Source: Candidatus Hydrogenedentota bacterium (GTDB lineage: Bacteria > Hydrogenedentota > Hydrogenedentia > Hydrogenedentales > SLHB01). Taken from it: a stretch of DNA of 64,000 nt. The notes below the pieces were generated by a model. That model was not told the DNA's origin. It worked only from the letters and a program-made list of their open reading frames with translations, and did no database searches. Each line of letters starts with the position of its first letter. Positions within the stretch are counted from its first letter, which is position 1. The position numbers and the translations under genes are program-made. This document shows, one piece after another, positions 1 to 64,000 of the stretch. The stretch covers positions 736,001-800,000 of the forward strand of contig CAXXTH010000010.1 of the NCBI GenBank assembly GCA_963668025.2, in the 5' to 3' direction.

Positions 1-338
1 ACCGCGCCATGAACCGGCGCAGCGCTGGGGCCTTGGTTGAAAACAGCCTCCGAGCCGATGGCGATGGGCGTAGCGCCGCTCCAATCCGCGGTGGGCATTG
101 CGCCGGGAGCGGCGGCCCATAATGCAGCTCGCACATTCGGGCGCGCGCCGGTGGAATCGGCTTGGTTCCACCATACGCCATTTCGCTTATCACGCACGGA
201 GATCAAGCCAGTATCGGGATGGAATATAGCCTCAAGCTGGCTGTTTTCCAGTTTGGTTGTTTTTTCAGATGGTTCCGCCATTCCCGGCCCTGGAGCTGCA
301 AGGAACGCCATGAGCAGAGCAACAGACGCAATAATCAT
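1..338 (-). CDS. Secreted protein, N-terminal part (continues beyond window start); probably carbohydrate-active
   Basis: Not in the ORF track. Manual translation from ATG at 338 (RBS GAGG) is open to the window edge: MIIASVALLMAFLAAPGPGMAEPSEKTTKLENSQLEAIFHPDTGLISVRDKRNGVWW, with a signal peptide. Confidence 0.75.
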   Translation of the reverse strand, partial: MIIASVALLMAFLAAPGPGMAEPSEKTTKLENSQLEAIFHPDTGLISVRDKRNGVWWNQADSTGARPNVRAALWAAAPGAMPTADWSGATPIAIGSEAVFNQGPSAAPVHGA

Positions 339-342
339 GGGA

Positions 343-3300
343 TTACCTCTTAGCTGCGGATATCCGCACCACGGCCACATCCTCGGGCTCAAGCTCGATG
401 CGGAAGGATGGCGCGTTCGATGCCCCATCCCATGCGATGTCTGTATTGTTCACAATATCGTGCAAGGCGGCGTCTTTGCTGATCCCGGCGCGATCATCCA
501 TCGTGATCAATGCGCCCGCGCGTTCTGTTCCTGGATTGAAGACGGTGATATAAGACGTTTCGCCTTCTCCATACCGCTCCAACCAGATCTGGCCGTTGTC
601 CGATGCAGCCAGCGTCATAGGCCGCCAGCCCGCCTCGGCGACTTCCTTGATAATAGGTATATACTGTGCAAAAACAGGCCGATGCCGAGCCACCACGACG
701 GGATCGCTCCAATACCACGAGCCATCCGGCGCGGCCTGGTTCGACGGGAACATGCCATAGAAGAGGCACCGCTTCACATAACGCGCTTCTTCCTCCGCAG
801 AGAGATTGGAATATTGGAGCATGCCATACGGCTTGTTTCCGGTCATGAAATGCACATAATTGAATTTGTCATCCTCCCATGGCTGCCATTTATCTTCACT
901 CTTCCAGAACAATTCGGTGCCGAGCGCATCTAGATAAGGCGCGACAAACGGCGTGACGGGCGTACAGTTGCCGAACAGAATCAATCCATCCGGGTGCAGT
1001 TTTTGGGCGAGCTGGCGTACGAATGTGGCGTGTGAAAATATCTGGTGCAACGCCGGGCGGCGCGCGCTATCAAAAACCAAAGGCTCCTCCGTGAACGCCC
1101 AATGGCTGCGGCGGTAATTTAAGTTGGCCTCGTAGCACTCGATGGTGTCTAGATACACGCCGTCCATTTTGCAGGGCAACAGCTCGGCCTGCTCAAAGCC
1201 GCCGTTTTTCAGGAGATTTACCGAGCCATCTTTGAGTGTGAGCTTAAAATCATCGAGCCAGAGCGTCGAATTATCCGGCGTCCAGGCAGGTTGGCGGACA
1301 GTAATCAAGACTGCAATAGCAGGCTCTTCCGGCGTGGCCGCCACCGAGAAACTCTTCCACTCTCCAGAAAGCGTATCCAAGGGAAGAGGCGTGGAAGACG
1401 ATTTGCCCGATGCGTAAAAGAACTTGAGACTGCAATTATACAACACGCCTGCTTCCGGCAAATTGACCGCGCGGGCGTCCATGGAAAAGGTCATGGGGCT
1501 GTCCGTGGGTTTTTCCAGATACAGCACTTGCGATATGCCTCGAAGGTATTGCTCGAAGTACGAGCCGCCCTGGATAGGATCCAACCGCAAGGACTGTTTG
1601 CCTTCCGTCTTCTGTTCGGCATCAATGGCCAGGAAGGGATGCGCCGCCGTCCGGATCGCTGTCCAGCCGTCAATGTACCATTGATCTTTTACGGTGCGCG
1701 TCTCATCGATCACCGCGCGGTCCCAGTCCGAGATCGTGTACAAAGCGCCTTCCGGCACGGGCAGCCGCCCATTTGGATTCACGATCATCATGTTCTCATT
1801 TCGTCCGCCTTCTGGACTCCGGAACAAATAGCCATCCGGCTGCCCCCAGGCATTCTCGATGTATGCGCCTTCGTAGGAGGCGCATCGTCGGCGCATATCG
1901 AGCGGCAAGTTCTTCTGCTGGGCAACGCGCTGCGATAATGTGATGGAAGCTTCGGGGAGGGCAGGGCCATGCACTTCGGGGGCATCTACGTTCTCTGGAA
2001 ATTCATGGTGGTGCAGCCAAGGCTCGACATACCGTAGCGAATACATCCCTTCCCGCGCCGTCCATCCCATGTTGCTCACCGCCTCAATAAACTGGTATCC
2101 GAAAGGACGCCAATCGCCAGGAACAGTGGGCGGCGAAATAAAGGCCAGCCAGATGCCTTGCCGCTGCACGCGGCGCTCGAATGCCCAAGGAAAGAGGCGC
2201 TGATACTGTTCCGTCGCGCCACGGAAGCCGTCGCGTGTGTCGTAACGGAAGAGATAAGCCGTGAACGAGCCCCGGTTCGCCCAAGTGCCCGCGTCGGGGC
2301 TCATGCCAATATCAAAGCGGATGCGAAAGGCGCGCGTTTGCGCGTCGTATTCGAGCTGAAAGACCCGGGGTTCATCTAGCGTCGTGGCGATAGCCAAGCC
2401 AGCCCCATTGGCCGTCTCGACGCACGCCAAGGGGTAGCGGCTATTATAGCCATCGCGCCCCGCACCGTATTTGACGCTGTCGCGATAGAGTTTGCCCGCC
2501 TCAATGCGCCGCTGGCCACGGAAATGGTCGTGCCAGACGCCGCCCACGGCATCGAAAGGAATGGTAAAATACGCGCTCAACGCACGGTCTTCCGGAACGA
2601 GGCTCTGCCAGCGGCATTTGACGATCACATGATCCCGTTCGGGTGTGTACTGAACCAAGCCATACAGCTTGGCGTCTTCAGAGCGGAACTCTTGCAGTAC
2701 GGAATTGTCGATATGCTCGAGCGGCTCGGACGGGGCATAACGCCGGTATTGGGCTTGCCGCAATTCCACGTCTTTATACCAGGCCTTTGTAGCGCCGCTA
2801 ATGACAGACAAATCCAGATTAAGCTTTTCCAGGGGCCGGTCTGGGCATACCGCCACGCGGTTGAACTGCGGCCCATGATCGTATTGCCCAAAGACAGCCG
2901 AACGCTCCGGCAGGGCCTCGCCGCCCACATAAACGCCATTGGCGTTCAATGCGAGATGGCGGCTCAGCCATCCAAGGGCCGCGCCTTCCGCATCCGCCTG
3001 GCACCAGCCCGATAAAATCATCGGCTGCGGTTCTGGCTGGTTCAACACCACCGTGCGGGCGGGGCGGGGAGAACCTTCTTCGCCTGAAACGGCCAGCCAT
3101 GTACCTTCCTGGCTGTTAGCGTTCTCAGCAATGGACTCCTCAGGCATGCCCCAGCTCTTGGCAAGTTCGCCATCCAGCAAATTGGGCGCATCGAGATCTT
3201 CGGCCACTTCCTCGAATGAGAGCAGCGGGGCCCCGCCCAGAGGAAAAGCCTGCCCGCCCAGCGTGAGTTCCGTCGCGGAACCGTTCTTGCCATCGAGTGC

Positions 3301-3441
3301 GAGTTCGAGGCCGCCTTCCACTTGGATCGTCATGCGCCCATCCACGTTGCGGATGGGGCATTCCGATTGGGCTTGGCAGAAGACGGGATACAGGAGGGAT
3401 AGAGCGCAGAAAAAGAATGCATATGGAATATCTTTATTCAT
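343..3441 (-). CDS. Large secreted glycoside-hydrolase-like protein with inserted CBM-like domains
   Basis: 1032 aa, signal peptide, NLLKNGGFE CBM-type motif, DGVYLDTIE acidic motif; C-terminal half similar to 3777..5696. Confidence 0.65.
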   Translation of the reverse strand: MNKDIPYAFFFCALSLLYPVFCQAQSECPIRNVDGRMTIQVEGGLELALDGKNGSATELTLGGQAFPLGGAPLLSFEEVAEDLDAPNLLDGELAKSWGMPEESIAENANSQEGTWLAVSGEEGSPRPARTVVLNQPEPQPMILSGWCQADAEGAALGWLSRHLALNANGVYVGGEALPERSAVFGQYDHGPQFNRVAVCPDRPLEKLNLDLSVISGATKAWYKDVELRQAQYRRYAPSEPLEHIDNSVLQEFRSEDAKLYGLVQYTPERDHVIVKCRWQSLVPEDRALSAYFTIPFDAVGGVWHDHFRGQRRIEAGKLYRDSVKYGAGRDGYNSRYPLACVETANGAGLAIATTLDEPRVFQLEYDAQTRAFRIRFDIGMSPDAGTWANRGSFTAYLFRYDTRDGFRGATEQYQRLFPWAFERRVQRQGIWLAFISPPTVPGDWRPFGYQFIEAVSNMGWTAREGMYSLRYVEPWLHHHEFPENVDAPEVHGPALPEASITLSQRVAQQKNLPLDMRRRCASYEGAYIENAWGQPDGYLFRSPEGGRNENMMIVNPNGRLPVPEGALYTISDWDRAVIDETRTVKDQWYIDGWTAIRTAAHPFLAIDAEQKTEGKQSLRLDPIQGGSYFEQYLRGISQVLYLEKPTDSPMTFSMDARAVNLPEAGVLYNCSLKFFYASGKSSSTPLPLDTLSGEWKSFSVAATPEEPAIAVLITVRQPAWTPDNSTLWLDDFKLTLKDGSVNLLKNGGFEQAELLPCKMDGVYLDTIECYEANLNYRRSHWAFTEEPLVFDSARRPALHQIFSHATFVRQLAQKLHPDGLILFGNCTPVTPFVAPYLDALGTELFWKSEDKWQPWEDDKFNYVHFMTGNKPYGMLQYSNLSAEEEARYVKRCLFYGMFPSNQAAPDGSWYWSDPVVVARHRPVFAQYIPIIKEVAEAGWRPMTLAASDNGQIWLERYGEGETSYITVFNPGTERAGALITMDDRAGISKDAALHDIVNNTDIAWDGASNAPSFRIELEPEDVAVVRISAAKR

Positions 3442-3460
3442 GATGGCTATTCCCCTTTAC

Positions 3461-3483
3461 GTAGGGTGGGGTTTGCCCCACCA
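3461..3483 (+). repeat. GTAG-type REP palindrome, family A (GTAGGGTGGGGCTTGCCCCACC)
   Basis: Near-identical intergenic copies at about 18875, 23024 (reverse) and 46126 (reverse). Confidence 0.75.
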
Positions 3484-3607
3484 TTCCAAGCAATCCAAGA
3501 GCCGGTCCACACCCGTAGCTTAAACGAGGTCTATATGGACATATTTTTTCTTGATGTGTTCAAAAAACACTAATCTGCTATGCTGTGCGCTATATTCAAC
3601 TTCATCG

Positions 3608-3670
3608 TCATCTCCGCGAAAGCGGAGTTCCAGAGGGAACGCACTGGATTCCCGCTTTCGCGGGAATGAC
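3608..3670. repeat. Palindromic intergenic repeat GTCATCTCCGCGAAAGCGGAG...GGATTCCCGCTTTCGCGGGAATGAC
   Basis: Two inverted hairpin units; degenerate partial copy near 14467. Confidence 0.6.
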
Positions 3671-3776
3671 ACTGTGACAGTGTAATGCTTTTATGACTGT
3701 TCTCTTGTATGGCGATTAAGATTCTCTCAGCAATCTTGTCAAATCGTTTAAATCCTGTCTAAAAAATTTTCCTTAA

Positions 3777-5696
3777 TCACTCCACAACCACGACCGCATA
3801 CCCATTCGCGGGAAGCGAAAGCGTGATACGGTTCAAGCTCTTTTTGATGGGCAATCCACTCATCAACTCGGTGAACACTGCTTTCCGGGAAAGGCCAAGC
3901 GCCTTTTTATCGAGCGCGAGCCGTACTTCCCGCGCGCTATCATCGGGATTATGCACCGTGAAGTACAGTCCAGTTTGGACTGTTTTTCCATACCGTTCGA
4001 CTCGCACGTCTTCCGGCTCCGCATGGGCCATCGTCAGCGGCTCCCACCCCGCCTCCGCCACATGCTTCACGAGCGGAATGTACTTCTTGAACAATTCCCG
4101 ATCCCGGTCATAAAAACGCGGGGTGGTCCAATAGGCGGCGCTCACGCCATCGTGGGCGTAAAACATGCTCGGGAAAACGCCATAGAAAAGGCAGCGCTGG
4201 AAATATTGCTCCATATGGCCGCCATTTTCGAAATTATCGTTCATGAGCATGAGATAGGGCTTGCGTCCCGACATGGCACGCAAGAACAAGAAACGCTCTT
4301 CGGCCAAGGGCGTAAATGCTTCTCCCTTGAACCAGGAGAACTCCCGCCCAGGGAAATCGACAAAGGGGGCATAGAACCAATAGCGGAAGAACATATCATT
4401 CGCCATCAGCGTGAGGCCTTTGTCGTGAAGCTGTTCAGATAAGGCCTTCACAAAGGCATAGGTTCCCCACAAATTCAGTAAACACACCTTCTTGGTATCT
4501 GGCGAAAAGGTGAGAGGATACTCGGTGACGCGCCAGTGCTCTTTGCGGTAATTGTGGATTTCGCTCCAGCCTTCAATCGAGTCCACATAAATGCCATCTA
4601 GCCCCGCTGGGGGCTTATCGAGCCATCCCAAGGCTTCCGACAGCCGTTTCATCTCGCATTGGGCACGGTTGGGCCAGCCGGGATAATCGGTGGTAGGGAT
4701 ATTGGGAGCCGGATTGAGGCCAAAGGGCACGGCTTTCGTCCAGGCGATAGGTTCGAGGTAGATCTGGTATTCCCCGTTCTCGATATGGCAGCCGCTGGTG
4801 AGAACGGCCCACGCATAGACATCGCCTTTTTCAGCATCCTCCTTGATTTGGGCCAGCGCATCCGCGTATTGGGCGCGGCCTTCATATTTGTAATTGGTCT
4901 GCCAATGGCTTTGCGGCTCCGTGTAGAGGTAGCTGCCTACCCTGTGGTTCTTGTCTTCCGCAGCCAACTCGACCGCGCCGAGTTCGTGAAAGCCGAATCC
5001 AAAATCCTCGGGATGCTCGATGGGGGCCAGATCCGCGAACGGCAGCCAGATGCCCATGCGCGGGCTGTGGCGCTCGAACACATCCGGGTAGCATGTATGG
5101 TAAATAGCCAGCGCCTGCCGGAACGCCTGTTCGGCTGGGGCTTCAAAGGCCATTACGGCGGCGTCCGCGCACGAGGGGAAATGCTCAGGGATGGTGGACA
5201 AACCGAAATCGAATTCCGCCCGCAGTTGCTGTTCCGCCGGATAATAGGCCAATCGGACGAGCCGGGGCGGCGCAAGGGGAACCGCCAAACAGATCGTGCG
5301 TTTCCCATTCGTCAACACGGCCATGGGGTAGCGCGATGAAGTGCCTGTTACGCCGCAGCCGCGCCCCTCGTAGATGCCGGTGTTATCCACCGGATTGTAG
5401 TACACATCGTCATCTTCGATGATACGGGAATGCTGCGGATCGTCCCACCAGGTCCAGCCTCGCGCATCGAGCGGAATGCAATACGCCAGGGTGACTGCGC
5501 GGTCTTGTGAAGAAGCATCCTTGACGGTGCATGAAGCGGGCCAGAAGCCTTGTTCTTTCGGCGGAACACTTTCCAAGGAGAGCATATGCTCCGCCAGCAC
5601 TTGCTTGTTGGATTCCGCGATAAACGTGGTATCCGCCGCCACATCGCGAACCGCCCAAAAACCTCCCAACATCAGCAACAGATTCATGCCATGCAC
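3777..5696 (-). CDS. Secreted glycoside-hydrolase-like protein, paralog of 343..3441
   Basis: 639 aa, signal peptide; shared motifs DGIYVDSIE, RCLFYGVFPS, AEAGWEPLTMA. Confidence 0.65.
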   Translation of the reverse strand: MHGMNLLLMLGGFWAVRDVAADTTFIAESNKQVLAEHMLSLESVPPKEQGFWPASCTVKDASSQDRAVTLAYCIPLDARGWTWWDDPQHSRIIEDDDVYYNPVDNTGIYEGRGCGVTGTSSRYPMAVLTNGKRTICLAVPLAPPRLVRLAYYPAEQQLRAEFDFGLSTIPEHFPSCADAAVMAFEAPAEQAFRQALAIYHTCYPDVFERHSPRMGIWLPFADLAPIEHPEDFGFGFHELGAVELAAEDKNHRVGSYLYTEPQSHWQTNYKYEGRAQYADALAQIKEDAEKGDVYAWAVLTSGCHIENGEYQIYLEPIAWTKAVPFGLNPAPNIPTTDYPGWPNRAQCEMKRLSEALGWLDKPPAGLDGIYVDSIEGWSEIHNYRKEHWRVTEYPLTFSPDTKKVCLLNLWGTYAFVKALSEQLHDKGLTLMANDMFFRYWFYAPFVDFPGREFSWFKGEAFTPLAEERFLFLRAMSGRKPYLMLMNDNFENGGHMEQYFQRCLFYGVFPSMFYAHDGVSAAYWTTPRFYDRDRELFKKYIPLVKHVAEAGWEPLTMAHAEPEDVRVERYGKTVQTGLYFTVHNPDDSAREVRLALDKKALGLSRKAVFTELMSGLPIKKSLNRITLSLPANGYAVVVVE

Positions 5697-5875
5697 TCCC
5701 GTAAGTTGCCTACGTTTTGTGCATTGTGTCTGACTAGATAGGGGAATGCTTGCCTAATCCTAATGCGCTTGTTTCAGATTATAAGGCGTTGCCGCTGTTT
5801 GCCCATACATTGGCAAGCTCCTCTCAGAACAGTGAAGCAAATCCAATTCAACGCTTTAGATTTTAGTGTATTTAG

Positions 5876-6309
5876 TGCGACCTAAAAACCCACGTCCTTT
5901 GGACGTGGTCATAGGGCCTTTGGCTCAGCCTGTTTAAGCCCATCGGCATCTCCTACACTCGTGTTGTTCCGCAACACCGAAAAGGAGATGCCAATGAGTC
6001 GTTTCCGCAAATCATCATATGCGATATGGTATTGCCAATATCACATGGTATGGGCTCCCAAATATTGCTACCGGGTTTTGACGGGACCGGTGGGCAAGGA
6101 GGTTTACACCTGTATCCAAACGTTATGTGGGCAGCAAGTACGTGAAGTTCCAGGAAGAAACGGAACGTCACGATGAATAGCTAAAAATGAAGTATTGAAC
6201 CAAGCGGCGTTGCGGAACACAACCCACGCTTGCATCCTCTGGGTGCAAGCACTCAGCCACTCTCTGAGTGGCCAAAGCAAAGCCACGTCCTCTGGGCGTG
6301 GTTTTTTAC
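5876..6309 (+). mobile_element. Non-autonomous, internally deleted IS200-like element
   Basis: Near-identical to both ends of 49356..50020 but lacks 230 bp of tnpA; subterminal hairpins CCACGTCCnnnGGRCGTGG intact; preceded by TTTAG. Confidence 0.92.
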
Positions 6310-6399
6310 TGTATTTAGTGGTTATAATCCGGATCTTTGGTTGCAGCCATGCGCGCGATGTCATTTGTGTGTTTCGTGGTCTCAAATCCGGCAATGAGC

Positions 6400-7263
6400 T
6401 TAGTCCACCCCTTCCGCACCAGCAGGCATCTCGATATCTTCCGGTGCGATGGTTTTCAGCTCGGTTTCTGGTTCTTCCGGTTTCACTTCAGGGGGTTTGG
6501 CGGCTTCTTCCGGAGTCTGCACAATGAAGACGAACATGCGCGAATCCAGTTCCCGAGAGCCTTCCAGGGCGCCCCAATGGATGGCGTAGACGCCTGGCTC
6601 TAGCGGTGAAAAAAGATGCACTTGCTGCAAGATCGCTTCCGGTTGATCGATGGCCTCCAGCGAAACAGGAAATGCGGCCGTGGGCGTCCAGACATCGAGC
6701 GGCTCCCCTTTGCGTTCACCGGCCTGCTCAATACTCGAAGAAGCAATACGGTGCAGCTCCACATCCTGTTTGGGCATGTTGTAGCACAAGAGCGCCGGAT
6801 TGGTCTCGATGGTCTTCAGCACGCCCGGCTGATCGGATTTAAATTTGGCGGAGCCGTATAGGACGCCTTTATCCTGGGAAATAAACTCCTCACATTCGAC
6901 CGGCTTCGTGCCCAGGTATTGGCCGTCTTTGTACAAATACACTCCCTTGTTCTGGGGAAGACGCCACAGCCGCATCGGATTCACCTGGATGGGTTCGGGG
7001 GAATCGGCTTGGAGTTCGAGGCGGCCCGGCGTGTAGCCCGTCTTCGAGAACAGCAATTCAAGGCGGCCTGGCTCGGTGTAATGAACCGTATATGCGCCTA
7101 GCGCATTGCTCAACGCCTGGTGCTCCGTACCGGCCACTTGCACGACGACGCCCGGCAACGCTTCCTCATTGGTGTTGAAGACTTGGCCCTTGATCACCCG
7201 GCCCGGGCAGCCCGCTAAAACCGCAATGAGCGCCACGGCGGCAAAACACTCCACAATCCGCAC
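6400..7263 (-). CDS. Lipoprotein with carboxypeptidase-regulatory-like domain
   Basis: Lipobox LAGC; IKGQV...LPGVVV...GAYT...FSKTGY pattern. Confidence 0.75.
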   Translation of the reverse strand: MRIVECFAAVALIAVLAGCPGRVIKGQVFNTNEEALPGVVVQVAGTEHQALSNALGAYTVHYTEPGRLELLFSKTGYTPGRLELQADSPEPIQVNPMRLWRLPQNKGVYLYKDGQYLGTKPVECEEFISQDKGVLYGSAKFKSDQPGVLKTIETNPALLCYNMPKQDVELHRIASSSIEQAGERKGEPLDVWTPTAAFPVSLEAIDQPEAILQQVHLFSPLEPGVYAIHWGALEGSRELDSRMFVFIVQTPEEAAKPPEVKPEEPETELKTIAPEDIEMPAGAEGVD

Positions 7264-7418
7264 GAAATAACCTCCTATATATAGAGTCTATGCTTACGCT
7301 TCCGTTTTGTTAATTCATTGATCCGTGAGTCTACATTTTATCGCTATCGGCTTTGAGAAACTAAACGATATTCACCAACATTATAAGAAGTCTTAGTTTC
7401 GATGAAGGAAAATCATTT

Positions 7419-9035
7419 TCATGCCAGTTCCCCGCGCAAGGCCTTCGCACGAAACGCCTGCCGCCATGCTTCTGTCTTTGGAAAATCCTGGAAATTCTCG
7501 ATGGGCGCAAGGGCCGCATGGCCTCGGTTCACGCCAAGGGTTTGCAGGAGTGCATAGTCCTGCATGCTTTCCGCGAAAACCTCCCACCGAATGGAGTCGA
7601 TAGGCCCCGTGGAGCCCGGATAGACCAGGAACGTGTCGCCATACATCCAGCCTTTTTCCCAGAATCCGGCGTCGGACACCGTGAAGGGATCGATGAGCGT
7701 GCGGGTCTGCGACTGATACCAGTAATTATACCCCCATTGCAGAAATCCGTGGAAAGGCCAGCGGTAAAATACGAGGCCATGCATGCCGATCTTCGCCAAG
7801 GGCGTATCGAGGAAACGGTTCAAGTATCGCCCGCTTGGGCAGCAGCAATAATAACACCAGGAAGGAATGCCCTCCTTCAGAAAATCCAACGCGGTCGTCA
7901 AGCTCGGTATGGGCATGTCCGTGCCGCAATCGCGGGCGAGCTCGATCTTGGTCAAGGCATCCATGACCTGCATCCAGGGGGCCAATTCACGCAGCATGCC
8001 CCGCGCCTTGCGGTAATTGACAAAATCCTCCTCCTGATGCGGTTCGTCCGATACGTGGAAGAAGGAATGCTTCAGCAGTTTTTCCTCCGAAAGAAAGCGG
8101 TGCAGCGCCGGAAGGTATTGAGACAAGAAGGTGCGGTATGTCTTCGACGTGGCCCCTGTTTCCGGCTTCCAAAGGAGTTTTTCATCCGCTCCTTGCCCCT
8201 CGTAAATGCGAATGGCGTGCCGCGCGCCCCATTGGGTGAAGGGATGCGTCCACTCGAAATGGGTGAAACCCGCGCGCTTGGCGAGGTCGATGTACTGCCG
8301 CACATCCCGCCAGTCAAACCGGTATTCGCCAGGCGCGGTGCGCTTGACGCGCACGAGCTGGGTGGGGCGTTTCACGCCGTCGAGGGGCGGGGTGAATGCG
8401 GGCACATAAAGTGTATCCTGCCCATGGCTTGTCATGTTTTGCAGATAAGCAGGCAGAATATCCCAAAACGCCTTGCCGAACAGGCCTGTCCGGTACCAGT
8501 CCATCAGGGCGTCCGCATAAAACCAGTGCGTGATCTGGAATCCCCGGCGTTTCTTGAGTTTTACATCGAACAGCGCCACCCGCGCACGCAATACCGCCGT
8601 CTCGCCGTGCTCGGGATGAAGCGTAACCGTGATGGCATGTTCGCCCGGCTCAGCCCGGTTTCCTGGCTCGACCGATATCCAGAACGCATGCGTCTCGCCC
8701 GGCTGCAAGAGCAGGCTGTCCTCCTCGAAGAGCGGGTCCGGCACAAAGCCCGGCACATGGCCCAGGCCGTCCATGTCCAATGGCTCATCCAGCACCGGCC
8801 TATTGTGATGGGGCATCGGGACATAGCCCACGCGGCGCACCCGGATGCGCCATCCGGACGGTCCCGCCGCCTCGATATGAAGCCGCTGCCGCTCTTCCCC
8901 TTCCATCCGCACTACGGCCTGGAAACTGAAGCGTTCATTCAGCGCGGCCTCGATGTGAAGGCTCTGATTCGACTGAGACGGCGTATGCGGAAACTGGCGG
9001 TGATGCGAAGACACAAGCCATGTATGCAGCGGCAT
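7419..9035 (-). CDS. DUF4091 / GH123-like glycoside hydrolase
   Basis: SDEP motif, WCYYCC, GFLQWGYNYW, GDTFLVYPG, SIRWEVFAESMQDY; start moved to ATG at 9035 (GGAGG RBS). Confidence 0.8.
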   Translation of the reverse strand: MPLHTWLVSSHHRQFPHTPSQSNQSLHIEAALNERFSFQAVVRMEGEERQRLHIEAAGPSGWRIRVRRVGYVPMPHHNRPVLDEPLDMDGLGHVPGFVPDPLFEEDSLLLQPGETHAFWISVEPGNRAEPGEHAITVTLHPEHGETAVLRARVALFDVKLKKRRGFQITHWFYADALMDWYRTGLFGKAFWDILPAYLQNMTSHGQDTLYVPAFTPPLDGVKRPTQLVRVKRTAPGEYRFDWRDVRQYIDLAKRAGFTHFEWTHPFTQWGARHAIRIYEGQGADEKLLWKPETGATSKTYRTFLSQYLPALHRFLSEEKLLKHSFFHVSDEPHQEEDFVNYRKARGMLRELAPWMQVMDALTKIELARDCGTDMPIPSLTTALDFLKEGIPSWCYYCCCPSGRYLNRFLDTPLAKIGMHGLVFYRWPFHGFLQWGYNYWYQSQTRTLIDPFTVSDAGFWEKGWMYGDTFLVYPGSTGPIDSIRWEVFAESMQDYALLQTLGVNRGHAALAPIENFQDFPKTEAWRQAFRAKALRGELA

Positions 9036-9285
9036 AATAAAAATCCTCCCATGAAATAGGCAAGCCCCGATTATGCGCAAGCGTCGTTTGGGAACGCAAA
9101 TAGCCGAATGTAATGACAGCGGTGAAGAATAGCGGCGCCCCAGGGTCAGGCGTTGAGGTGATGCGGGTTAGACGGGGGGTGGCGAGGCCGACAGGCGACA
9201 GGAGGGGCAGCGGCTGTGCGTAAAGCCGGTGAATGGATGGGCGAGACGTGTAGGGCGGCGGCGCAACCGGGAACGCGCGGGCGCC

Positions 9286-10722
9286 CTATGCGGAACTGAA
9301 GCGGATCTGGATGGCCTCGGTGCAGAGGGCGTCATATTGTTCGCGGGACAGGGTGGCGTTGCGCAGGGCTTCGAGGAGGCGATGGGCAAGGTTTCTGGCG
9401 GAGCCAAAGCCTTTTGGAAAGTGGGCGGCCAGAAGGCTGCCATCCTCCAGGAGTTGCATGAGCAGATGGGCTATCTGCATCAAGAGGTAGTAGATCTTGC
9501 TGGCCTGTTCGTTTTGGGTATAGGCGTGTTCGAGGTTGTAGCCGCCGTTTTTCTGCACGTTGAATGCTTCATTTTCAATCTTCCAGCGTAAGCGTCCTCC
9601 TTCATTGGCCAAGGCGGCCGCATTGTGCGCGGATACGGGCACGTTGGTCACCCATTTGAACTTGGTTTTCTTCATCATGCCTTCTGCGTCCGGGCGGGTG
9701 TCCACGCATTCGAGCACGGACAGGATGTGTTCACGCCGCTCGGAATCGCGGTAGGGGATGTCGTTGACCCAGCGAAACTGCTGGTGGATTTCCTTCTTGT
9801 TGCCGCAACGCCACGTAAGCTGGTTTTCGGGCGTCGCGGCCGCGAGGCTCTCGAATTCTTCGTTCACGGTGGCCAATTGGCCGTCCGTGAGCGTAATCAT
9901 GAACTTCCAGCCATATTGCTGGCACAGCCGAAACACCGGTCCCGTGGCGTACAGGCCGTCCATCGCCAACAGCAGCGGCAAGCGGGGGAATCGGGCATGC
10001 AGGCGTGGGGCCAGCCGGTAGAAGGCTTTGGTCTCGCAATCCTGCTTGCGTTGTTGCTCGCTTTTCGCCAGGTCTTTCTCTGGATTCTCAATGAACTCCG
10101 TCATGAGCGAAAAGACCCACCCGTTTGGCGTGACGATCTTGGACTCCAGCACGGGATGGTAGTAGGTGATCTTGCCGCTCTTGTGCTTGCGCGTGAGGCA
10201 ATGGGCGCAGTGGCGATGATCATAACTGCGTGTCCCCGTGGCGTCGATGGCCGCCACGTAGTAGCGCCCGAACAGGCGGTGGGGGTACAACACCTTCTTG
10301 TCGATGAGCGTCTGCGTCATGCCGGAAACGAGTTCCTGGACCGCCTCGAACGGCAAACCGCGAAATACCCCGTTCATCGTATCGCCATGCGGCACGCTGT
10401 CCACGTCAAACAAGACCTTGTACAGATGGACCATGAACGTCGTGTACAACTGCAGGCGGACTTGCCGGCGCGCCCCGAGCCGGCATGCGAACATCAGCAC
10501 TCCCAAGAACACCAGCGACGCGACACTGTAGTCCACGTCGCCGGCTTGCTCGGGTTTGCGGGGATCGGGCAAGCCCGCAAAGCGCTTGCGCACCGGGCCA
10601 AAGAAGTGGGTGAACGTCCTCAAGAAGGCCCGGATGATTTCCGGATGCTCTTCTTGCGGGTTTGCAGGAACTGCCGTTGGGCCGCGCCCATGGCCTCGAC
10701 GAGCTTCTTGAGCTTTTTCCAT
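9286..10722 (-). CDS. DDE transposase
   Basis: LPDPR, AIDAT, AMDGLY, RWKIENEAFNVQK motifs. Confidence 0.9.
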   Translation of the reverse strand: MEKAQEARRGHGRGPTAVPANPQEEHPEIIRAFLRTFTHFFGPVRKRFAGLPDPRKPEQAGDVDYSVASLVFLGVLMFACRLGARRQVRLQLYTTFMVHLYKVLFDVDSVPHGDTMNGVFRGLPFEAVQELVSGMTQTLIDKKVLYPHRLFGRYYVAAIDATGTRSYDHRHCAHCLTRKHKSGKITYYHPVLESKIVTPNGWVFSLMTEFIENPEKDLAKSEQQRKQDCETKAFYRLAPRLHARFPRLPLLLAMDGLYATGPVFRLCQQYGWKFMITLTDGQLATVNEEFESLAAATPENQLTWRCGNKKEIHQQFRWVNDIPYRDSERREHILSVLECVDTRPDAEGMMKKTKFKWVTNVPVSAHNAAALANEGGRLRWKIENEAFNVQKNGGYNLEHAYTQNEQASKIYYLLMQIAHLLMQLLEDGSLLAAHFPKGFGSARNLAHRLLEALRNATLSREQYDALCTEAIQIRFSSA

Positions 10723-10967
10723 TCCTCAATCCATTGCGCCACTTCGCGGCGCAATTCACGGGGCACGTGGAGGGTGCGGGTCTTCCCGCCCTCCTTCCAC
10801 GTCAGCAGGGCCGTTTCATGGATCGGCCCTTCCTGGACGCACCGGCAGCGCGGGTTCCCGCAGCGGCTGCGGGTGATGGTGAGCGTGGCGGGAAGAAAGG
10901 GCCCCAGACGCGCCAGGCGCGCCTGGACCTTGCGTCCCGCCGAGTTCGTGACAGGTTTCCCTTCCAT
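10620..10967 (-). CDS. DUF6788-like IS accessory protein (zinc-binding CGxxxCxC...H)
   Basis: RCGNPRCRCVQEGPIH...GKTRTLHVP; overlaps transposase start. Confidence 0.75.
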   Translation of the reverse strand: MEGKPVTNSAGRKVQARLARLGPFLPATLTITRSRCGNPRCRCVQEGPIHETALLTWKEGGKTRTLHVPRELRREVAQWIEEWKKLKKLVEAMGAAQRQFLQTRKKSIRKSSGPS

Positions 10968-10993
10968 GTACGGAAGTATATATACTTCCGTAC
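10968..10993. promoter_or_regulatory. Perfect 26-bp palindrome, candidate operator
   Basis: GTACGGAAGTATATATACTTCCGTAC abuts the start codon of the DUF6788-like gene. Confidence 0.6.
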
Positions 10994-11272
10994 CAGAAGT
11001 CAACAAAAAAAAGCGCCGATGCGAAGAAAAAACTCCCCGCACCGGCGCATCCTCAACTCATTCAACTGCTTCTACGCGAAAAAAAAGCGGTTCTTCACCG
11101 CTGATGTAATGACGTGTGCGCCACCAAAAGAGTATTGATGCGTTTTGCGGGAAAACCGCCTCTTTTTGTATATGAACATATACACCGAGCGCCTTGCCCG
11201 ATAAAAAGGCTTGTATCGCCTGTTGAGTGATTCAAAATTGCCTGCTGTTTCTTTCACTATCCGCACGTCTCC

Positions 11273-11504
11273 TTAGCCCGCTTGAGCGGGCTCTCCTTAG
11301 CACCTGGCTTCAGCCAGGGTGGATCGTCGTGAAGCGCTCTGAAGAAGCACGCTTTAGCGTGGCTTCTCGACCCGCTTCAGCAGACCTCTTTTCGCTAAAG
11401 CTCAGCAAGAAGCCGCGCTAAAGCGCGCTCTTGATTGGTTGGTCCGAACTCTCCACCCTGGCTGAAGCCAGGTGCTAAGGGGGAGCCTGCTCAAAGCAGG
11501 CTGA
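11273..11504. repeat. Nested long inverted repeat (REPIN/MITE-like)
   Basis: Arms CCTTAGCACCTGGCTTCAGCCAGGGTGGA / TCCACCCTGGCTGAAGCCAGGTGCTAAGG plus inner IR; degenerate copy at about 47216-47437. Confidence 0.75.
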
Positions 11505-11815
11505 TCGGAAAGCGCAAGACATTCCAAGCACACCGAAACCGGGATGGCTCACGTTTGGACTGGAGCCGCTCACAACGAAAACCTCACCCTGTTTCAAAGC
11601 GCTCCTACTTTCATGGCGCACACCCAATGTACTGACATTGAGAGCATCAAAAAAGCGGACTGCTTGCCCGAATATCTAACGCGGCGCTCACATATTCATC
11701 ACATCCTTCTTACTAATCTCTAATGAGCCATGCCTATGCTTTTCCCGTATATGGATTCCCCCAATCGCCCTGGTGGTGCGCCAGCGCGATACCTTCACAA
11801 GGAGATGAGTTGCAC

Positions 11816-12964
11816 ATGCATAAGCAAAAGACCGGATTCACCCTGATCGAATTGCTGGTGGTCATCGCGATCATCGCCATATTAGCAGCCATATTATTGC
11901 CTGCGCTCGCCCGGGCGCGCGAGGCGGCCCGGCGGGCTTCTTGCCAGTCCAACCTCAAGCAGTGGGGCATTGTGTTCAAAATGTATGCGGGCGAGAACCG
12001 CGATTTTTACCCGGACATGCAGACCATGCTGCCGGGATTCAGCGATGAATTGCTGGGCGTCGATATGAAGCAGCTTTATCCGGATTATTTGAATGATCCG
12101 ATGCTCACCAAATGCCCTTCCGATTCCGATGTGGACCCAAGCGATTGGGGCCAATCGGTGCTCGATTTGGAAGATGGCGTTGCGGCCATCCGCACGCTCA
12201 TCGCGTCGGGCCAAGCGAATGGGGACTGCATGCTGGCCCACCTCAGCTTTCCCCGCTCATACGCGTACATGGGCTGGGCGGTCACGCATGGGTCATCCGC
12301 GCGCATCGCCTGGAAATGTTATGAATACGCCAATGAAGGCGTGCGGCAGAACACGGCCATCCAATCCCAATTGAAAATGGATTTGGGAACCGCTTGCCCG
12401 TATGACACGGGAGATACCCAAGGCGCTTGGTACAACGATGATTCTAAGGTGTGGTACGGCTTCTACTATGTCCCCACTTCTCTGCGCAATCAATATGGCG
12501 CGGCGGGCGCATACGAGAAGAAGGTATGTCTGTCGAAAAATGGAGATGCCGTAGCCACATGGGCAGGCAAAGGCGACCGCATGGTGGCTCCTTATCCTCC
12601 GCTTTCCATCGGCCCGGATACCTTTCCTAAGCTGCGCGAGGGCGTCGAACGCTTCTTCATCACTGATATTAATAATCCGGCTTCGGGCGCATCCACCCAA
12701 AGCGCATTGCCCGTCATGCTCGATTTCTGGGGCCCCAACAAAAAAGTCAGCGATAACGGCGGCAACCAGGATTCCGGGGCGGCGGGAGCGATGGTCTTCA
12801 ATCATGTGCCCGGCGGCGCGAATGTCCTCTACATGGACGGGCATGTCGAATTTGTGCGGTATGGCAGCAAGTTCCCGGTGATGAGCTACGACGCCTCCGA
12901 TTACATGAACAACGACAATATCGTGAATTGGGCGGACAACCTGGCGGACGGGAGCCGGGGATAA
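11816..12964 (+). CDS. DUF1559 prepilin-type N-terminal cleavage/methylation protein with H-X9-DG motif
   Basis: [43 protein letters not shown]; [17 protein letters not shown]; RBS AAGGAG. Confidence 0.92.
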
Positions 12965-13040
12965 CACGCGCAATATGCGGCGGGGAGCCCTGTTCATCAA
13001 TGGGGCTCATTGAATCACACAAACAAAGGAGAACGAAAGC

Positions 13041-14246
13041 ATGCGTTTGTTGAGCACAAACATGAAAGCCTTTTTGGGCATGGCGGCCATCGCGGGAGCA
13101 ATTACAGCGGGAGCAATTACGATTGCGCCATGGGCCTCCGCATCCACCATGTATGTGAGCGAGAGCTTCGATAGTGCCGCCACCGGCGAGTTGGTCGGCT
13201 CGGGGATCCTCACGCAGAATTTCACGCCTTTCCAATTCGTGGCCGACGCCACATGGGATGTGAAGGCCGCTTGGGACAATGCGCCGGAAGACAGCCTGCC
13301 CGCGGTTACGGTCCAGGATCTTGGACAGGGTAACAAGCGCATATTACATACCGGTGAAGGCGATGGCGAACTCGATTTCGTCCAGACCGGCCTTCCCAGT
13401 TTTGACGCCTCGAACGTGCCCGTCACTATACAATTTGATGTGGAAGTGACGGTGTTCGATAGCGAAAAACGGGCCTGGTACGTATATGTCGGCAAGGAAA
13501 CCAACAATATGTATTCTTATCGCATGCGCTTCCAGGCGCGCGAGGGCAAAACATCCTTCCAGCTCAACTACTTCTCCGAGCCGGATGAAGGGGGCGAGAC
13601 CGTGATCGATGCGGGCGATGCGCCTCCCGTGGGCACATACCGCGTCCTCGTCACCTTCACGCCGAATGGCGGCTTCACGGATGTCACTTACCAGTTGATC
13701 AACCTCGACACCTTGGCCGATTTCATCGCCCCGGCTACCGTGACGCTCGTGGACGGCCTAGCCAGCGGCGCTACGTTTGATTCCGTCAAGTTCCGCTGCC
13801 ACACTAATCCGTTGTTTGGCTTTGATAATCTCTATGTATGGTACGGCGATGCCGACACCACCCCGCCAACGGTCGCGTCGGTCGAAGTCACGGGCGCGCG
13901 CACCATCGAAGTCACCTTCGATGAAGCCCTGCTGAACGGCGTCTATGACCCTGCCAATTTCGTCCTCTCGGGGAGCGGCCAAGGCTCATTGAACGCGAAC
14001 CCGGACAGCATCACACACCTCAGCGGCAACACCTACCAGCTCACGTGGGATGGCGGCGAAATGGGCAGCGGCGATGTCACGGTCACGGTAAGCGGCGTCA
14101 GTGATGTCATCGGCAATGCGATTCAAGGCGGCAACAGCGGCACGGACGCAGTCGAGGCCACCGAATTGCCACTTTCCGCCAGCGTGATGGGCGTCTTTCT
14201 TGCGCTCACAGGCCTGGCCATGATGGCCCGTTCACGCAAAGCATAA
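13041..14246 (+). CDS. Secreted surface protein with Ig-like domain and C-terminal sorting signal
   Basis: Signal peptide; DTTPPTV...VTFDEAL Ig-like repeat; LP + transmembrane helix + basic tail. Confidence 0.75.
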   Translation: MRLLSTNMKAFLGMAAIAGAITAGAITIAPWASASTMYVSESFDSAATGELVGSGILTQNFTPFQFVADATWDVKAAWDNAPEDSLPAVTVQDLGQGNKRILHTGEGDGELDFVQTGLPSFDASNVPVTIQFDVEVTVFDSEKRAWYVYVGKETNNMYSYRMRFQAREGKTSFQLNYFSEPDEGGETVIDAGDAPPVGTYRVLVTFTPNGGFTDVTYQLINLDTLADFIAPATVTLVDGLASGATFDSVKFRCHTNPLFGFDNLYVWYGDADTTPPTVASVEVTGARTIEVTFDEALLNGVYDPANFVLSGSGQGSLNANPDSITHLSGNTYQLTWDGGEMGSGDVTVTVSGVSDVIGNAIQGGNSGTDAVEATELPLSASVMGVFLALTGLAMMARSRKA

Positions 14247-14267
14247 AAGCACACATAACGCTTCTTA

Positions 14268-14303
14268 GCGGGATTCCATCTTGCCGGTGGAATCCCGCTT
14301 TTC
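14268..14303 (+). terminator. Rho-independent terminator
   Basis: GCGGGATTCCATC-loop-GGTGGAATCCCGC followed by TTTT. Confidence 0.75.
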
Positions 14304-14538
14304 ACATGGGCGCAGTTCTGTCATTGCTACTCCATTCGCTTTAGCGAGGCATTACTGCAATCTTGTTGAAGCCGTTCTTGGGCGCGTGAATGAACGCAAC
14401 ATGCATGGCGGGCTTGTCCCGCCATGCAATAACATCTGTTGTATAAAACCCTATAATCTACCCCGTTGCCATTCCAGAGAAAGCGGCCTTTCTGATAGTA
14501 TGGCCATTCCTGTAACGCAAGAAAAAGGAGGGTTTTCG

Positions 14539-15006
14539 ATGCGGTGCATAATTACAATGTTCATGACGGCTGTGGTTATGGTTGCCTCGGGCGCTTTCGC
14601 GGGCGAGGGCGATGCCGTTCTGGGAAAATGGCTGACGGCGGAGGGGCGCAGCCAAGTCGAGATCACGCTGGTGGATGGGAAATACTGCGGAACAATTAGC
14701 TGGCTCAAGGAGCCGGTTTATCCGGAAGGCGACGACGAAGCAGGCAAAACCAAGCATGACCGTAAAAATCCGGATCCCGCGAAACAAGCCTTGCCCCTCA
14801 TCGGGTTGAATCTCATTGAAGGTTTCACTTTCGCGGGTGATAACACGTGGACTGGCGGCACGATTTATGATCCCGAGAACGGCAAAACGTATCAATGCAA
14901 AATGACGCTCGATGGGGATACCTTGAATGTACGGGGCTTCATCGGTATCTCCCTCATTGGCCGCACGACAGCTTGGACGCGGCTGAAAACGGAAACGGCG
15001 GCGTAA
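14539..15006 (+). CDS. DUF2147 family secreted protein
   Basis: WTGGTIYDPENGKTY, LNVRGFIGISLIGRTTAWTR; RBS AGGAGG. Confidence 0.9.
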   Translation: MRCIITMFMTAVVMVASGAFAGEGDAVLGKWLTAEGRSQVEITLVDGKYCGTISWLKEPVYPEGDDEAGKTKHDRKNPDPAKQALPLIGLNLIEGFTFAGDNTWTGGTIYDPENGKTYQCKMTLDGDTLNVRGFIGISLIGRTTAWTRLKTETAA

Positions 15007-15027
15007 GCACGCAAGCCCGTTATAGGC

Positions 15028-16077
15028 TTATGTCGCGCAATACTCCCGTGCGGCATCCAGCAAGGCGTGCAGCGACGCCGCCAGGTGTTCCGCGGGAACG
15101 TCTTCCGTGATCCCGATGAGGAATCCTTCGCGGCTGGCTGCTTCCTTGAGGATGTGCAGCGTGGCGGCCCGCACGGCGGCGGGTGGCGCCACCATGACGC
15201 TCGATGGAAAATTCAACCATAACCGCTTGCCTGGCCACGCGGTTTGGGCTTCCGCCACGGATACGCTGCAATCGGGCGGGGGCGTAAAGGCCTCGATATA
15301 GTCCAGCGGGCTTTCCGCAATGATATCCATGATCAGGCGGTTGTCCGCGTCGAGATGGACGCCAAGGGATTTACCCGCCTCGTGTAATTCGTCGGCGAAA
15401 GCTTGCCAGCACGGCAGGACATACTCACGGATGCGTTCGGGGCCTATCATCTCGGGCACGATATTGCCGCCATACAGGACATGCTGGGCCGGGCTGGCGG
15501 CTGCAATGCGGTACATCTCGAGGTCTTTACGGACGATGTGTTCGTAGAGTTCCATGATAGCGTCTTCATCTTCGAAAAGGCCAAAGCAGAACGCCTCTTG
15601 TCCGAGCCAGCGCAATTGGATCTCGATGAGCGGGCTGTATTTGGTGTGGCCATATACATAGGCCGATTCGCCCAGCCGGTGTTGCTCCGCTAGAAAGCCG
15701 TTGTATGCCGGTTCATAGCGCGTGTCGTCCACCATGAATGCCGCGATGCGGTAATCGTCCCGTTGTTTGATCAAGTGTTCGATGGGCGCACGTGCTCCGT
15801 ATGCGCCGAATTCATGCACCTCGCTCAGTGTTCCCATCGGCGTTTCGTAGATGGTGCGTTCCCGGTGATGCCCTTCCGCGACGCTATGCACATGCACATT
15901 GGGCATATACGCCCGGAAAATATCCCGCCGTGCGGCGATGCCCAGGCCTTTTTCTTGAAAAGGAGCGGGATCAAAATCTTGCGGAAATAGGGTGTCATAC
16001 ATCGTTACAGGAACCAATGCGGGCGCGCCGCCTGCAAGAGCCGCCATGATACGTGAGCGGGGAGATTCGTATGCCAT
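15028..16077 (-). CDS. Uroporphyrinogen decarboxylase / MtaA-CmuA-like family protein
   Basis: YETPMGTL, GKSLGVHLDA, IEAFTPPP; start at 16077 with GGAGG RBS (upstream ORF extension runs into the IS). Confidence 0.7.
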   Translation of the reverse strand: MAYESPRSRIMAALAGGAPALVPVTMYDTLFPQDFDPAPFQEKGLGIAARRDIFRAYMPNVHVHSVAEGHHRERTIYETPMGTLSEVHEFGAYGARAPIEHLIKQRDDYRIAAFMVDDTRYEPAYNGFLAEQHRLGESAYVYGHTKYSPLIEIQLRWLGQEAFCFGLFEDEDAIMELYEHIVRKDLEMYRIAAASPAQHVLYGGNIVPEMIGPERIREYVLPCWQAFADELHEAGKSLGVHLDADNRLIMDIIAESPLDYIEAFTPPPDCSVSVAEAQTAWPGKRLWLNFPSSVMVAPPAAVRAATLHILKEAASREGFLIGITEDVPAEHLAASLHALLDAAREYCAT

Positions 16078-16170
16078 CCTGCGCCTCCTATGCTTTCCAT
16101 TACGTATGCCGCACCGAGCATACCGAACCTTCCATGCGGCTGCAACCTGGATGCTTGAAATTGCATGCTT

Positions 16171-17992
16171 GAGGCATTTGCGAAATAAAGAAAATCCGTA
16201 TTGACAAGGGTTTACAAAGCGGCGGAATTGGCGCCTACCCCGGAGAATGCGGGGAAAGGGGCTTGGCGGGGGCATGAATAAGGATTTTTTGTGAAAAATC
16301 ACCCCAAATGCCCTCGGCGAGCGGGAAAAGGCGTAACGTCTCCCGTGTGTGATTGTAGTATAGTTGACCACATAACCACGCACACACCAAGGAGACGTTT
16401 GCGATGGCCATTATACACCAAATGGGGTTGTTCTCGTGGAACCAGGTCGACGCGGCGTCGGATCTGGATCGGCTGAACCTGTTGCTGGCGGCGCTGCCGG
16501 ATGAAGATTTGATGCGGGCGATGGAAGCCGAACGCAAGGGGCGGCGCGACGATTATCCTATCCGCGCGATGTGGAACAGCATACTGGCGGGGATCGTCTT
16601 CCAGCACGACGGCGTCGAAAGCCTGCGCCGCGAACTAGCCCGAAACGGGCAATTGCGCCAGTTGTGCGGATTCGACGTGTTGCGGGGCGCCAAGGCGGTC
16701 CCGCCCGAATGGGTGTACACGCGGTTCTTCGCCAGATTACTGCGCCACTGGAAAGAAGTGGACCGGATGTTCGACGCGCTCATCGTCCGGCTGATGGAAC
16801 GCTTGCCGGATCTCGGGGTGCGTCTGGCCGTAGACTCGAAAGCCATCCAAACCCACGCCAAGCCTCCGCGCAAAGACGCGGTCCTGGAAAACGAAGAGCC
16901 GGACGGGCGGCGCGACCGCGACGCAGACTGGGGCACGAAAACCTACAAGGGCGTTCACAAGGACGGCACGCCCTGGGAGAAGGTCAAACGGTGGTTCGGC
17001 TACAAGCTGCACCTCATCGTGGACACGAAATATGAATTGCCGCTGGGCTACGCGGTCACGAAAGCCAGCGCCAACGACTCGCCCTTTCTGCTGCCCCTCG
17101 TGGCGGCTCTCGACGCGCGCCACCCCGAACTCGTCCAACGCGCCGAGTACCTCAGCGCCGACAAGGGCTATGATTCCGAAGCCAACAACAAGGGCCTCTT
17201 CGAGGAACATGAAATCCGGCCCATCGTGGACATCCGGGCGACCTGGAAAGAAGAACCGGAACGGCCCCGCCCTTTATATCCCGAACGGGTAGACACGATC
17301 TTCCATACCGAACGAGGTGAAGTCCTCTGCCGGTGTCGTAACGGCGCCCCAAACGAACGCGACAACTATGATTCCATGGCCTACCAAGGATTCGAGCAAG
17401 ATCGGGGAACCTTGAAATACCGTTGCCCAGCCAAGGCACGCGGGAGCGCCTGTACCCAGCAAGACCTCTGCAACCAAGGATGCCAGCCCGAACACGGACG
17501 GATTGTCCGCGTGCCCATCGCTATCGACCGGCGCATCTTTACCCCCCTGCCCCGCAGCGCCAAATCCTGGCGCCGCGAATACAAACACCGCACCGCCATC
17601 GAGCGAGTCAACAGCCGACTCGACGGCGCATACGGATTCGAGCGCCACTACATCCGCGGTATGAAAAAGATGCGCGCCCGCACCGGATTAGCCCTCCTCG
17701 TCATGCTCGGCATGGCCCTGGGATGGCTCGAAGCCGGCCAGGCAGAACGCATGCGCTCGCTCCTCGGACAGCCCCGCGCCGCATAGATCACATCGAATCC
17801 GCACAAGCAATGATGGCCCGAATCAAGGGCAAACCATGCCCATTCGGGCCGCAAGGGTCCTACACGCGAACCTCCTGCATGATTTATTGCACCCGTAGCG
17901 GAGGCGTAATCCCATTGCCACAGGCGAAAACCGCTCCGCGTGTGCCCGCACCGTCCGCGCGTTCGCAAACCACGCTATTTCGCAAATGCCTC
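16171..17992 (+). mobile_element. IS1182/IS5-like insertion sequence
   Basis: 17-bp perfect IR GAGGCATTTGCGAAATA / TATTTCGCAAATGCCTC; flanking direct repeat ATGCTT. Confidence 0.9.
16404..17786 (+). CDS. DDE transposase (DUF772-like N-terminus)
   Basis: AVDSK, WFGYKLHLIVD, SADKGYD, YKHRTAIERVNSRL. Confidence 0.92.
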   Translation: MAIIHQMGLFSWNQVDAASDLDRLNLLLAALPDEDLMRAMEAERKGRRDDYPIRAMWNSILAGIVFQHDGVESLRRELARNGQLRQLCGFDVLRGAKAVPPEWVYTRFFARLLRHWKEVDRMFDALIVRLMERLPDLGVRLAVDSKAIQTHAKPPRKDAVLENEEPDGRRDRDADWGTKTYKGVHKDGTPWEKVKRWFGYKLHLIVDTKYELPLGYAVTKASANDSPFLLPLVAALDARHPELVQRAEYLSADKGYDSEANNKGLFEEHEIRPIVDIRATWKEEPERPRPLYPERVDTIFHTERGEVLCRCRNGAPNERDNYDSMAYQGFEQDRGTLKYRCPAKARGSACTQQDLCNQGCQPEHGRIVRVPIAIDRRIFTPLPRSAKSWRREYKHRTAIERVNSRLDGAYGFERHYIRGMKKMRARTGLALLVMLGMALGWLEAGQAERMRSLLGQPRAA

Positions 17993-18067
17993 ATGCTTGA
18001 AATTGCATTGAGGCGTGATCCGCGCTTTGTTACAATGGACGTTTACTTTGGAAAGGAATTCCGCGCC

Positions 18068-18859
18068 ATGGCGCTGAATATCGAGCAGCGAAGGCGGTAC
18101 GAACGCAATTTGCTCGTTCCCGGAATCGGAGAAGCGGGGCAGGAGCGCCTTGCGGCGGCGAAGGCGGCCGTCGTGGGGCTTGGCGGCCTCGGCAGCCCGG
18201 TATGCCAATATCTCGTATCGGCGGGTGTGGGCTGCATCGGGTTAATCGATGCGGATGTGGTCGAGTTGTCCAATCTGCAACGCCAAGTGCTGCACAACAC
18301 GCCGCGCCTGGGCCGCCTCAAGACGGATTCCGCCCGGGAAGGCCTTGAAGCGTTGAATCCCGAGGTGCGGCTCGAAACCATGCCGGCCCGCTTGGCTGCC
18401 GCGAACGCCAAGGAAATTCTTGATCCATATGATGTGGTCGTCGAGGCCACGGATAATTTTGGTACGAAGTTTTTAATTAATGACACCTGTGTGGCGTTGC
18501 GGAAGCCTTTCGCCACGGCGGGAATTCTGGCCCTGTCGGGCCAGGCGATGTTTGTCGTGCCGGGGCGGACGCCTTGCCTGCGTTGCGTCACGCCGGAAAT
18601 CCCGGAGGGCGTGCCCACGACATCGCAATGGGGTGTATTGGGTGCCGTGCCGGGAGTATTGGGCAGTGTGGAGGCCCTGGAAGTGATACGCTGGATTGTG
18701 GGTTTGTGGCGGCCACGTCCGGATTGCCGTGGCGCGCTACATACGCTTGACGGCGAAACCATGCGGCTGCGCACTATGTTGATCCCCATGCGGGCGGATT
18801 GCGCTTGCGGAATGAGCCGCAACCACGGATCCGGATTTATAGACCACGAAATACACTAA
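18068..18859 (+). CDS. thiF: ThiF/MoeB family sulfur-carrier adenylyltransferase
   Basis: VGLGGLG, DADVVELSNLQRQ, ATDNF, PCLRC; upstream of thiG and thiS. Confidence 0.8.
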   Translation: MALNIEQRRRYERNLLVPGIGEAGQERLAAAKAAVVGLGGLGSPVCQYLVSAGVGCIGLIDADVVELSNLQRQVLHNTPRLGRLKTDSAREGLEALNPEVRLETMPARLAAANAKEILDPYDVVVEATDNFGTKFLINDTCVALRKPFATAGILALSGQAMFVVPGRTPCLRCVTPEIPEGVPTTSQWGVLGAVPGVLGSVEALEVIRWIVGLWRPRPDCRGALHTLDGETMRLRTMLIPMRADCACGMSRNHGSGFIDHEIH

Positions 18860-19232
18860 ATACACTAAAATTTTGTAGGGTGGGGCTTGCCCCACCGCTC
18901 TGCAAAGCAGATGTAATATATAGGATTGCAGAAAAAATCATGCAAGATGCCTGATTTTTTGGAGATAGTAATACGAATAAACGCCGGATGTGGTTTTCTT
19001 GTACCATTTTAGCCAAGTGGTGAAAAATGACCGGTGAGGGCGCCAGTCCCACACATTGCATAGTAGGAAAAAGCGTGGGACCGCCCCCGGCGCTCGTCAC
19101 TTGGAATATGGCGTATCTTTACCGTTGTGTTCTTGTATAGGCGCATCCCTTGAACGGTGGGGCCAGCCTACAAGATTTGGTTTGTTTCGTGGTCTATAAA
19201 TCCGGACCTTTGGTTGCGGCTACGCTGCGCTA
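18817..19232. repeat. Mosaic cluster of REP-like repeats between thiF and thiG
   Basis: Family A REP at 18875, GTGGGAC-type palindromes, inverted flanking modules TTTAGTGTATTT / TCCGGA..TGGTTGCGGCT also seen near 6310, 23190 and 46155. Confidence 0.6.
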
Positions 19233-19277
19233 AGCAAATTAGCGCCGATTCGAGGTGGAATCTGAAAGGAGCCATAC

Positions 19278-20060
19278 ATGTTGGCTGATGCATTGGTAAT
19301 AGCCGGGCGCACGATGCGCTCGCGCTTGTTTGTGGGAACGGGTAAATTCCCGTCGCCCCAGGCGTTGCGGGAAACGCTCGATGCCTCGGATGCCGAGATG
19401 GTCACGGTGGCGCTGCGCCGGGCCGATCTGTCGAAACCGAATGAGGACAGTATTTTATCGGTGCTTGATCCCCAGCGCCACCTCATCATTCCGAACACAT
19501 CGGGCGCGCGGAATGCGGCGGAAGCCGTACGCTTGGCGAAGATGGCGCGCGCGGCGGGCCTGGAGCGGTGGATCAAGCTCGAATTGACGCCGGAGCCAAA
19601 ATATCTGCTGCCGGATCCCATCGAAACCTTGAAAGCCGCCGAGGAATTGGTGAAGGATGGTTTCATCGTGTTGCCGTATATCCAGGCCGATCCCGTTTTG
19701 GCGAAACGCCTCGAGGAAATCGGTACGGCGGCGGTGATGCCCCTGGGCGCGCCTATTGGCAGCAACAAGGGCTTGCGCACGCGCGATATGCTCCGCATCA
19801 TCATCGAGCAGTCCAACGTGCCCGTGGTCGTGGATGCGGGATTAGGAGCGCCATCGCATGCCGCCGAAGCCATGGAGCTGGGCGCGGACGCCGTGCTGGT
19901 CAATACGGCGCTTGCCGACGCCACGGATCATCGGGCCATGGCCAAGGCGTTCGCCATGGCCACGGAAGCGGGCCGTTTGGCGTATCGCGCGGGCCTCGGG
20001 CCGGAACGGGATGTAGCGGAAGCTTCTTCGCCGCTCACAGGTTTCTTACAAGAGATGTAG
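19278..20060 (+). CDS. thiG: Thiazole synthase
   Basis: [39 protein letters not shown]. Confidence 0.97.
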
Positions 20061-20172
20061 CGTGGATTGCCGGGTGAATCCCTTTGAAAAAAGATTTCAC
20101 CGGACTCCTTTCAGATGCTTTTAGTTCGCTTCGCGATGATGGCGAAGCATTATATCGCTAGAGGATTATTCC

Positions 20173-21291
20173 ATGAGTTACCAGGATGAATTAAATGTCT
20201 GGCCCGCGCAACGGGTTCGTGAAATGATAGACACTGCTACACCGGCGGATGTGGAACGTGCGCTGGCGCGGGAAGAACGTACGCCACAAGATTTGGCGGC
20301 GCTCCTGTCCGAACATGCGGATCGCTATTTGGAGGACATCGCACGCGAGGCGAACCGGCTGACGCGCTGGCATTTCGGCCGCACCATCAGCCTGTATGCG
20401 CCTATTTATATCTCGAATGTCTGCGGCGCGGATTGCGTCTATTGCGGATATGCCGCACGTTCGGGCAATAAAGAACGGCGCTTGACGCTGACCGAAGAGG
20501 AATTGCGGGGGGAATGTGAAGCGCTTGCCGCCGAGGGCTACCAAAGCGTGCTGCTTTTGACTGGGGAAGCCCCCCTCGTCGTAACGCCGTCGGATATAGC
20601 GGACGCCGTTGCGGTGAGCCGCGAATATTTTCCCTCCGTGGCGGTCGAGATCTATTCGCTTGATGAGAAAGACTATGCGCTTCTGGTCGAGCGCGGCCTG
20701 GATGGCGTGACGCTGTATATGGAAACTTACGACCGCGAGACCTATGCGCGGCTGCATTTGAGGGGCGCAAAGCGCAACTACGAATACCGCCTCGACGCCA
20801 GCGAACGCGCGGGCCGCGCGGGAGTGCGGCGGCTAGGGATTGGCGCGTTGCTGGGACTGTATGATTGGCAGGTGGATGGCTTCTGGACGGCAATGCATGG
20901 GCGCTATTTGCAAAAGGCGTGCTGGCAAAGCGCCGTGGCGATCTCGTTCCCCCGTTTGCGCCATACGCCCGAACGGTTTTCGATTCCCCACCTCGTGACG
21001 GATAAAGAGTTCGTGCGGCTGCTGCTGGCTTCGCGGTTGTTTTTGCCGGAAGCGGGATTCAACCTATCGACGCGTGAGCCTGCCGTATTGCGGGATAATC
21101 TCATTCCTCTCGGGCTCACCCATATGAGCGCCGGTTCATCCACGCGCCCCGGAGGATACGCCTCCCACGACGAAACCCTCGAACAGTTTGCGCTCGAGGA
21201 TACACGCAAGCCGCCCGAAGTGGTCGCGGCCATCCGGCGCGCCGGATATGACCCCGTGTGGAAAGATTTTGATTTCGCCTTTGATCGGTGA
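20173..21291 (+). CDS. thiH: 2-iminoacetate synthase (radical SAM tyrosine lyase)
   Basis: YAPIYISNVCGADCVYCGY, YMETY, SAGSSTRPGGY, PVWKDFD. Confidence 0.95.
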   Translation: MSYQDELNVWPAQRVREMIDTATPADVERALAREERTPQDLAALLSEHADRYLEDIAREANRLTRWHFGRTISLYAPIYISNVCGADCVYCGYAARSGNKERRLTLTEEELRGECEALAAEGYQSVLLLTGEAPLVVTPSDIADAVAVSREYFPSVAVEIYSLDEKDYALLVERGLDGVTLYMETYDRETYARLHLRGAKRNYEYRLDASERAGRAGVRRLGIGALLGLYDWQVDGFWTAMHGRYLQKACWQSAVAISFPRLRHTPERFSIPHLVTDKEFVRLLLASRLFLPEAGFNLSTREPAVLRDNLIPLGLTHMSAGSSTRPGGYASHDETLEQFALEDTRKPPEVVAAIRRAGYDPVWKDFDFAFDR

Positions 21292-21315
21292 GGAAGCCTT
21301 GGAGGAGCCGGACGC

Positions 21316-21933
21316 GTGGGATGGTATGCTTCACGCCTATTTCCGTGGGCGGTGGATTGGACGATGCAAAAGCCGCAGGTCGCGGAACTCCGCCGCCAAC
21401 TGCTTGCGGAAGCGAAAGGCGTGGTGTGTGAGATCGGCTTTGGCACTGGATTGAATCTGCCGTTCTACCCCGAGAGCGTGGAGCGGCTTGTGGCCATCGA
21501 GCCCAATCCTGGCATGGCCCGCCGCGCGGGCAAGCGGATCGCAAGCTCGCACATGCCGGTGGAGATGCATGCCGCCGCTGGTGAGCACATACCGCTGGCC
21601 GATGCGTCATGCGATGGCGTCGTGAGTACCTATACGTTGTGCAGTATAGCGAAGCCGGAACAGGTGTTATCGGAGGTTCGGCGCGTGCTTCGACCCGGCG
21701 GGCGGTTCTTTATGCTCGAACATGGGCTTCATCCGGATCCTGCGATTCAGCGCTGGCAGCATCGCCTGAATCCCTTGCAGCGAATAATTGGGAATGGATG
21801 CCATTTGAACCGCGACATGAAGAAGCTCGTCGAAGACAATGGATTCCGTTTTTCTTTTATGGAGCAATCTCAAATCAAGAAGACATCCTGCATCGCAGGA
21901 TATATGTACATGGGAATCGCCCATGTCGCGTAA
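21316..21933 (+). CDS. Class I SAM-dependent methyltransferase (METTL7-like)
   Basis: EIGFGTGLN, TLCSI, RVLRPGGRFFMLEHG, GCHLNRD. Confidence 0.88.
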   Translation: MGWYASRLFPWAVDWTMQKPQVAELRRQLLAEAKGVVCEIGFGTGLNLPFYPESVERLVAIEPNPGMARRAGKRIASSHMPVEMHAAAGEHIPLADASCDGVVSTYTLCSIAKPEQVLSEVRRVLRPGGRFFMLEHGLHPDPAIQRWQHRLNPLQRIIGNGCHLNRDMKKLVEDNGFRFSFMEQSQIKKTSCIAGYMYMGIAHVA

Positions 21934-21954
21934 TTGAATAAAGGGGATGGAACG

Positions 21955-22155
21955 ATGCATGTGACTATAAATGGAGAGTCCCACGAGGTGGCCGAAGGCC
22001 TTACCGTGTCGGCGCTTCTGAAAGAATTGGCTCTCGAACCCGCCGCGACGGTCGTCGAGCGAAACGGCGATATTCTCGAACGTTCCATGTATGCCACGGC
22101 CGCAGTGGAAGCGGGCGATGTGTATGAGCTCGTACGTTTCGTGGGAGGCGGCTGA
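21955..22155 (+). CDS. thiS: Sulfur carrier protein ThiS
   Basis: MHVTINGE...VERNG...ELVRFVGGG C-terminus. Confidence 0.95.
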   Translation: MHVTINGESHEVAEGLTVSALLKELALEPAATVVERNGDILERSMYATAAVEAGDVYELVRFVGGG

Positions 22156-22805
22156 TGAACCACCAGGAACGCGCCGCCCGCTTCGAGCAGGCGGATTTAT
22201 ATGTCGTAATCACGGAATCGTTTTGCAAAGGCCGTCCGGCGTTGGATGTCCTTGATGCAGTGTTGGAGGCAGGCGTCCGGCTGGTGCAGTTCCGTGAGAA
22301 GGATCTTGATGACCACACGCTCTACGCACGTGCGGCGGCGTTCCGCGCACATACCGCCCAAGCAGGCGCGCTGCTGATCGTGGATGACCGGGTGGATATT
22401 GCCCTGGCAGTGGGCGCGGATGGCGTTCATCTGGGGCAATCCGATCTGCCTATTGACGCCGCCCGCCGCATCGCACCCGATTTGCTCATCGGCGCATCGT
22501 CGCACAATCTCGAAGAGGCCCTGGCCGCGCAAGAGGCGGGCGCGAGCTATGTGAACATCGGCCCCATCTACTCCACGCAAACCAAGTCCGTTCCCACGGG
22601 CGCTGTCGGACCGGGGCTTATTGGCCAAATCACGCCCCATTTGCACATTCCATGGACGGTCATGGGCGGCATCAAGCTGCACAATATCCATGAAGTGGTC
22701 CAGTGCGGCGCACGGCGCGTGGCGGTTGTCACGGCAGTCACGGAGGCCGATGATGTGCGTGCGGCGGCGGCGGCCTTGCGGGGAAAGATACTCACGATTT
22801 CCTGA
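22155..22805 (+). CDS. thiE: Thiamine phosphate synthase
   Basis: VQFREK, DDRVDIAL, DGVHLGQSD, GPIYSTQTK, GGI. Confidence 0.95.
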   Translation: MNHQERAARFEQADLYVVITESFCKGRPALDVLDAVLEAGVRLVQFREKDLDDHTLYARAAAFRAHTAQAGALLIVDDRVDIALAVGADGVHLGQSDLPIDAARRIAPDLLIGASSHNLEEALAAQEAGASYVNIGPIYSTQTKSVPTGAVGPGLIGQITPHLHIPWTVMGGIKLHNIHEVVQCGARRVAVVTAVTEADDVRAAAAALRGKILTIS

Positions 22806-22833
22806 GGTAAAAACCGCGAATACATCGGTTCCC

Positions 22834-22857
22834 GTAGCATGGCCGTCCCGGCCATGC
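22834..22857 (+). repeat. GTAG-type REP palindrome, family B (GTAGCATGGSCGTCYCGSCCATG)
   Basis: Related copies at about 45955 (reverse) and 58963. Confidence 0.65.
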
Positions 22858-23277
22858 GAATAAGGCCTTTCATCTGATATTCCGTCCATGTGCCCATATT
22901 TCTGACATACATTACTAATCTGCATTACTATCTGGCAAAGCAATGGTTTCTTGCAAAGATTTTTCTGAGTATTGATTATATATAAATTGGTTATGCCCTT
23001 AACTATAATGCATATCCATTAGCGGTGGGGCAAGCCCCACCCTACTTCCCAACCACAAATAGACGCCAATCAACACCAATGTGAAGCAACATTCACGCTA
23101 TTCGATTTTTCTGGGCATCAGTGTCATCAGCGTACTCTGTGGAAAAGCAGAGCCGGTATTATTGGCGTTCATTCGCGTCCATTCGCGGTAAAAATCCGGC
23201 TTTTTTGGTTGCGGCTCTGTGTTGAGATTCTGAAACACGACGGCCACATTTTTGAGGTCATTTTTCTTCCAGTGCCA

Positions 23278-23306
23278 TTGACAAGCTTTGCGAGCCGTGC
23301 TACACT
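23278..23306 (+). promoter_or_regulatory. Sigma70-like promoter of the sugar ABC operon
   Basis: TTGACA-17 bp-TACACT with extended TG. Confidence 0.7.
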
Positions 23307-23406
23307 TGCTAGGCCGATACACGTTAAGAGGGTCGATACTTTATGTGCCTTCCTCTAGCGAAGCGTAAACCTGGCGGCACATGCCACTCATAGTATAGGA
23401 GGCGAT

Positions 23407-24390
23407 ATGGCGGCACGGAAAAGACTCCTGATAGGGCTGGTTTTCGTATGTGTGGTGTTTCTTGGGGGCGCGGTGGGCTGCCAGAAGGCCAGTGAGAACG
23501 GCGCACCTTCCGCCACCGCCATACTCATGCAAGAAGACCAGTTTTTCCGTTTGTGTGAAATGGGCATCAAGACCGCCGCGCAACAGCAAGGCATTCAATT
23601 GTCGGTCATGAACAGCTTCGGTGCGGTGGACAAAGAAATGGATATCATTGACACCAGCATCGCACGGGGCGTTAAAGCTATTGTCATAGCGCCGATCAGC
23701 CCCGAATCCTCGGTGGCGTCCTTGCGGCGCGCCGCCGAAAAAGGCATTTCGATCATCGTGTATGACAATGACCTGAAGGCCGATTTTTGCAAGAGTGCGA
23801 TTCGCAGCGACCAGACCGGTTTGGGCAAGGCTACAGGCGAATACGCCCGCAAATTCATCGAGACCCAATTAGGCGGGCAAGCTAAGCTGGCGCTCATTGA
23901 ATACATGGCCCTGAGTTCTGAAACGAGCGGCATACGGACGTCGGGATTCAAGAGCCAGCTCGAAGGTTTGCCGGGCGTGCAGATTGTGGCGGAGCAGGAT
24001 GCCTGGCTGGCCCCGCAGGCCACGGATGTAGTGGAAAGCCTGCTGACGGCCCATCCCGAGATCAATGTCATCTGGGCGGCGAATGAAGGCGGCACGGTGG
24101 GCGCGGTGAAGGCCGTAATCAATACAGGCAATGCAGGCAAGGTGCATGTCTTTGGCACGGACATCAGCGAGCAGATCGCCGATATGCTGCTGGCCGGCGA
24201 TGGCGTCTTGAAAGCGGTCACCGGTCAAAAGGGATATGACATCGGCTTTAGCGCCATGAATGCCGCCGTGAAAGCATTGAAGGGTGAGCCGGTGGAACGC
24301 CATGTGGAGATGCCGGGCACCCTCTATACGCGCGATAATCCAGAATCGGTGCAAGCATACCGGCAGCAGTTACAGCAGTTGAGCCAGTGA
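23407..24390 (+). CDS. Monosaccharide ABC transporter substrate-binding lipoprotein (RbsB-like)
   Basis: Lipobox AVGC; periplasmic binding type 1 motifs (RTSGF, WAANEGG, GTD). Confidence 0.9.
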   Translation: MAARKRLLIGLVFVCVVFLGGAVGCQKASENGAPSATAILMQEDQFFRLCEMGIKTAAQQQGIQLSVMNSFGAVDKEMDIIDTSIARGVKAIVIAPISPESSVASLRRAAEKGISIIVYDNDLKADFCKSAIRSDQTGLGKATGEYARKFIETQLGGQAKLALIEYMALSSETSGIRTSGFKSQLEGLPGVQIVAEQDAWLAPQATDVVESLLTAHPEINVIWAANEGGTVGAVKAVINTGNAGKVHVFGTDISEQIADMLLAGDGVLKAVTGQKGYDIGFSAMNAAVKALKGEPVERHVEMPGTLYTRDNPESVQAYRQQLQQLSQ

Positions 24391-24403
24391 AAGGCGGCGC
24401 GCT

Positions 24404-25936
24404 TTGGACCACATTGCACACAGCGGCCCTACGCTGGCCACGGCATGTATTCGGAAAGAATATCCGGGGGTGGCGGCCCTCAAAGATGTCTCCATCCAGT
24501 TCACCGCAGGCGAAGTCCATGCGTTGATCGGCAAGAATGGCGCGGGTAAAAGCACTCTCGTGAAGTTGCTGACGGGAGCGGAACAGCCCACCAGCGGCCG
24601 CATTTTGTTGCATGGACGGGAAGTGTCGCTGTCGTCGCCTCGAAGGGCGTTCGAATACGGCATGGCCGCCGTACACCAGGAAATGAGCCTCGTGCCCGAG
24701 CTCACGGTGGCGGAGAACATACTTTTAGGCCATGGCCCCCGGAAATGGCGGGGTATGCTGGTGGATTGGAAAACGCTGTTCGAGCAAGCCGCAGCCGTGC
24801 TCGATAAGATGCATGTCGAGATGGATGTGCGGAAAAAGGTCCGTCTTCTCGGCATGGCCGAACAGCAAGTCGTCGAGATTGCCAAGGCCATGGCGTGCAA
24901 TCCCAGCGTTTTATTCTTCGATGAGCCTACTTCCGCGTTGTCGCATGATGAAACCGAAAGCCTGTTCGCCCTGATCCGCCAGCTCGCCCAACAAGGCGCG
25001 ACTATCATTTACATTACTCATCGTCTGCAAGAACTCCAGCGTATTGTGGACCGGGTATCCGTGATCCGCGACGGCATGCTAGTGGGCGAATTTACCCGCG
25101 AACAGGCGGCGCCGGAGGCTATCGCCCATGCCATGTTCGGAGAGACTGTAGCGGCGGTGCGCCCTGTCACGGTCCGGCCCTCATCGGAAACCGCTCTCGA
25201 AGTGAATGGCTTGTCTTCCAAAGCTTCCAAACTCCACCGCATCCATTTCACCCTGCGCAAGGGGGAGATCCTGGGCATCGCCGGTTTGCTGGGCGCGGGG
25301 CGGACCGAGCTGCTCCGCTGCATCGCGGGGGCTGATCCCTATGATGCGGGCGAAGTGCGGATAGGCGGCAAGTGTATGCGCAACGCCACCCCCGCGCGGA
25401 TGAAACAGGCGGGCTTGGGCTTCATTCCGGAAGACCGCCAAGCGGAAGGCCTTGTCCCCGTGCTTTCCGTGGCGGAGAATATTTGCCTGGCCAGCCTGGA
25501 TACGGTGGCCCGCATGGGCGTGTTGAACCGCCGCCAGCAGCGCAGCCGCGTCGCGCAATCGATCCGGGAGCTGGCAATCACGGCTTCCACCCCGGAAACG
25601 CAGGTCTCCACATTGAGCGGCGGCAACCAACAAAAAGTGGTCGTAGCCAACCGTTTGAACACCCAGCCGCACATTCTACTTTTCGATGAACCCACGCGGG
25701 GAATTGATGTGCTCGCCAAGCAGCAGATTTTCCAGATCATGTGCAGCTTGAGCGAACAAGGAATCAGTTCATTATTTGTGTCGAGCGAGTTCGAGGAACT
25801 GCTTCAGGTGTGCCACCGCATCTTGATCATGCAGAACGGCGTGCTCACTGGCGAAGTATCGCCGGAAGGCCTCGGGCCTCAGGATTTGCTCGAAATGTGT
25901 ATGAAGCCCATACCTCAAAACGCTTTGGCGTCATAA
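24404..25936 (+). CDS. Monosaccharide ABC transporter ATP-binding protein (RbsA-like)
   Basis: GKNGAGKST, DEPTS, LSGGNQQKV, DEPTRGID. Confidence 0.95.
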   Translation: MDHIAHSGPTLATACIRKEYPGVAALKDVSIQFTAGEVHALIGKNGAGKSTLVKLLTGAEQPTSGRILLHGREVSLSSPRRAFEYGMAAVHQEMSLVPELTVAENILLGHGPRKWRGMLVDWKTLFEQAAAVLDKMHVEMDVRKKVRLLGMAEQQVVEIAKAMACNPSVLFFDEPTSALSHDETESLFALIRQLAQQGATIIYITHRLQELQRIVDRVSVIRDGMLVGEFTREQAAPEAIAHAMFGETVAAVRPVTVRPSSETALEVNGLSSKASKLHRIHFTLRKGEILGIAGLLGAGRTELLRCIAGADPYDAGEVRIGGKCMRNATPARMKQAGLGFIPEDRQAEGLVPVLSVAENICLASLDTVARMGVLNRRQQRSRVAQSIRELAITASTPETQVSTLSGGNQQKVVVANRLNTQPHILLFDEPTRGIDVLAKQQIFQIMCSLSEQGISSLFVSSEFEELLQVCHRILIMQNGVLTGEVSPEGLGPQDLLEMCMKPIPQNALAS

Positions 25937-25961
25937 CCCGATTTGTAGGAGATTCCATCGC

Positions 25962-26957
25962 ATGCCCGTAACAAGTCCGCCGGACGGAGCCGTCCGCCCG
26001 AGCAAAGAAAACAGCGTTGCACTCCCGCGCATTCGCGCGTATGTGGCCGCCCATATGCTCGAGTGTACGCTGCTGGTGTTATGTATCGGATTGTCTATCT
26101 TCGCGCCTAATTTTTTGGGCGTTGAGAACGCGCTGAATGTGTTACGCGCGGTCTCGATGATGGGCCTGCTCGCATTTGGAATGACCATGGTGATCATCGC
26201 CGGGGAGATCGACCTCAGCGTGGCCTCGAACGTCGCGTTTTCGGGCTGCCTCATCGCATACCTTACCCGGCAAGGCTGGCCCATCCCCATCGGAATCCCC
26301 GTGACGTTGATTGTGGGGGGCTCCTTCGGCATCATCACCGGCATTGCCCGGGTGAAATGGGAGGTGCCCTCGTTTATCTCCACGCTGGCGCTTTACCTGT
26401 CGCTTAAAGGGCTTGCCTTGCTGGTCACGAACGGCTTTCCCATCGCCTCGTTTCCAGATTGGTTCCAATTTCTTGGCGGCGGCTACATCATGAAGATTCC
26501 CTTCCCGGCGTTGGTATTCGTGGCGGTGTTTGGAGCCGTCCATTTCATCCTAAACCACACCACATTCGGCCGTTCCGTCTATGCCGTAGGCGGCAATGCG
26601 GAAGCCGCGCGCCTCTCGGGGCTGAATGTGTCGCTGGTGCGGGTCATGATTTTCGTCATCGTGGGCATGTTGAGCGCCGCCAGCGGCATCATGCTGTCCT
26701 CGCGCATCATGTCAGGCAATCCCACCGTGGCCGTCGGCTGGGAACTGGACGCCATCGCGGCGGTGATTGTCGGCGGCACCAGTTTTTCCGGCGGCATCGG
26801 ACGCGTATGGGGCACGTTCGTGGGCGTGATTTTCATTGGGGTCATCATCAATGGCATGACCTTGCTCAACGTGCCGTCCGCACACCAGTTTGTCATGCGG
26901 GGGCTGCTGATTTTCGCCGCCGTATTAATTAACCGGATACAGGAGAGGAGAAGATGA
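25962..26957 (+). CDS. Monosaccharide ABC transporter permease (RbsC-like)
   Basis: GEIDLSV, YAVGGNAEAARLSG, ELDAIAAVIVGGTS. Confidence 0.95.
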   Translation: MPVTSPPDGAVRPSKENSVALPRIRAYVAAHMLECTLLVLCIGLSIFAPNFLGVENALNVLRAVSMMGLLAFGMTMVIIAGEIDLSVASNVAFSGCLIAYLTRQGWPIPIGIPVTLIVGGSFGIITGIARVKWEVPSFISTLALYLSLKGLALLVTNGFPIASFPDWFQFLGGGYIMKIPFPALVFVAVFGAVHFILNHTTFGRSVYAVGGNAEAARLSGLNVSLVRVMIFVIVGMLSAASGIMLSSRIMSGNPTVAVGWELDAIAAVIVGGTSFSGGIGRVWGTFVGVIFIGVIINGMTLLNVPSAHQFVMRGLLIFAAVLINRIQERRR

Positions 26958-28486
26958 AAATGATTGCGTTATTAGGTTTGCTTACGCTCATCATGTTGCT
27001 GGGCCTAAGCCGGGCGGCATGGGCCGAGCCTCTTGCGGATGACAAGAGAGACAAAATTCTGGGGCTGTATGTCCATCAGCATTGGCCTTATAACCATCCC
27101 TACGCCGCACGGACATGGACGGTGGAAGACTGGCGCGGTTTCATGGACGGACTCCATAAACTCGGCTATAACACGGTCAAGATTTGGCCCGTACTGGAAA
27201 CTATGCCGGATCCGCTCACCCCAAGCGATGAAGCCAATCTCGATAAAATTCGCCAAGTCATTGATATCGCTCACGAATCCTTCGGCATGAAGGTCTTCAT
27301 CGCGTTATGCCCGAATGTGATCGCCGACAGCGCCGTGGCCAAGCAGGCGGAATTCGAGAAACGCCATTTCTTCCATAGCGACCTTCGCGTGAATCCTGGC
27401 GATCCAAAGGCCATGGCCGACATGATCGCATGGCGTGAAAAGCTGCTGACGCCGTTGGCTAAAATGGACGGCCTTACCATCATCGACAGCGATCCCGGCG
27501 GCTATCCGGACTCGAACAACGATGAATACATCGCGCTCATGGCCGCCCATCGCGCTTTGCTGGACAAGATACGCCCCGGCATCGAGCTGATCTACTGGTC
27601 CCACGCCAGTTGGCCGGGTTATTGCCGCTTTTATAATACCGGCGTATTCGCCATGGGCGAGCCTGAAGAATTCATCGACACCCACAAAAAATTCGCCGCG
27701 CTCGATCCCGAGCCATGGTGCCTCGCTGCAGGAAAACATGCGGAGGAGGCGGGCCTCGCGGACCGCGTGATCACGTATGAATATGGCAGCATCGAGGGCG
27801 AACCGAGCTTCCCGCTGACGAACTTCGGAACAAAGTACGCCTACGAGGGCGGCTCACGCACCAAGGCGCTGGGCGTCATGGGCAATGCCCAGACGCACTG
27901 CGTACAATTGCCCAATATCTTCGCATTCGCCCGGGGCGCGAAAGGCTTACCGGCGGAAGACGCCGATTACGTGGCATTCGCCAATGACTTGATTCCAGGA
28001 CAGGGTCAGGCCATCTGTAACGGCTGGCAAGCCTTAGCCACGGCTACTCCCGAGGAAGCGCGGCGCATGGCGGATGAACTCGAAGCGATGTCGAAACAGC
28101 CTCATGAAATGGGCTCTCTCGGCGGGCTGCTTTTCGGAAGCCCAGAACGTTTTCTGGCGGACCTTGCATATGAGCTGCGCTTCGTAGCTGCGCGCAATGA
28201 ACTCTGTGCGGCATCGGCCAGCGGCGCGGACATCAAGCCCGCGTTCAAAGTGTTTACCAAAGCTGCTCAAGCGTGGCAGGCGCGCCATGGCTACGAGGGC
28301 CAGTGGTGGATGGGTGAAGAACTTCAGGCCGCCGTCGAGAAAATGAATGCGCCCGAGATCGAGGCCGTGTTGCATCCCCGAATCCTCGCGCGCACACCCT
28401 TCGGCAAAGTGAAAGAAGAACTATACCGATATGAAGTCCAGACTTCCGAGATGATCGCCGCGATGATTGCGGCCAGTGAACGGTAA
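26954..28486 (+). CDS. Secreted hypothetical protein, possible glycoside hydrolase
   Basis: Signal peptide; HQHWPYNHPY, IIDSDPGGY; translationally coupled to the permease. Confidence 0.6.
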   Translation: MKMIALLGLLTLIMLLGLSRAAWAEPLADDKRDKILGLYVHQHWPYNHPYAARTWTVEDWRGFMDGLHKLGYNTVKIWPVLETMPDPLTPSDEANLDKIRQVIDIAHESFGMKVFIALCPNVIADSAVAKQAEFEKRHFFHSDLRVNPGDPKAMADMIAWREKLLTPLAKMDGLTIIDSDPGGYPDSNNDEYIALMAAHRALLDKIRPGIELIYWSHASWPGYCRFYNTGVFAMGEPEEFIDTHKKFAALDPEPWCLAAGKHAEEAGLADRVITYEYGSIEGEPSFPLTNFGTKYAYEGGSRTKALGVMGNAQTHCVQLPNIFAFARGAKGLPAEDADYVAFANDLIPGQGQAICNGWQALATATPEEARRMADELEAMSKQPHEMGSLGGLLFGSPERFLADLAYELRFVAARNELCAASASGADIKPAFKVFTKAAQAWQARHGYEGQWWMGEELQAAVEKMNAPEIEAVLHPRILARTPFGKVKEELYRYEVQTSEMIAAMIAASER

Positions 28487-28509
28487 CCATACACTCATAT
28501 CTTGGCGCT

Positions 28510-28535
28510 GGGGAAGGCGGAAATCCGCCTTCCCC
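28510..28535. terminator. Stem-loop between the ABC operon and the convergent original tRNA-Lys 3' end; probable intron target hairpin
   Basis: GGGGAAGGCGG-AAAT-CCGCCTTCCCC. Confidence 0.8.
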
Positions 28536-28542
28536 AATCGTT

Positions 28543-30436
28543 GTGTGCCAAGCATGGCGCGGATCTAAGGGGTGTAAGTCCCCTGCAAGCCCTGATGGTG
28601 GGAATTGCTAGCCAAGAGCAAGGGCGTCGCCGCGAGGCGGGGTCTGGAGGAAGCAGGAGGCAAAAGTCGGACTCGACGCACAGAAACCGGATAGAAGGCC
28701 GGGGTGGCGGGGCAAGCCAGCAATGGATGGCGACGCCCAATAACCATTCGGACACACACCTTGGTAAATCCGGCGAGGCCCGGCGGAAAGAGGCGCGTCT
28801 TACCTTGGGAGACCTGTTCATCTGTCTGGAAGAGCCAGACTAGCGGGATGGCAACATGTCGCGAGGGGTGGGCAGGAGTCAGCCGAGGCCATAATACCCG
28901 CAAGGGGAAGGGCCGAATCGATCATTCAAGGAGCAGCATTGAACGTCTCGTGGGATAGGGAGCGGCAGGAAGTAGCAGGTTGCCAGATGGAGTTCCCACT
29001 GGAGTCGGCTTGCCACGGCGCAATCGGAGAAGGCGGAACCGAATCGGATGCGTTCGAGGCGCGGCAACTATTTCCGGCGGCGAACAAGAGGCGAGCCTTG
29101 ACGCAAGACTTGATGGAACGGGTCGCGAGTCTTGCGAACCTGACGGAAGCGGTACGCCGGGTGCAACGGAACAAAGGCGCGGCGGGTGCGGACGTCATGA
29201 GCGTACGCGACCTGAAGCGTTGGTTTCCGGAACACTGGCGGGGACTGCAAGAGGAACTGACGGCAGGGCGCTACCGTCCCCAACCGGTGTTGGGAGTGCA
29301 AATCCCCAAGCCGGGCGGGGGGATGCGGCAACTGGGCATTCCGACGGTGGTGGACCGAGTCGTGCAACAAGCGCTCTTGCAGGCTCTCGAACCGCTTCTA
29401 GACCCGGCCTTCTCGGAAAGCAGTTATGGATTTCGTCCAAGGCACAATGCACATCAGGCGCTGCGGCAAGCCAGCACGTACGTAAGCGAAGGCCGCTGCA
29501 TTGTTGTGGACATGGACCTGGAAAAATTCTTCGACCGGGTCAACCACGACATCCTGATGGCGCGCGTGGCGCGGCACGTGTCAGACAAACGCGTACTCCG
29601 ACTCATCCGCTGGTTTCTTGAAGTGGGCATGATGCAGAACGGCGTATGCATCGAACGATACGAAGGGACCCCGCAAGGCGGTCCTCTATCGCCGCTGCTG
29701 GCCAACCTGCTCTTGGACGACCTGGACAAGGAGTTGGAGAAACGAGGGCATCGTTTTTGCCGCTATGCGGACGACTGCAACATTTACGTGCAGACGATAC
29801 GCGCGGGAGAACGTGTCCTGACATCGGTCACGCAGTTCCTTGAGGGGAAGCTGAAACTACGGGTGAACCGCGAGAAGAGCGCGGTGGCGTTCGTGGGAGA
29901 GCGGAAATTTTTGGGTTATCGCTTGCTGGGTGGGGGGCGATTGGGCATCGCGCCCAAGAGCCTCGACCGGGCGAAAGACCGCATCCGCGACATCACGCGA
30001 CGCAACCGCGGCGACGCCAAAGTGCGCCAGATGATTGAGGAGCTCAACAGCTTCCTGAGCGGCTGGATAACCTACTATCGGTTTGCCGAAGCAAAGGGCC
30101 ATCTGGAACGCCTCGGGGAATGGATGCGGCGCAAACTGCGCTGCGTCATCCTCAAACGCCTCAAGCGCACGAAAACCATAGCGGACTTCCTTAGAAAACT
30201 AGGCGTGCCGCAATTTCAGGCGTGGATACTCGCAGGGTCCGGGAAGGGCTGGTGGCGCAAAGCGGGGAGTCCTCCCGCGCAACACGCCATGGACAAACAA
30301 TGGTTCGCGAAACAAAAACTGATAGACCCGGTTCAACGGTACGAAACGTTCAAAAATGACCGAAACCGCCGTGGTACCGAGCAGGTATGCCCGGTGGTGT
30401 GAGAGGGGGGGACCGTGAGGAACCCCCCTACTCGAT
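28543..30436 (+). mobile_element. Group IIC intron
   Basis: 5' GTGTG a few nt after a stem-loop; short class C domain V (ACCGCCGTG...CCGGTGGT) and domain VI ending CTACTCGAT. Confidence 0.9.
28939..30402 (+). CDS. ltrA: Group II intron reverse transcriptase/maturase, no endonuclease domain
   Basis: RQLGIPTVVDR, GTPQGGPLSP, RYADD, domain X; exact start uncertain. Confidence 0.95.
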   Translation: MNVSWDRERQEVAGCQMEFPLESACHGAIGEGGTESDAFEARQLFPAANKRRALTQDLMERVASLANLTEAVRRVQRNKGAAGADVMSVRDLKRWFPEHWRGLQEELTAGRYRPQPVLGVQIPKPGGGMRQLGIPTVVDRVVQQALLQALEPLLDPAFSESSYGFRPRHNAHQALRQASTYVSEGRCIVVDMDLEKFFDRVNHDILMARVARHVSDKRVLRLIRWFLEVGMMQNGVCIERYEGTPQGGPLSPLLANLLLDDLDKELEKRGHRFCRYADDCNIYVQTIRAGERVLTSVTQFLEGKLKLRVNREKSAVAFVGERKFLGYRLLGGGRLGIAPKSLDRAKDRIRDITRRNRGDAKVRQMIEELNSFLSGWITYYRFAEAKGHLERLGEWMRRKLRCVILKRLKRTKTIADFLRKLGVPQFQAWILAGSGKGWWRKAGSPPAQHAMDKQWFAKQKLIDPVQRYETFKNDRNRRGTEQVCPVV

Positions 30437-30439
30437 TAA

Positions 30440-30485
30440 TGGTGAACTGGATGGGATTCGAACCCATGACCACCGGATTAAAAGT
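30440..30485 (-). repeat. att site: displaced 3' part of tRNA-Lys
   Basis: 46-bp direct repeat of 42732..42777 with one mismatch. Confidence 0.93.
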
Positions 30486-30728
30486 TCTATATTACAGATA
30501 TCTTATTAATAAGCCAGGACAAGAATTCACAATAAAAATAAGGCGTTTATCAATATTCATTGTCCTTCCTTTTAGTCATTCACCCCCTTTTTTTAATCCT
30601 ACTTGCCACTACATTGTCACCTAAAGATGAAATATTATTTATAAAATATTCGTAATACTGTTTTCGTTATTGAAGAAAATACTAATAGTGAGAATATACT
30701 CACTCAATTTTATACAGCCTAGCGATGT

Positions 30729-30850
30729 TTGCGATCTTGCGATGATAATTCATAAAGCACTGCTATATCAATACTTATAGCTTTCTTACTTTTTGCGATC
30801 TGCTTGCGATGGGTTGCGATGGGTTGCGAAGGGTTGCGAAGGGTTGCGAT
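30729..30850 (+). repeat. Iteron array, putative replication origin
   Basis: Eight TTGCGA copies including four tandem GGGTTGCGAW 10-mers; adjacent AT-rich tract; downstream of the replicase gene. Confidence 0.75.
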
Positions 30851-30914
30851 GAAATAAAAAAAACACTTCCCGTCCATGGAGGGGAAATGTTTCATGTTTA
30901 TATTTTGGGATGGG

Positions 30915-32981
30915 TCAGTTTAACAGCGCCACCCGCTTTGTGTTTGGATCATAATCCACGTATCCATGAGATTTGAGCATTAAAAGCGCCTTGACAACGA
31001 TCTCTTGCTTGCGGATACCATTAGGTCCATTCCTATGTATATAGCTTGTGGATACCGCGCCGTCCTGCTTCCGTAGCCATTCCAAAAGCCTATTAGCCAT
31101 GTGCGCTTCCTCATCGTTTTGTGAAACACTGCGCAAACGTTGCGCCTCATTCAAATACCACTTCGTGAGGATGATCCCATTTTGCATAGCGGGGAGAGAT
31201 ATTTCTTGGGCACTAAAATCCTCGATAGTTTGCAGTACACACGCGATACGCGCCGCTTGTTGTGCGGCTTTTCTAAGTGTTGAATCCACGTCTGCATATG
31301 TGTTGGCTTTGATACTTTCACGTACAAAAGAGTCAAACGCCCGCCATGCCCGCAACGCATCCGGGGACAGCCTCATCTCTTGTGGCGCAAGGTGTCTAGG
31401 GTCGCTGTTTGTTTTGAAAGGCATATTCAGCAACCGGGAGATTGCATCATAATACTTGATCATGCGCATATCTTTGTGCGGATCTTTATCCACGTGTTCG
31501 GGGGGAATCATTGGTTCCGGCCATGAAATCAAGAACCGCGATAGTAGCCCTATGCCTTCCGCCATTGGATTTCCAATAAGCGCAGGTGCTATGCAGGGCT
31601 GAATCATGATATGGGCGGCAAGCCGTCTGCCTTCTATTGACAACGAGCCATCGCCCTTCCGGCATTGCGTGATGGGATCGCCATCCCAGTATTTATTAAT
31701 CACGCCGAATGTGCGAGTAACGTTGTCTTTGTTGAATGCCAAGCCACCTAAAAGCAGTGCGCCTTCATCTGCGAATAATCCAAGACTTGGGCGGCCTTCC
31801 AGGAACAAACGGTTTAATCCTTCGATGGTTGGCTCTCCCACCGTCAAAAGATAATGCTGCGGTTCCTCTGGCTTGGTCAGGGCTTCTATGCGCCGGTTCT
31901 GTGCTTCTTGAGAGAGTTTCCCGTCCTTCAATATTCTGTCGCTCTGCGCCTTATACACGGCTTGGGCGATATGGAATTTTCGCATCTCTTCGGTATATGC
32001 CTGCTTACATTTCCGTTCATATTCCCGGTGTGGCTGCAACGCCATTTTATCGCATGAAGTTTTGCGAGAGCCGGAACTGCCGATAGTCAGCGCGTACAAA
32101 CTGATCGGATAGCATTGCACGGAATCAATCCGTACATCCCTGTGGGGTTGCACTGCAAGGCCTCCCGCGCTTAGCAGTGTATTCCCGGCCATGGATGAAG
32201 GAACGCCTAGCACTTCCGTGATGAACGCATGCGCACCCGCCAGCGTCGGCATGAGAGCCTCTACAGGGAAGGGGGCCTGTTTGTCATCGCACAACAGGGG
32301 CACCGGCTCAACACGGGGCACCTGGATGGCCTCAATGGCCACGCTATTGCTTTCGGACAACTCTTTTAGTAGCGCCGCCAGCGGTTCAGGGTCAGGTACC
32401 GGGCCGAATTCATCCCACTGGGGGCGTTGCGCCTTTACCCAATCGCATATGTCACCCTTGGGGGGCAGTTCCGGCAAACGGCATACAACCACTTCGGGGG
32501 AGGGATCAAGCTTACTGAGACACGCGGCCACGGCTTGGGCGTATTGCTCTCCGGGTTCATCGTTATCGGGAAGAATGATCACCCCGGACATATTCCGCAA
32601 TGGCTTCCAATCGGCCTTGGATGCCGCCTGTGCGCCGCCTAAAGAACATACAGCAGATAGACCCATACCGCACAATGCCGCAACACACTTCTCGCCTTCC
32701 GCCACATAGACGGGGCCGGTATCGAACACAAGAATTGATTCACGTCCAAACAATGGGTGTGGTTCAATTGCGCCCGCCGCCCATGCGTTGCCATTGCGTT
32801 TAAAAAATGGCAGGGTCACCTTGGATCCATCGGGGAGATCGTAACGCGCCACATACCCGATGATATTCTTGTTTTCGTCTCGATAGGTCCAGAGATGGCG
32901 GAATATCCCGCCTTTATAAGCGGTCGATATTCCGGGTGGCATTAATTGGATGGGAGCCGTTGCGCTCATGCACACCCCCAT
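30915..32981 (-). CDS. Toprim primase fused to DUF3987/YfjI-like helicase
   Basis: VAEGEKC and LPDNDEPG (Toprim); GSSGSRKTS Walker A, ADEG Walker B, GLLSRFL. Confidence 0.88.
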   Translation of the reverse strand: MGVCMSATAPIQLMPPGISTAYKGGIFRHLWTYRDENKNIIGYVARYDLPDGSKVTLPFFKRNGNAWAAGAIEPHPLFGRESILVFDTGPVYVAEGEKCVAALCGMGLSAVCSLGGAQAASKADWKPLRNMSGVIILPDNDEPGEQYAQAVAACLSKLDPSPEVVVCRLPELPPKGDICDWVKAQRPQWDEFGPVPDPEPLAALLKELSESNSVAIEAIQVPRVEPVPLLCDDKQAPFPVEALMPTLAGAHAFITEVLGVPSSMAGNTLLSAGGLAVQPHRDVRIDSVQCYPISLYALTIGSSGSRKTSCDKMALQPHREYERKCKQAYTEEMRKFHIAQAVYKAQSDRILKDGKLSQEAQNRRIEALTKPEEPQHYLLTVGEPTIEGLNRLFLEGRPSLGLFADEGALLLGGLAFNKDNVTRTFGVINKYWDGDPITQCRKGDGSLSIEGRRLAAHIMIQPCIAPALIGNPMAEGIGLLSRFLISWPEPMIPPEHVDKDPHKDMRMIKYYDAISRLLNMPFKTNSDPRHLAPQEMRLSPDALRAWRAFDSFVRESIKANTYADVDSTLRKAAQQAARIACVLQTIEDFSAQEISLPAMQNGIILTKWYLNEAQRLRSVSQNDEEAHMANRLLEWLRKQDGAVSTSYIHRNGPNGIRKQEIVVKALLMLKSHGYVDYDPNTKRVALLN

Positions 32982-33283
32982 TCCGCCGCCAAGTTATCGA
33001 GTGCGGCGCGAAAGCCAAGATCATACCTCGCTTGCTGAAACGCGATTATGTCTTGGCCACGCACACCACATGCGAAGCACTTATATGCACCCGTTTCCAG
33101 ATTCGCGGAAAAACTGGAAACGTGATCTTCGTGGAAGGGGCAAAGCCCCGAAGCGTAACGGCCTCGGGGCTTGTACCTCTGAATGGCGTTTGAATAGAAA
33201 TCGCGTGGATCAATTTGCTTGACACGATCACGGAGAGATGGTATAGTTTTCATACGGAATTTCCTTAATGTTTTTGCGCCCAT
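32966..33283 (-). CDS. CHC2 zinc-finger primase domain protein
   Basis: LCPFHEDHVSSF...YKCFACG. Confidence 0.9.
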   Translation of the reverse strand: MGAKTLRKFRMKTIPSLRDRVKQIDPRDFYSNAIQRYKPRGRYASGLCPFHEDHVSSFSANLETGAYKCFACGVRGQDIIAFQQARYDLGFRAALDNLAAEWGCA

Positions 33284-33292
33284 AACGCTCGG

Positions 33293-33511
33293 TCAAGCGT
33301 TGTGGGCGTCGCCATTTTCATTGATCCATTGCTGAAACGCACCTTCATGAATAAGCACTCTCTTTCCAATTTTGCGAATAACCTTGTCTCGGAAGCCGTC
33401 GATGTTCCGAAAAATGAGATGCCGTAGACCGCTCTCACTTGGCCAAGGATTATTCCGCGCCCATTCGCGCACCGTAAACAGCCGATTGCTTTGTAAACCT
33501 GTGTATTCCAT
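33293..33511 (-). CDS. AlpA/excisionase-like DNA-binding protein
   Basis: LFTVREWA...SGLRHLIF...RKIGKRVLIHEGAFQQWI winged-helix pattern. Confidence 0.75.
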   Translation of the reverse strand: MEYTGLQSNRLFTVREWARNNPWPSESGLRHLIFRNIDGFRDKVIRKIGKRVLIHEGAFQQWINENGDAHNA

Positions 33512-33580
33512 GTCACCATCCTTCACTAGTGGGGATTAATCCCCGTTCCAAAAAAATGGGCACAATGCCCAATCACACAC

Positions 33581-33609
33581 AGCTTAAACTATTCTATTAC
33601 TATTGTCAA
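33581..33609 (-). promoter_or_regulatory. Sigma70-like promoter of the replication operon
   Basis: TTGACA-17 bp-TAAGCT on the minus strand. Confidence 0.6.
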
Positions 33610-33636
33610 GTCCTGCTAAACAGGATAACGCTAGAC

Positions 33637-33891
33637 CTATTTGAACATCGCCTCGATCTGCCGCTGGGTCGCTTTTTCGCGCCGAAGCCGTAAAAGTTGC
33701 TCGTGCTGCTGTTCATCCCACGTGGGGGGAGCATCCTGATATTCGGCAAATCGCTCCTGGAGCCGGTCAATCGCATCGAGCATGGCCTTTAGGTGTCCCA
33801 AGCGTTTGTTCTGGGGAAGTTTTGACATATTCTCGCCGTGCGCAATAACGGCCTCGATTGCCAGCTTTAGATTGTATTTAACCTCGATCAT
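33637..33891 (-). CDS. Small helical hypothetical protein
   Basis: GAGG RBS, 84 aa, last gene of the structural operon. Confidence 0.6.
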   Translation of the reverse strand: MIEVKYNLKLAIEAVIAHGENMSKLPQNKRLGHLKAMLDAIDRLQERFAEYQDAPPTWDEQQHEQLLRLRREKATQRQIEAMFK

Positions 33892-33898
33892 AGTTACC

Positions 33899-34372
33899 TC
33901 ACTTGTCGGGCCTGCTGCCCGATTTGTCCATCGTTTCTTTGAAAGTCTTGAAGGCAACTTTTGCCAGTATCTCTAAATCGCTATCGCTCGCTTTGAGTGC
34001 TTCTTCCCGCAAATTCGGCATATTTGCTCGTCTGCTTAGATTCCATGCGCGGGGTGAAGGCATGCGCACTTCCAGGCGATTAGGAGATACCTTGATAACA
34101 TACTGGGACATCGTGTTCTCTTTAGATTCACCTGTATATGTAAGCGGATTTGAATGGCCGAACCTGCGGAACTTTCGCGCCTGGTATTTCGCCGTCCGTG
34201 GTTGATATCCATATTCTTGCGCGCCCTGAGTTGTGAAGTGTTTTGGGAATAGCTTTTCACGCCAAAATTCCGCAACGGACAGATTGGCTTTTTGCCGCGC
34301 CTCTTTTGCGGCATTGGCCATGCCCCGGGGCGTTTTACCTGGAAAAATAAGAGTAGGTTTGATTCGGATCAT
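33899..34372 (-). CDS. Phage virion morphogenesis / tail-completion-like protein
   Basis: Basic 157 aa; YQPRTAKYQARKFRRFGHSNPLTYTG resembles the Mu gpG / P2 gpS motif. Confidence 0.55.
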   Translation of the reverse strand: MIRIKPTLIFPGKTPRGMANAAKEARQKANLSVAEFWREKLFPKHFTTQGAQEYGYQPRTAKYQARKFRRFGHSNPLTYTGESKENTMSQYVIKVSPNRLEVRMPSPRAWNLSRRANMPNLREEALKASDSDLEILAKVAFKTFKETMDKSGSRPDK

Positions 34373-35872
34373 TTATTCACCTCCCATGAGCGCTTGGCCA
34401 CGGTCGGGGCGGGTGCTGGGTCGTTGATTCCTAAAAGTTCGCGTTTGCTCTTTGGTGGCTTCGGTCAATTTGTCGAGCCGGTCAGTGATCGCTTTCACAT
34501 CTTGACTATCCAGCTTCGCATTAATTGATTCCTTCACGGCATATTGCGCTAAGCTCGCAGCCGGATGCTTCCATTTTTCTACTTCACCGTAAATACTTCC
34601 AGCCGCCTGTAAGTAATGGCCTTCCTGGAATTGTTCACTTGCACGCGATAATGCACGCATAGATCGGCGCATGCCGTACCAAGGAATTCCTTCATCTGTC
34701 GTCAACCCGCCTAGTCCGGCTTCCTCCATCTGCAAGCCTGCTTGCTGATTTTCTAGCGCCATCTGTTGGCTTTCGTATGCGCGCCGTCCGGTCATGCGCC
34801 GCGCCGCCGCCGCCGCCCGCATTTCGGCTGTTTGCTGCTGCCTCTGTAACTCCGGGAATTGCGCTTGCTTCGATAACATTAGATCCCGGGCGTATCCAGC
34901 GGGCTTTTGCGCCGCCGCTTGTTGGGCGAAGAAATCTGCGTTCTGCTCAAGCCATCCAAGCGCTTGGCCTGTCTCTTTTGCCTCAATTCCGTATCGTTTA
35001 TATTGCGTCCAGTCGGCAGCATCAGCGCCCATTACCTGCTTGATGCCAAGCGCCATTTGCGGTTCTGATACCTCTGCCGCCGAATTTTTCCCATACATTT
35101 TTGCGACTTGCAAAGTGAGTGGGGAGTCTTGCCTTAGTCCTTTTGATATATTACTAACCACGGTAGGTAATTGATCACGCGGGGCCGATCTCGATGCGGC
35201 AGAAGCGGCAGCCAAGCCGATATCCAGGCTCGAAAAACCGCCAGCTTGCGGCATGACTCGGGCGATATCCGAAACTTCAAGATCAGATGCTTGGGCGTGA
35301 AAAGCCGTCAAATCTGTGGTTTGTTGCGGAGTTAGTCCACGCGCCGTTCCGCTCAAAATCGCCGTTTCTGAATCTTCCGTTTTGGCCCCGAACTGATTTA
35401 GAAGCATCATCTGATTGGCCATCACTCGGGCCTTTTGTTCATCGCCCTGCATGCGGGATAGCGCCCTCGCCCATATCTCTGTACTATCAGCGGCAGAGAC
35501 GCCATAACGCGCGCCGTGCATGGTGGACTCTGCCATAATTCTAGGATTGTCAGACACCATCATTAAGCCGGTCGATTTCTCGATCAGGGAATTGACAGCG
35601 GTTCCAGACCGCTGGGCCATTTCCTCAAATGCGCGTAATGCGCCTGTGGCAGCATCAATGCCGGTCTTCACGGAGAGCACGCCCCCGGCCATTTTTATAA
35701 GGTCGGATGTACCCTTGCCTGCGAAATCAAGACCCCTACCGGCGCGCCCTCCACTGCGTTCTACGCCATCCAAGGACTTAACAAGGCCTTCGATTTTTTT
35801 GGTGAATGAGACAACATCTTGCACAGCCTTGGCCGTGTCAGCGTCCATCTTATAGATTAAGTCAGAAGGCAT
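34373..35872 (-). CDS. Short tape-measure-like protein
   Basis: 499 aa, Ala/Gly/Gln-rich helical; TMP-like N-terminus (LIYKMDADTAKA) and C-terminus (RLDKLTEAT). Confidence 0.55.
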   Translation of the reverse strand: MPSDLIYKMDADTAKAVQDVVSFTKKIEGLVKSLDGVERSGGRAGRGLDFAGKGTSDLIKMAGGVLSVKTGIDAATGALRAFEEMAQRSGTAVNSLIEKSTGLMMVSDNPRIMAESTMHGARYGVSAADSTEIWARALSRMQGDEQKARVMANQMMLLNQFGAKTEDSETAILSGTARGLTPQQTTDLTAFHAQASDLEVSDIARVMPQAGGFSSLDIGLAAASAASRSAPRDQLPTVVSNISKGLRQDSPLTLQVAKMYGKNSAAEVSEPQMALGIKQVMGADAADWTQYKRYGIEAKETGQALGWLEQNADFFAQQAAAQKPAGYARDLMLSKQAQFPELQRQQQTAEMRAAAAARRMTGRRAYESQQMALENQQAGLQMEEAGLGGLTTDEGIPWYGMRRSMRALSRASEQFQEGHYLQAAGSIYGEVEKWKHPAASLAQYAVKESINAKLDSQDVKAITDRLDKLTEATKEQTRTFRNQRPSTRPDRGQALMGGE

Positions 35873-35892
35873 ATATTTCTCCGTTGCTTAGT

Positions 35893-35927
35893 TGGGGTGG
35901 CGGCGGAAGTGCACACCGCCACCCCTA
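35893..35927 (-). terminator. Hairpin downstream of the capsid gene
   Basis: GGGGTGGCGG...CCGCCACCCC. Confidence 0.55.
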
Positions 35928-35991
35928 AAATGGCGCTCGCCGCCAAACGAGCGCCGGTTATCCGTGAGGCGAGTCACGGCAAGGAGCCTGG

Positions 35992-37941
35992 TTACGAAGC
36001 GCCGGTGCATTTTCGAGAGCAGCGCCAATCAGTCATACTAAGGCCTACGTCTAAACGCACATCCCAGCCAATGCCCCATTCCCCCCTATCGAGCGAGAAG
36101 GTGCGTAGCGCCGGGATTTCATCACCGCCAGCGAGATGCACAATCTCGATAGACGGGGAGTTTTGTGTGCTAAACAGGTAATACGCGGTGTTGCTACCAG
36201 AATGAGTTACGCCGGTTCGGGGATCAACCACGCCATCAGCGCTCAGGCGCTCTTCGGAAATAATATCCAGTCCCAGCACATTAAGTGGGTTGCCCGCGCC
36301 ATCGCCGCTATCCTCGAAACGTTGCGAACTCGAAACGATTTTCGCGGCCAAGAAATACAGCGCGGAAGGAACCACAAGCGTCTTGGCCCGCAAGCCTAAA
36401 ACCGTTTGGCCTACACGCGTGCTTTGCAGCGCCGCGATCTGTGCTTCAAGAGCCGTTGCAGATAGCGCCGTGCCTGTCGTTCCAAGGTTGTTGTGATCGC
36501 CATGGAAGAAGGCCGTACCGTCCGCCGCGTTTGCGTTTGCTAGTATAGCGGACCACACAAAATCAAGTTTGCTTCGCATGCACGCCGCGCCCATTCGATA
36601 GGGTGCATCCGTGATCGCGCCCATATGATCGGCTGCAAGCGTTTCAATGCCTACCTGAAACATCTGCGCAAACGAGTAAACCCGATACGTCTCGGATTCA
36701 TCTGCAAAGTACGTATGGTGCGCTTGGCCACCCGGCGCAAGCTGATTGGCCGTCAAACTCGGACCGTATTTAACACGTTTTTGTGTTTCAAAATCTGGGG
36801 CAGTGATTCGCGGAAGGAACCGGGTGGTGTCTTCGCTTTCCGCCAAACCTTTCAGTAGGGACATACGAACGGAGCCGCTCAAAATATCGCTAAACGTTAG
36901 CGTGCTTTCCGCGCGTGTCAGCACTTCGCGCACAGCGCGTTCTCTGGAGCCGGGTACGCGCAAGCCCGCCGCCCTTAGAACTTCCTTCGCTATATCGCTG
37001 TAGGTTAAGCCGCGCTGCCCCTGCGTTTTTTCTAGCGCCGCCTTCCACTGCGATTGCTCTTCATACGGAAGCATGGACAACGCCCGCGCGCCGTCAAATG
37101 TCTCGGGGAGCAATTGAGCGGAACGATGAACTGCCGGATTCATCTGGAAGCCGAATTGCAGATCAATACCCGCCGGGCCTTGCGGATACAGCTTGGCGTC
37201 GATTGCATCCAGGATTGCCGCGCGCACCTGGTTTTCATCCATCTCGCCAGACAGCGCCCGCGTGCGTAGCTCCTGGTTCACGCCATCGGGATACTTATCG
37301 AGCACCTTCCGGATCGCCAATTCGACTTTTGGGTCAAGGGTGCGTTCTTCGAGTACAGTAGTCGTTTGTTCTTCAGGCATAGGTTTCAATCCTTCTGCGC
37401 ATGAGCGCGTTTTTGCATTTCGGTCCGCGCCTATCGCGGTACAACTCAATTCCTTCAATTCCCATTTCGTAGACACACGTAATGGCATGTTCTCAGGGGC
37501 AGTATATGAGCGGCCATTGACGATCTCGGTCTCGCCCGCCTTAATGTCTCGCTTGTCCAAAATGCGATAGCCAACAGACACATCACGTGCATGGCCATCG
37601 CGGTATTTTTCGTAGACGGGTTGCGCATCCGCTGCAAAGTAAATCCGACCAACCATGCGGCCACCGTCAATATGGATGTCTTCCACATGGCCTAAAACGT
37701 CATGGATGCTTGAGCGGCTGTGGCTATCGCACACTGGCAAATACTCGGGGAGATCCGCGCCGTGCATATCCAGGACTTCGGTGTAGGGATCCCAGCCGCC
37801 CATTTCTACGGGGGAATCAGTAGCGAGAACGGCCTCCACTGAACGGGTGGCGTCGTCTGCGGTGCTGGGCGTGATGGTGAGAGAGCGGGTTGTTAGATCG
37901 TTACTCATCTCGCTCATGCCCATCCTTCTTACCTCGAACAA
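35992..37941 (-). CDS. Prohead protease / major capsid fusion protein
   Basis: N-terminal protease (DSH, DVSVGY, WELKELSCTAIGAD); C-terminal Mu gpT-like capsid (FFHGDHNNL, TLVVPSAL, VRLDVG...DWR); true start may be a few codons downstream. Confidence 0.88.
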   Translation of the reverse strand: MFEVRRMGMSEMSNDLTTRSLTITPSTADDATRSVEAVLATDSPVEMGGWDPYTEVLDMHGADLPEYLPVCDSHSRSSIHDVLGHVEDIHIDGGRMVGRIYFAADAQPVYEKYRDGHARDVSVGYRILDKRDIKAGETEIVNGRSYTAPENMPLRVSTKWELKELSCTAIGADRNAKTRSCAEGLKPMPEEQTTTVLEERTLDPKVELAIRKVLDKYPDGVNQELRTRALSGEMDENQVRAAILDAIDAKLYPQGPAGIDLQFGFQMNPAVHRSAQLLPETFDGARALSMLPYEEQSQWKAALEKTQGQRGLTYSDIAKEVLRAAGLRVPGSRERAVREVLTRAESTLTFSDILSGSVRMSLLKGLAESEDTTRFLPRITAPDFETQKRVKYGPSLTANQLAPGGQAHHTYFADESETYRVYSFAQMFQVGIETLAADHMGAITDAPYRMGAACMRSKLDFVWSAILANANAADGTAFFHGDHNNLGTTGTALSATALEAQIAALQSTRVGQTVLGLRAKTLVVPSALYFLAAKIVSSSQRFEDSGDGAGNPLNVLGLDIISEERLSADGVVDPRTGVTHSGSNTAYYLFSTQNSPSIEIVHLAGGDEIPALRTFSLDRGEWGIGWDVRLDVGLSMTDWRCSRKCTGAS

Positions 37942-38425
37942 AAGTATGGAGCACTTCTAGAATCGGAGAATCGGGCATGATCGTCAATATGTCCATCATC
38001 CATTCTTCCTCTTTGGTGGTAGCACAGAATTTGTGCCCAAAGCCCAGATGATGCCGAATGAGCGCGCCGCGTACTCGACCATATCCAAACACGCTTATCA
38101 TCGCGGCCAGCGGGGAAAGTCCATCATCCAGGGTCATTGTCAGCGCCTCCCATGGAGCGTTCACCCCAAATGAGGATATCGCCGCATCCGGCATTTCCCA
38201 CTGTTTATCCTTAACGAAGAGCGAACCTGCTACAACGGCTTGGAGTAGATCATTGAGCCGTTCACGTGTTTCTTTGTGGGGGATGGATGCACCACGCTCC
38301 AACGCGCCCCAAGCCACGCGGCTTATCCCCAACAGACCAGCGATCTCTGCCTGGGATAGCCTCAAGGCCTTTCGTGTCTTTTCAAGGTCCATGACAAATT
38401 CCTTAACTTTTTCCAAGCAGCCCAT
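37901..38425 (-). CDS. XRE-family HTH regulator with C-terminal extension
   Basis: RKALRLSQAEIAGLLGISRVAWGALERGASIP. Confidence 0.85.
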   Translation of the reverse strand: MGCLEKVKEFVMDLEKTRKALRLSQAEIAGLLGISRVAWGALERGASIPHKETRERLNDLLQAVVAGSLFVKDKQWEMPDAAISSFGVNAPWEALTMTLDDGLSPLAAMISVFGYGRVRGALIRHHLGFGHKFCATTKEEEWMMDILTIMPDSPILEVLHTFVRGKKDGHERDE

Positions 38426-38441
38426 CTGCTAGTATACTGAA

Positions 38442-38470
38442 ATTATACACGAAAGATAAGTACTTGTCAA
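38442..38470 (-). promoter_or_regulatory. Perfect-consensus sigma70 promoter of the xre-capsid operon
   Basis: TTGACA-17 bp-TATAAT with extended TG. Confidence 0.85.
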
Positions 38471-38700
38471 GTGGTATTCGTCAATCCTAAAATAATGATG
38501 AATTCGGGGTGTAGCACCTTCATTTCCTTCGCCGCCTGCGCCATAGCCTCACCTCGGAAGTCGTTAGGTTCCTCGTCCGAGCGAGGAACCTTTGCGCCTT
38601 TCCCGTAATGTTCGCCGGACTCTTTCTGTCGCTCCTTCGCCGCAGGCTTGTACATCTCGGATAGCTTAGCGGCTGAAAAAGGGGTGTCAGTGTCCACCAA
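38467..38700 (-). pseudogene. Probable fragment of a phage ParB/methylase-associated HTH protein
   Basis: YKPAAKERQKESG...EAMAQAAKEMKV resembles a linker plus the start of a helix-turn-helix, then truncates. Confidence 0.35.
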
Positions 38701-39078
38701 AAATCCCTAGGAGGCCTGAAAACGCTCAAAACCTGTCCTAGGGGGCATGTTTCGGGCTGATTTGCCCTCCTAGAACTTTATGGAATTTCACATTATGAGT
38801 AGGTTAAAATGGGCATGGGTTAATATGATATATGAATAAAAGCCTGTAAAAGCCCTAATTGCAGTAGTTTAGGGGTGTCAATGTGCTATAGGTGGGTCGA
38901 TGCCCGGCCCGCCCTTGTCCTTTGGTGTATCACAGGACCCGTACACTGGTACGGCATTTCGGCCTTCCAGAATGCCCCCAGAGCGACGATCTCCCGCAAG
39001 GCTGTATCATCTATCATGCTATCCCTCGCCCTGTGTCGGCCAGCGTGGTGCGGTGCTGGGTCACTGCCGAATGAGACA

Positions 39079-39312
39079 CTAAACGCCTGCTTCAAGAAGC
39101 GATACCACACCACTTCCATGGACGGAATTGTATAAGGACTCGATATACTCGATGATGGATTCCCTGGAAAGATAGATGCGTCGCCCGCGTTTGTAGCCTT
39201 TGATTTTTCGCAACTCAAATAATTCAACCCAGTGTTTCCATGAGTGCCGGAACTCTGCCACTGCCTCATTAGGTGTAATGTCATGGCGGACGATTTCCTT
39301 ATCCATAATCAT
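39079..39312 (-). CDS. Excisionase-like HTH protein
   Basis: ITPNEAVA...KIKGYKRGRRIYLSRESIIEYI; RBS AGGAG. Confidence 0.75.
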   Translation of the reverse strand: MIMDKEIVRHDITPNEAVAEFRHSWKHWVELFELRKIKGYKRGRRIYLSRESIIEYIESLYNSVHGSGVVSLLEAGV

Positions 39313-39368
39313 CTCTCCTTTTTTTTATGGCGGGCCAGCACACGCCAGCCCGCTGCCACTCATTTCTA

Positions 39369-39659
39369 TTATTCGGCCAGGCTCACCGCCAAATATTGCC
39401 AGTCTTTAGGCTTAAAGCTGTGCGAAAAATCCAATGTGCTAAATTCGAGTTCATCATTGTTCAAATTGGCTTCAATGTGGATCTGATTGTCGACAGTGAC
39501 ATAAATCTCCCCACTCTCAACAGAATCACATGTGAATCGTTCCGGTGCGATTCCAAACCGTATACCGGCCAGATAGCGCGCCTTGGCTCTGAGGAATTCG
39601 ATCATTAGAACGGAAAGGCTTTCGAGAGATTTGGCTTGTTCGATAATTTGCATAGACAT
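39369..39659 (-). CDS. Hypothetical protein
   Basis: 96 aa, co-oriented with the other element genes. Confidence 0.55.
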   Translation of the reverse strand: MSMQIIEQAKSLESLSVLMIEFLRAKARYLAGIRFGIAPERFTCDSVESGEIYVTVDNQIHIEANLNNDELEFSTLDFSHSFKPKDWQYLAVSLAE

Positions 39660-39804
39660 GGTGGGAATTCCTTACGGAGGCGATATAATTCTACGGACGG
39701 CGGAGCCTTCGTATCCGCTGCTCGCATCGGCCTTCAGGTGTTCGAGCACCTGGGGGCCTTTTTATGCTCACCGGCCACAATGCCGTATGATGCCTCAAAA
39801 AACT

Positions 39805-40033
39805 TTAGCAGCTTTAGCAAACGTTAGCAAATCGCAAAAAGTCATAAGCCTTTCAGTGACATATACTTACAACAAATTTTAGCAAATTAGAAACTTTAGC
39901 AGGGTCCGTTTTTTCGCCCCTCCGTCGCAACGCTGTCGCAACCGTCGCAACCACGTCGCAAATTTACTATCTATGTAAACCTAATGACACCAATTACTTA
40001 TCATCTTCTGTCGCAGTGTCGCAACTGTCGCAA
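39805..40033 (+). repeat. Second repeat array (TTAGCA x5; TCGCAA x7)
   Basis: Short repeats at roughly 9-11 bp spacing, downstream of and overlapping the integrase 3' end. Confidence 0.7.
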
Positions 40034-40386
40034 GGGTTTGTATTTCCAGGTAACGAAATACTCATTTTTAGCATTGCTTGCTTAATATCATTCTGGAATA
40101 AATGGGAATACCGCATGGTCATGGCCAGGGATGTATGGCCAAGCACCGCGCCGATCTGTTGGAGGGTCATTCCCGAACTTGCCATCAGACTTGCAGCGGT
40201 ATGCCTAAGATCGTGAATTCTACAATCTTGAATATTCGCCCGCCTTATCGCCCACAACCATGCATGGCGGTATGTTTGATATGATCCCGGAAAGATTTTG
40301 CCCTCTTGTCCATCTTGGGCACGCTTACTCAATACTTCCATAGCGAGATCTATAAGTGGAACATCACGCCCACGATTAGATTTTTC

Positions 40387-41914
40387 GTAACACTTTAGCC
40401 GACTGAAGTGTTTTCCGGTGGCAGGGGAGGCAATTGGCCGGTGTTGAGGTAGTGGACCAGGGCGTTGCAGACGGTGCAGACGGGGTTTTGCCCGCGTTTT
40501 TTCAAAGTAAAGAAGACGCTCATGAGCACCGCTTGTATGGCGGCTCCTTGGTCGCTGCGGTTGCAGTAACTGTTTTTGCGCAGGATAACGGCAGGACGGA
40601 TGGAGCGTTCCGCCAAGTTGTTGTCGAAGGGAACATCTGATTGGCCGAGAAAAGTGAAGAGTTCATCCTGGTGTCGGCGCAGCCTTTTTATGAGGCGCTT
40701 GGCGTTGGCGTCCTCCCAGGGCGTATCGCACAAGTCCCGCAAGCGCCGGGCGAAGCGCGCGCGGCGCGAGTCGTACGCCTCCGGTTCGAGCTCGCCGCGC
40801 CGCCGCCACAGCCGGATGGCGTCGGCAATCAGGCGGCGCAGCTTTTTGGCGAAGGCGGGCCAGGCCGGGCTGGGCGATTTGTATTTCTCCACGTGCTCGA
40901 GTTCGCGCAACAAATGCACGAGGCACTTCTGCCGGGCGGCGCACGCCACGGCGTTGTACGCGGCCCAGAAGTCGGCCACCAGCGTTCCGGCGAATTCCCG
41001 CGTGAAGAACTGCTGGAGCGCCGGACTCCCCCGCGAATGGTCGATCAGGAAAAAGCTCAGCCCTTTGGTGGCGAAACACCACAGCCATCGGGTCTTGCCA
41101 TTCACGCGCCAGCCGGTCTCGTCGGCGTTGAGCACCGCCGAGTCCAGCGCTTCCTGGTGAATGGCCTCGTACCAAGGCAGGAGAATCTCCGCCAGCCTGC
41201 GCCACATGTGCAGCAGCCCGCCCGGCGTGACCTGGAAAAGCAGGTGGAAATCGAAGACCTCCACGATTTGCGAAAGCGTGTTGCCCAACACATAGTGCAG
41301 CCACGCGCTGAGGACCAGCACCCGGTTGCCCAGGGTCGCGCCCGGCAAGGCCGCCGCCACAACCGGCTCGACTTTCTTCTTGCATCGCGGACACCAGTCG
41401 CGGTGAATGGTATGCTCGGTGATTTCCGGACGGATGCCTTCGGGTATGTCTTCGGTGTAGCGCGTGCGGGTCTCCGCGCGGCGGTCCAGCGGCCCGCCGC
41501 AGTCGGGACACACCTTGGTGCGGTGTGTTTCACGCCGGTCGATACGTTCGGGCGGCACGCGCCGGCTGCCGGGGTGGCCCATCTTGCGTCCCGGCTTTTT
41601 CTTGCCGCGCACAGGCGTCTGGGGTTTCCCGTAAACTGGCTGCATGCCCGAAGGGGTGGAGGGCGTTTGGTGGGAAGTGAACGCCGCCTCGGCCTGCTGC
41701 TCCGACAGCAGCTTGGATTGCGCCAACAGGGCAAACACCACGGCATCTTCGCCCAATGCGTAGATCGCTCGGGCTTGCTCCTCCGAGAGCAGCGGTCCCA
41801 ATGGAATGCCACTTATTGCCGTCGCCATGGCGTCTTGGCCCAAAACCACAACATCTTGTAACTATATTATACCGAAACGCTACTTATAGTTGCGCCAGAC
41901 GGCTAAAGTGTTAC
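40387..41914 (-). mobile_element. Single-ORF IS66 family element (ISBst12-like)
   Basis: IR GTAACACTTTAGCCG / CGGCTAAAGTGTTAC; 8-bp target duplication GATTTTTC. Confidence 0.95.
40395..41849 (-). CDS. IS66 transposase
   Basis: CPDCG zinc finger, ADETGW, QKCLVHLLR, DNNLAERSIRP. Confidence 0.95.
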   Translation of the reverse strand: MVLGQDAMATAISGIPLGPLLSEEQARAIYALGEDAVVFALLAQSKLLSEQQAEAAFTSHQTPSTPSGMQPVYGKPQTPVRGKKKPGRKMGHPGSRRVPPERIDRRETHRTKVCPDCGGPLDRRAETRTRYTEDIPEGIRPEITEHTIHRDWCPRCKKKVEPVVAAALPGATLGNRVLVLSAWLHYVLGNTLSQIVEVFDFHLLFQVTPGGLLHMWRRLAEILLPWYEAIHQEALDSAVLNADETGWRVNGKTRWLWCFATKGLSFFLIDHSRGSPALQQFFTREFAGTLVADFWAAYNAVACAARQKCLVHLLRELEHVEKYKSPSPAWPAFAKKLRRLIADAIRLWRRRGELEPEAYDSRRARFARRLRDLCDTPWEDANAKRLIKRLRRHQDELFTFLGQSDVPFDNNLAERSIRPAVILRKNSYCNRSDQGAAIQAVLMSVFFTLKKRGQNPVCTVCNALVHYLNTGQLPPLPPENTSVG

Positions 41915-42731
41915 GATTTTTCCAATTCCGGGGGAATGGTTAGTATCCTCTGTTCTAAATTAATACGTTCCCATGTAAGTGTTATCAATTCCCCAAAACG
42001 GCAACCCGTAGAGACCGCCATGAGAATGAGATCCTCTAGGTTTTTGTTTTGCGATTCATGGCAAGCAACCCGTAAACGCTCCAGTTCATCTTGACTGAGA
42101 TATCTCCGCCGTCCTGGGTTCGGGCTTGGCTTTGAGACGTTATGCATGGGATTTGATTCTATGAGACCCCATTCCTTTGATGCCGTGGTAAAAACATGGG
42201 ATAGGGTTTGCAGGTATTGTCTTATCGTGGTGGGGGAGAAATCGCGGCCTTGCCTGTTCGTACCGTTTTGCAATTCTGTTCTGCAAGCAACAATATCAGA
42301 TGGACGCACAGAGCTGATTGTCATATGCCCTATTCGGGCTTGCCACCACCTAAGGTGCAGTTCTTGGGTCAATAGGACCGAAGGGCGTTTCATGTTTAAA
42401 ACTTCACGAATATACCGCTCAATGGCTTCAGACATTGTTGAAGCATGCACTTCAGCGCGGACTTCTCCGCTTATAATTTCTTGCTCTTTGGCGCGTGCCC
42501 AGTCTTTTGCATCCGTTAAGCGTCGAAATTGTTTGGAGCAACTGTGCCCATGCATGCGCACCCTAGCAAGGAAGCGTTTCTGCCCCTTTTTGGTTACGCG
42601 CTCTTCAAAATTGGCCATAAAAATAAACCCCGCTTTTTGTTAGTGTCACTTGCGTGCCACTTGGCTTATTGAAGCCCAAAAAGCGGGATTTGTCAAGACC
42701 ATGTAAGTCATTGACTTACAAGTATTTAAAT

Positions 42732-42807
42732 TGGTGAACGGGATGGGATTCGAACCCATGACCACCGGATTAAAAGTCCGATGCTCTACCAACTGAGCTA
42801 CCCGTCC
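42732..42807 (-). tRNA. trnK: tRNA-Lys (anticodon UUU)
   Basis: GGACGGGTAGCTCAGTTGGTAGAGCATCGGACTTTTAATCCGGTGGTCATGGGTTCGAATCCCATCCCGTTCACCA, 76 nt cloverleaf. Confidence 0.97.
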
Positions 42808-42959
42808 AATGGCGCAGATCTGCGCGGAAAGCGCATCCAAGCAGAAGCGCGTTAAGTTTAGTCGAAGCCTTTCGTAATGTCAAATAAACAGGCGCATTAT
42901 TTTTTGCATTCTGTTTGCACTATGATGGTTCACTATCTAGGTCCGACTGGGGCCGGGTG

Positions 42960-43700
42960 TTATGCTTCCTCGGGTTCTAGTTCAATTTCTAGATCGTAGG
43001 AGTAGGTGTGTTCCTTTTCCCGGGGACAAGCCGCCAGCCATTGCCCAGTTGGCGACACAATGCCTGAGGGGCAGTTCAAGGGGCCATTCATAGACGCGGC
43101 ATTCGCGGTGCAGATATGGCACCCGCTTTCGATTGCCCGCAATATCAGATTGGATTCATGATACGCCGCGTATATGGGTTTTGTCCCCGAATCGACGGAA
43201 TGAAACAGCACCTGGATGCCTTTTTGCCCCAGACGGGAAGAGAGATGGGGATCAGGGAAAATGCCTAAGCCTGGAGTGACCCACATATCGTTGCCAATGA
43301 GGCAGCCGAAGGCGAGTCCATGATGTCTGAACACGCGCAATTCTTCGCCCGGCTTGCAAAATTGCCGGTCGGCGTCCGTAGGCACGATTTTTTCGTGAGC
43401 GCCCAGCAGATTGCCTTCATGGGAAATGATGCGGGTTTGGATGTATGTCGCGCCATCCATGCGCCATCCCGTGCCGATAAAGGCGGTCACGTAACTCTGG
43501 CGGCATGCGGCGGAAATCTGCCGTAGCGCGGCATGCACGTTCTTTTCGCTGAATTCACTGTTTCGGCCTGATAAACTCATCTCGGGGAATAGGATATAAT
43601 CTGCATCCGTCTTCGTGATATGGTCTAAAATCTTGTGGAGGTTTTCGTCTAGTTTTGGGGAAACTGCCATTTGAACGCCGGTGATACGTACGGTTTGCAT
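42960..43700 (-). CDS. Carbon-nitrogen hydrolase (nitrilase) family protein, catalytic Cys apparently replaced
   Basis: LFPEMSLSG, HEK, LIGND, PSGIVSPTG; GGAGG RBS before 43700. Confidence 0.85.
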   Translation of the reverse strand: MQTVRITGVQMAVSPKLDENLHKILDHITKTDADYILFPEMSLSGRNSEFSEKNVHAALRQISAACRQSYVTAFIGTGWRMDGATYIQTRIISHEGNLLGAHEKIVPTDADRQFCKPGEELRVFRHHGLAFGCLIGNDMWVTPGLGIFPDPHLSSRLGQKGIQVLFHSVDSGTKPIYAAYHESNLILRAIESGCHICTANAASMNGPLNCPSGIVSPTGQWLAACPREKEHTYSYDLEIELEPEEA

Positions 43701-43809
43701 TGCCAGTACCTCCCGTGGTTGGACTGTCGCCAGTTTGAGCATAGCATACTTCCTCAATGGATAACGATTACCGGCGGCTCATGCTGTTGTAACAATTGGG
43801 AAACGAAAA

Positions 43810-44679
43810 ATGAATGTGCGGATCATCGCTAATCCCGTGTCGGGAGCGGGGCGGGGCCTCAAGCGGGCGGATGCGCTATATGCGGCGCTCAAAGCGCGTG
43901 GAGCATCCGCTGAACGCTTTATCACCTCGGAGCGGGGCGAAGCACAAGCCGAGGCGGCGCGTCCAGGGGCTGATTATGTTGTCGCCGTAGGCGGCGATGG
44001 CAGCGCGAATGAAGTAGCCAATGGCCTTCGCGGGAGCGGCGCCACTCTAGCCATTCTGCCCATTGGCACCGCCAATGTAGTGGCGCGCGAGCTGCGCACT
44101 CCGTGGAATCCGGAAAAGCTCGCGGACCTTATCATGTCGGGGCGGACGCGGCTGCTCGATACCGGCGAAGTGAACGGACGCATCTTCCTGCAAAGCGGAG
44201 GCGCGGGCCTGGATGCGGCGGTGGTGGCGCGGGTGCATGCGCGGCGCGGCAAGCGGATGGGTTATTGGCGGTATGTGCAGCCCATACTGCAAACCGTCTG
44301 GACGTATCGTTTTCCTCCTATCCGCGTGCTGGTGGACGGTTCGCTATTCTGCGAAGACGCCGGATACGCCGTGGCGGGCAACTGCCGGTTTTCGGCGGGA
44401 GCGTTTCCGCTTACCCCCGAGGCGCGTTTCGACGATGGGCTTCTGGATGTGTGCGTGTTTCGGGGGCTTGCGCTCCCACGCATCGCCAAACTGGCTATTG
44501 CATCTTGGATGCCTGGATTTGCCCAGCGCCGCGATGTGCTTTACATCAAGGCGCGGCATATCGTCTTTGAGCCCGCATCTGGCGCGCCCGTTCCTTTTCA
44601 GATCGATGGCGATCCCTCGGGCTTGCTGCCGGCCACGTTTGAAGTGCGGCCCGCTTCCCTGCGCGTCGCAGCGCCATAA
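43810..44679 (+). CDS. Diacylglycerol/lipid kinase family (YegS-like)
   Basis: NPVSG, GGDGS, PIGTAN, DDGLLDV, QIDGD. Confidence 0.92.
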   Translation: MNVRIIANPVSGAGRGLKRADALYAALKARGASAERFITSERGEAQAEAARPGADYVVAVGGDGSANEVANGLRGSGATLAILPIGTANVVARELRTPWNPEKLADLIMSGRTRLLDTGEVNGRIFLQSGGAGLDAAVVARVHARRGKRMGYWRYVQPILQTVWTYRFPPIRVLVDGSLFCEDAGYAVAGNCRFSAGAFPLTPEARFDDGLLDVCVFRGLALPRIAKLAIASWMPGFAQRRDVLYIKARHIVFEPASGAPVPFQIDGDPSGLLPATFEVRPASLRVAAP

Positions 44680-44693
44680 ATCAGAATACGGCG

Positions 44694-45818
44694 CTAAACG
44701 GCGGGCGCAAGGGCTTCATGGGCTTCCTTGAGCTGTTTTATCACGGCGATATGCTGCGGGCATTTCGACATGCACTGGCCGCATTCGGTGCATGCGGTCG
44801 AAGCGAGGTTATTCTCTTGCTGGTCTTTCAACAATTGGCCGTAAACAGCCCGCGAATGCTCCCATAAGCCGTATACTTTCGCCTGGTTGTATAGGGCGAA
44901 GATATGCGGAATGTTCACGCCATGGGGGCACGGCATACAATAATTGCAGCCTGTGCAATAGAGGTCCGCCATGCGCTTTAGGCGTTCTAGATGCTGGCGG
45001 ATGGCTTCCCGATGCCCGGCGTTGAGCGGAACCGGGTCTTCGGATGTATCGAGATTCTCGGTGACATGCCGCATCTCGCTCATGCCAGAAAGGGCTACAT
45101 CGATATGGGGATTGGCCAGCACGAACCGCAACGCCAGCTCAGGCACGCGTGCGATGCCCGGCGCTACGCCGGATAACACCTCGTTCGGCGCGCCCAGGCG
45201 GCCGCCGCCAACTGGCCCCATGGCCACGATGCCGATGCCTTTTTCATGCGCGAGCGCGATGCTCTCCTCGAGCTGGCGGTCGAGCAAATTATATTGCAGC
45301 GTGATCACCTCCGGATATCCCGTCTCGATGATTTTCTTCAGGGCCGCGTTGTTATCATGGAAAGAAATGCAAATATGGCGGACAAGGCCCTGATCCCGGG
45401 CCTTCTCCATCCATTTCGACACACGCGGGAGCACCTGATTGAAAAAAGAATCCTCATTTACGCCATGGTGGTTGTAGATATCGAGATAATCCACTTGAAG
45501 GAATTTCAGGCTGTCCTCGAGAAGCTCCCACCAATCTTCCTCATGCTCTCCGAGATAGTGGTTCTTCGTCGAAACAATCACTTTGTCACGCCAGCCTTTG
45601 AGCGCATCGCCCACGGCGCGCTGGCTATCCGCATTGCAATAAAACACTGCTGAATCGATGTAATTGACGCCGCGTTCAAAGGCAGCATGGATCATCTGAG
45701 TCGATTTTTCGCGGTCCACCCGCGCATCCGCGCCTTGTCCTATCATGGGGAGCCGCATCGCCCCAAATCCCAGCCGCGATACCTTCAGTCCTGTCTTGCC
45801 AAGCATGGTGTATTGCAC
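44694..45818 (-). CDS. Aldo/keto reductase with C-terminal 4Fe-4S domain
   Basis: LGFGAMRLP, CTGCNYCMPCP, CTECGQCMSKCPQ. Confidence 0.92.
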   Translation of the reverse strand: MQYTMLGKTGLKVSRLGFGAMRLPMIGQGADARVDREKSTQMIHAAFERGVNYIDSAVFYCNADSQRAVGDALKGWRDKVIVSTKNHYLGEHEEDWWELLEDSLKFLQVDYLDIYNHHGVNEDSFFNQVLPRVSKWMEKARDQGLVRHICISFHDNNAALKKIIETGYPEVITLQYNLLDRQLEESIALAHEKGIGIVAMGPVGGGRLGAPNEVLSGVAPGIARVPELALRFVLANPHIDVALSGMSEMRHVTENLDTSEDPVPLNAGHREAIRQHLERLKRMADLYCTGCNYCMPCPHGVNIPHIFALYNQAKVYGLWEHSRAVYGQLLKDQQENNLASTACTECGQCMSKCPQHIAVIKQLKEAHEALAPAV

Positions 45819-46231
45819 GTAATCTCTCCCTATTCATGCTACTATCTGGAAAAAAAAACTTTCTTTGTAACGATTCGCGGCGCAAATAAAGTCACATCAA
45901 ATACTTGCATATATCTGCTCTTTGCATGGCGTTTTGCTTAAGTCTTGCGCATCGCATGGGCGAGACGCCCATGCTACGAGAGTTGTAAAACATTTTAGAA
46001 GATATACTCGAACTACTAACAAACAAAATCTTGTTTTCTTGCATGTATTTCTGTGTAAGTCAAATATAATCAAATTGTTATGACACACGTTTTTAATGGT
46101 GTTTTGGTTAGCTTTTCCTTTGACTGGTGGGGCAAGCCCCACCCTACGCTTCAAATTTTAGTGTATTTAGTGGTTAAATCTGGATTTCTGGTTGCGGCTA
46201 CGCTGCGCCGTGTTATTTGTATACAAACAAT

Positions 46232-46993
46232 CTAGCCGAACAAATATTCCATCGTGGGAGTGATTGATATGACCGTGATTACGGCATTATTCTTAATCAC
46301 AAACTCGCTTAAACCCACGTGGGAGCATGAATTGCCCCAGTCATACGTGTAGCCCAGCCGGGTCCACGGCCAATCGTTATTCTCGATCTGCCATTGAACC
46401 CATTCTTTGTGCTCCTGGCTGATTTGCATGGCATCATTATCCAATGGAAAATCCAGCTCCGCCTCGTGGTCGGTCACTTCCGGATCAGGGCTAGGCCGGA
46501 ACAGGTCTTGAGGCTCGACCCAAAATTCTACAAACCAAACCCGATTAGTGGTATGTGGCATTCCCAAAAGCTGTTTCAGGCGCAATTCCGCATTCCCGGT
46601 ATTCAATAGAGGATGCTGTTGCACCCAGTTTTGCACTTCCGGCGCGGCAGTCACCCATAGATCCACGGCGGGCTGGTATTTGCCGTCATACCGCGCCGTA
46701 TAGGATTTTCCCACGACATACCCGGAGTAGCTGGTCCATGTCACCATTTTCACACGCGAGCCGCCTGGTTCGCCTTCCCATACCAAATCCGGAGTGTATT
46801 TGGTGATAGCGGTTAAGTCACGGCAGATTTCCGCTGGTTGGGGATCCTGGGCGTCCGCGACCGCCGCATCGAATGCCGCCAGCAAATCCTCCTCTGAAGG
46901 CTGCGTAACGGGCGGGCATGCGGCAAGCAGAATAGGAAGCAGCAAGGACGCCACGAACAGATGCGCGGTGCGATTTGAGATGAGCCGTCTCAT
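46232..46993 (-). CDS. Hypothetical lipoprotein
   Basis: Lipobox LAAC; RLKQLLG, DLFRPSPDPE, PWTRLGYTYDWG. Confidence 0.75.
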   Translation of the reverse strand: MRRLISNRTAHLFVASLLLPILLAACPPVTQPSEEDLLAAFDAAVADAQDPQPAEICRDLTAITKYTPDLVWEGEPGGSRVKMVTWTSYSGYVVGKSYTARYDGKYQPAVDLWVTAAPEVQNWVQQHPLLNTGNAELRLKQLLGMPHTTNRVWFVEFWVEPQDLFRPSPDPEVTDHEAELDFPLDNDAMQISQEHKEWVQWQIENNDWPWTRLGYTYDWGNSCSHVGLSEFVIKNNAVITVISITPTMEYLFG

Positions 46994-47437
46994 GGCAAGA
47001 CTCCTTTAGGTTGAGCAATCCAATGAGCAACGAATGCACGTATTATACGGGCCGGGTAGTCAAAAAAGAACTTGCGGGCGGGCCTGAGTCATGAAAGTGG
47101 GTTTGTAGCGTTTCGCAAGGAAATCGGTCACTTTTTTCGTAAATGGACGCATACATCGTACGTCTTCTCATAGAAAAGGCGCTTTATTGACTTCAAAATG
47201 GTTCACGATTGCCTGCATCCACCAGTTATGCCTGTTAGCCCGCTTTGCGCGGACTCTCCTTATCACACGGCTTCAACCGGGGCGAAAGCATCGCAAAAAC
47301 AAACTCAGAGCACGCTTTAACGCGGCTTCACAACTTGCTTCAGCATACACTCTTCCTGCTAAGGCAGTGCGAAAAGCCACACAAAAGCGCGCTATACACT
47401 GGTTTGTTTTAGCTCTCCACCTGGCGGAAGCCAGCGC

Positions 47438-48385
47438 CTAGCCTTGTGGTGGAACGGGCTGCGTTTTTGGCAATCGGTCTTGCTTTTTCTTTTCAAAGTC
47501 CGCCCGAATGCGGGCGATTTTGGCCAATAGCTCCGGCGCAGGCTCGATGGTGCGCAGGAGATGCGGATAATATCCCTCCCAATCTTTATATCCGGATTGT
47601 TTTGCTTTTTCGAGGCGCTGCTCGTACGGGAGATCCGTCATCATCAAGTCGAAGATCATCAGGAAAGGCTCGGAGAACTGCGTGAGTCCCGAATCGCCCT
47701 TGGTCACACTGATATAGTAATGTCTGGTTTTGAGTTCCCTAACTTGACTCTCATATTTACCTCGTATGTCTTGAAGCAATTCTTCGTTCGTGGGCTTGGG
47801 TGGGGGCGGCCAGTCGCCTAAGCCCCAGGAAATCGCCTCGCCATCCGCGGATACGATATCGAAACAGCCCTCATGGAAATACGCTGGATTATATCGCACT
47901 TTCCAATCCGCATCTTCCTGCTGGCTGGCTTTCTCGAGATCGGCCACCAATCGACGGGTGGCCTCTTCTTTGGGAAAATGCTGGATATAATACATTTCCT
48001 TGGCATTCCAAAACGCATGCGCCGCTTCACATTTGGTTTCGGGTTTGTAGAAGGTAATGGGATTGCCTCCATTCGGTGGTTCACTAGGATTCTCTTCGAT
48101 GAGCTCCGGATCCGGAATTGGCCAGTGTTCCCATGGAGTCGAGATCGGCTGGCCGTTCAAATACAGGTTCAAACCGCGCCGTTCCACGATATACGGTTCC
48201 GGCGCATAGGCGCCGTTCATGATGAGAACCGCCCCATCGCGGATCTCCGTCCTTTCTTGCCCAAACTCCTGGATGAGCCGTTGCTCGACCTCTAGGTTGA
48301 CTTCGACTTGTGGATAAGCAGATATTGAAATCAATATCGCAATTCCGAACATAAAAACTTGAGATAACATTTTTATATTGTACAT
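47438..48385 (-). CDS. Secreted hypothetical protein
   Basis: Signal peptide; GGAG RBS before ATG at 48385. Confidence 0.7.
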   Translation of the reverse strand: MYNIKMLSQVFMFGIAILISISAYPQVEVNLEVEQRLIQEFGQERTEIRDGAVLIMNGAYAPEPYIVERRGLNLYLNGQPISTPWEHWPIPDPELIEENPSEPPNGGNPITFYKPETKCEAAHAFWNAKEMYYIQHFPKEEATRRLVADLEKASQQEDADWKVRYNPAYFHEGCFDIVSADGEAISWGLGDWPPPPKPTNEELLQDIRGKYESQVRELKTRHYYISVTKGDSGLTQFSEPFLMIFDLMMTDLPYEQRLEKAKQSGYKDWEGYYPHLLRTIEPAPELLAKIARIRADFEKKKQDRLPKTQPVPPQG

Positions 48386-49355
48386 ATCTCTAAGTCTCCA
48401 CTTTGTTAAGTCTATAGATTGTAGCCAATATTTCACAGAATCATTAGTACCAAGGAAACAAAAAGTAATCCCCCAGTTTACCACCGTTTGGTGCAATTGC
48501 ATCTACATCACAGCTTTGGCCCCCTGGTGCTTTAATATAATCTCCATTTAGGTACACTAAAGCAAAGGGCCGAAGATATTCAGGGATATAATAATAGACC
48601 CATGAATATACCATTGAGCCAGAAACATTTTTGCGTTCAAAAAATGATCCGGTGGTACATTGAGGATCTAGCTCATAAAACCGATCATCGGTTGCTGAAC
48701 ATACACTATCAACTGTATGCATGTTATGAACGCAGTATACGTAATTTGGAACTACCCAGCCGCCAAAAATGTATGTGCTAACAATTGCCGGGCATAATGT
48801 GGTGGGTGGTGGAGTAGAAGGATACATGCGAAAATAACTAGAGTAACCTCCATAATTAAATGCAACATCAGCATATCGCCTATCTAGATCCGTTGAATAT
48901 GGATCTCGTCCATTCATTCTCTTTAATAGAAGCTTAACATCATTGCAAATTGATCCGTAAGTTGATCCATATACAAATCCAAATCCTACTCGACCTCCTA
49001 TGGATGAGAGTAGGGATTGCGTAAAATTTCCCTCTTCTGCGGACAAGCAGCTGCACGCAAATACAATAGAATCGTTCTCTGTGGTATGAGGTTGAGCATA
49101 AAGCTCAAACCATGTGCCGAAAACCAATACTCCCCATACCCTTGTTGATACACCATTTATCCAAATAATCCTTCTTCCTACTTGCATATACTGATTACCG
49201 ACTCCATTTGCAGCGTTTCGCCATGCCGTACAAGCTGCAAATCCAGCATCATTATATGTTAGGTTGAGAGCGAGTATGTTAGGCATACCTTCATTCATCC
49301 AACCATGCGCCATATGGCCAGTTATTCCAGCGAAACCATACAAATCGAAATTTAG

Positions 49356-50020
49356 TGCGACCTAGAAACCCACGTCCTTTGGACGTGGTCATAGGGCCTT
49401 TGGCTCAGCCTGTTTGAGCCCATCGGCATCCCCTACACTCGTGTTGTTCCGCAACACCGAGGAAGGAGATGCCAATGAGTCGTTTCCGCAAATTATCACA
49501 TGCGATATGGTATTGCCAATATCACATGGTATGGGTGCCCAAATACCGCTACCGGGTTTTGACGGGACCGGTGGGCAAGGAGGTCTACACCTGTATCCAA
49601 ATGTTCTGTGGGCAGCAAGGATGCGAGGTGCTCGAATTGAATGTACAGCCCGAGCACGTGCATTTGCTTGTGATGGTTCCGCCAAAGGTGTCGATATCGG
49701 ATCTGGCGGGCATTTTGAAGGGGCGTACGGCGATCCGGATATTCAAGCAGTTTCCGCATTTGAAAAAGAAGCCCTATTGGGGCAATCATTTCTGGGCACC
49801 TGGATATTGCGTGGATACCGTGGGGCTTAACGAAGAAATGATCCGCAAGTACGTGAAGTTCCAGGAAGAAGCGGAACGTCACGATGAACAGCTAAAATTG
49901 AAGTACTGAACCAAGCGGTGTTGCGGAACACAACCCACGCTTGCATCCTTTGGGTGCAAGCACTCAGCCACTCTCTGAGTGGCCAAAGCAAAGCCACGTC
50001 CTCTGGGCGTGGTTTTTTAC
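49356..50020 (+). mobile_element. IS200-like element, tnpA only, 665 bp
   Basis: Subterminal hairpins at both ends, no target duplication, inserted 3' of TTTAG (1-bp boundary ambiguity). Confidence 0.95.
49469..49909 (+). CDS. tnpA: IS200/IS605 Y1 HUH transposase
   Basis: YHMVWVPKYR, EHVHLL, FWAPGY, IRKYVKFQ. Confidence 0.96.
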   Translation: MPMSRFRKLSHAIWYCQYHMVWVPKYRYRVLTGPVGKEVYTCIQMFCGQQGCEVLELNVQPEHVHLLVMVPPKVSISDLAGILKGRTAIRIFKQFPHLKKKPYWGNHFWAPGYCVDTVGLNEEMIRKYVKFQEEAERHDEQLKLKY

Positions 50021-50448
50021 TCTTACACATTCATCAACATCTGTATCAAAATAGAGATCTCTTGATCTACTCATTACACTATAGCCCTGATCGTAACCAT
50101 CACTGGGGCCTTCAGGATTAACTGTATTAGCTATTAAAGTGTTACAAGTATCTTTAGAATATTGTTCAAAATAGATGGGCTCCCAAAACCTAATATAGTG
50201 ATCTTTAGGACACTCAGCAATGCCATGTGATTCATTTGACCAGAGCACGAGCAGGAACAATAGTGAGAAAACCGCGAAGTGCCGCATAGGAAAGTCCTCC
50301 ACATAGTTGCTACTTTCGTAAACGTATACCATGTGCGCCATGTATAGTGTGTAACAAGTTCGGTATTTTGTCAAGCACATTCTTCGAGCTTACCTCTAGA
50401 TGATGCGCTTCCTGAGCATCTGACAAGAAGCTTCCATCTCGAAAAGCA

Positions 50449-50477
50449 TTGACGCCGGGAATTTTAGGTGCTAGATT
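50449..50477 (+). promoter_or_regulatory. Sigma70-like promoter of TM1266-hydG
   Basis: TTGACG-17 bp-TAGATT with extended TG. Confidence 0.65.
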
Positions 50478-50632
50478 GAATGTATAGATAAACGAAGTGG
50501 TGTGTATCGCAATGTGTCTGCTCGCGTTCATTTTCGCCTGCGGATACAGGGCGCGTAACATTCACCCGACCGCAAGGTGATTCCGAGCGGAAAGGCATGC
50601 ATGCGGCATGAATAAATCATGAATGCTGTTTT

Positions 50633-50672
50633 GCTCCCTTTTCGCGCGGAAGCGCGGAAAGGGGGCTTTTTT
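50633..50672 (+). terminator. Intrinsic terminator inside the 5' leader (attenuator)
   Basis: GCTCCCTTTTCGCGC-GGAA-GCGCGGAAAGGGGGC-TTTTTT, ending 18 nt before the ATG. Confidence 0.8.
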
Positions 50673-50690
50673 ATTTGGAGCGTATGCCGT

Positions 50691-50963
50691 ATGGATAAGA
50701 GGATTGGAATTGTAGGCGTTGTGATTGAAGATATCGCGTGCGCTGAACAGGTCAACGCCGTTCTACATGAATACGGACGGCTCATTATCGGCAGGATGGG
50801 GATTCCATACCGGGAGCGCGGCGTATCGGTCATATCGCTGATAGTGGATGGCAGCAATGATGATATCAGCGCTTTGACCGGCAAGCTGGGCAGGATATCC
50901 GGCGCCTCGGTGAAATCCATGATCACCAAACAAGCGTCCTCATATTCCCGGCAGCCATTGTAA
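50691..50963 (+). CDS. TM1266-family iron-only hydrogenase system regulator (ACT-like)
   Basis: VNAVLHEY...IIGRMGIPY...ISALTGKLG. Confidence 0.9.
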   Translation: MDKRIGIVGVVIEDIACAEQVNAVLHEYGRLIIGRMGIPYRERGVSVISLIVDGSNDDISALTGKLGRISGASVKSMITKQASSYSRQPL

Positions 50964-51037
50964 AGGCAGGTTCGGCGTAACGGGCTTTCCCGGAAACATG
51001 CGTTTCCTTATATGCATAACACGAAAGGAGCAAGACA

Positions 51038-52465
51038 ATGTACAACGTAAAATCCATGGACGCGAACGAATTTATTGAAGATGGAGAGATCCTGGCGTCT
51101 ATTCAGGAAGCAAAACAACTGGCTCAAAATAGCGCGGAAATCGACCGGATTCTGGCGAAAGCCCAGACCTATCAAGGCATCTCCCATCGAGAGGCGGCGG
51201 TCTTGCTCGAAATCGATGACGAAGCGGCGCTCGAGAAAATGTATGCCATCGCTCGGGAGATTAAGGAGACGATCTACGGCAAGCGAATCGTGCTGTTCGC
51301 GCCCTTGTATCTATCCAGCTATTGCGTGAATAACTGCGCCTATTGCGGCTACCGGTGCGCCAATACAATCGGACGGCACCAGCTCACGCAGGAAGAACTG
51401 CGCGAGGAAATCCGGGCATTGCAAGCCATGGGCCACAAGCGCCTGCTGCTGGAAGCAGGCGAAGATGATGAACGATGCCCTATCGAGTACATCCTCGAGT
51501 GCATCAAAACCATCTACAATGAGAAATTCGAAAACGGCGCGATTCGCCGGGTGAATGTGGATATTGCCGCCACCACGGCGGAGAACTACCGGAAACTCAA
51601 GGATGCGGGCATCGGCACGTATATTCTTTTCCAGGAAACCTACCACAAGCCGACCTATCTGGCCTTGCACAGCGGCCCGAAGTGTAACTATGAGTGGCAT
51701 ACGGAAGCCATGGACAGGGCCATGCGGGGCGGGGGCATTGATGATGTGGGCATCGGCCCGCTATATGGGCTATATGACTACCACTACGAAACCGTGGCGC
51801 TGCTGATGCATGCGGAACACCTGGAGGCCGTCAACGGAGTAGGCCCGCACACCATCTCGTTTCCAAGGCTTCTACCGGCGGAAGGCGTCCATTTCGACGA
51901 TTTCCCCTATATCGTCAAAGACCGGGATTTTAAGAAAGTCGTAGCAGTCATACGTATGTCGGTTCCCTATACCGGGATGATCCTCTCCACGCGGGAGAGC
52001 GTCGAATTCCGCAAAGAGCTGTTGGAGATCGGCATCTCTCAGATGAGCGCCGGGTCATGCGTGGGCGTCGGAGGATATGCCCAACGGACAACGGTCGATG
52101 AAAGCGGGCTTGAGGAAAAGCCGCAATTCAATCTTGCAGATCATCGAAAACCCATTGATGTGATTAAAAGCCTAGTGAAAGACGGCTATGTCCCCAGTTA
52201 TTGCACCGCCTGTTACCGGGAAGGCCGGACCGGCGACCGTTTCATGCCGCTGGCGAAATCGGGCCAGATCGGGAATTTCTGTTTGCCTAATGCCCTGCTC
52301 ACCTTTGAAGAATATTTGAAAGATTATGGCGACACCGAATTGCAGGAGATAGGGCAGCAGATGATCGATCGTGAGATTTTGAATGTTCCTAATGAAAAAC
52401 AACGTGAGAGGGCGGTCGATTTTCTCGGCCGCATCCGAAAGGGAGAGCGCGATCTGCGATTTTAA
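51038..52465 (+). CDS. hydG: [FeFe]-hydrogenase maturase HydG
   Basis: CVNNCAYC, LFQETYH, GPHTISFPRL, C-terminal YCTACYR...C auxiliary cluster motif, GERDLRF. Confidence 0.95.
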   Translation: MYNVKSMDANEFIEDGEILASIQEAKQLAQNSAEIDRILAKAQTYQGISHREAAVLLEIDDEAALEKMYAIAREIKETIYGKRIVLFAPLYLSSYCVNNCAYCGYRCANTIGRHQLTQEELREEIRALQAMGHKRLLLEAGEDDERCPIEYILECIKTIYNEKFENGAIRRVNVDIAATTAENYRKLKDAGIGTYILFQETYHKPTYLALHSGPKCNYEWHTEAMDRAMRGGGIDDVGIGPLYGLYDYHYETVALLMHAEHLEAVNGVGPHTISFPRLLPAEGVHFDDFPYIVKDRDFKKVVAVIRMSVPYTGMILSTRESVEFRKELLEIGISQMSAGSCVGVGGYAQRTTVDESGLEEKPQFNLADHRKPIDVIKSLVKDGYVPSYCTACYREGRTGDRFMPLAKSGQIGNFCLPNALLTFEEYLKDYGDTELQEIGQQMIDREILNVPNEKQRERAVDFLGRIRKGERDLRF

Positions 52466-53073
52466 GGCTTGGTGAAGTTGAGTCATTTTCAACGCAGAGG
52501 CCCGGAGAACGCAAAGTATCGCAAAGCATCCACTCTTCTCTATTCTCGAATGTGCGAATAAACGGTTCGAGAGCGGTTTTTTCGTAATGCTTTAGCGGAC
52601 TGAAGCAAGAGCTGTTTTTAGATATAATTTACAAGATTGAACATGATCGCCAAGATTATTCACATATTTGAACCTTAATCTATGAATTGTCCGGGCGTAC
52701 TTTTTTTGTGTAGCAAAATTGCCATTAAAAAAATTGTGTTTCATCTTGTTTAAAAAAATCCCCCATCAATGGAGGTTTGTTATGTATTCGCGGTTCAAAA
52801 AACGGCCCGACGCTTTCATTTCAGATGGCTAAAGTGTTACATTTTTCCTACTTTGCGAATCTATGTGTTCTCCACGCCTTGCGTTGGAAATGATCGTCCA
52901 TATCGAGTTGTAGGAATATCAAGTATAATAGGACAATTTTATCCGGCGATTTTCGGATTTGACACTATTTGATACCGTGAGGCACCATACTTAATCACTT
53001 CGACTTGCATGGCGTCTGGCATGGTGCGGCGGGCCTATAGTAGCCGCGGGGATTCCCACAAAGGCTTGAATTC

Positions 53074-56016
53074 ATGGATGGCGACGCATTTACCATACTT
53101 GCCGCTGAAAGCAATCACGCCGTGTTCCTTATCCGGGGTGGGCATATCGTTTTTGCGAATACCGCTGCGGAATTGCTGCTTGGATACAGCTATGGCGAGA
53201 TGGCGGAGCACACCAATTTTTGGAGCCTTTTTGAGCCAGATGTGCGGTTAAGCATTCTATCGAATGCGCCAGGCCAAAAAGGGCAGCCTGCGGCCAAGCA
53301 TATTGAAACGCGCTTGCGAAGCCTGTCTAATGTGTATCTGCCCGTGAAGCTTTCCGTAATCCCCGCCGAAGAAGGGCAGCTTTGCGTTATTGTACGGAAG
53401 CTTGCGATAGGCAGTGGCTGGGAGGAAACCGCCGCACTGCATATGAGATATGCCGATGCGCTGGCCACGTGCGCCCATGTGCTTTTGGCGACGACCGAAG
53501 TGGAAGCGGCGCTGCCCGCCGCCGCACGGGCGTTGTGTGAAGCGGCATGCGCATGCATGGTGTGCTTCTTCGAGAATGTGCGGGATAATGGCGGCAGCCG
53601 GGGGATGCGGCTGTTGTACGAGGAAGACGCCCAAGGCGGCATGTCCTTGTTTGAAGGGCCGGATGGCCGCCAGATGGCAAGCCAGCCAGATTTTCTGAGG
53701 TGGATATCATTGCTGGCCAGCGAGCAGGCCATGCATGGGCCTATCAGCCAATTGCCTAAAGAGGAGCGTGATTTATTCGCCCAGCATGGGATTGGTTCGG
53801 TTTTGATCTTGCCGGTATGGTCGGAGGGCGTATGGTCCGGCATTGTCCTATTCGGTGCATCAGATAAAAGCCGTTCCTGGCCCGCGCATGAACGCCGCAG
53901 CTTGCAGCTCGCGGCGCAGATTATCGGAGCCTACTTAGCGCGCGGGAGGGCGGAGGAGCTTACAAAGCGCCATCGGGATGAGTTGATGGCGGTGAATCAA
54001 CAGCTCGAGGACGCCATTTCCCGGGCCAATCGCATGGCGCTCGATGCGGAGATGGCCAGCATCGCGAAGAGCGAATTCCTTGCCAATATGAGCCATGAGA
54101 TCCGTACGCCCCTCAATGGAGTCATTGCCACCTCCGGATTATTGGCCGATACGCCGCTCACGCCCGAGCAGCGTGAATATGCGGAGATTATCCGCGTGTC
54201 GGGCGAGACCTTGCTGTCTTTGGTGAATGACATACTCGATTTCTCTAAAGTGGAAGCGGGCAGGCTCGAGCTGGAGAGCATTGATTTTAATCTTCGCGCG
54301 TGTATCGAAGAGACAGGCGATTTGCTCGCGGCGCGCGCGCATGAACAGGGCCTGGAGATGCCTATCCTTATGGAGCGCGGCGCACCGGAATGGGTGGGCG
54401 GCGATCCTTCCCGGTTCCGGCAAGTGCTCCTCAATCTGGCGGGCAATGCAGTTAAATTCACCCAAGCGGGCGAAGTGTGTATACGCGTGGAGGTGGTGGA
54501 GGAATCCGCGGAATCCGTGACGGTTCGAACCAGCGTATCGGATACTGGCATTGGCATCCCACCGGACCGCATTGCATCGTTGTTTAGCCCATTCACCCAG
54601 CTCGATGCATCCACCACGCGGCGCTACGGAGGCACCGGCCTGGGCCTGGCTATTTCCAAGCGGCTTGTTAATGCCATGAACGGAGAGATAGGGGTCGAGA
54701 GCGTGGAGGGAAAGGGCTCGACCTTCTTCTTTACGATACCGTTCCGCAGGCCGTCTGCAAGCCGCGCCATGCCTGCTGGCCATGCAATGCTCCGTGGTGT
54801 GCGCGTCCTGGTGGCCGACAACAACGCGAAAAACCGCCAGGCTTGCATGGAATGCTTGGCTGCTTGGGGATGCGAGGCTTTCGAGTCAGAGTTTGAGAAG
54901 AATGTGTTGTCCTTATTGCGCGGCGCTGCTGGCGCGCCGCCATTCCGCGCCGCGTTGCTCGGAATGAATTCAAGCGATGTTTTAGCGCAAGAGCTGGCCG
55001 CCGCTATTTCCCAGGATGCATCGCTCGCCGGTGTGCGCTTGATCTGGATGGCGCTGGCCACCCAGCGCGCGGAAGGCCAGAAGCTAGCTGCCGCATGCAG
55101 CGGCGCTTATATCGTCAAACCGGTGAAGCAACATGCGCTTTATAATGCACTGGCCGAAGTGATCGGATTTGCGTCCCATGAAGCGGGGGGCGGTTCCACC
55201 GAACGCGCTAATGACGCCGCCCCCGATGAAGCGCAGCGGAAGCAATTCCGAATCTTGCTCGCCGAGGACAATCGGGTGAATCAAAAGGTGGCGGAACGTA
55301 TGCTGGCGCGCCTTGGTTATGGGTGCGATATCGCCGATAATGGCTTGGCCGCCTTGGATGCAGTGTCCCACCGGGTATATGACCTCATCTTGATGGATTG
55401 TCAAATGCCTGAGATGGATGGATACCAAGCGACACAGGCCATCCGGCGGTGGGAGCTGGGCCAGCAGCGGCGCGTCGCCATTGTGGCCATGACCGCCGCA
55501 GCCATGAAGAGCGACCGGGAGCAATGTATCGAATCTGGCATGGATGATTATATTACCAAGCCGGTGGACATTCATGCGCTGGATGCCGTGCTTAGGCGGT
55601 TTCTCGACGCCAAATTGGAATCGCCGCCAGCGGATGAAGCAAAAGACTCAGAAGCCGACATTAACGCGCAAGGCCCCCCGCCGGTGGATTTCACTCGGCT
55701 TGAATCCATTCTGGAAGGCGACCATGTGCTGTTTCAAGAAATCATGAGCATGTTTTTATCCGACACAACCAGCCGCTTGGAATGTTTGCGCAAAGCGGTA
55801 TCAGCAGAAGATATGGCTGAGATCATGCGTCTTGCCCATTCGCTTCGAGGCGCCAGCAGCAATATAGGCGCCATGGGATTGGCGTCCGCCGCGGAAGCAC
55901 TGGAGAAAAGCGCCAAGGCCGGCGATCTGGAAGAATCTGAAGTTGTGCATTCGCGTGTCGAGTCTGAATTTAAGCGAGTACGGCGCGCGCTCGAAGAACG
56001 AATTGGCAGGCAATAG
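53074..56016 (+). CDS. Hybrid sensor kinase PAS-GAF-HisKA-HATPase-REC-REC-Hpt
   Basis: [49 protein letters not shown]. Confidence 0.95.
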
Positions 56017-56037
56017 TTTGGAGTTTATCGCGCAGGT

Positions 56038-58917
56038 GTGGATGACACCAGCGTCATGGAGGTAAAAGTGGTGTCAATGGATGGTGCGGCGCAGCGAAAA
56101 GCAATATCGAGCGGGCCATGTGAAGTGCGTTTTGATGACTTAACGCGGCGTCTCTACGCTACGGATGCATCTATTTATCAAATCGAACCTTTCGGCGTGG
56201 CGTTTCCCCGCACGGCCCAAGAGGCGAGCCATGCCATGCTGGCCGCCGCCGAGGCAGAGGTTTCAATCATTCCGCGTTGCGGCGGTACGGGCCTTGCCGG
56301 GGGTGCCGTGGGCCCGGGGCTGGTGATTGATTTGGCCCGCTACAATCGTAAAATCACCGATCTGGACATTGAACAGCGTACTGTCCGCGTAGGCGCGGGT
56401 GTTGTGCTCGATCAACTCAACACATTTCTAGCGCCGCATGGCTTTTGTTACGGCCCGGATGTCGCCACAAGCTCCCGCGCTACGCTCGGAGGCATGATTT
56501 CCAACAATTCATCGGGCGCGCGCGCTCCCATATATGGCACGACTTCCGAGCATGTGCAATCCTTGGAAGTGATTCTGGCGGATGGCTCGCTCCGGACCGT
56601 GGGCGGCATACGGGAGGGTCTGGAAGAACTCCGTATCGCTGTAGACGGCATTGTCTCACGTGTAGCTCCCGAAGTGGACGCCCGGTTCCCCAGCGGCATA
56701 TGCAAGCGGTGGCCTGGATATGGATTTGATCGGTATTTGCGCGGCGGGCGGGGCCTTACGAAAATCCTAGCGGGCAGCGAAGGCACTCTGGCCGCTATTT
56801 GGTCGGCTGAACTGAATATCGTCCCGCTTCCAAAAGAAAAGGGAGTGGCCCTGTTCTTTTTCGCCTCCGTGCCCGAGGCCATGCAGGCCACGGTGGAATT
56901 CCTCGATTTGAAGCCCGCCGCCATCGAGCATATGGACCGCGCGTTATTCGGGCAAACCCGAGGCCAGCATGCTTTTACCGAGACGCGCCGGTTTTTACGC
57001 CTCGACGAGGAACCTTGCGAAGCGATTTTGATCGTCGAATTTTATGATCACGTGGCCGAAAAACTGGCTGCCCTCGAACAGCGCACTATCGGGTTGCGTT
57101 CCATGATGGTGACGGAACCCTCGGAAATGGCCATGGTGTGGAATCTGCGCAAGGCGGGCCTTTCGCTGCTGACGGGCCGGAAAGGGTCCATCAAACCCAC
57201 CGCCGGGGTCGAGGACGTAGCAGTCCGTCCCGAACAATTGCCCGCTTATGTCGATAGCCTGCGGGAAATCATGAAATGTACGGGCGTCGAGGCTTCGTAC
57301 TATGGCCATGCCGCCTCCGGCCTTCTGCATGTCCGGCCCGTGGTGGATCTACATACCGCCGAAGGCGTCGCCGCGTATCGAAAAGTTGCGGAAGAAGTAT
57401 CGGCGCTGGCCCGGCAGTTCAACGCGTCCCTTGCATCGGAACACGGCGTAGGCATTGCGCGCACGGAATTTTTGCCGGAGCATCTCGGCCCTGAACTCAT
57501 GAACGCCATGCGCGCCGTTAAGCAACTGTTCGACCCGAACGGCTTGATGAATCCGGGTAAAATCCTCCCATCGGACAAGGCCGGACCCTTCCGGATTGAC
57601 ACGAATTTGCGCATGGGCGCGGGCTACCTCATCCATTTGCCGTTCACGCCTGTGCTCGCCTTCGCCGAGAAAGACGGCTCATTCGTGGGCAATCTCGAAC
57701 AATGCAACGGCTGCGGCGGTTGCCGCCAAGATGTGCCCACCATGTGCCCCACGTACCAAGCCACGGGCGACGAACTCATGTCCACCCGGGGCCGCGCGAA
57801 CATCCTGCGCGCTACTTTGGAGGGCCGGTTCTCGGGGAATGGGCAGTTGCTGCTGGCAGCCGAATTAAGCGAGGCCTTGAACAATTGCTTGTCGTGCAAG
57901 GCCTGCGCGGTGGAATGCCCCTCGAACGTGAACATGCCGCTGCTCAAAGCGGAAGTGCTTCATGCCAAACATCAGCAGACAGGCGTCACCTTGCGCGAGC
58001 GAATGATTAGCGGATTCGACGCCATGGGCCAATTGGCCAGCATGACTCCCCGCATCGCGAATGCGTTCATGAACCTCAAACCCGTACGCGTTTTCATGGA
58101 ACAGGCCATCGGTTTCACCTCGAAACGGCCTTTCCCCCGTTTTGCACGGAAACGTTTCGACCGATGGTTTGCACAGCATACGCCCACGGGCGCGGGGGGG
58201 CGCGGGAATGTGGTGTTGTGGGATGACGCCTCCGTGCGATATTGCGAACCGGAGGTGGGCATTGCAGCCGTATCGGTTCTGGAAGCGGCGGGCTACCGGG
58301 TGCGCCTGTTGAAGGGCCGGAAATGCGATGGGCGCCCGGCGTTCAGTACAGGCCGCCTGGATATTGCCCGGAAATACGGCGAGCATAATGTGCGCCTGTT
58401 CCGCCAAGACGGCACGCGTGATCCCATTATCTTTTTGGAGCCTTCCAGCTATTCGATGTTCGTGCAGGATTACCGTGAACTGGGAATCGCGGACACCGAA
58501 GACGTGTCGGCGCGCTGCGTGCTCTTCGAGCAGTTTGTGTATGAGCTGCTCGAAAAGCACCCCGATGCGTTACATTTCAAGAACATCCCCACGAACGTGG
58601 CCATTCATACCCATTGCCACGCGAAGGCGCTGGCCGATCCCGCCATCGGCGAGAAGCTCCTTCGCAAAGCGCCGGGGTGCAGCGTGTCCACGCTGAAGAC
58701 GGGCTGCTGCGGCATGGCGGGCCAGTTTGGCCAATTGCGCGAGAAATATGAACTGTCCATTCAAGTAGGCAAGCTTTTTGCCGAACAGGTCGGTACGATG
58801 CCCGCGGGAGCACGGCTCATTGCCAATGGCACGAGCTGCCGCAATCAAGCGAATCATCTCACCAGCGCACGCCCCGAGCATATCGCCCAATTTCTAGCCA
58901 GCATACTGGCGGAGTGA
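56038..58917 (+). CDS. FAD-binding and Fe-S-binding oxidoreductase (YdiJ / GlcD-GlcF fusion-like)
   Basis: GGTGLAG, GSEGTL, SEHGVG, CNGCGGC, CLSCKACAVECP, CCGMAG. Confidence 0.92.
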   Translation: MDDTSVMEVKVVSMDGAAQRKAISSGPCEVRFDDLTRRLYATDASIYQIEPFGVAFPRTAQEASHAMLAAAEAEVSIIPRCGGTGLAGGAVGPGLVIDLARYNRKITDLDIEQRTVRVGAGVVLDQLNTFLAPHGFCYGPDVATSSRATLGGMISNNSSGARAPIYGTTSEHVQSLEVILADGSLRTVGGIREGLEELRIAVDGIVSRVAPEVDARFPSGICKRWPGYGFDRYLRGGRGLTKILAGSEGTLAAIWSAELNIVPLPKEKGVALFFFASVPEAMQATVEFLDLKPAAIEHMDRALFGQTRGQHAFTETRRFLRLDEEPCEAILIVEFYDHVAEKLAALEQRTIGLRSMMVTEPSEMAMVWNLRKAGLSLLTGRKGSIKPTAGVEDVAVRPEQLPAYVDSLREIMKCTGVEASYYGHAASGLLHVRPVVDLHTAEGVAAYRKVAEEVSALARQFNASLASEHGVGIARTEFLPEHLGPELMNAMRAVKQLFDPNGLMNPGKILPSDKAGPFRIDTNLRMGAGYLIHLPFTPVLAFAEKDGSFVGNLEQCNGCGGCRQDVPTMCPTYQATGDELMSTRGRANILRATLEGRFSGNGQLLLAAELSEALNNCLSCKACAVECPSNVNMPLLKAEVLHAKHQQTGVTLRERMISGFDAMGQLASMTPRIANAFMNLKPVRVFMEQAIGFTSKRPFPRFARKRFDRWFAQHTPTGAGGRGNVVLWDDASVRYCEPEVGIAAVSVLEAAGYRVRLLKGRKCDGRPAFSTGRLDIARKYGEHNVRLFRQDGTRDPIIFLEPSSYSMFVQDYRELGIADTEDVSARCVLFEQFVYELLEKHPDALHFKNIPTNVAIHTHCHAKALADPAIGEKLLRKAPGCSVSTLKTGCCGMAGQFGQLREKYELSIQVGKLFAEQVGTMPAGARLIANGTSCRNQANHLTSARPEHIAQFLASILAE

Positions 58918-59142
58918 ATAAGCGGCCAAGTATGAGATGAAAATAGTTTTTCGAAATCTCCCGTAGCATGGGCGTCTCGCCCATGACGCACATGCTAGAG
59001 CCTATGTTTTATTTCGGTAACAACCGCACTTTATTAACAAACATAGTGTGGGACCGGCGCCTTCGCCGGTCATTCGCCGCAATCGGAAAAGCCCATGGCA
59101 TAACGGCATGCAGTCATAACGTGGAGGAGAATATCGGCGAAA

Positions 59143-61177
59143 ATGGCTTCAAACGTTCACCCTAGACGGCATCTTGAAGTATTGTCTCTTTCTATTTTGG
59201 CTTGCCTGGCTTTTTCGGTTCTGGAACTGATTAAGTTCCAACGCATATATGGATGGTGCGGCGGCGATTTTCAAGGCTGGGCTGGCGTTCTGCTTGGATT
59301 CGGCATTTACCTGGCGCTGGTCTGGGGAGTAGCGGAGCTGGCGCTGGCTGTTGTCCGTATGGCAAGCCGCCAACGGGATTGGATGCCCGTAGTTGCGGTC
59401 TGGTTCTCCTCCTCGCTGGTGTGGTCCGCCGTATGCGCTGGCGGGGGAAATGTCCGCCTGGCCACCATCGTGTGCATGCCGGTGCTTTTGTGTGTTTGCT
59501 TTGTGGGCGCAGGATGGCGGAGAGGTGCGCGCCTGAACCGTTATATCGCGCTGGCCTTGTGTTTCCTAGCTTGCGGCGCGGCGCAAACCGCCTTGGGCGA
59601 ACTACTTTTTTTGTCTCCCCACCGCCTCCTATACGCCACGCCCGCCGCATTGGCGTATGGCTTGCTCTCGGGTTTGTTGCTGCTTTGGATGCGAAGCCGC
59701 TCCTGGCGGGTCCGGTTCGTATGTGCCGTGCTGATGCTTGGCTTGCCGTTTTCGGTTTTTGCCTTGCGCTTCGCGCCAGCACGCGCCCATAACGGCGCTC
59801 CGCCGAATCTAGTCTTGATCACCTGCGATGCGTTGCGAGCAGATTTTTGTTCCGTATATGGCGGGACAACGCCGACGCCCGCCCTCGAATCGCTTGCCCA
59901 AACCGGACGATTGTATGCATCGAGTTATTCGCTTGCCCCATGGACCCTTCCTTCCATGGTGGGCCTGTTTTCCTCATCATATCCGCCAGGCGTAGCGCCT
60001 CATTCCGAGCCTGCGCAGGCTATTCGCGCGCTCACCCGAAACCGCATCCCGGATGAAACGCCCACGCTCGCAGAATTGCTGGCGGCTCGAGGTTATAGGA
60101 CAGGAGGATTCAGCGGCAATCCCTTGTTGCAGGGACCAAACGGCGTATTTCGAGGTTTTCAGGCATCCGCCGCATTCTATAACCGTGCAACCGCTAAAAA
60201 CGGGCCTGTTGCGCCAAGTCCCCATATTGCAGGGAGCGGCGGCCCGCTTTTGGCCGGAGATCGCCCCCGAGCGTCCATTAGACACTACGCGCATCCTCAC
60301 CCGGTACGCCCAGCATTTCATCCGGCGCAACGCCCGCCAGCCGTTTTTTCTCTGGGTTCATTACATGGACCCCCACACGCCGTTGGATCCTCCCGAGAGG
60401 TATCGCTCGATGGCGGGGCCTCGGCCGGTGTTTTGCGATGCCGATCCTCGCTGGGGCTGGAATTCTTTTTCCCGTCAGCCGGTATACAATGATTTGGTTC
60501 TGGATGAACCGGATCGCCGTTACATCGAGTCCTTATATCGGGGTGAAGTGCGGTATGTGGATGAAGGCGTTGGGCAGAGCCTAGGTGTGCTGGATGCCTT
60601 GGGGCTTCGAGAGCGCACCGTAGTATGCCTCACGGCGGACCACGGCGAGGCATTCTGGGAGCATGGCCATTTCGGGCATGGCACAGCATTATATGATGAA
60701 CAAGTCCATGTGCCGCTCCTATTTTCGGGGCCAGGCATTGAATCCGGCCAGGAATCCGCGCCCGTCTCCGCCATCGGCGTCATGCCAGCCTTAGCCAGCC
60801 TTCTTGGGATTCCGGCTCCTCCCCAATGGAACGGGCAATCTTTGCTTGAATCGCCAAATCAGCCTTGCTATATACGCGCTAACAATCCACTTATCACCCC
60901 CGAGCCGCTTGAAGCCGTCGTTTCTCCCTCTAGCGGTTTGAAAGGCATTCACGGCCTCGCATCGAATCGGTTCGAGCTGTATAGGCTTGATGAAGATCCT
61001 GCGGAACAACGTGATTGCAGCGCGGGGCAGCCAGCCGATGCGGAGACGTTGCGCGCGGTGTTGGAGAAGTGGAACGCCGCCTATCCGCCGGGTGAGTCTG
61101 CCGCACAACCCGCGAATGCGGAAGAGGAGATGATGGAGCAATTGCGTAATATGGGATATGCAGGACAGAAAAATTAG
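59143..61177 (+). pseudogene. Membrane-anchored sulfatase-family protein with a frameshift near 60195
   Basis: N-half PNLVLITCDALRAD and WTLPS in one frame; C-half HYMDPH, TADHGE, HVPL, QLRNMGY in the +1 frame. Confidence 0.8.
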
Positions 61178-61221
61178 TGATTTGGTGAGGATTTAGCCGA
61201 TTCAACCGATTTATAGCCGTT

Positions 61222-62322
61222 TTACTTGGATGAAGAAGAGAGTCCGGCTTCGACGTTATCCCAGGATATGAGTTTGAAGTTTTGGTTGTCGGAACCGTTA
61301 TCTCCGTCCTGGACCACAAGCAGTCCCTTTGGATAGGCAGAACCTAGGGATTCATGCGTCACATCCAGCCCATCGGTTTCTGTCACGCCATCAATGCCAT
61401 TGCCTTCTACGATGCGAAAAGACTTTTCGTACGCGTAGGGCTCCGTGCGCTGGTAGAGCACGAACATATTATTGCCTTGGCTTGATGCGATGAGATGCCC
61501 CGCACCATTTTTGCCATAATAAATGGCTAAACCTTCGATATCAGCCGCCAGATGCCCGCGCGGCCCTACGAGATCCACGAGCATGCGTTTGTCCGGATTG
61601 AAATCGGGTTCCGCGCCATAGCGCCAAATACCGATATTCTCTTCAGAAACGAATAGGAAGCCCGCTTCGTCATCCGCCACGCATCCCTCGACTTGGGAGC
61701 CTACGCAGAAGGTGCGCACAAGCTGTGCGCCTATTTTGCCGCCTTCCGTTTCTTCGAGCTTCCATTGCTGGACGGTTCCGTCCTTAGCGTTCACAAAGGC
61801 GAAATACTGGCCTGTTTTCGAGTTATGATACATGCAGAATCCATACGCCTCGATGCCGGTCCGAATGGGCGCGGCCGTAATATCTTCCAGCATGCGGGCG
61901 CCCGGATTCATCCGGTATATCGCCAGCGTATTATCAGAACGATTGCTTGCGGCGACAATATCCGTGGGCTGGCCCGCCAGCGGAAAGCCGTATCGAATAT
62001 CCACATTATTGGGTTTTCCCGTGGCGAGGTCTTGAAGGATATTTCCCTTGAGGTCGAAGACAACGAGCCCGCCTTTCTTGTTGGTTCCTATAATAACGCT
62101 TAGGGCGCGGTCCGTGGGATGCAGCCAGATACATGGGTCATCCGCGGAATCTTCGGGAGTCGAGACTGGGGCAGTCTCCGCACTGGGAGAGATATCAAAA
62201 ACGGCATCTGGTTCCGCGCAAGCGGGCGTGGCGGATATGCTGGCGGCTATTACCCAGAAGAACATGCCGGGAATCCACCTGCGGGAATTGAATGTGCAAC
62301 GAGTCTGCTTCACCAATTGCAT
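61222..62322 (-). CDS. Beta-propeller phytase
   Basis: ADDPCIW, GTNKKGGL, NNVDIR, QVEGCVADD, ETDGLDV, VQDG, QNFKL. Confidence 0.92.
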   Translation of the reverse strand: MQLVKQTRCTFNSRRWIPGMFFWVIAASISATPACAEPDAVFDISPSAETAPVSTPEDSADDPCIWLHPTDRALSVIIGTNKKGGLVVFDLKGNILQDLATGKPNNVDIRYGFPLAGQPTDIVAASNRSDNTLAIYRMNPGARMLEDITAAPIRTGIEAYGFCMYHNSKTGQYFAFVNAKDGTVQQWKLEETEGGKIGAQLVRTFCVGSQVEGCVADDEAGFLFVSEENIGIWRYGAEPDFNPDKRMLVDLVGPRGHLAADIEGLAIYYGKNGAGHLIASSQGNNMFVLYQRTEPYAYEKSFRIVEGNGIDGVTETDGLDVTHESLGSAYPKGLLVVQDGDNGSDNQNFKLISWDNVEAGLSSSSK

Positions 62323-62407
62323 GAGCCTGCTCCTCTTTCTGCTGGATTATGGGATTGCCATTGGAGAGGCATACTAGCATGTATTTATGAGGAAAATATG
62401 AGGAAAG

Positions 62408-63325
62408 CTATTCTTCTGGCAAGGGAAGGGATGCAGGCCTGGGAGGGGCTGGATTTTGACGGGATTCAATGAGTTGACTCCAACGGTTTTGCCGTTTTTG
62501 GAGATGTTCCATGAATTCAGCGAAGAGCTCCGACATGCGTTCGCCAGGCCTATCGCTCGCGGATTGATCAAGCACGGCGGCGAACGAATTCAGCAGCAGG
62601 TCAATTTCACTCATGGACAATGCATCGTAATGGCGCATCACCATTTTATCTACGGCGATCCGCAAGCGCCCGCGCATGCGCCGCTCTTCCGCGTTGACTT
62701 GAGGAGTGCGCGTTTCAAGTGATTTCCGCAAGGAAATGTTCGAGATCCGAATCTCGGTGGAGCTCGCTGGCGTTGCCATGTCTTGTTCTGGCGCTGGGAA
62801 AGCGTGCTCTTTCTTTACAGGTTCGCTTGAGGGGGATGGATAGGCCAGCGTGGCGGCGTAATCACTTAAGCCTTGCGCGGCGAATGAGATGGCTTCATCG
62901 GATAGATCCGGGCCTTGTTTTGCCAGACTGCCGGGAAGCCCCAGTTCATCGCAAGGCGAGGAGGCGTTATCTTGCATCAGATCAAACAACATGGGTGGAA
63001 GATCAACTCCCCGCCGTTCCGCGCGCCGACGCTGCCGGTCGAGTTCCTGTTCGCAGGCGGCTTGCCGGGCTTTCGTCGCGTCCAGAGCTACTTCAAGGCG
63101 GGAAAGAATGCGGTTCCATTTTCGGATGTCGTGGGCCTCTTGCTGCCGCCGTTCATCGGCCAGTTCGAGCAGCTCGCGCACCCGTAATTCGGCTTCCCGC
63201 GCCTGGGAATGCATACGCATGGCCCGTTGGTATTCATCTTCGATATGCTGCGTGGGAACATCACCCATAGGTCTTCCGTTCTTCTCCCCCCATGCTATGG
63301 TAGCATCAGTATACCAGATTTTCAC
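62408..63325 (-). CDS. Hypothetical coiled-coil protein
   Basis: 305-aa ORF with a heptad-rich N-half; start uncertain. Confidence 0.6.
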   Translation of the reverse strand: MKIWYTDATIAWGEKNGRPMGDVPTQHIEDEYQRAMRMHSQAREAELRVRELLELADERRQQEAHDIRKWNRILSRLEVALDATKARQAACEQELDRQRRRAERRGVDLPPMLFDLMQDNASSPCDELGLPGSLAKQGPDLSDEAISFAAQGLSDYAATLAYPSPSSEPVKKEHAFPAPEQDMATPASSTEIRISNISLRKSLETRTPQVNAEERRMRGRLRIAVDKMVMRHYDALSMSEIDLLLNSFAAVLDQSASDRPGERMSELFAEFMEHLQKRQNRWSQLIESRQNPAPPRPASLPLPEE

Positions 63326-63415
63326 TGTCTGGTTGCGAACCCATTATATGCTCAGGCTTAAAAAAAAACTCTTTACCACTGTGTGCGGCGTTGTTTGGAT
63401 AGCCGTGCGAGGGCA

Positions 63416-64000
63416 TTATTCGGCAGGCAAATCCTGGCCGCCGGGCAGGAGGGCATATGGTGCGGCAATGGGGGGCTCCAGGCGCACGCGTAGAGCAAAA
63501 CCAGAGCCGGATTGCTTGATAAGCTCTACCGTATCGCGGGGCCTTTTTTCGGGTTCATTCAAGCTGGCCGAGGCATAGGGCCAGCAGGCAACATCGATAG
63601 GCCGTTTGCCTTTGATGGCTATTTCGCCGCCTTCATCCGGCCAGGGAGTGGGATGGAAAGACACCTGCATTTCATTGGCGGGGAAATAGTGCATGGGCGC
63701 GGCTGCCTGGCAGGGGAGCGCTTTGCTGAATAGCGTGTCTTGCGAAATGGCGTCCGACAAGCATAGGGGCGCGCCTTTGTAAAATTGGTAATCCGGGCAC
63801 ACCAGCAGCGGTTTTTCAGATGCTTGAGCGGCGGCTTCCTGTTGGAAGCGTTGTACGGTTTGCGAGGCGCTCCGCCATGCGAAATCCCGATTGATCTGCA
63901 TGCCGAAATAGATGGCGCATAAGATGGTTGTGGCGGAGACCATGGTCGTGCGCCAGCGTTCGTTTTCCATGATGCGAAGGCACAGCGCCACGAACGCCAC
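63416..64000 (-). CDS. C-terminal part of a membrane protein (5' end outside window)
   Basis: Open frame from the window edge, transmembrane helices then a soluble domain. Confidence 0.6.
   Translation of the reverse strand: MAFVALCLRIMENERWRTTMVSATTILCAIYFGMQINRDFAWRSASQTVQRFQQEAAAQASEKPLLVCPDYQFYKGAPLCLSDAISQDTLFSKALPCQAAAPMHYFPANEMQVSFHPTPWPDEGGEIAIKGKRPIDVACWPYASASLNEPEKRPRDTVELIKQSGSGFALRVRLEPPIAAPYALLPGGQDLPAE

Follow-up and report, generated by a model that had tools for sequence, protein, structure and literature searches.

The 64,000-nt stretch of Candidatus Hydrogenedentota DNA analysed here (the window) carries a 12.3-kb island at a tRNA-Lys gene, and on balance we favour the reading that this island is a phage satellite that has become immobilised and whose genes supply a capsid shell of its own and make the tail interior chimeric. 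This reading builds on the gene content and boundaries of the island, on protein identities drawn from fold and gene position, and on the recurrence of mini-islands bearing a tape-measure protein (TMP) gene, all of which were observed here. The att repeat at a tRNA gene, the integrase, the excisionase-like gene, the lower GC content, the primase module and the iterons speak for a satellite, whereas the single copy, the broken integrase and the fact that neither a syntenic relative nor a helper was found speak against it. Such a gene set, with a capsid shell, a TMP and a plausible tail-completion protein and without portal, terminase or connector, is undescribed in the literature that we found.

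Boundaries and replication module of the island

The island is bounded by a 51-nt direct repeat (30440–30490 and 42732–42782, 94% identity). The proximal repeat is formed by the 3′-terminal 46–51 nt of a tRNA-Lys(UUU) gene (42732–42807, minus strand), and the distal one (30440–30490), to which no strand is assigned, is a partial copy of that 3′ end. All genes lie on the minus strand, the length without the insertion sequence is about 10.8 kb, and the GC content is 0.42–0.56 within the island versus 0.57–0.62 in the left flank. The original prediction had described an att-bounded, one-strand element of about 10.8 kb net with int, xis, xre, a capsid fusion, a 499-aa gene, primase genes and iterons, and all of this was recovered; the splitting of int by an IS66-family element and a second cluster of iterons come in addition.

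The integrase is divided into an N-terminal piece of 235 aa (41911–42618, minus strand; Phage_integrase, E = 1.6e-7, profile positions 2–58) and a C-terminal piece with the catalytic region (39994–40398, minus strand; Phage_integrase, E = 8.7e-14, profile positions 105–170), the latter comprising an ORF at 39994–40341 whose reading frame is open back to the end of the insertion sequence at 40398. This IS66-family element (40385–41916, minus strand) has one transposase ORF (40395–41849; DDE_Tnp_IS66, E = 2.8e-42, plus zf-IS66), 21-nt inverted ends (40385–40405 and 41896–41916) and an 8-bp flanking direct repeat. Because int is interrupted in this way, the island is probably stuck. It is present in a single copy in its genome. 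Three public runs, all contig sets of a single study, contain the locus, and none shows an excised or empty-site form; in the contigs of run X1, the depth of the IS66-family element is about 37 and that of the island about 4.8. IS elements and group II introns abound in the host genome. The excisionase-like HTH_17 protein of 77 aa (39079–39312, minus strand; PF12728, E = 8.4e-5) scores 23.2 bits, under the Pfam cut-off of 27 bits, and a 96-aa ORF (39369–39659, minus strand) has no family in Pfam or PHROG scans.

The replication genes comprise a 688-aa primase-helicase with Toprim and DUF3987 domains (30915–32981, minus strand; PF13148, E = 1.4e-78; also Toprim_2, E = 1.5e-4, phrog_2373 and phrog_239), a 105-aa protein with a DnaG-type CHC2 zinc finger (32966–33283, minus strand; PF01807, E = 4.7e-14; primase PHROGs) and, ahead of them, a small DNA-binding protein of 77 aa (33293–33526, minus strand), weakly called AlpA/Xis-like from an HTH_17 match at E = 0.06 only. 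A promoter-like site (33619–33591) and a terminator-like site (33571–33557) stand just upstream of this last ORF. About nine copies of TTGCGA(T/A)G, four of which are spaced at 10 bp, form an iteron cluster (30719–30851, plus strand) that adjoins the primase gene as a putative origin; six of the 15 exact matches to TTGCGAYS in the whole window fall inside these 133 nt, the window-wide count itself being not above chance. The second cluster, with six to seven copies of TTGCGAC (39920–40035, minus strand), is inverted with respect to the first and overlaps the end of int. Two separated clusters of one motif are presumably comparable to ori and crr of P4.

Virion genes

The first gene of the structural operon encodes a 174-aa Xre-type HTH regulator (37901–38425, minus strand; HTH_31, E = 3e-7; RstR/DicA-like). 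Just upstream of it lies the promoter-like site TTGACA-17-TATAAT (38442–38470, minus strand), which matches the consensus at 12 of 12 positions and is the sole perfect match in the region, the total number of promoter-like sites being not above that in shuffled sequences. At the other end of the structural block a terminator-like site follows the small ORF, and the virion ORFs are intact and tightly packed.

The largest of these (35992–37941, minus strand) encodes a 649-aa fusion of prohead protease, scaffold and major capsid protein (MCP), as indicated by phrog_4523 (E = 1e-77), by phrog_80 (protease) over residues 6–219, by PF25209 (Phage_capsid_4, E = 2e-27) over residues 340–640 and by NF045541 over residues 29–647, the last at E = 4e-82 but under the curated cut-off. 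In tblastn comparisons with phage records 116 of them match, all below 60% identity. No match at E ≤ 1e-10 was found in 132 other genomes of the class, and GTDB representatives, IMG/VR and JGI metagenomes hold relatives of at most 37% identity over most of the protein, with one 80-residue fragment that reaches 46%.

The 499-aa protein (34373–35872, minus strand) matches no Pfam, PHROG or NCBIfam family. Counting the query, its own family has 30 cluster representatives with E ≤ 0.001, and one of the 25 aligned members matches PhageMin_Tail (E = 0.0023). Its AF2 model (mean pLDDT 74.8, with residues ~110–360 above 90) gave 61 matches at E ≤ 0.001 in a Foldseek search of BFVD, and among the 50 listed every named one is a tape-measure or minor-tail protein; matches in the Atlas include PhageMin_Tail clusters. 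Homologues occupy the TMP position in the tail modules of four phage contexts (L006, L020, L021 and L027). Modelling and the position of relatives together support a predicted TMP fold, in agreement with the tape-measure-like gene that had been proposed. The helper with a longer TMP that had also been envisaged was not seen, most family members being about 450–560 aa long, like the window protein.

The stop of the TMP gene abuts the start of an ORF for a tail-completion-like protein of 157 aa (33899–34372, minus strand). No Pfam, PHROG or NCBIfam family and no PDB Foldseek entry at E ≤ 0.001 matches this protein. Its AF2 model (pLDDT 70.6) gave a best E of 0.0098 in BFVD, with weak named matches to ‘tail completion’, ‘virion morphogenesis’ and ‘HK97 gp10’, and a VIA score of Z 4.2 to chain P of the SaPI1 neck entry 9mu2, which is inside the noise; Atlas leads point to viral clusters at 0.95–0.96, one of which has Phage_tail_S on 29% of its members. 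Homologues (23–36% identity) are located just upstream of a putative major tail protein in the same four phage contexts, and in mini-island L005 a homologue adjoins the TMP. The protein is thus plausibly a tail-completion protein, as originally suggested, on the weak evidence of gene position, BFVD matches and Atlas leads. A small ORF (33637–33957, minus strand) completes the block; it encodes 106 aa from a TTG start, or 84 aa from an alternative ATG located 8 nt past the stop of the 157-aa ORF, and has a weak match to phrog_5403 (E = 0.0045) and no family.

Missing genes, relatives and a possible helper

The original prediction had stated that terminase and portal are lacking, and this was borne out: neither genes nor pseudogene remnants for portal, terminase, tail tube or lysis were found in the island with Pfam, PHROG, NCBIfam and tblastn. 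When six phage-like loci were compared with the island by tblastn, with every ORF of 70 aa or more as a query, only the MCP, TMP and 157-aa genes were matched, and no fragment of a portal, terminase or tube appeared. No island ORF matched a portal, connector, terminase or HNH family (Pfam, PHROG, NCBIfam), nor did the portal-containing loci L010, L027, L006 and L020 reveal a portal or connector by tblastn. The distal tail and lysis genes of an intact temperate siphovirus prophage were likewise not found in the island, which spans only 12.3 kb. The island has no recognisable TerS, cos site or pac site, and a very divergent TerS may be among its three small family-less ORFs.

Where do the three virion genes come from? 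All of them have homologues, in a different order, in one siphovirus-like metagenome contig, L027. Besides a portal homologue, this contig encodes a protease-MCP fusion 36–42% identical to that of the island and a homologue of the 157-aa protein (31%), and a protein of 497 aa encoded there aligns with the profile of the TMP family (hhalign 95%, E = 4e-8). Since L027 holds a portal together with all three homologues, it represents a plausible helper lineage. The same contig lends weight to the main rival explanation, which we regard as rather unlikely, namely that the island is a rearranged remnant of an L027-type temperate siphovirus at tRNA-Lys in which several deletions and one rearrangement have done away with portal, terminase, connectors, tube, chaperones, distal tail and lysis genes, its surviving genes being not yet degraded. 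An integrase already hit by an IS, in a genome with many IS elements and group II introns, would suit such a decay, as would an element that is single-copy and for which no syntenic relatives were found: no element of the same synteny was detected elsewhere in genomes of the class, GTDB representatives, IMG/VR or JGI metagenomes. The host's own genome (93.75% complete) also yielded no helper prophage, with 0 matches to Pfam TerL_ATPase, Terminase_6N, Phage_portal, Phage_portal_2 and Phage_capsid, and tblastn with the prophage ORFs of relatives returned only the island's own genes.

The arrangement of the genes argues in the other direction. In all four phage contexts the 157-aa homologue is followed by a protein of ~300 aa, another of ~250–300 aa and then the TMP, with two further small ORFs ahead of the TMP in L020. 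The window order is MCP, TMP, 157-aa ORF, the reverse of all four with respect to the last two genes, and therefore deletions alone cannot yield it; at least three clean deletions plus a transposition would be needed, with both att sites kept. Moreover, the ORFs are intact and abutting, no pseudogene fragments are left, and the layout, with the replication module after the structural genes, is of the satellite type. The same reduced gene sets also occur in other genomes, and two further times in the host's own. Relatives of the 499-aa protein were found in seven of 135 genomes of the phylum, three times in phage tail modules and four times in mini-islands (the window included), and homologues are thus not confined to full prophages; such confinement is what the original prediction had named as speaking against a satellite. 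The other mini-islands are organised as TerS, 99 aa, 157-aa homologue, TMP and HTH_17 protein (L005); as primase, S49 head protease, 274 aa and TMP, with further genes after the primase and before the TMP (L018); and as TMP, 131 aa and integrase (L019).

Proposed mode of particle formation

How might a satellite of this kind form particles? A tyrosine integrase would have inserted the element at the 3′ end of tRNA-Lys, and the IS66-family element would have split int afterwards. The element would have a P4/PICI-style replication module of its own (AlpA-like, CHC2, Toprim-DUF3987 and two inverted iteron clusters) and would express the protease-scaffold-MCP, TMP, tail-completion-like and small-ORF products as a single operon from the consensus promoter before xre. 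Upon infection by, or induction of, a siphovirus of the L027 lineage, the element would replicate, its own capsid shell, probably small, would assemble around the helper's portal, and the helper's terminase would fill this capsid. From the element would come the TMP and the tail-completion protein, to occupy the lumen and neck of the tail, and from the helper the tube, terminator, connectors, baseplate and fibres, resulting in chimeric virions. We infer each of these steps, as well as the identity of the helper. A capsid shell without a portal of its own is unusual, because scaffold and portal normally co-evolve, and the element poses the structural question of how a foreign protease-scaffold-MCP fusion assembles on a helper's portal. 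A cognate pair of TMP and tail-completion protein is mechanistically sensible in view of the SaPI1/80alpha neck, where tail-completion protein, TMP and DNA were resolved together inside the tail, their interaction being stated in the title of the report (PMC11661146).

The same virion genes might instead act as a decoy, with the MCP fusion, TMP and tail-completion protein poisoning the assembly of an invading siphovirus and the island itself not being transduced, a role that we consider quite improbable. Blocking of tail assembly is described, in the accessible parts of the respective reports, for the Tai systems (PMC11364771) and for Rta of PLE11 (bioRxiv 10.1101/2025.01.29.635557), and both the strong consensus promoter predicted ahead of xre and the structural genes and the lack of a recognised packaging function (TerS, cos) would be compatible with it. 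However, interference does not need full-length, phage-sized structural proteins, the accessible text on PLEs presents their TMP as a structural part of the satellite virion, and int, xis, att and the replication module point to a self-mobilising element.

Comparison with known satellites

P4-like satellites are defined by an integrase, an AlpA-type regulator and an alpha-type primase-helicase. The island resembles them in its tyrosine integrase at a tRNA gene, its (weakly called) AlpA-type regulator, its large primase-helicase and its size of ~11 kb. P4 itself is not known to encode structural proteins of capsid or tail, and Pfam, PHROG and NCBIfam scans of the island ORFs gave no homologue of Sid, Psu or Delta.

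With cf-PICIs and the Streptomyces satellites MulchRoom and MiniFlayer, as described in the accessible part of PMC10690885, the island shares an HK97-fold capsid protein of its own with a maturation protease, the helper capsid not being remodelled, and a backbone of integrase plus AlpA/primase-type genes. The same text assigns a portal, terminase subunits, head-tail connectors and an HNH nuclease to cf-PICIs, and a portal, terminase subunits, a head-to-tail adapter and an HNH nuclease to the Streptomyces satellites, whereas in the window an MCP and a head maturation protease are present and portal, connectors, TerS, TerL and HNH were not found. It further describes whole helper tails for cf-PICIs and MulchRoom and a tail fibre for MiniFlayer (PMC10690885); the window island, in contrast, has two tail-interior genes.

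The gene set had been predicted to fit no known satellite type, which holds for P4, PICIs and cf-PICIs and does not hold for reports of 2025, in which PLEs have TMPs and EPIPs have both MCP and TMP. To our knowledge, satellites were thought before 2025 to steal whole tails; PLEs and EPIPs are the first for which a tape measure of their own was shown or proposed, and with the 2025 preprints on them a satellite-encoded tape measure is no longer unprecedented. EPIPs of Mycolicibacterium aichiense have a small satellite genome with MCP, scaffold, TerS and TMP, and the genes listed in the accessible part of the report include neither portal nor large terminase (PMC12822802); the island is alike in combining MCP, scaffold and TMP in a small genome. 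Peculiar to EPIPs in that text are a serine integrase, TerS, a head-to-tail adaptor and a stopper, with no primase-helicase listed (PMC12822802). None of these four was detected in the island (Pfam, PHROG, NCBIfam). Its integrase is of the tyrosine type and sits at a tRNA gene, and it also has primase genes of P4-like type, an MCP fused to its protease and a tail-completion-like gene. EPIPs were, according to the same text, isolated as particles from an actinobacterium; the comparison with the window island is one of described gene content.

According to the accessible part of a preprint on Vibrio cholerae, every PLE has a TMP gene whose product is incorporated selectively into PLE virions, and unrelated satellites outside the Vibrionaceae have predicted tmp genes as well (bioRxiv 10.1101/2025.01.29.635557). 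The likeness lies in the satellite-encoded TMP, which in PLEs is reported there to replace that of the helper in chimeric tails and which in the window is recognised by fold and position. As the same text describes them, PLEs encode a tail-assembly chaperone and a baseplate hub alongside the TMP, have a serine recombinase and a myovirus helper, and steal the helper's coat protein, remodelled with TcaP, whereas the window island pairs its TMP with a tail-completion-like protein and has its own capsid gene; no tail-assembly chaperone, baseplate hub, serine recombinase or TcaP was detected in the island. The original idea of a satellite that builds its own head and alters tail assembly is in line with the TMP fold and with the absence of portal and terminase, and it loses its claim to be unprecedented and the support of a helper in the genome. 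If true, the satellite reading would add a third backbone, unrelated to the other two, on which a satellite supplies its own TMP: an island with P4-like primase genes at a tRNA gene, in a host phylum that differs from those of PLEs and EPIPs and is poorly sampled. It would also provide concrete protein families for screening other genomes and viromes.

Further islands in the same genome

Two other att-bounded islands of ~15 kb, with 48-nt repeats of 100% and 94% identity, are located at tRNA-Val genes of the same genome. Both carry an integrase, TerS (PF03592), a 934-aa PhageMin_Tail TMP and, after the TMP, a phrog_5 tail-completion gene; a primase is carried by one of the two. Their TMP and tail-completion proteins have no detectable relation to those of the window, so the pairing recurs independently. 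Together with the three TMP-bearing mini-islands of relatives, they suggest that TMP replacement is recurrent and not a curiosity.

Tentatively, and with more doubt than conviction, we propose that a portable ‘tail-lumen cassette’, made up of TMP and cognate tail-completion protein, is common to small integrative satellites of this lineage, and perhaps beyond it, and is modularly combined with other genes. Its partners might, just as tentatively, be an own capsid in the window, a head protease and scaffold in L018, and TerS in L005 and the tRNA-Val islands. If so, satellites in general would use the replacement of both proteins that contact the DNA end within the tail as a strategy different from the redirection of capsid size by which the classical ones are defined. 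Such tails could join and eject only with satellite heads, or could get past host defences and helper counter-measures directed at the TMP.

Might the three islands also complement one another on a shared helper, the window island giving capsid, TMP and tail-completion protein and the tRNA-Val islands giving TerS, TMP and tail-completion protein? The recognised gene sets are complementary within one genome, and the integrases are related, with 36–40% identity in the catalytic part. However, the unrelated TMP and tail-completion proteins suggest different helpers, and several unannotated ORFs of the tRNA-Val islands, in which no capsid gene was recognised, could include head genes; cooperation of this kind is pure conjecture and, in our view, highly improbable. 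Between the two tRNA-Val islands, the shared proteins that were scored are mostly 94–97% identical, with identity going down to 45% for a 154-aa ORF.

An att-bounded island with a compact virion-gene operon

The island is inserted at the tRNA-Lys(UUU) gene (42732-42807, minus strand), the sole tRNA gene in the window, and its distal end is marked by a 51-nt att repeat (30440-30490) that copies the last 46-51 nt of the tRNA gene with 94% identity. Between the two att copies GC content is 0.42-0.56, against 0.57-0.62 in the left flank, and every credible ORF of the island lies on the minus strand. Reading from the tRNA, the tyrosine integrase is found in two collinear pieces, the first at 41911-42618 (positions 2-58 of Pfam Phage_integrase) and the second at 39994-40398 (positions 105-170), both on the minus strand. 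Between them sits an IS66-family element (40385-41916) with 21-nt inverted ends (40385-40405 and 41896-41916), an 8-bp direct repeat on its flanks and a single minus-strand ORF for the transposase (40395-41849). The island is thus currently disabled by an insertion sequence.

The genes that follow, all on the minus strand, begin past a cluster of TTGCGAC repeats (~39920-40035). They are a 96-aa ORF, an excisionase-like HTH_17 protein (a sub-threshold match), a 77-aa ORF and an Xre-type regulator, upstream of which lies the only perfect TTGACA-17-TATAAT site of the region. Then come a 649-aa fusion of prohead protease, scaffold and major capsid protein (MCP; 35992-37941), a 499-aa ORF (34373-35872), a 157-aa ORF (33899-34372), whose start immediately follows the stop codon of the 499-aa ORF, and a small ORF followed by a terminator-like hairpin. 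The distal part carries a weakly called AlpA-like ORF, a CHC2 zinc finger and a 688-aa Toprim-DUF3987 primase-helicase, as well as about nine copies of TTGCGA(T/A)G (30719-30851), relative to which the TTGCGAC cluster is inverted. Matches of the primase among phage records were limited to Wolbachia WO and covered part of its length. ORF, family and repeat scans therefore bear out the gene inventory of the original prediction, from which the break in the integrase and the second, inverted iteron cluster had been absent.

The claim that the island has neither terminase nor portal also held in family scans and in a tblastn comparison. No island ORF matched a portal, terminase, connector, tail tube, chaperone, baseplate or lysis family in Pfam, PHROG or NCBIfam, and when every ORF of 70 aa or more in six phage-like loci was compared with the island by tblastn (E≤0.1), only the three intact virion genes were recovered and no fragments.

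Assignment of the two tail-interior proteins

The 499-aa protein matched no Pfam, PHROG or NCBIfam family, a word-index homologue search returned only itself and one 840-aa protein, and tblastn against 50,697 phage records gave no match. Among 1.84 billion cluster representatives, all searched with HMMER, 30 proteins matched at E≤0.001, the query included, most of them 450-560 aa long and the closest relative 35% identical. A three-row alignment retrieved no relative from metagenome and viral contigs. An AlphaFold2 model built with 25 family members (mean pLDDT 74.8) has a confident all-helical core at residues ~110-360. With this model, Foldseek found 61 matches in BFVD at E≤0.001, and among the best 50 of these all the named ones are tape-measure or minor-tail proteins. 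A features search of the ESM Atlas pointed in the same direction, and the family profile gave only coiled-coil noise against the PDB.

The 157-aa protein likewise matched no family in Pfam, PHROG or NCBIfam and found only itself in the word-index search; its family profile retrieved nothing from the PDB. Its model (pLDDT 70.6) had no Foldseek match in the PDB and only weak ones in BFVD (best E 0.0098), consistently named 'tail completion', 'virion morphogenesis' or 'HK97 gp10'. Atlas matches were viral clusters, one of them with Phage_tail_S on 29% of its members. A VIA search gave nothing at Z≥5; the SaPI1 neck entry 9mu2 ranked fourth with Z 4.2, a value inside the noise.

Gene position provides the stronger argument for both proteins. 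In three genomes of the same family or order (loci L006, L020 and L021) and in a metagenome contig (L027), the homologue of the 157-aa protein is followed by a ~300-aa protein conserved among the four loci, a ~250-300-aa protein, the homologue of the 499-aa protein and large distal-tail genes. Two more small ORFs precede the tape-measure gene in L020, and in L006 and L020 the portal, protease and MCP genes lie upstream of the tail module. Because of this position we accept both names: with good confidence, supported also by the fold, the 499-aa protein is a tape-measure protein (TMP), and with moderate confidence the 157-aa protein is a tail-completion protein. The pairing makes structural sense in the light of the SaPI1/80alpha neck, in which tail-completion protein, TMP and DNA are resolved together inside the tail and, according to the title of the study, interact (PMC11661146).

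Relatives of the virion genes and a candidate helper lineage

The TMP-family profile matched seven of 135 genomes of the phylum, including the genome that holds the window, with three phage-type tail modules and four small-island contexts, the island in the window counting among the latter. The other three island contexts lie on short contigs, to which the gene orders given here are confined. In L005 (G034:C94, 6694-9673, minus strand) a TerS fragment, a 99-aa ORF, the 157-aa homologue, a 513-aa TMP and a 183-aa HTH_17 protein follow one another; the contig ends inside TerS, and neither a tube nor a chaperone gene separates the tail-completion homologue from the TMP. L018, a 6.9-kb contig (G123:C385, 1032-6914, minus strand), carries a compact run of primase-helicase, three small ORFs, S49 head protease, 274-aa coiled-coil protein, two small ORFs and 498-aa TMP. 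It resembles a further island of satellite type, one in which head and tail-lumen genes are combined. L019 has a 192-aa ORF with a weak match to the protease end, a 560-aa TMP, a 131-aa ORF and an integrase.

The MCP fusion is unmatched at E≤1e-10 across the 132 other genomes of the class, and by sequence it had no match in the PDB. When GTDB representatives, IMG/VR and JGI metagenomes were scanned with patterns, they yielded only relatives at most 37% identical over most of the protein, together with one 80-residue fragment at 46% identity; the GTDB representatives contributed one distant, Planctomycetota-type match (L007). In the phage-like metagenome contig L027 (2-13212), a 724-aa protease-MCP fusion, 36-42% identical to that of the island, lies immediately downstream of a portal homologue. 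The contig also encodes a homologue of the 157-aa protein (31% identical), the conserved tail genes and, at the tape-measure position, a 497-aa protein that matches the TMP family profile (hhalign probability 95%, E 3.8e-8). The portal was called by its similarity to a 518-aa protein of locus L010, which matches solved portal proteins. No other sequence that we found brings together relatives of the island's three virion genes. One siphovirus lineage, that of L027, thus carries relatives of all three, and for this reason we regard it as a candidate helper lineage.

The most economical reading of these data is that the island is a phage satellite. An integrase at a tRNA, an excisionase, an AlpA-like regulator, a primase-helicase and iterons form a backbone typical of P4-like and PICI elements, and here that type of backbone is joined to a compact, intact virion-gene operon ordered unlike every phage context that we have seen. 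The main rival is that the island is what remains of a prophage similar to L027, which is favoured by the single copy, the broken integrase, a host genome rich in IS elements and introns, and the fact that no syntenic relatives were found. Such decay would however have required several clean deletions, and no gene fragments are left; a gene order reversed with respect to phages and the recurrence of similar reduced gene sets also speak against it.

Two further islands in the same genome

When the genome that holds the window was searched for Pfam PhageMin_Tail, two tape-measure genes, each encoding 934 aa, came up at other places on the same contig. They belong to two ~15-kb islands inserted at tRNA-Val(TAC) and tRNA-Val(GAC) and bounded by 48-nt repeats of the tRNA-Val 3' end, 100% identical in L025 (3183-18220; C10:643183-658220) and 94% identical in L026 (5174-19968; C10:1045174-1059968). 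Both encode an integrase, TerS (PF03592), two unannotated ORFs, the 934-aa TMP followed by a phrog_5 'tail completion or Neck1' gene, and IS elements; an HNH-like ORF and a primase-helicase are present in only one of them. The shared proteins that were scored are mostly 94-97% identical (down to 45% for a 154-aa ORF), which implies recent spread as ~15-kb units. The 934-aa TMP matches annotated siphovirus TMPs and has no match at E≤1e-20 in 134 other genomes of the phylum. Since neither it nor its tail-completion partner shows any detectable relation to its counterpart in the window, the arrangement of a TMP gene followed by a tail-completion gene in a small integrative element arose at least twice. 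L025 and L026 are candidate TMP-encoding satellites in their own right; as a smaller possibility, they and the island in the window may complement one another.

The primase-helicase of L018 is 41% identical to that of one tRNA-Val island. Another homologue of it, 51% identical, is encoded at C6:92949-93836, outside the three islands, and may mark a fourth primase-bearing island.

Comparison with known satellites and possible way of working

Capsid protein is encoded, together with portal and terminases, by cf-PICIs and by MulchRoom and MiniFlayer, two satellites of Streptomyces; cf-PICIs add maturation protease, head-tail connectors and HNH nuclease, and whole tails are taken from the helper by cf-PICIs and MulchRoom (PMC10690885). 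Marine VEIMEs encode no capsid genes (PMC9618062). According to a 2025 preprint (10.1101/2025.01.29.635557), all PLEs encode a TMP and a chaperone, a baseplate hub being shown in PLE11, PLE virions contain the PLE TMP and not that of the helper, and the Discussion mentions predicted tmp genes in unrelated satellites outside Vibrionaceae. EPIPs carry TerS, adaptor, stopper, serine integrase, scaffold, MCP and TMP genes, and theirs is the only preprint that came close in our search for satellites with capsid and TMP and without portal or terminase (PMC12822802). They are the closest analogue of the island in its presumed way of working. The island lies outside the cf-PICI, P4-like, PLE and EPIP families, because at least one defining feature of each was looked for and found to be missing. 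Its particular set is a P4-like primase backbone that bears a protease-MCP fusion of its own, a TMP and a tail-completion gene but neither TerS nor portal nor connectors. We found no description of this set in the papers that our literature searches brought up; Extended Data Fig. 8 of the PLE study, a list of satellites with tmp genes beyond Vibrionaceae, may include similar elements.

The original prediction of a new kind of satellite stands in part: the element is satellite-like, its capsid gene and tail-interior genes are real, and its function is putative. It has lost ground in novelty, since satellites described in 2025 carry their own TMP (10.1101/2025.01.29.635557 and PMC12822802). What sustains interest in the island is the recurrence of TMP-bearing mini-islands in this genome and its relatives, together with the candidate helper lineage.

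The functions missing from the island are exactly those that might come from a helper. Around the helper's portal the fusion protein would build a shell, probably of a small size that fits a genome of 11-12 kb, and the terminase of the helper would fill it. The TMP and tail-completion protein of the island would replace those of the helper in tails otherwise made by the latter. A smaller possibility is that the structural genes serve chiefly as decoys in assembly. Returning to the satellite reading, no resident helper is in view: in this genome, which is 93.75% complete, we found no TerL, portal or HK97-type capsid family and no homologue of the prophage genes of the relatives.

Junctions and mobile neighbours

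No empty att site can be demonstrated, because the flanking genes (26954-28486 and 43810-44679) share a contig in none of 53 other genomes of the family. The locus is present in three sequencing runs, all from one study and with no RNA run listed, and their contigs at the locus contain neither an excised circle nor an empty site. One joint, from 30437 to 35351, was discarded as unreliable (depth 2, with one side of 28 nt).

A group II intron occupies 28626-30436 on the plus strand, with domains D1-D4 at 28626-28913 and a sub-threshold match to D5-D6 at 30364-30436; its ORF for an RT/maturase spans 28939-30402. Since only 3 nt separate its end from the distal att repeat, it was inserted right at the chromosomal junction of the island. 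In one of the runs its contig depth is ~60, against ~4.8 for the island, so it must be multi-copy or common to other organisms. The usual layout of IS66-family elements comprises three ORFs; the copy in the integrase has one transposase ORF in ~1.5 kb, and its contig depth in the same run, about eight times that of the island, indicates many copies. In the left flank, a 510-aa ORF (26954-28486, plus strand) may itself be mobile: some related genomes have as many as three copies of it, and in none is it syntenic with the gene of the right flank.

Follow-up and report, generated by a model that had tools for sequence, protein, structure and literature searches.

In the PyrR attenuation of the Bacillus subtilis pyr operon, an anti-antiterminator hairpin competes with an antiterminator, which in turn competes with an intrinsic terminator. 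TRAP, which acts on the Bacillus trp genes, is an 11-mer beta-wheel reading (G/U)AG triplet repeats. Small terminator-coupled OFF riboswitches are built on an aptamer-like hairpin that lends its 3' strand to the antiterminator, occur on both terminator and Shine-Dalgarno platforms, and control varied genes of a pathway. How cells control the [FeFe]-hydrogenase maturases is largely unknown. One of these, HydG, makes the CO and cyanide ligands, so that its uncontrolled activity is plausibly harmful. The TM1266 family, whose gene precedes hydG at the locus described here, has no known target; its structure has been available since 2006 (2NZC), under the label 'putative regulator'.

The window analysed here is a stretch of 64,000 nucleotides from a Candidatus Hydrogenedentota bacterium, and contains a leader RNA in front of TM1266 and hydG. 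Its leader resembles the pyr system, in that a conserved anti-antiterminator hairpin competes with an antiterminator and the antiterminator with a terminator, and the TM1266 operon likewise starts with the (here putative) regulator gene and can have further sites between later genes (in genome G136, and by coordinates in G128). The two differ in that there is no sequence or structure homology between them (the PyrR-site model, RF00515, scores 18.5 bits on the leader, against a gathering threshold of 54), and PyrR has a phosphoribosyltransferase fold, whereas TM1266 is a 90-amino-acid NikR-C/ACT-like domain and a putative RNA binder. As in the TRAP system, a small oligomeric ligand-activated protein would terminate the leader and block ribosome-binding sites elsewhere, and the translational sites of TRAP resemble seven loci in which the tail of the motif is the hydG Shine-Dalgarno sequence. 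However, the TRAP site consists of triplet repeats, whereas a hairpin with two purine loops is found in the TM1266 leader. The OFF riboswitches share with this leader the aptamer-like hairpin, the strand shared with the antiterminator and the two kinds of platform, but not its strict link to one protein family, and the leader has no match in Rfam 15. Finally, NikR possesses the same ferredoxin-like regulatory domain as TM1266 (TM-score ∼0.78), but its ribbon-helix-helix DNA-binding domain is missing from TM1266, as, presumably, is its set of nickel-ligand His and Cys residues.

All features of the locus are on the plus strand. A sigma-70-like promoter spans 50449–50477, with a -35 element TTGACG (50449–50454), a 17-nt spacer and an extended -10 element TG-n-TAGATT (50472–50477). 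It matches at 9 of 12 positions in a promoter scan, with the upstream TG present; such sites are not rare, as three were found in the region for 2.0 expected. The closest relative, G059, has its promoter at the same place, and in other lineages TTGACA/TATAAT promoters abut the core motif directly. Transcription is predicted from the promoter position to start at ∼50484, giving a leader of ∼207 nt (50484–50690). The TM1266-family gene follows (50677–50963 including its Shine-Dalgarno sequence GGAG at 50677–50680, with the ATG at 50691 and the stop codon at 50961–50963), encodes 90 amino acids, and was assigned by TIGR03959 (111.6 bits, cut-off 60.8) and PF21699. An in-frame ATG at 50619, considered as the start of a leader peptide, would add 24 amino acids; it was rejected, and the start taken as 50691, since the family alignment begins at MDKR and GGAG precedes 50691. 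The second gene of the controlled unit is hydG (51038–52465; TIGR03955, 681 bits, cut-off 312), which encodes the radical-SAM maturase of the [FeFe]-hydrogenase H-cluster. On the same strand, a 980-amino-acid hybrid histidine kinase (PAS, HisKA, HATPase, receiver and Hpt domains; 52466–56016) starts ∼600 nt after hydG.

The leader begins with an upstream domain (50513–50552), formed by the helices P1 (50513–50521/50540–50548) and P2 (50524–50526/50535–50537), with conserved internal-loop letters followed by a conserved GGGC. Its topology resembles that of the core, of which it may be a diverged copy, although the loop letters differ; it is present in some lineages only, and missing where the promoter abuts the core. 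The core motif (50563–50604, 39.2 bits with the model R2 described below) is centred on a hairpin at 50566–50594. A closing pair, C50566/G50594, is followed by an outer loop (CGA 50567–50569 facing AAA 50591–50593), stem A (CCGC 50570–50573/GCGG 50587–50590), an inner loop (AA 50574–50575 facing GA 50585–50586) and stem B (GG 50576–50577/CC 50583–50584), which is capped by the terminal loop UGAUU; the tail of the core is GGC. Further downstream is a variable hairpin, CATGA-ATAAA-TCATG (50607–50621), and then an intrinsic terminator (50633–50672) with stem 50633–50647/50652–50666, loop GGAA and U-run 50667–50672. The terminator has 15 pairs, 10 of them G-C, and a hairpin energy of about -28.6 kcal/mol, and is followed by TTTTTTATTT. 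The sequence GCGGAAAGG occurs twice, at 50587–50595 and in the 3' arm of the terminator at 50654–50662, and an antiterminator helix (50581–50651) can form between UUCCG-A-GCGGAAAGG (50581–50595) and CCUUUUCGC-G-CGGAA (50637–50651), enclosing the variable hairpin. Between the end of the terminator stem (50666) and the ATG there are 24 nt, of which 18 nt follow the T-run at 50667–50672, which is too short for a second promoter to fit between terminator and gene. The sequence-only reading from which this work started had proposed a leader of ∼200 nt with a promoter, a strong terminator, the repeat and the CATGA hairpin, all of which lie where it had put them; the separate downstream promoter that it had named as contrary evidence is the one for which there is no room.

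The predicted fold of the 207-nt leader has an energy of -86.5 kcal/mol, compared to -67.0 ± 4.3 for 200 shuffled sequences (z = -4.6). For a transcript cut at 50651, the minimum-energy fold is the antiterminator (50581–50595/50637–50651), with core stems A and B destroyed, while for the full-length transcript it is the core together with the terminator. The antiterminator is incompatible with the core because the 3' strands of stems A and B are needed for both. Core, antiterminator and terminator thus exclude one another in turn, which would make this an OFF switch, where a stabilised core leads to termination. GCGGAAAGG had been read as a mutually exclusive antiterminator strand, which the fold of the cut transcript bears out; what had been missed is that the same letters supply the 3' strand and the tail of the conserved hairpin 50566–50594. 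This hairpin is the anti-antiterminator and the real recognition element of the leader.

The same arrangement recurs in other leaders. A convincing terminator begins no more than 80 nt after the core in 57 of the 60 related leaders examined. The terminator arm sequences vary by lineage (GCUCCCUUUC, GCGCCU, CCGCACCU, GCCUUCUUAC and others), each matching the local core tail. In these 57 leaders, the duplex between the core tail and the terminator 5' arm has a mean energy of -11.8 kcal/mol, compared to -8.2 for shuffled arms; the pairing reaches an empirical p ≤0.05 in 24 of the 57, and several do not stand out. The leader has the elements of an attenuator, namely a terminator between promoter and start codon and an alternative helix on the 5' arm of that terminator. 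Taken together, I consider it highly probable that a real, conserved attenuator is present in front of TM1266-hydG.

A scan using one genome per species provided 80 TM1266 loci, mostly from Clostridia. The leader of G059 aligns with that of the window from about 50520 onward, and the nine closest loci have the two-domain leader in common. A pattern fixing only the loop letters recovered the smaller core from 23 of the 81 upstream regions, and the stems of these regions proved complementary (CAC/GUG, CCC/GGG, CUUC/GAAG) even though pairing had not been demanded; a stricter scan that did demand pairing located the core in 33 of 81. The consensus is 5'-YC-UGA-stem A (3–4 bp)-(N)RA-stem B (2–4 bp)-loop-B'-GA-A'-RAAGG-YGC, which corresponds to a 43-nt hairpin with two purine-rich internal loops (C-UGA..RA..GA..RAAGG). 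Positions C4, A7, A14, A40, A41 and G42 are invariant.

Two covariance models were built, R1 (97 positions, 10 sequences) and R2 (43 positions, 29 sequences, with the structure supplied by hand). With default filters and E≤0.05, R2 detects the core ahead of TM1266, on the coding strand, in 40 of 81 sources; no match was obtained with these filters at the other 41 TM1266 loci, nine of which have TM1266 inside an operon. In the 21 R1 matches (set A5), 94.5% of cells are paired, compared to 78% in shuffled and 33–49% in slid alignments, with both sides changed at 17 of 20 pairs; for the helix of the upstream domain this is the case for 12 of 12 pairs, with 92% of cells paired. The 73 distinct R2 matches (set A6) have 89.9% of cells paired, compared to 70.5% shuffled and 28–51% slid, with 115 cells changed on both sides versus 38. 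All these counts lean towards structure, since sets A5 and A6 were fitted to the models and set A4 was picked by the scan demanding pairing, and they include related genomes and sequences, which are not independent. The leader has the conserved, covarying structure expected of an aptamer. Conserved structure in homologous leaders had been set out beforehand as one point on which the proposal of an undescribed attenuator or riboswitch could fail, and it is present.

The RNA is apparently uncatalogued. Rfam 15 at the gathering score identifies no family in the leader, which agrees with the lack of T-box, SAM or TPP consensus seen initially, and at E≤10 only four sub-threshold matches fall on it. 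The best of these are the PyrG leader (27.1 bits, threshold 65) and the PyrR site (scores as above); in both cases it is chiefly the terminator that aligns. Membership of any Rfam family (T-box, SAM, TPP, PyrR site, PyrG leader or others) was rejected, as no score reaches its gathering threshold; the same database yields nothing overlapping the leaders of 20 related loci from other lineages. A search of the literature outside subscription journals found, in the text it covered, no publication linking hydG or TM1266 to an RNA element, and the passages seen of PMC2965389 and PMC9481103 hold no description of this RNA. Together with the covarying homologous leaders, the folding competition and the lack of room for a second promoter, these results uphold the original suggestion of an undescribed attenuator or riboswitch.

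Two visual resemblances were also rejected. A K-turn is a three-nucleotide bulge followed by tandem G-A/A-G pairs, between a canonical and a non-canonical helix; inspection of the consensus shows 2–3 unpaired nucleotides per strand in both loops, and no 3-nt bulge followed by GA. A hammerhead-like reading of CUGA...GAAA does not fit the spacing, again by inspection, and has no Rfam match.

Elsewhere in the window, the matches reaching the Rfam gathering score are limited to a group II intron and a tRNA. The intron (Rfam D1-D4, 28626–28913) is followed by a reverse-transcriptase/maturase ORF (28939–30399). The tRNA gene (42735–42807, minus strand) is adjoined by a mobile-element remnant (30915–42807), including a DUF3987 gene (30915–32978), a phage capsid-like gene (35992–37938), and integrase fragments (39994–40338 and 41911–42615) split by an IS66 transposase (40395–41846). 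Two overlapping ORFs (59143–60489 and 60053–61174) match different parts of the Sulfatase domain, and may be a frameshifted sulfatase gene. The genome of the window also encodes DUF1559 (prepilin-type N-terminal methylation motif), along with sulfatases and a GH123 hydrolase, a gene content suggesting membership of the PVC group.

I propose the following mechanism for the leader. The core hairpin (50566–50594) can fold during transcription; if nothing held it, its 3' half and tail (50581–50595) would pair with 50637–50651, and the resulting antiterminator would block the terminator and allow transcription of TM1266-hydG. If an effector clamped the core, the terminator (50633–50666) and its U-run would form, and transcription would end. 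The effector would most likely be TM1266 itself, made from the gene directly downstream and possibly loaded with a small ligand, in which case TM1266 and HydG would be under negative feedback similar to that of PyrR or TRAP. The covarying structure, the competing helices and the strict linkage to TM1266 are results of the comparisons presented here; regulated termination, OFF as the state with bound core, and RNA binding by TM1266 are inferred.

The distribution of the RNA bears on the identity of the effector. R2 has a single significant match in G000 and in each of four other genomes, and neither a DNA search nor R2 identified a second copy of the leader in the window's own genome. A broader sample comprised 84 genomes from the class of a MAG labelled Gracilibacter, of which 38 have an R2 match at E≤0.05. 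At the new loci, TM1266 is directly downstream of the RNA in 24 of 29. In a further two (L091 = G131:C204 and L095 = G081:C278), the core and terminator are intact and TM1266 is truncated after ∼20–40 codons; each of these genomes has another TM1266 that is intact and preceded by a leader of its own. The remaining three are matches of 25.8–28.2 bits inside long ORFs, without terminator. Three second copies were found, each preceding a second TM1266-hydG pair. Conversely, TM1266 scores over its cut-off in 52 of the 84 genomes, and the RNA adjoins the gene in 48 of these 52 (31 by coordinates, and 17 from an unfiltered search of 20 missed loci, the six weakest being read by eye). The TM1266-bearing genomes with no R2 match are G109, G114, G137 and G139, the last two of which have no HydG; divergent TM1266-like genes in three HydG-less genomes (G137–G139) also have no R2 match. 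In a phylum-level sample, R2 matches were found in 7 of 151 genomes; the three new matches that have terminators all lie before TM1266, and another, of 25.6 bits, is inside a coding sequence. Genome-wide, every R2 match of at least 28.9 bits that was checked, at a fetched locus or by contig coordinates, adjoins a TM1266 gene.

Genomes with hydG only complete this comparison. In 14 genomes with HydG over its cut-off and no TM1266, the core was not found upstream of hydG in an unfiltered search of 1.1–1.2 kb (13 full stretches, the fourteenth being 137 nt long owing to the contig end); the best R2 score, 15.1 bits, is inside the gene. TM1266 paralogues of the CPF_0552 type, at four loci (L141–L144, in G128, G124, G123 and G125), gave no R2 match; these small proteins score ∼32–37 bits to TIGR03959 and have a long AT-rich leader, and their regulation, if any, differs. 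This co-occurrence of an RNA site with the gene of its putative binding protein appears to be that of a protein-operated autoregulatory leader. The pattern typical of riboswitches, which precede varied genes of one pathway independently of any single protein, was not observed.

Additional copies of the core are found within some operons, as expected where a regulon or operon has several operator copies. Genome G136 has a core and terminator before TM1266 and again before hydG; in G128, R2 matches lie on both sides of TM1266 (by coordinates only); and in at least six loci tandem cores occur ∼50 nt apart. In the window there is no second R2 site. In seven loci, an R2 match (14.8–27.3 bits) ends 3–7 nt before the hydG ATG: L073 (2066–2107), L056 and L025 (both 2795–2837), L077 (3810–3852), L049 (3806–3846), and L083 and L040 (both 3787–3830). 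Since the matches end so close to the ATG, the core tail (GAAAGRAGG) is the hydG Shine-Dalgarno sequence in these loci, and for the same reason chance matches in coding sequence ∼1.3 kb after the TM1266 start were rejected as an explanation. These hydG-proximal cores look like a translational version of the switch. In L056, the RNA match is before hydG only and none was found before TM1266, which would therefore not be autoregulated; in L025, TM1266 starts 15 nt after another ORF, so a leader farther upstream is possible. A separate case is L082, where a 22.5-bit R2 match just after TM1266 (2695–2737) precedes a terminator-like hairpin and an ORF other than hydG, a possible further target gene.

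The TM1266 protein of the window matches PDB entry 2NZC, a 'hypothetical protein' with four chains, with E = 4e-15. Its AlphaFold model is a beta-alpha-beta-beta-alpha-beta domain (pLDDT 90), and after 2NZC itself the most similar solved structures are NikR C-terminal domains (TM-score ∼0.78) and ACT domains, neither of which is known to bind RNA. A domain search identified no DNA-binding part, leaving a stand-alone domain of regulatory type. The chains listed in the fold search include a single one taken from a complex with RNA, a ribosome chain ranked 41st. Residues R4, N22, L25, G34, R35, G37, P39, Y40, D57, G64 and G67 are invariant in 30 TM1266 sequences; of the His residues, H26 alone is nearly invariant, and no Cys is conserved. 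Co-variation between protein and RNA, sought by eye between UAA or UGA loops and TM1266 residue 60, was inconsistent and was discarded.

On balance, I lean towards the view that TM1266, through its NikR-C/ACT-like domain, binds the core and represses the operon. Among the effectors suggested at the outset, the genomic distribution leads me to favour RNA binding by TM1266 over tyrosine, cysteine and iron, as a deduction rather than a proof; the co-occurrence of TM1266 with the RNA could also reflect a shared pathway step, with no contact between the two. The broader proposal is made more tentatively, namely that the TM1266 family may be a new family of RNA-binding attenuation proteins, which would sense a metabolite or metal of the H-cluster, clamp the hairpin, terminate their own operon and block hydG translation.

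The strongest competing explanation is a small-molecule or ion riboswitch, in which the core (with the upstream domain in some lineages) would bind a metabolite of H-cluster assembly and cause termination, TM1266 being merely the first regulated gene. Candidate ligands include tyrosine, p-cresol, SAM, 5'-deoxyadenosine, cysteine, Fe2+, cyanide and a HydG product. The invariant internal-loop purines and covarying stems suit an aptamer, as does the use of both terminator and Shine-Dalgarno platforms; the window's lineage has a second conserved domain, giving a 97-position two-domain form that is riboswitch-like in size, and tandem cores are an arrangement known for some riboswitch classes. The TM1266 fold, with its ligand-binding NikR-C and ACT relatives, also gives no hint of RNA binding. 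However, RNA of significant score was never found without an adjoining TM1266 gene, and the core is missing upstream of hydG in the 13 fully read HydG-only genomes. Moreover, the entire sensor in many lineages would be one ∼35-nt hairpin between promoter and terminator, and some lineages do without the upstream domain, which aptamers seldom allow. I therefore regard this explanation as rather unlikely, if the most serious of the alternatives to binding by TM1266.

Another trans-acting factor could recognise the core, such as an RNA-binding protein (for example an L7Ae-type K-turn binder), a small RNA or a tRNA. The two loops could form tandem sheared G-A pairs, a common feature in protein recognition, but their spacing does not fit a K-turn, and there is no match to the T-box or any other Rfam family. 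A host factor would also leave unexplained why the RNA is so strictly co-inherited with TM1266 and why the module was transferred as a whole to another phylum, which makes this improbable. Least probable of all is a conserved stabilising or processing structure with a leaky terminator and no regulated switch. In its favour, the lowest-energy fold overall is the terminator form; against it, every lineage keeps terminator arm and core tail complementary despite differing sequences, the motif recurs fused to the hydG ribosome-binding site, and the unpaired letters are invariant.

TM1266 was found in none of 36 genomes of the window's family and in one of 24 others of the order (G059, with 87% identity), and 22 of the 36 same-family genomes have a HydG only 45–50% identical to that of the window, without TM1266. 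G059 has both HydG types, with the window's type at 84% identity. The closest TM1266 proteins (84–85%) belong to Gracilibacter and other Bacillota MAGs. A hydF-hydE pair and hydrogenase genes are encoded elsewhere in the window's genome, without the RNA. The divergent HydG without TM1266 in these 22 genomes, together with G059 having both types, points to horizontal acquisition of the RNA-TM1266-hydG unit, most likely from Clostridia and beside an IS200 element. Upstream of the module, an IS200/IS605-family TnpA gene (49469–49909) is followed by a terminator-like hairpin (49990–50016). Promoter and leader take up the final ∼240 nt of the non-coding stretch that separates this gene from TM1266; in the ∼430 nt between 50020 and 50448, the sole feature is a 138-amino-acid minus-strand ORF without family match.

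The conserved RNA gives TM1266 a testable target. If TM1266 binds it, the ACT/NikR-C fold would have acquired a new role in RNA binding, and a new family of attenuation proteins would be at hand; if a metabolite binds instead, the leader would be a new riboswitch class reporting on H-cluster assembly. In practice, the motif offers a compact part for building regulation in anaerobes, helps to annotate hyd operons as a marker, and could be proposed as a new Rfam family. Should TM1266 indeed clamp the RNA, [FeFe]-hydrogenase maturation would have its first described control circuit at the RNA level, in the form of an RNA-protein-enzyme cassette that is portable between phyla.
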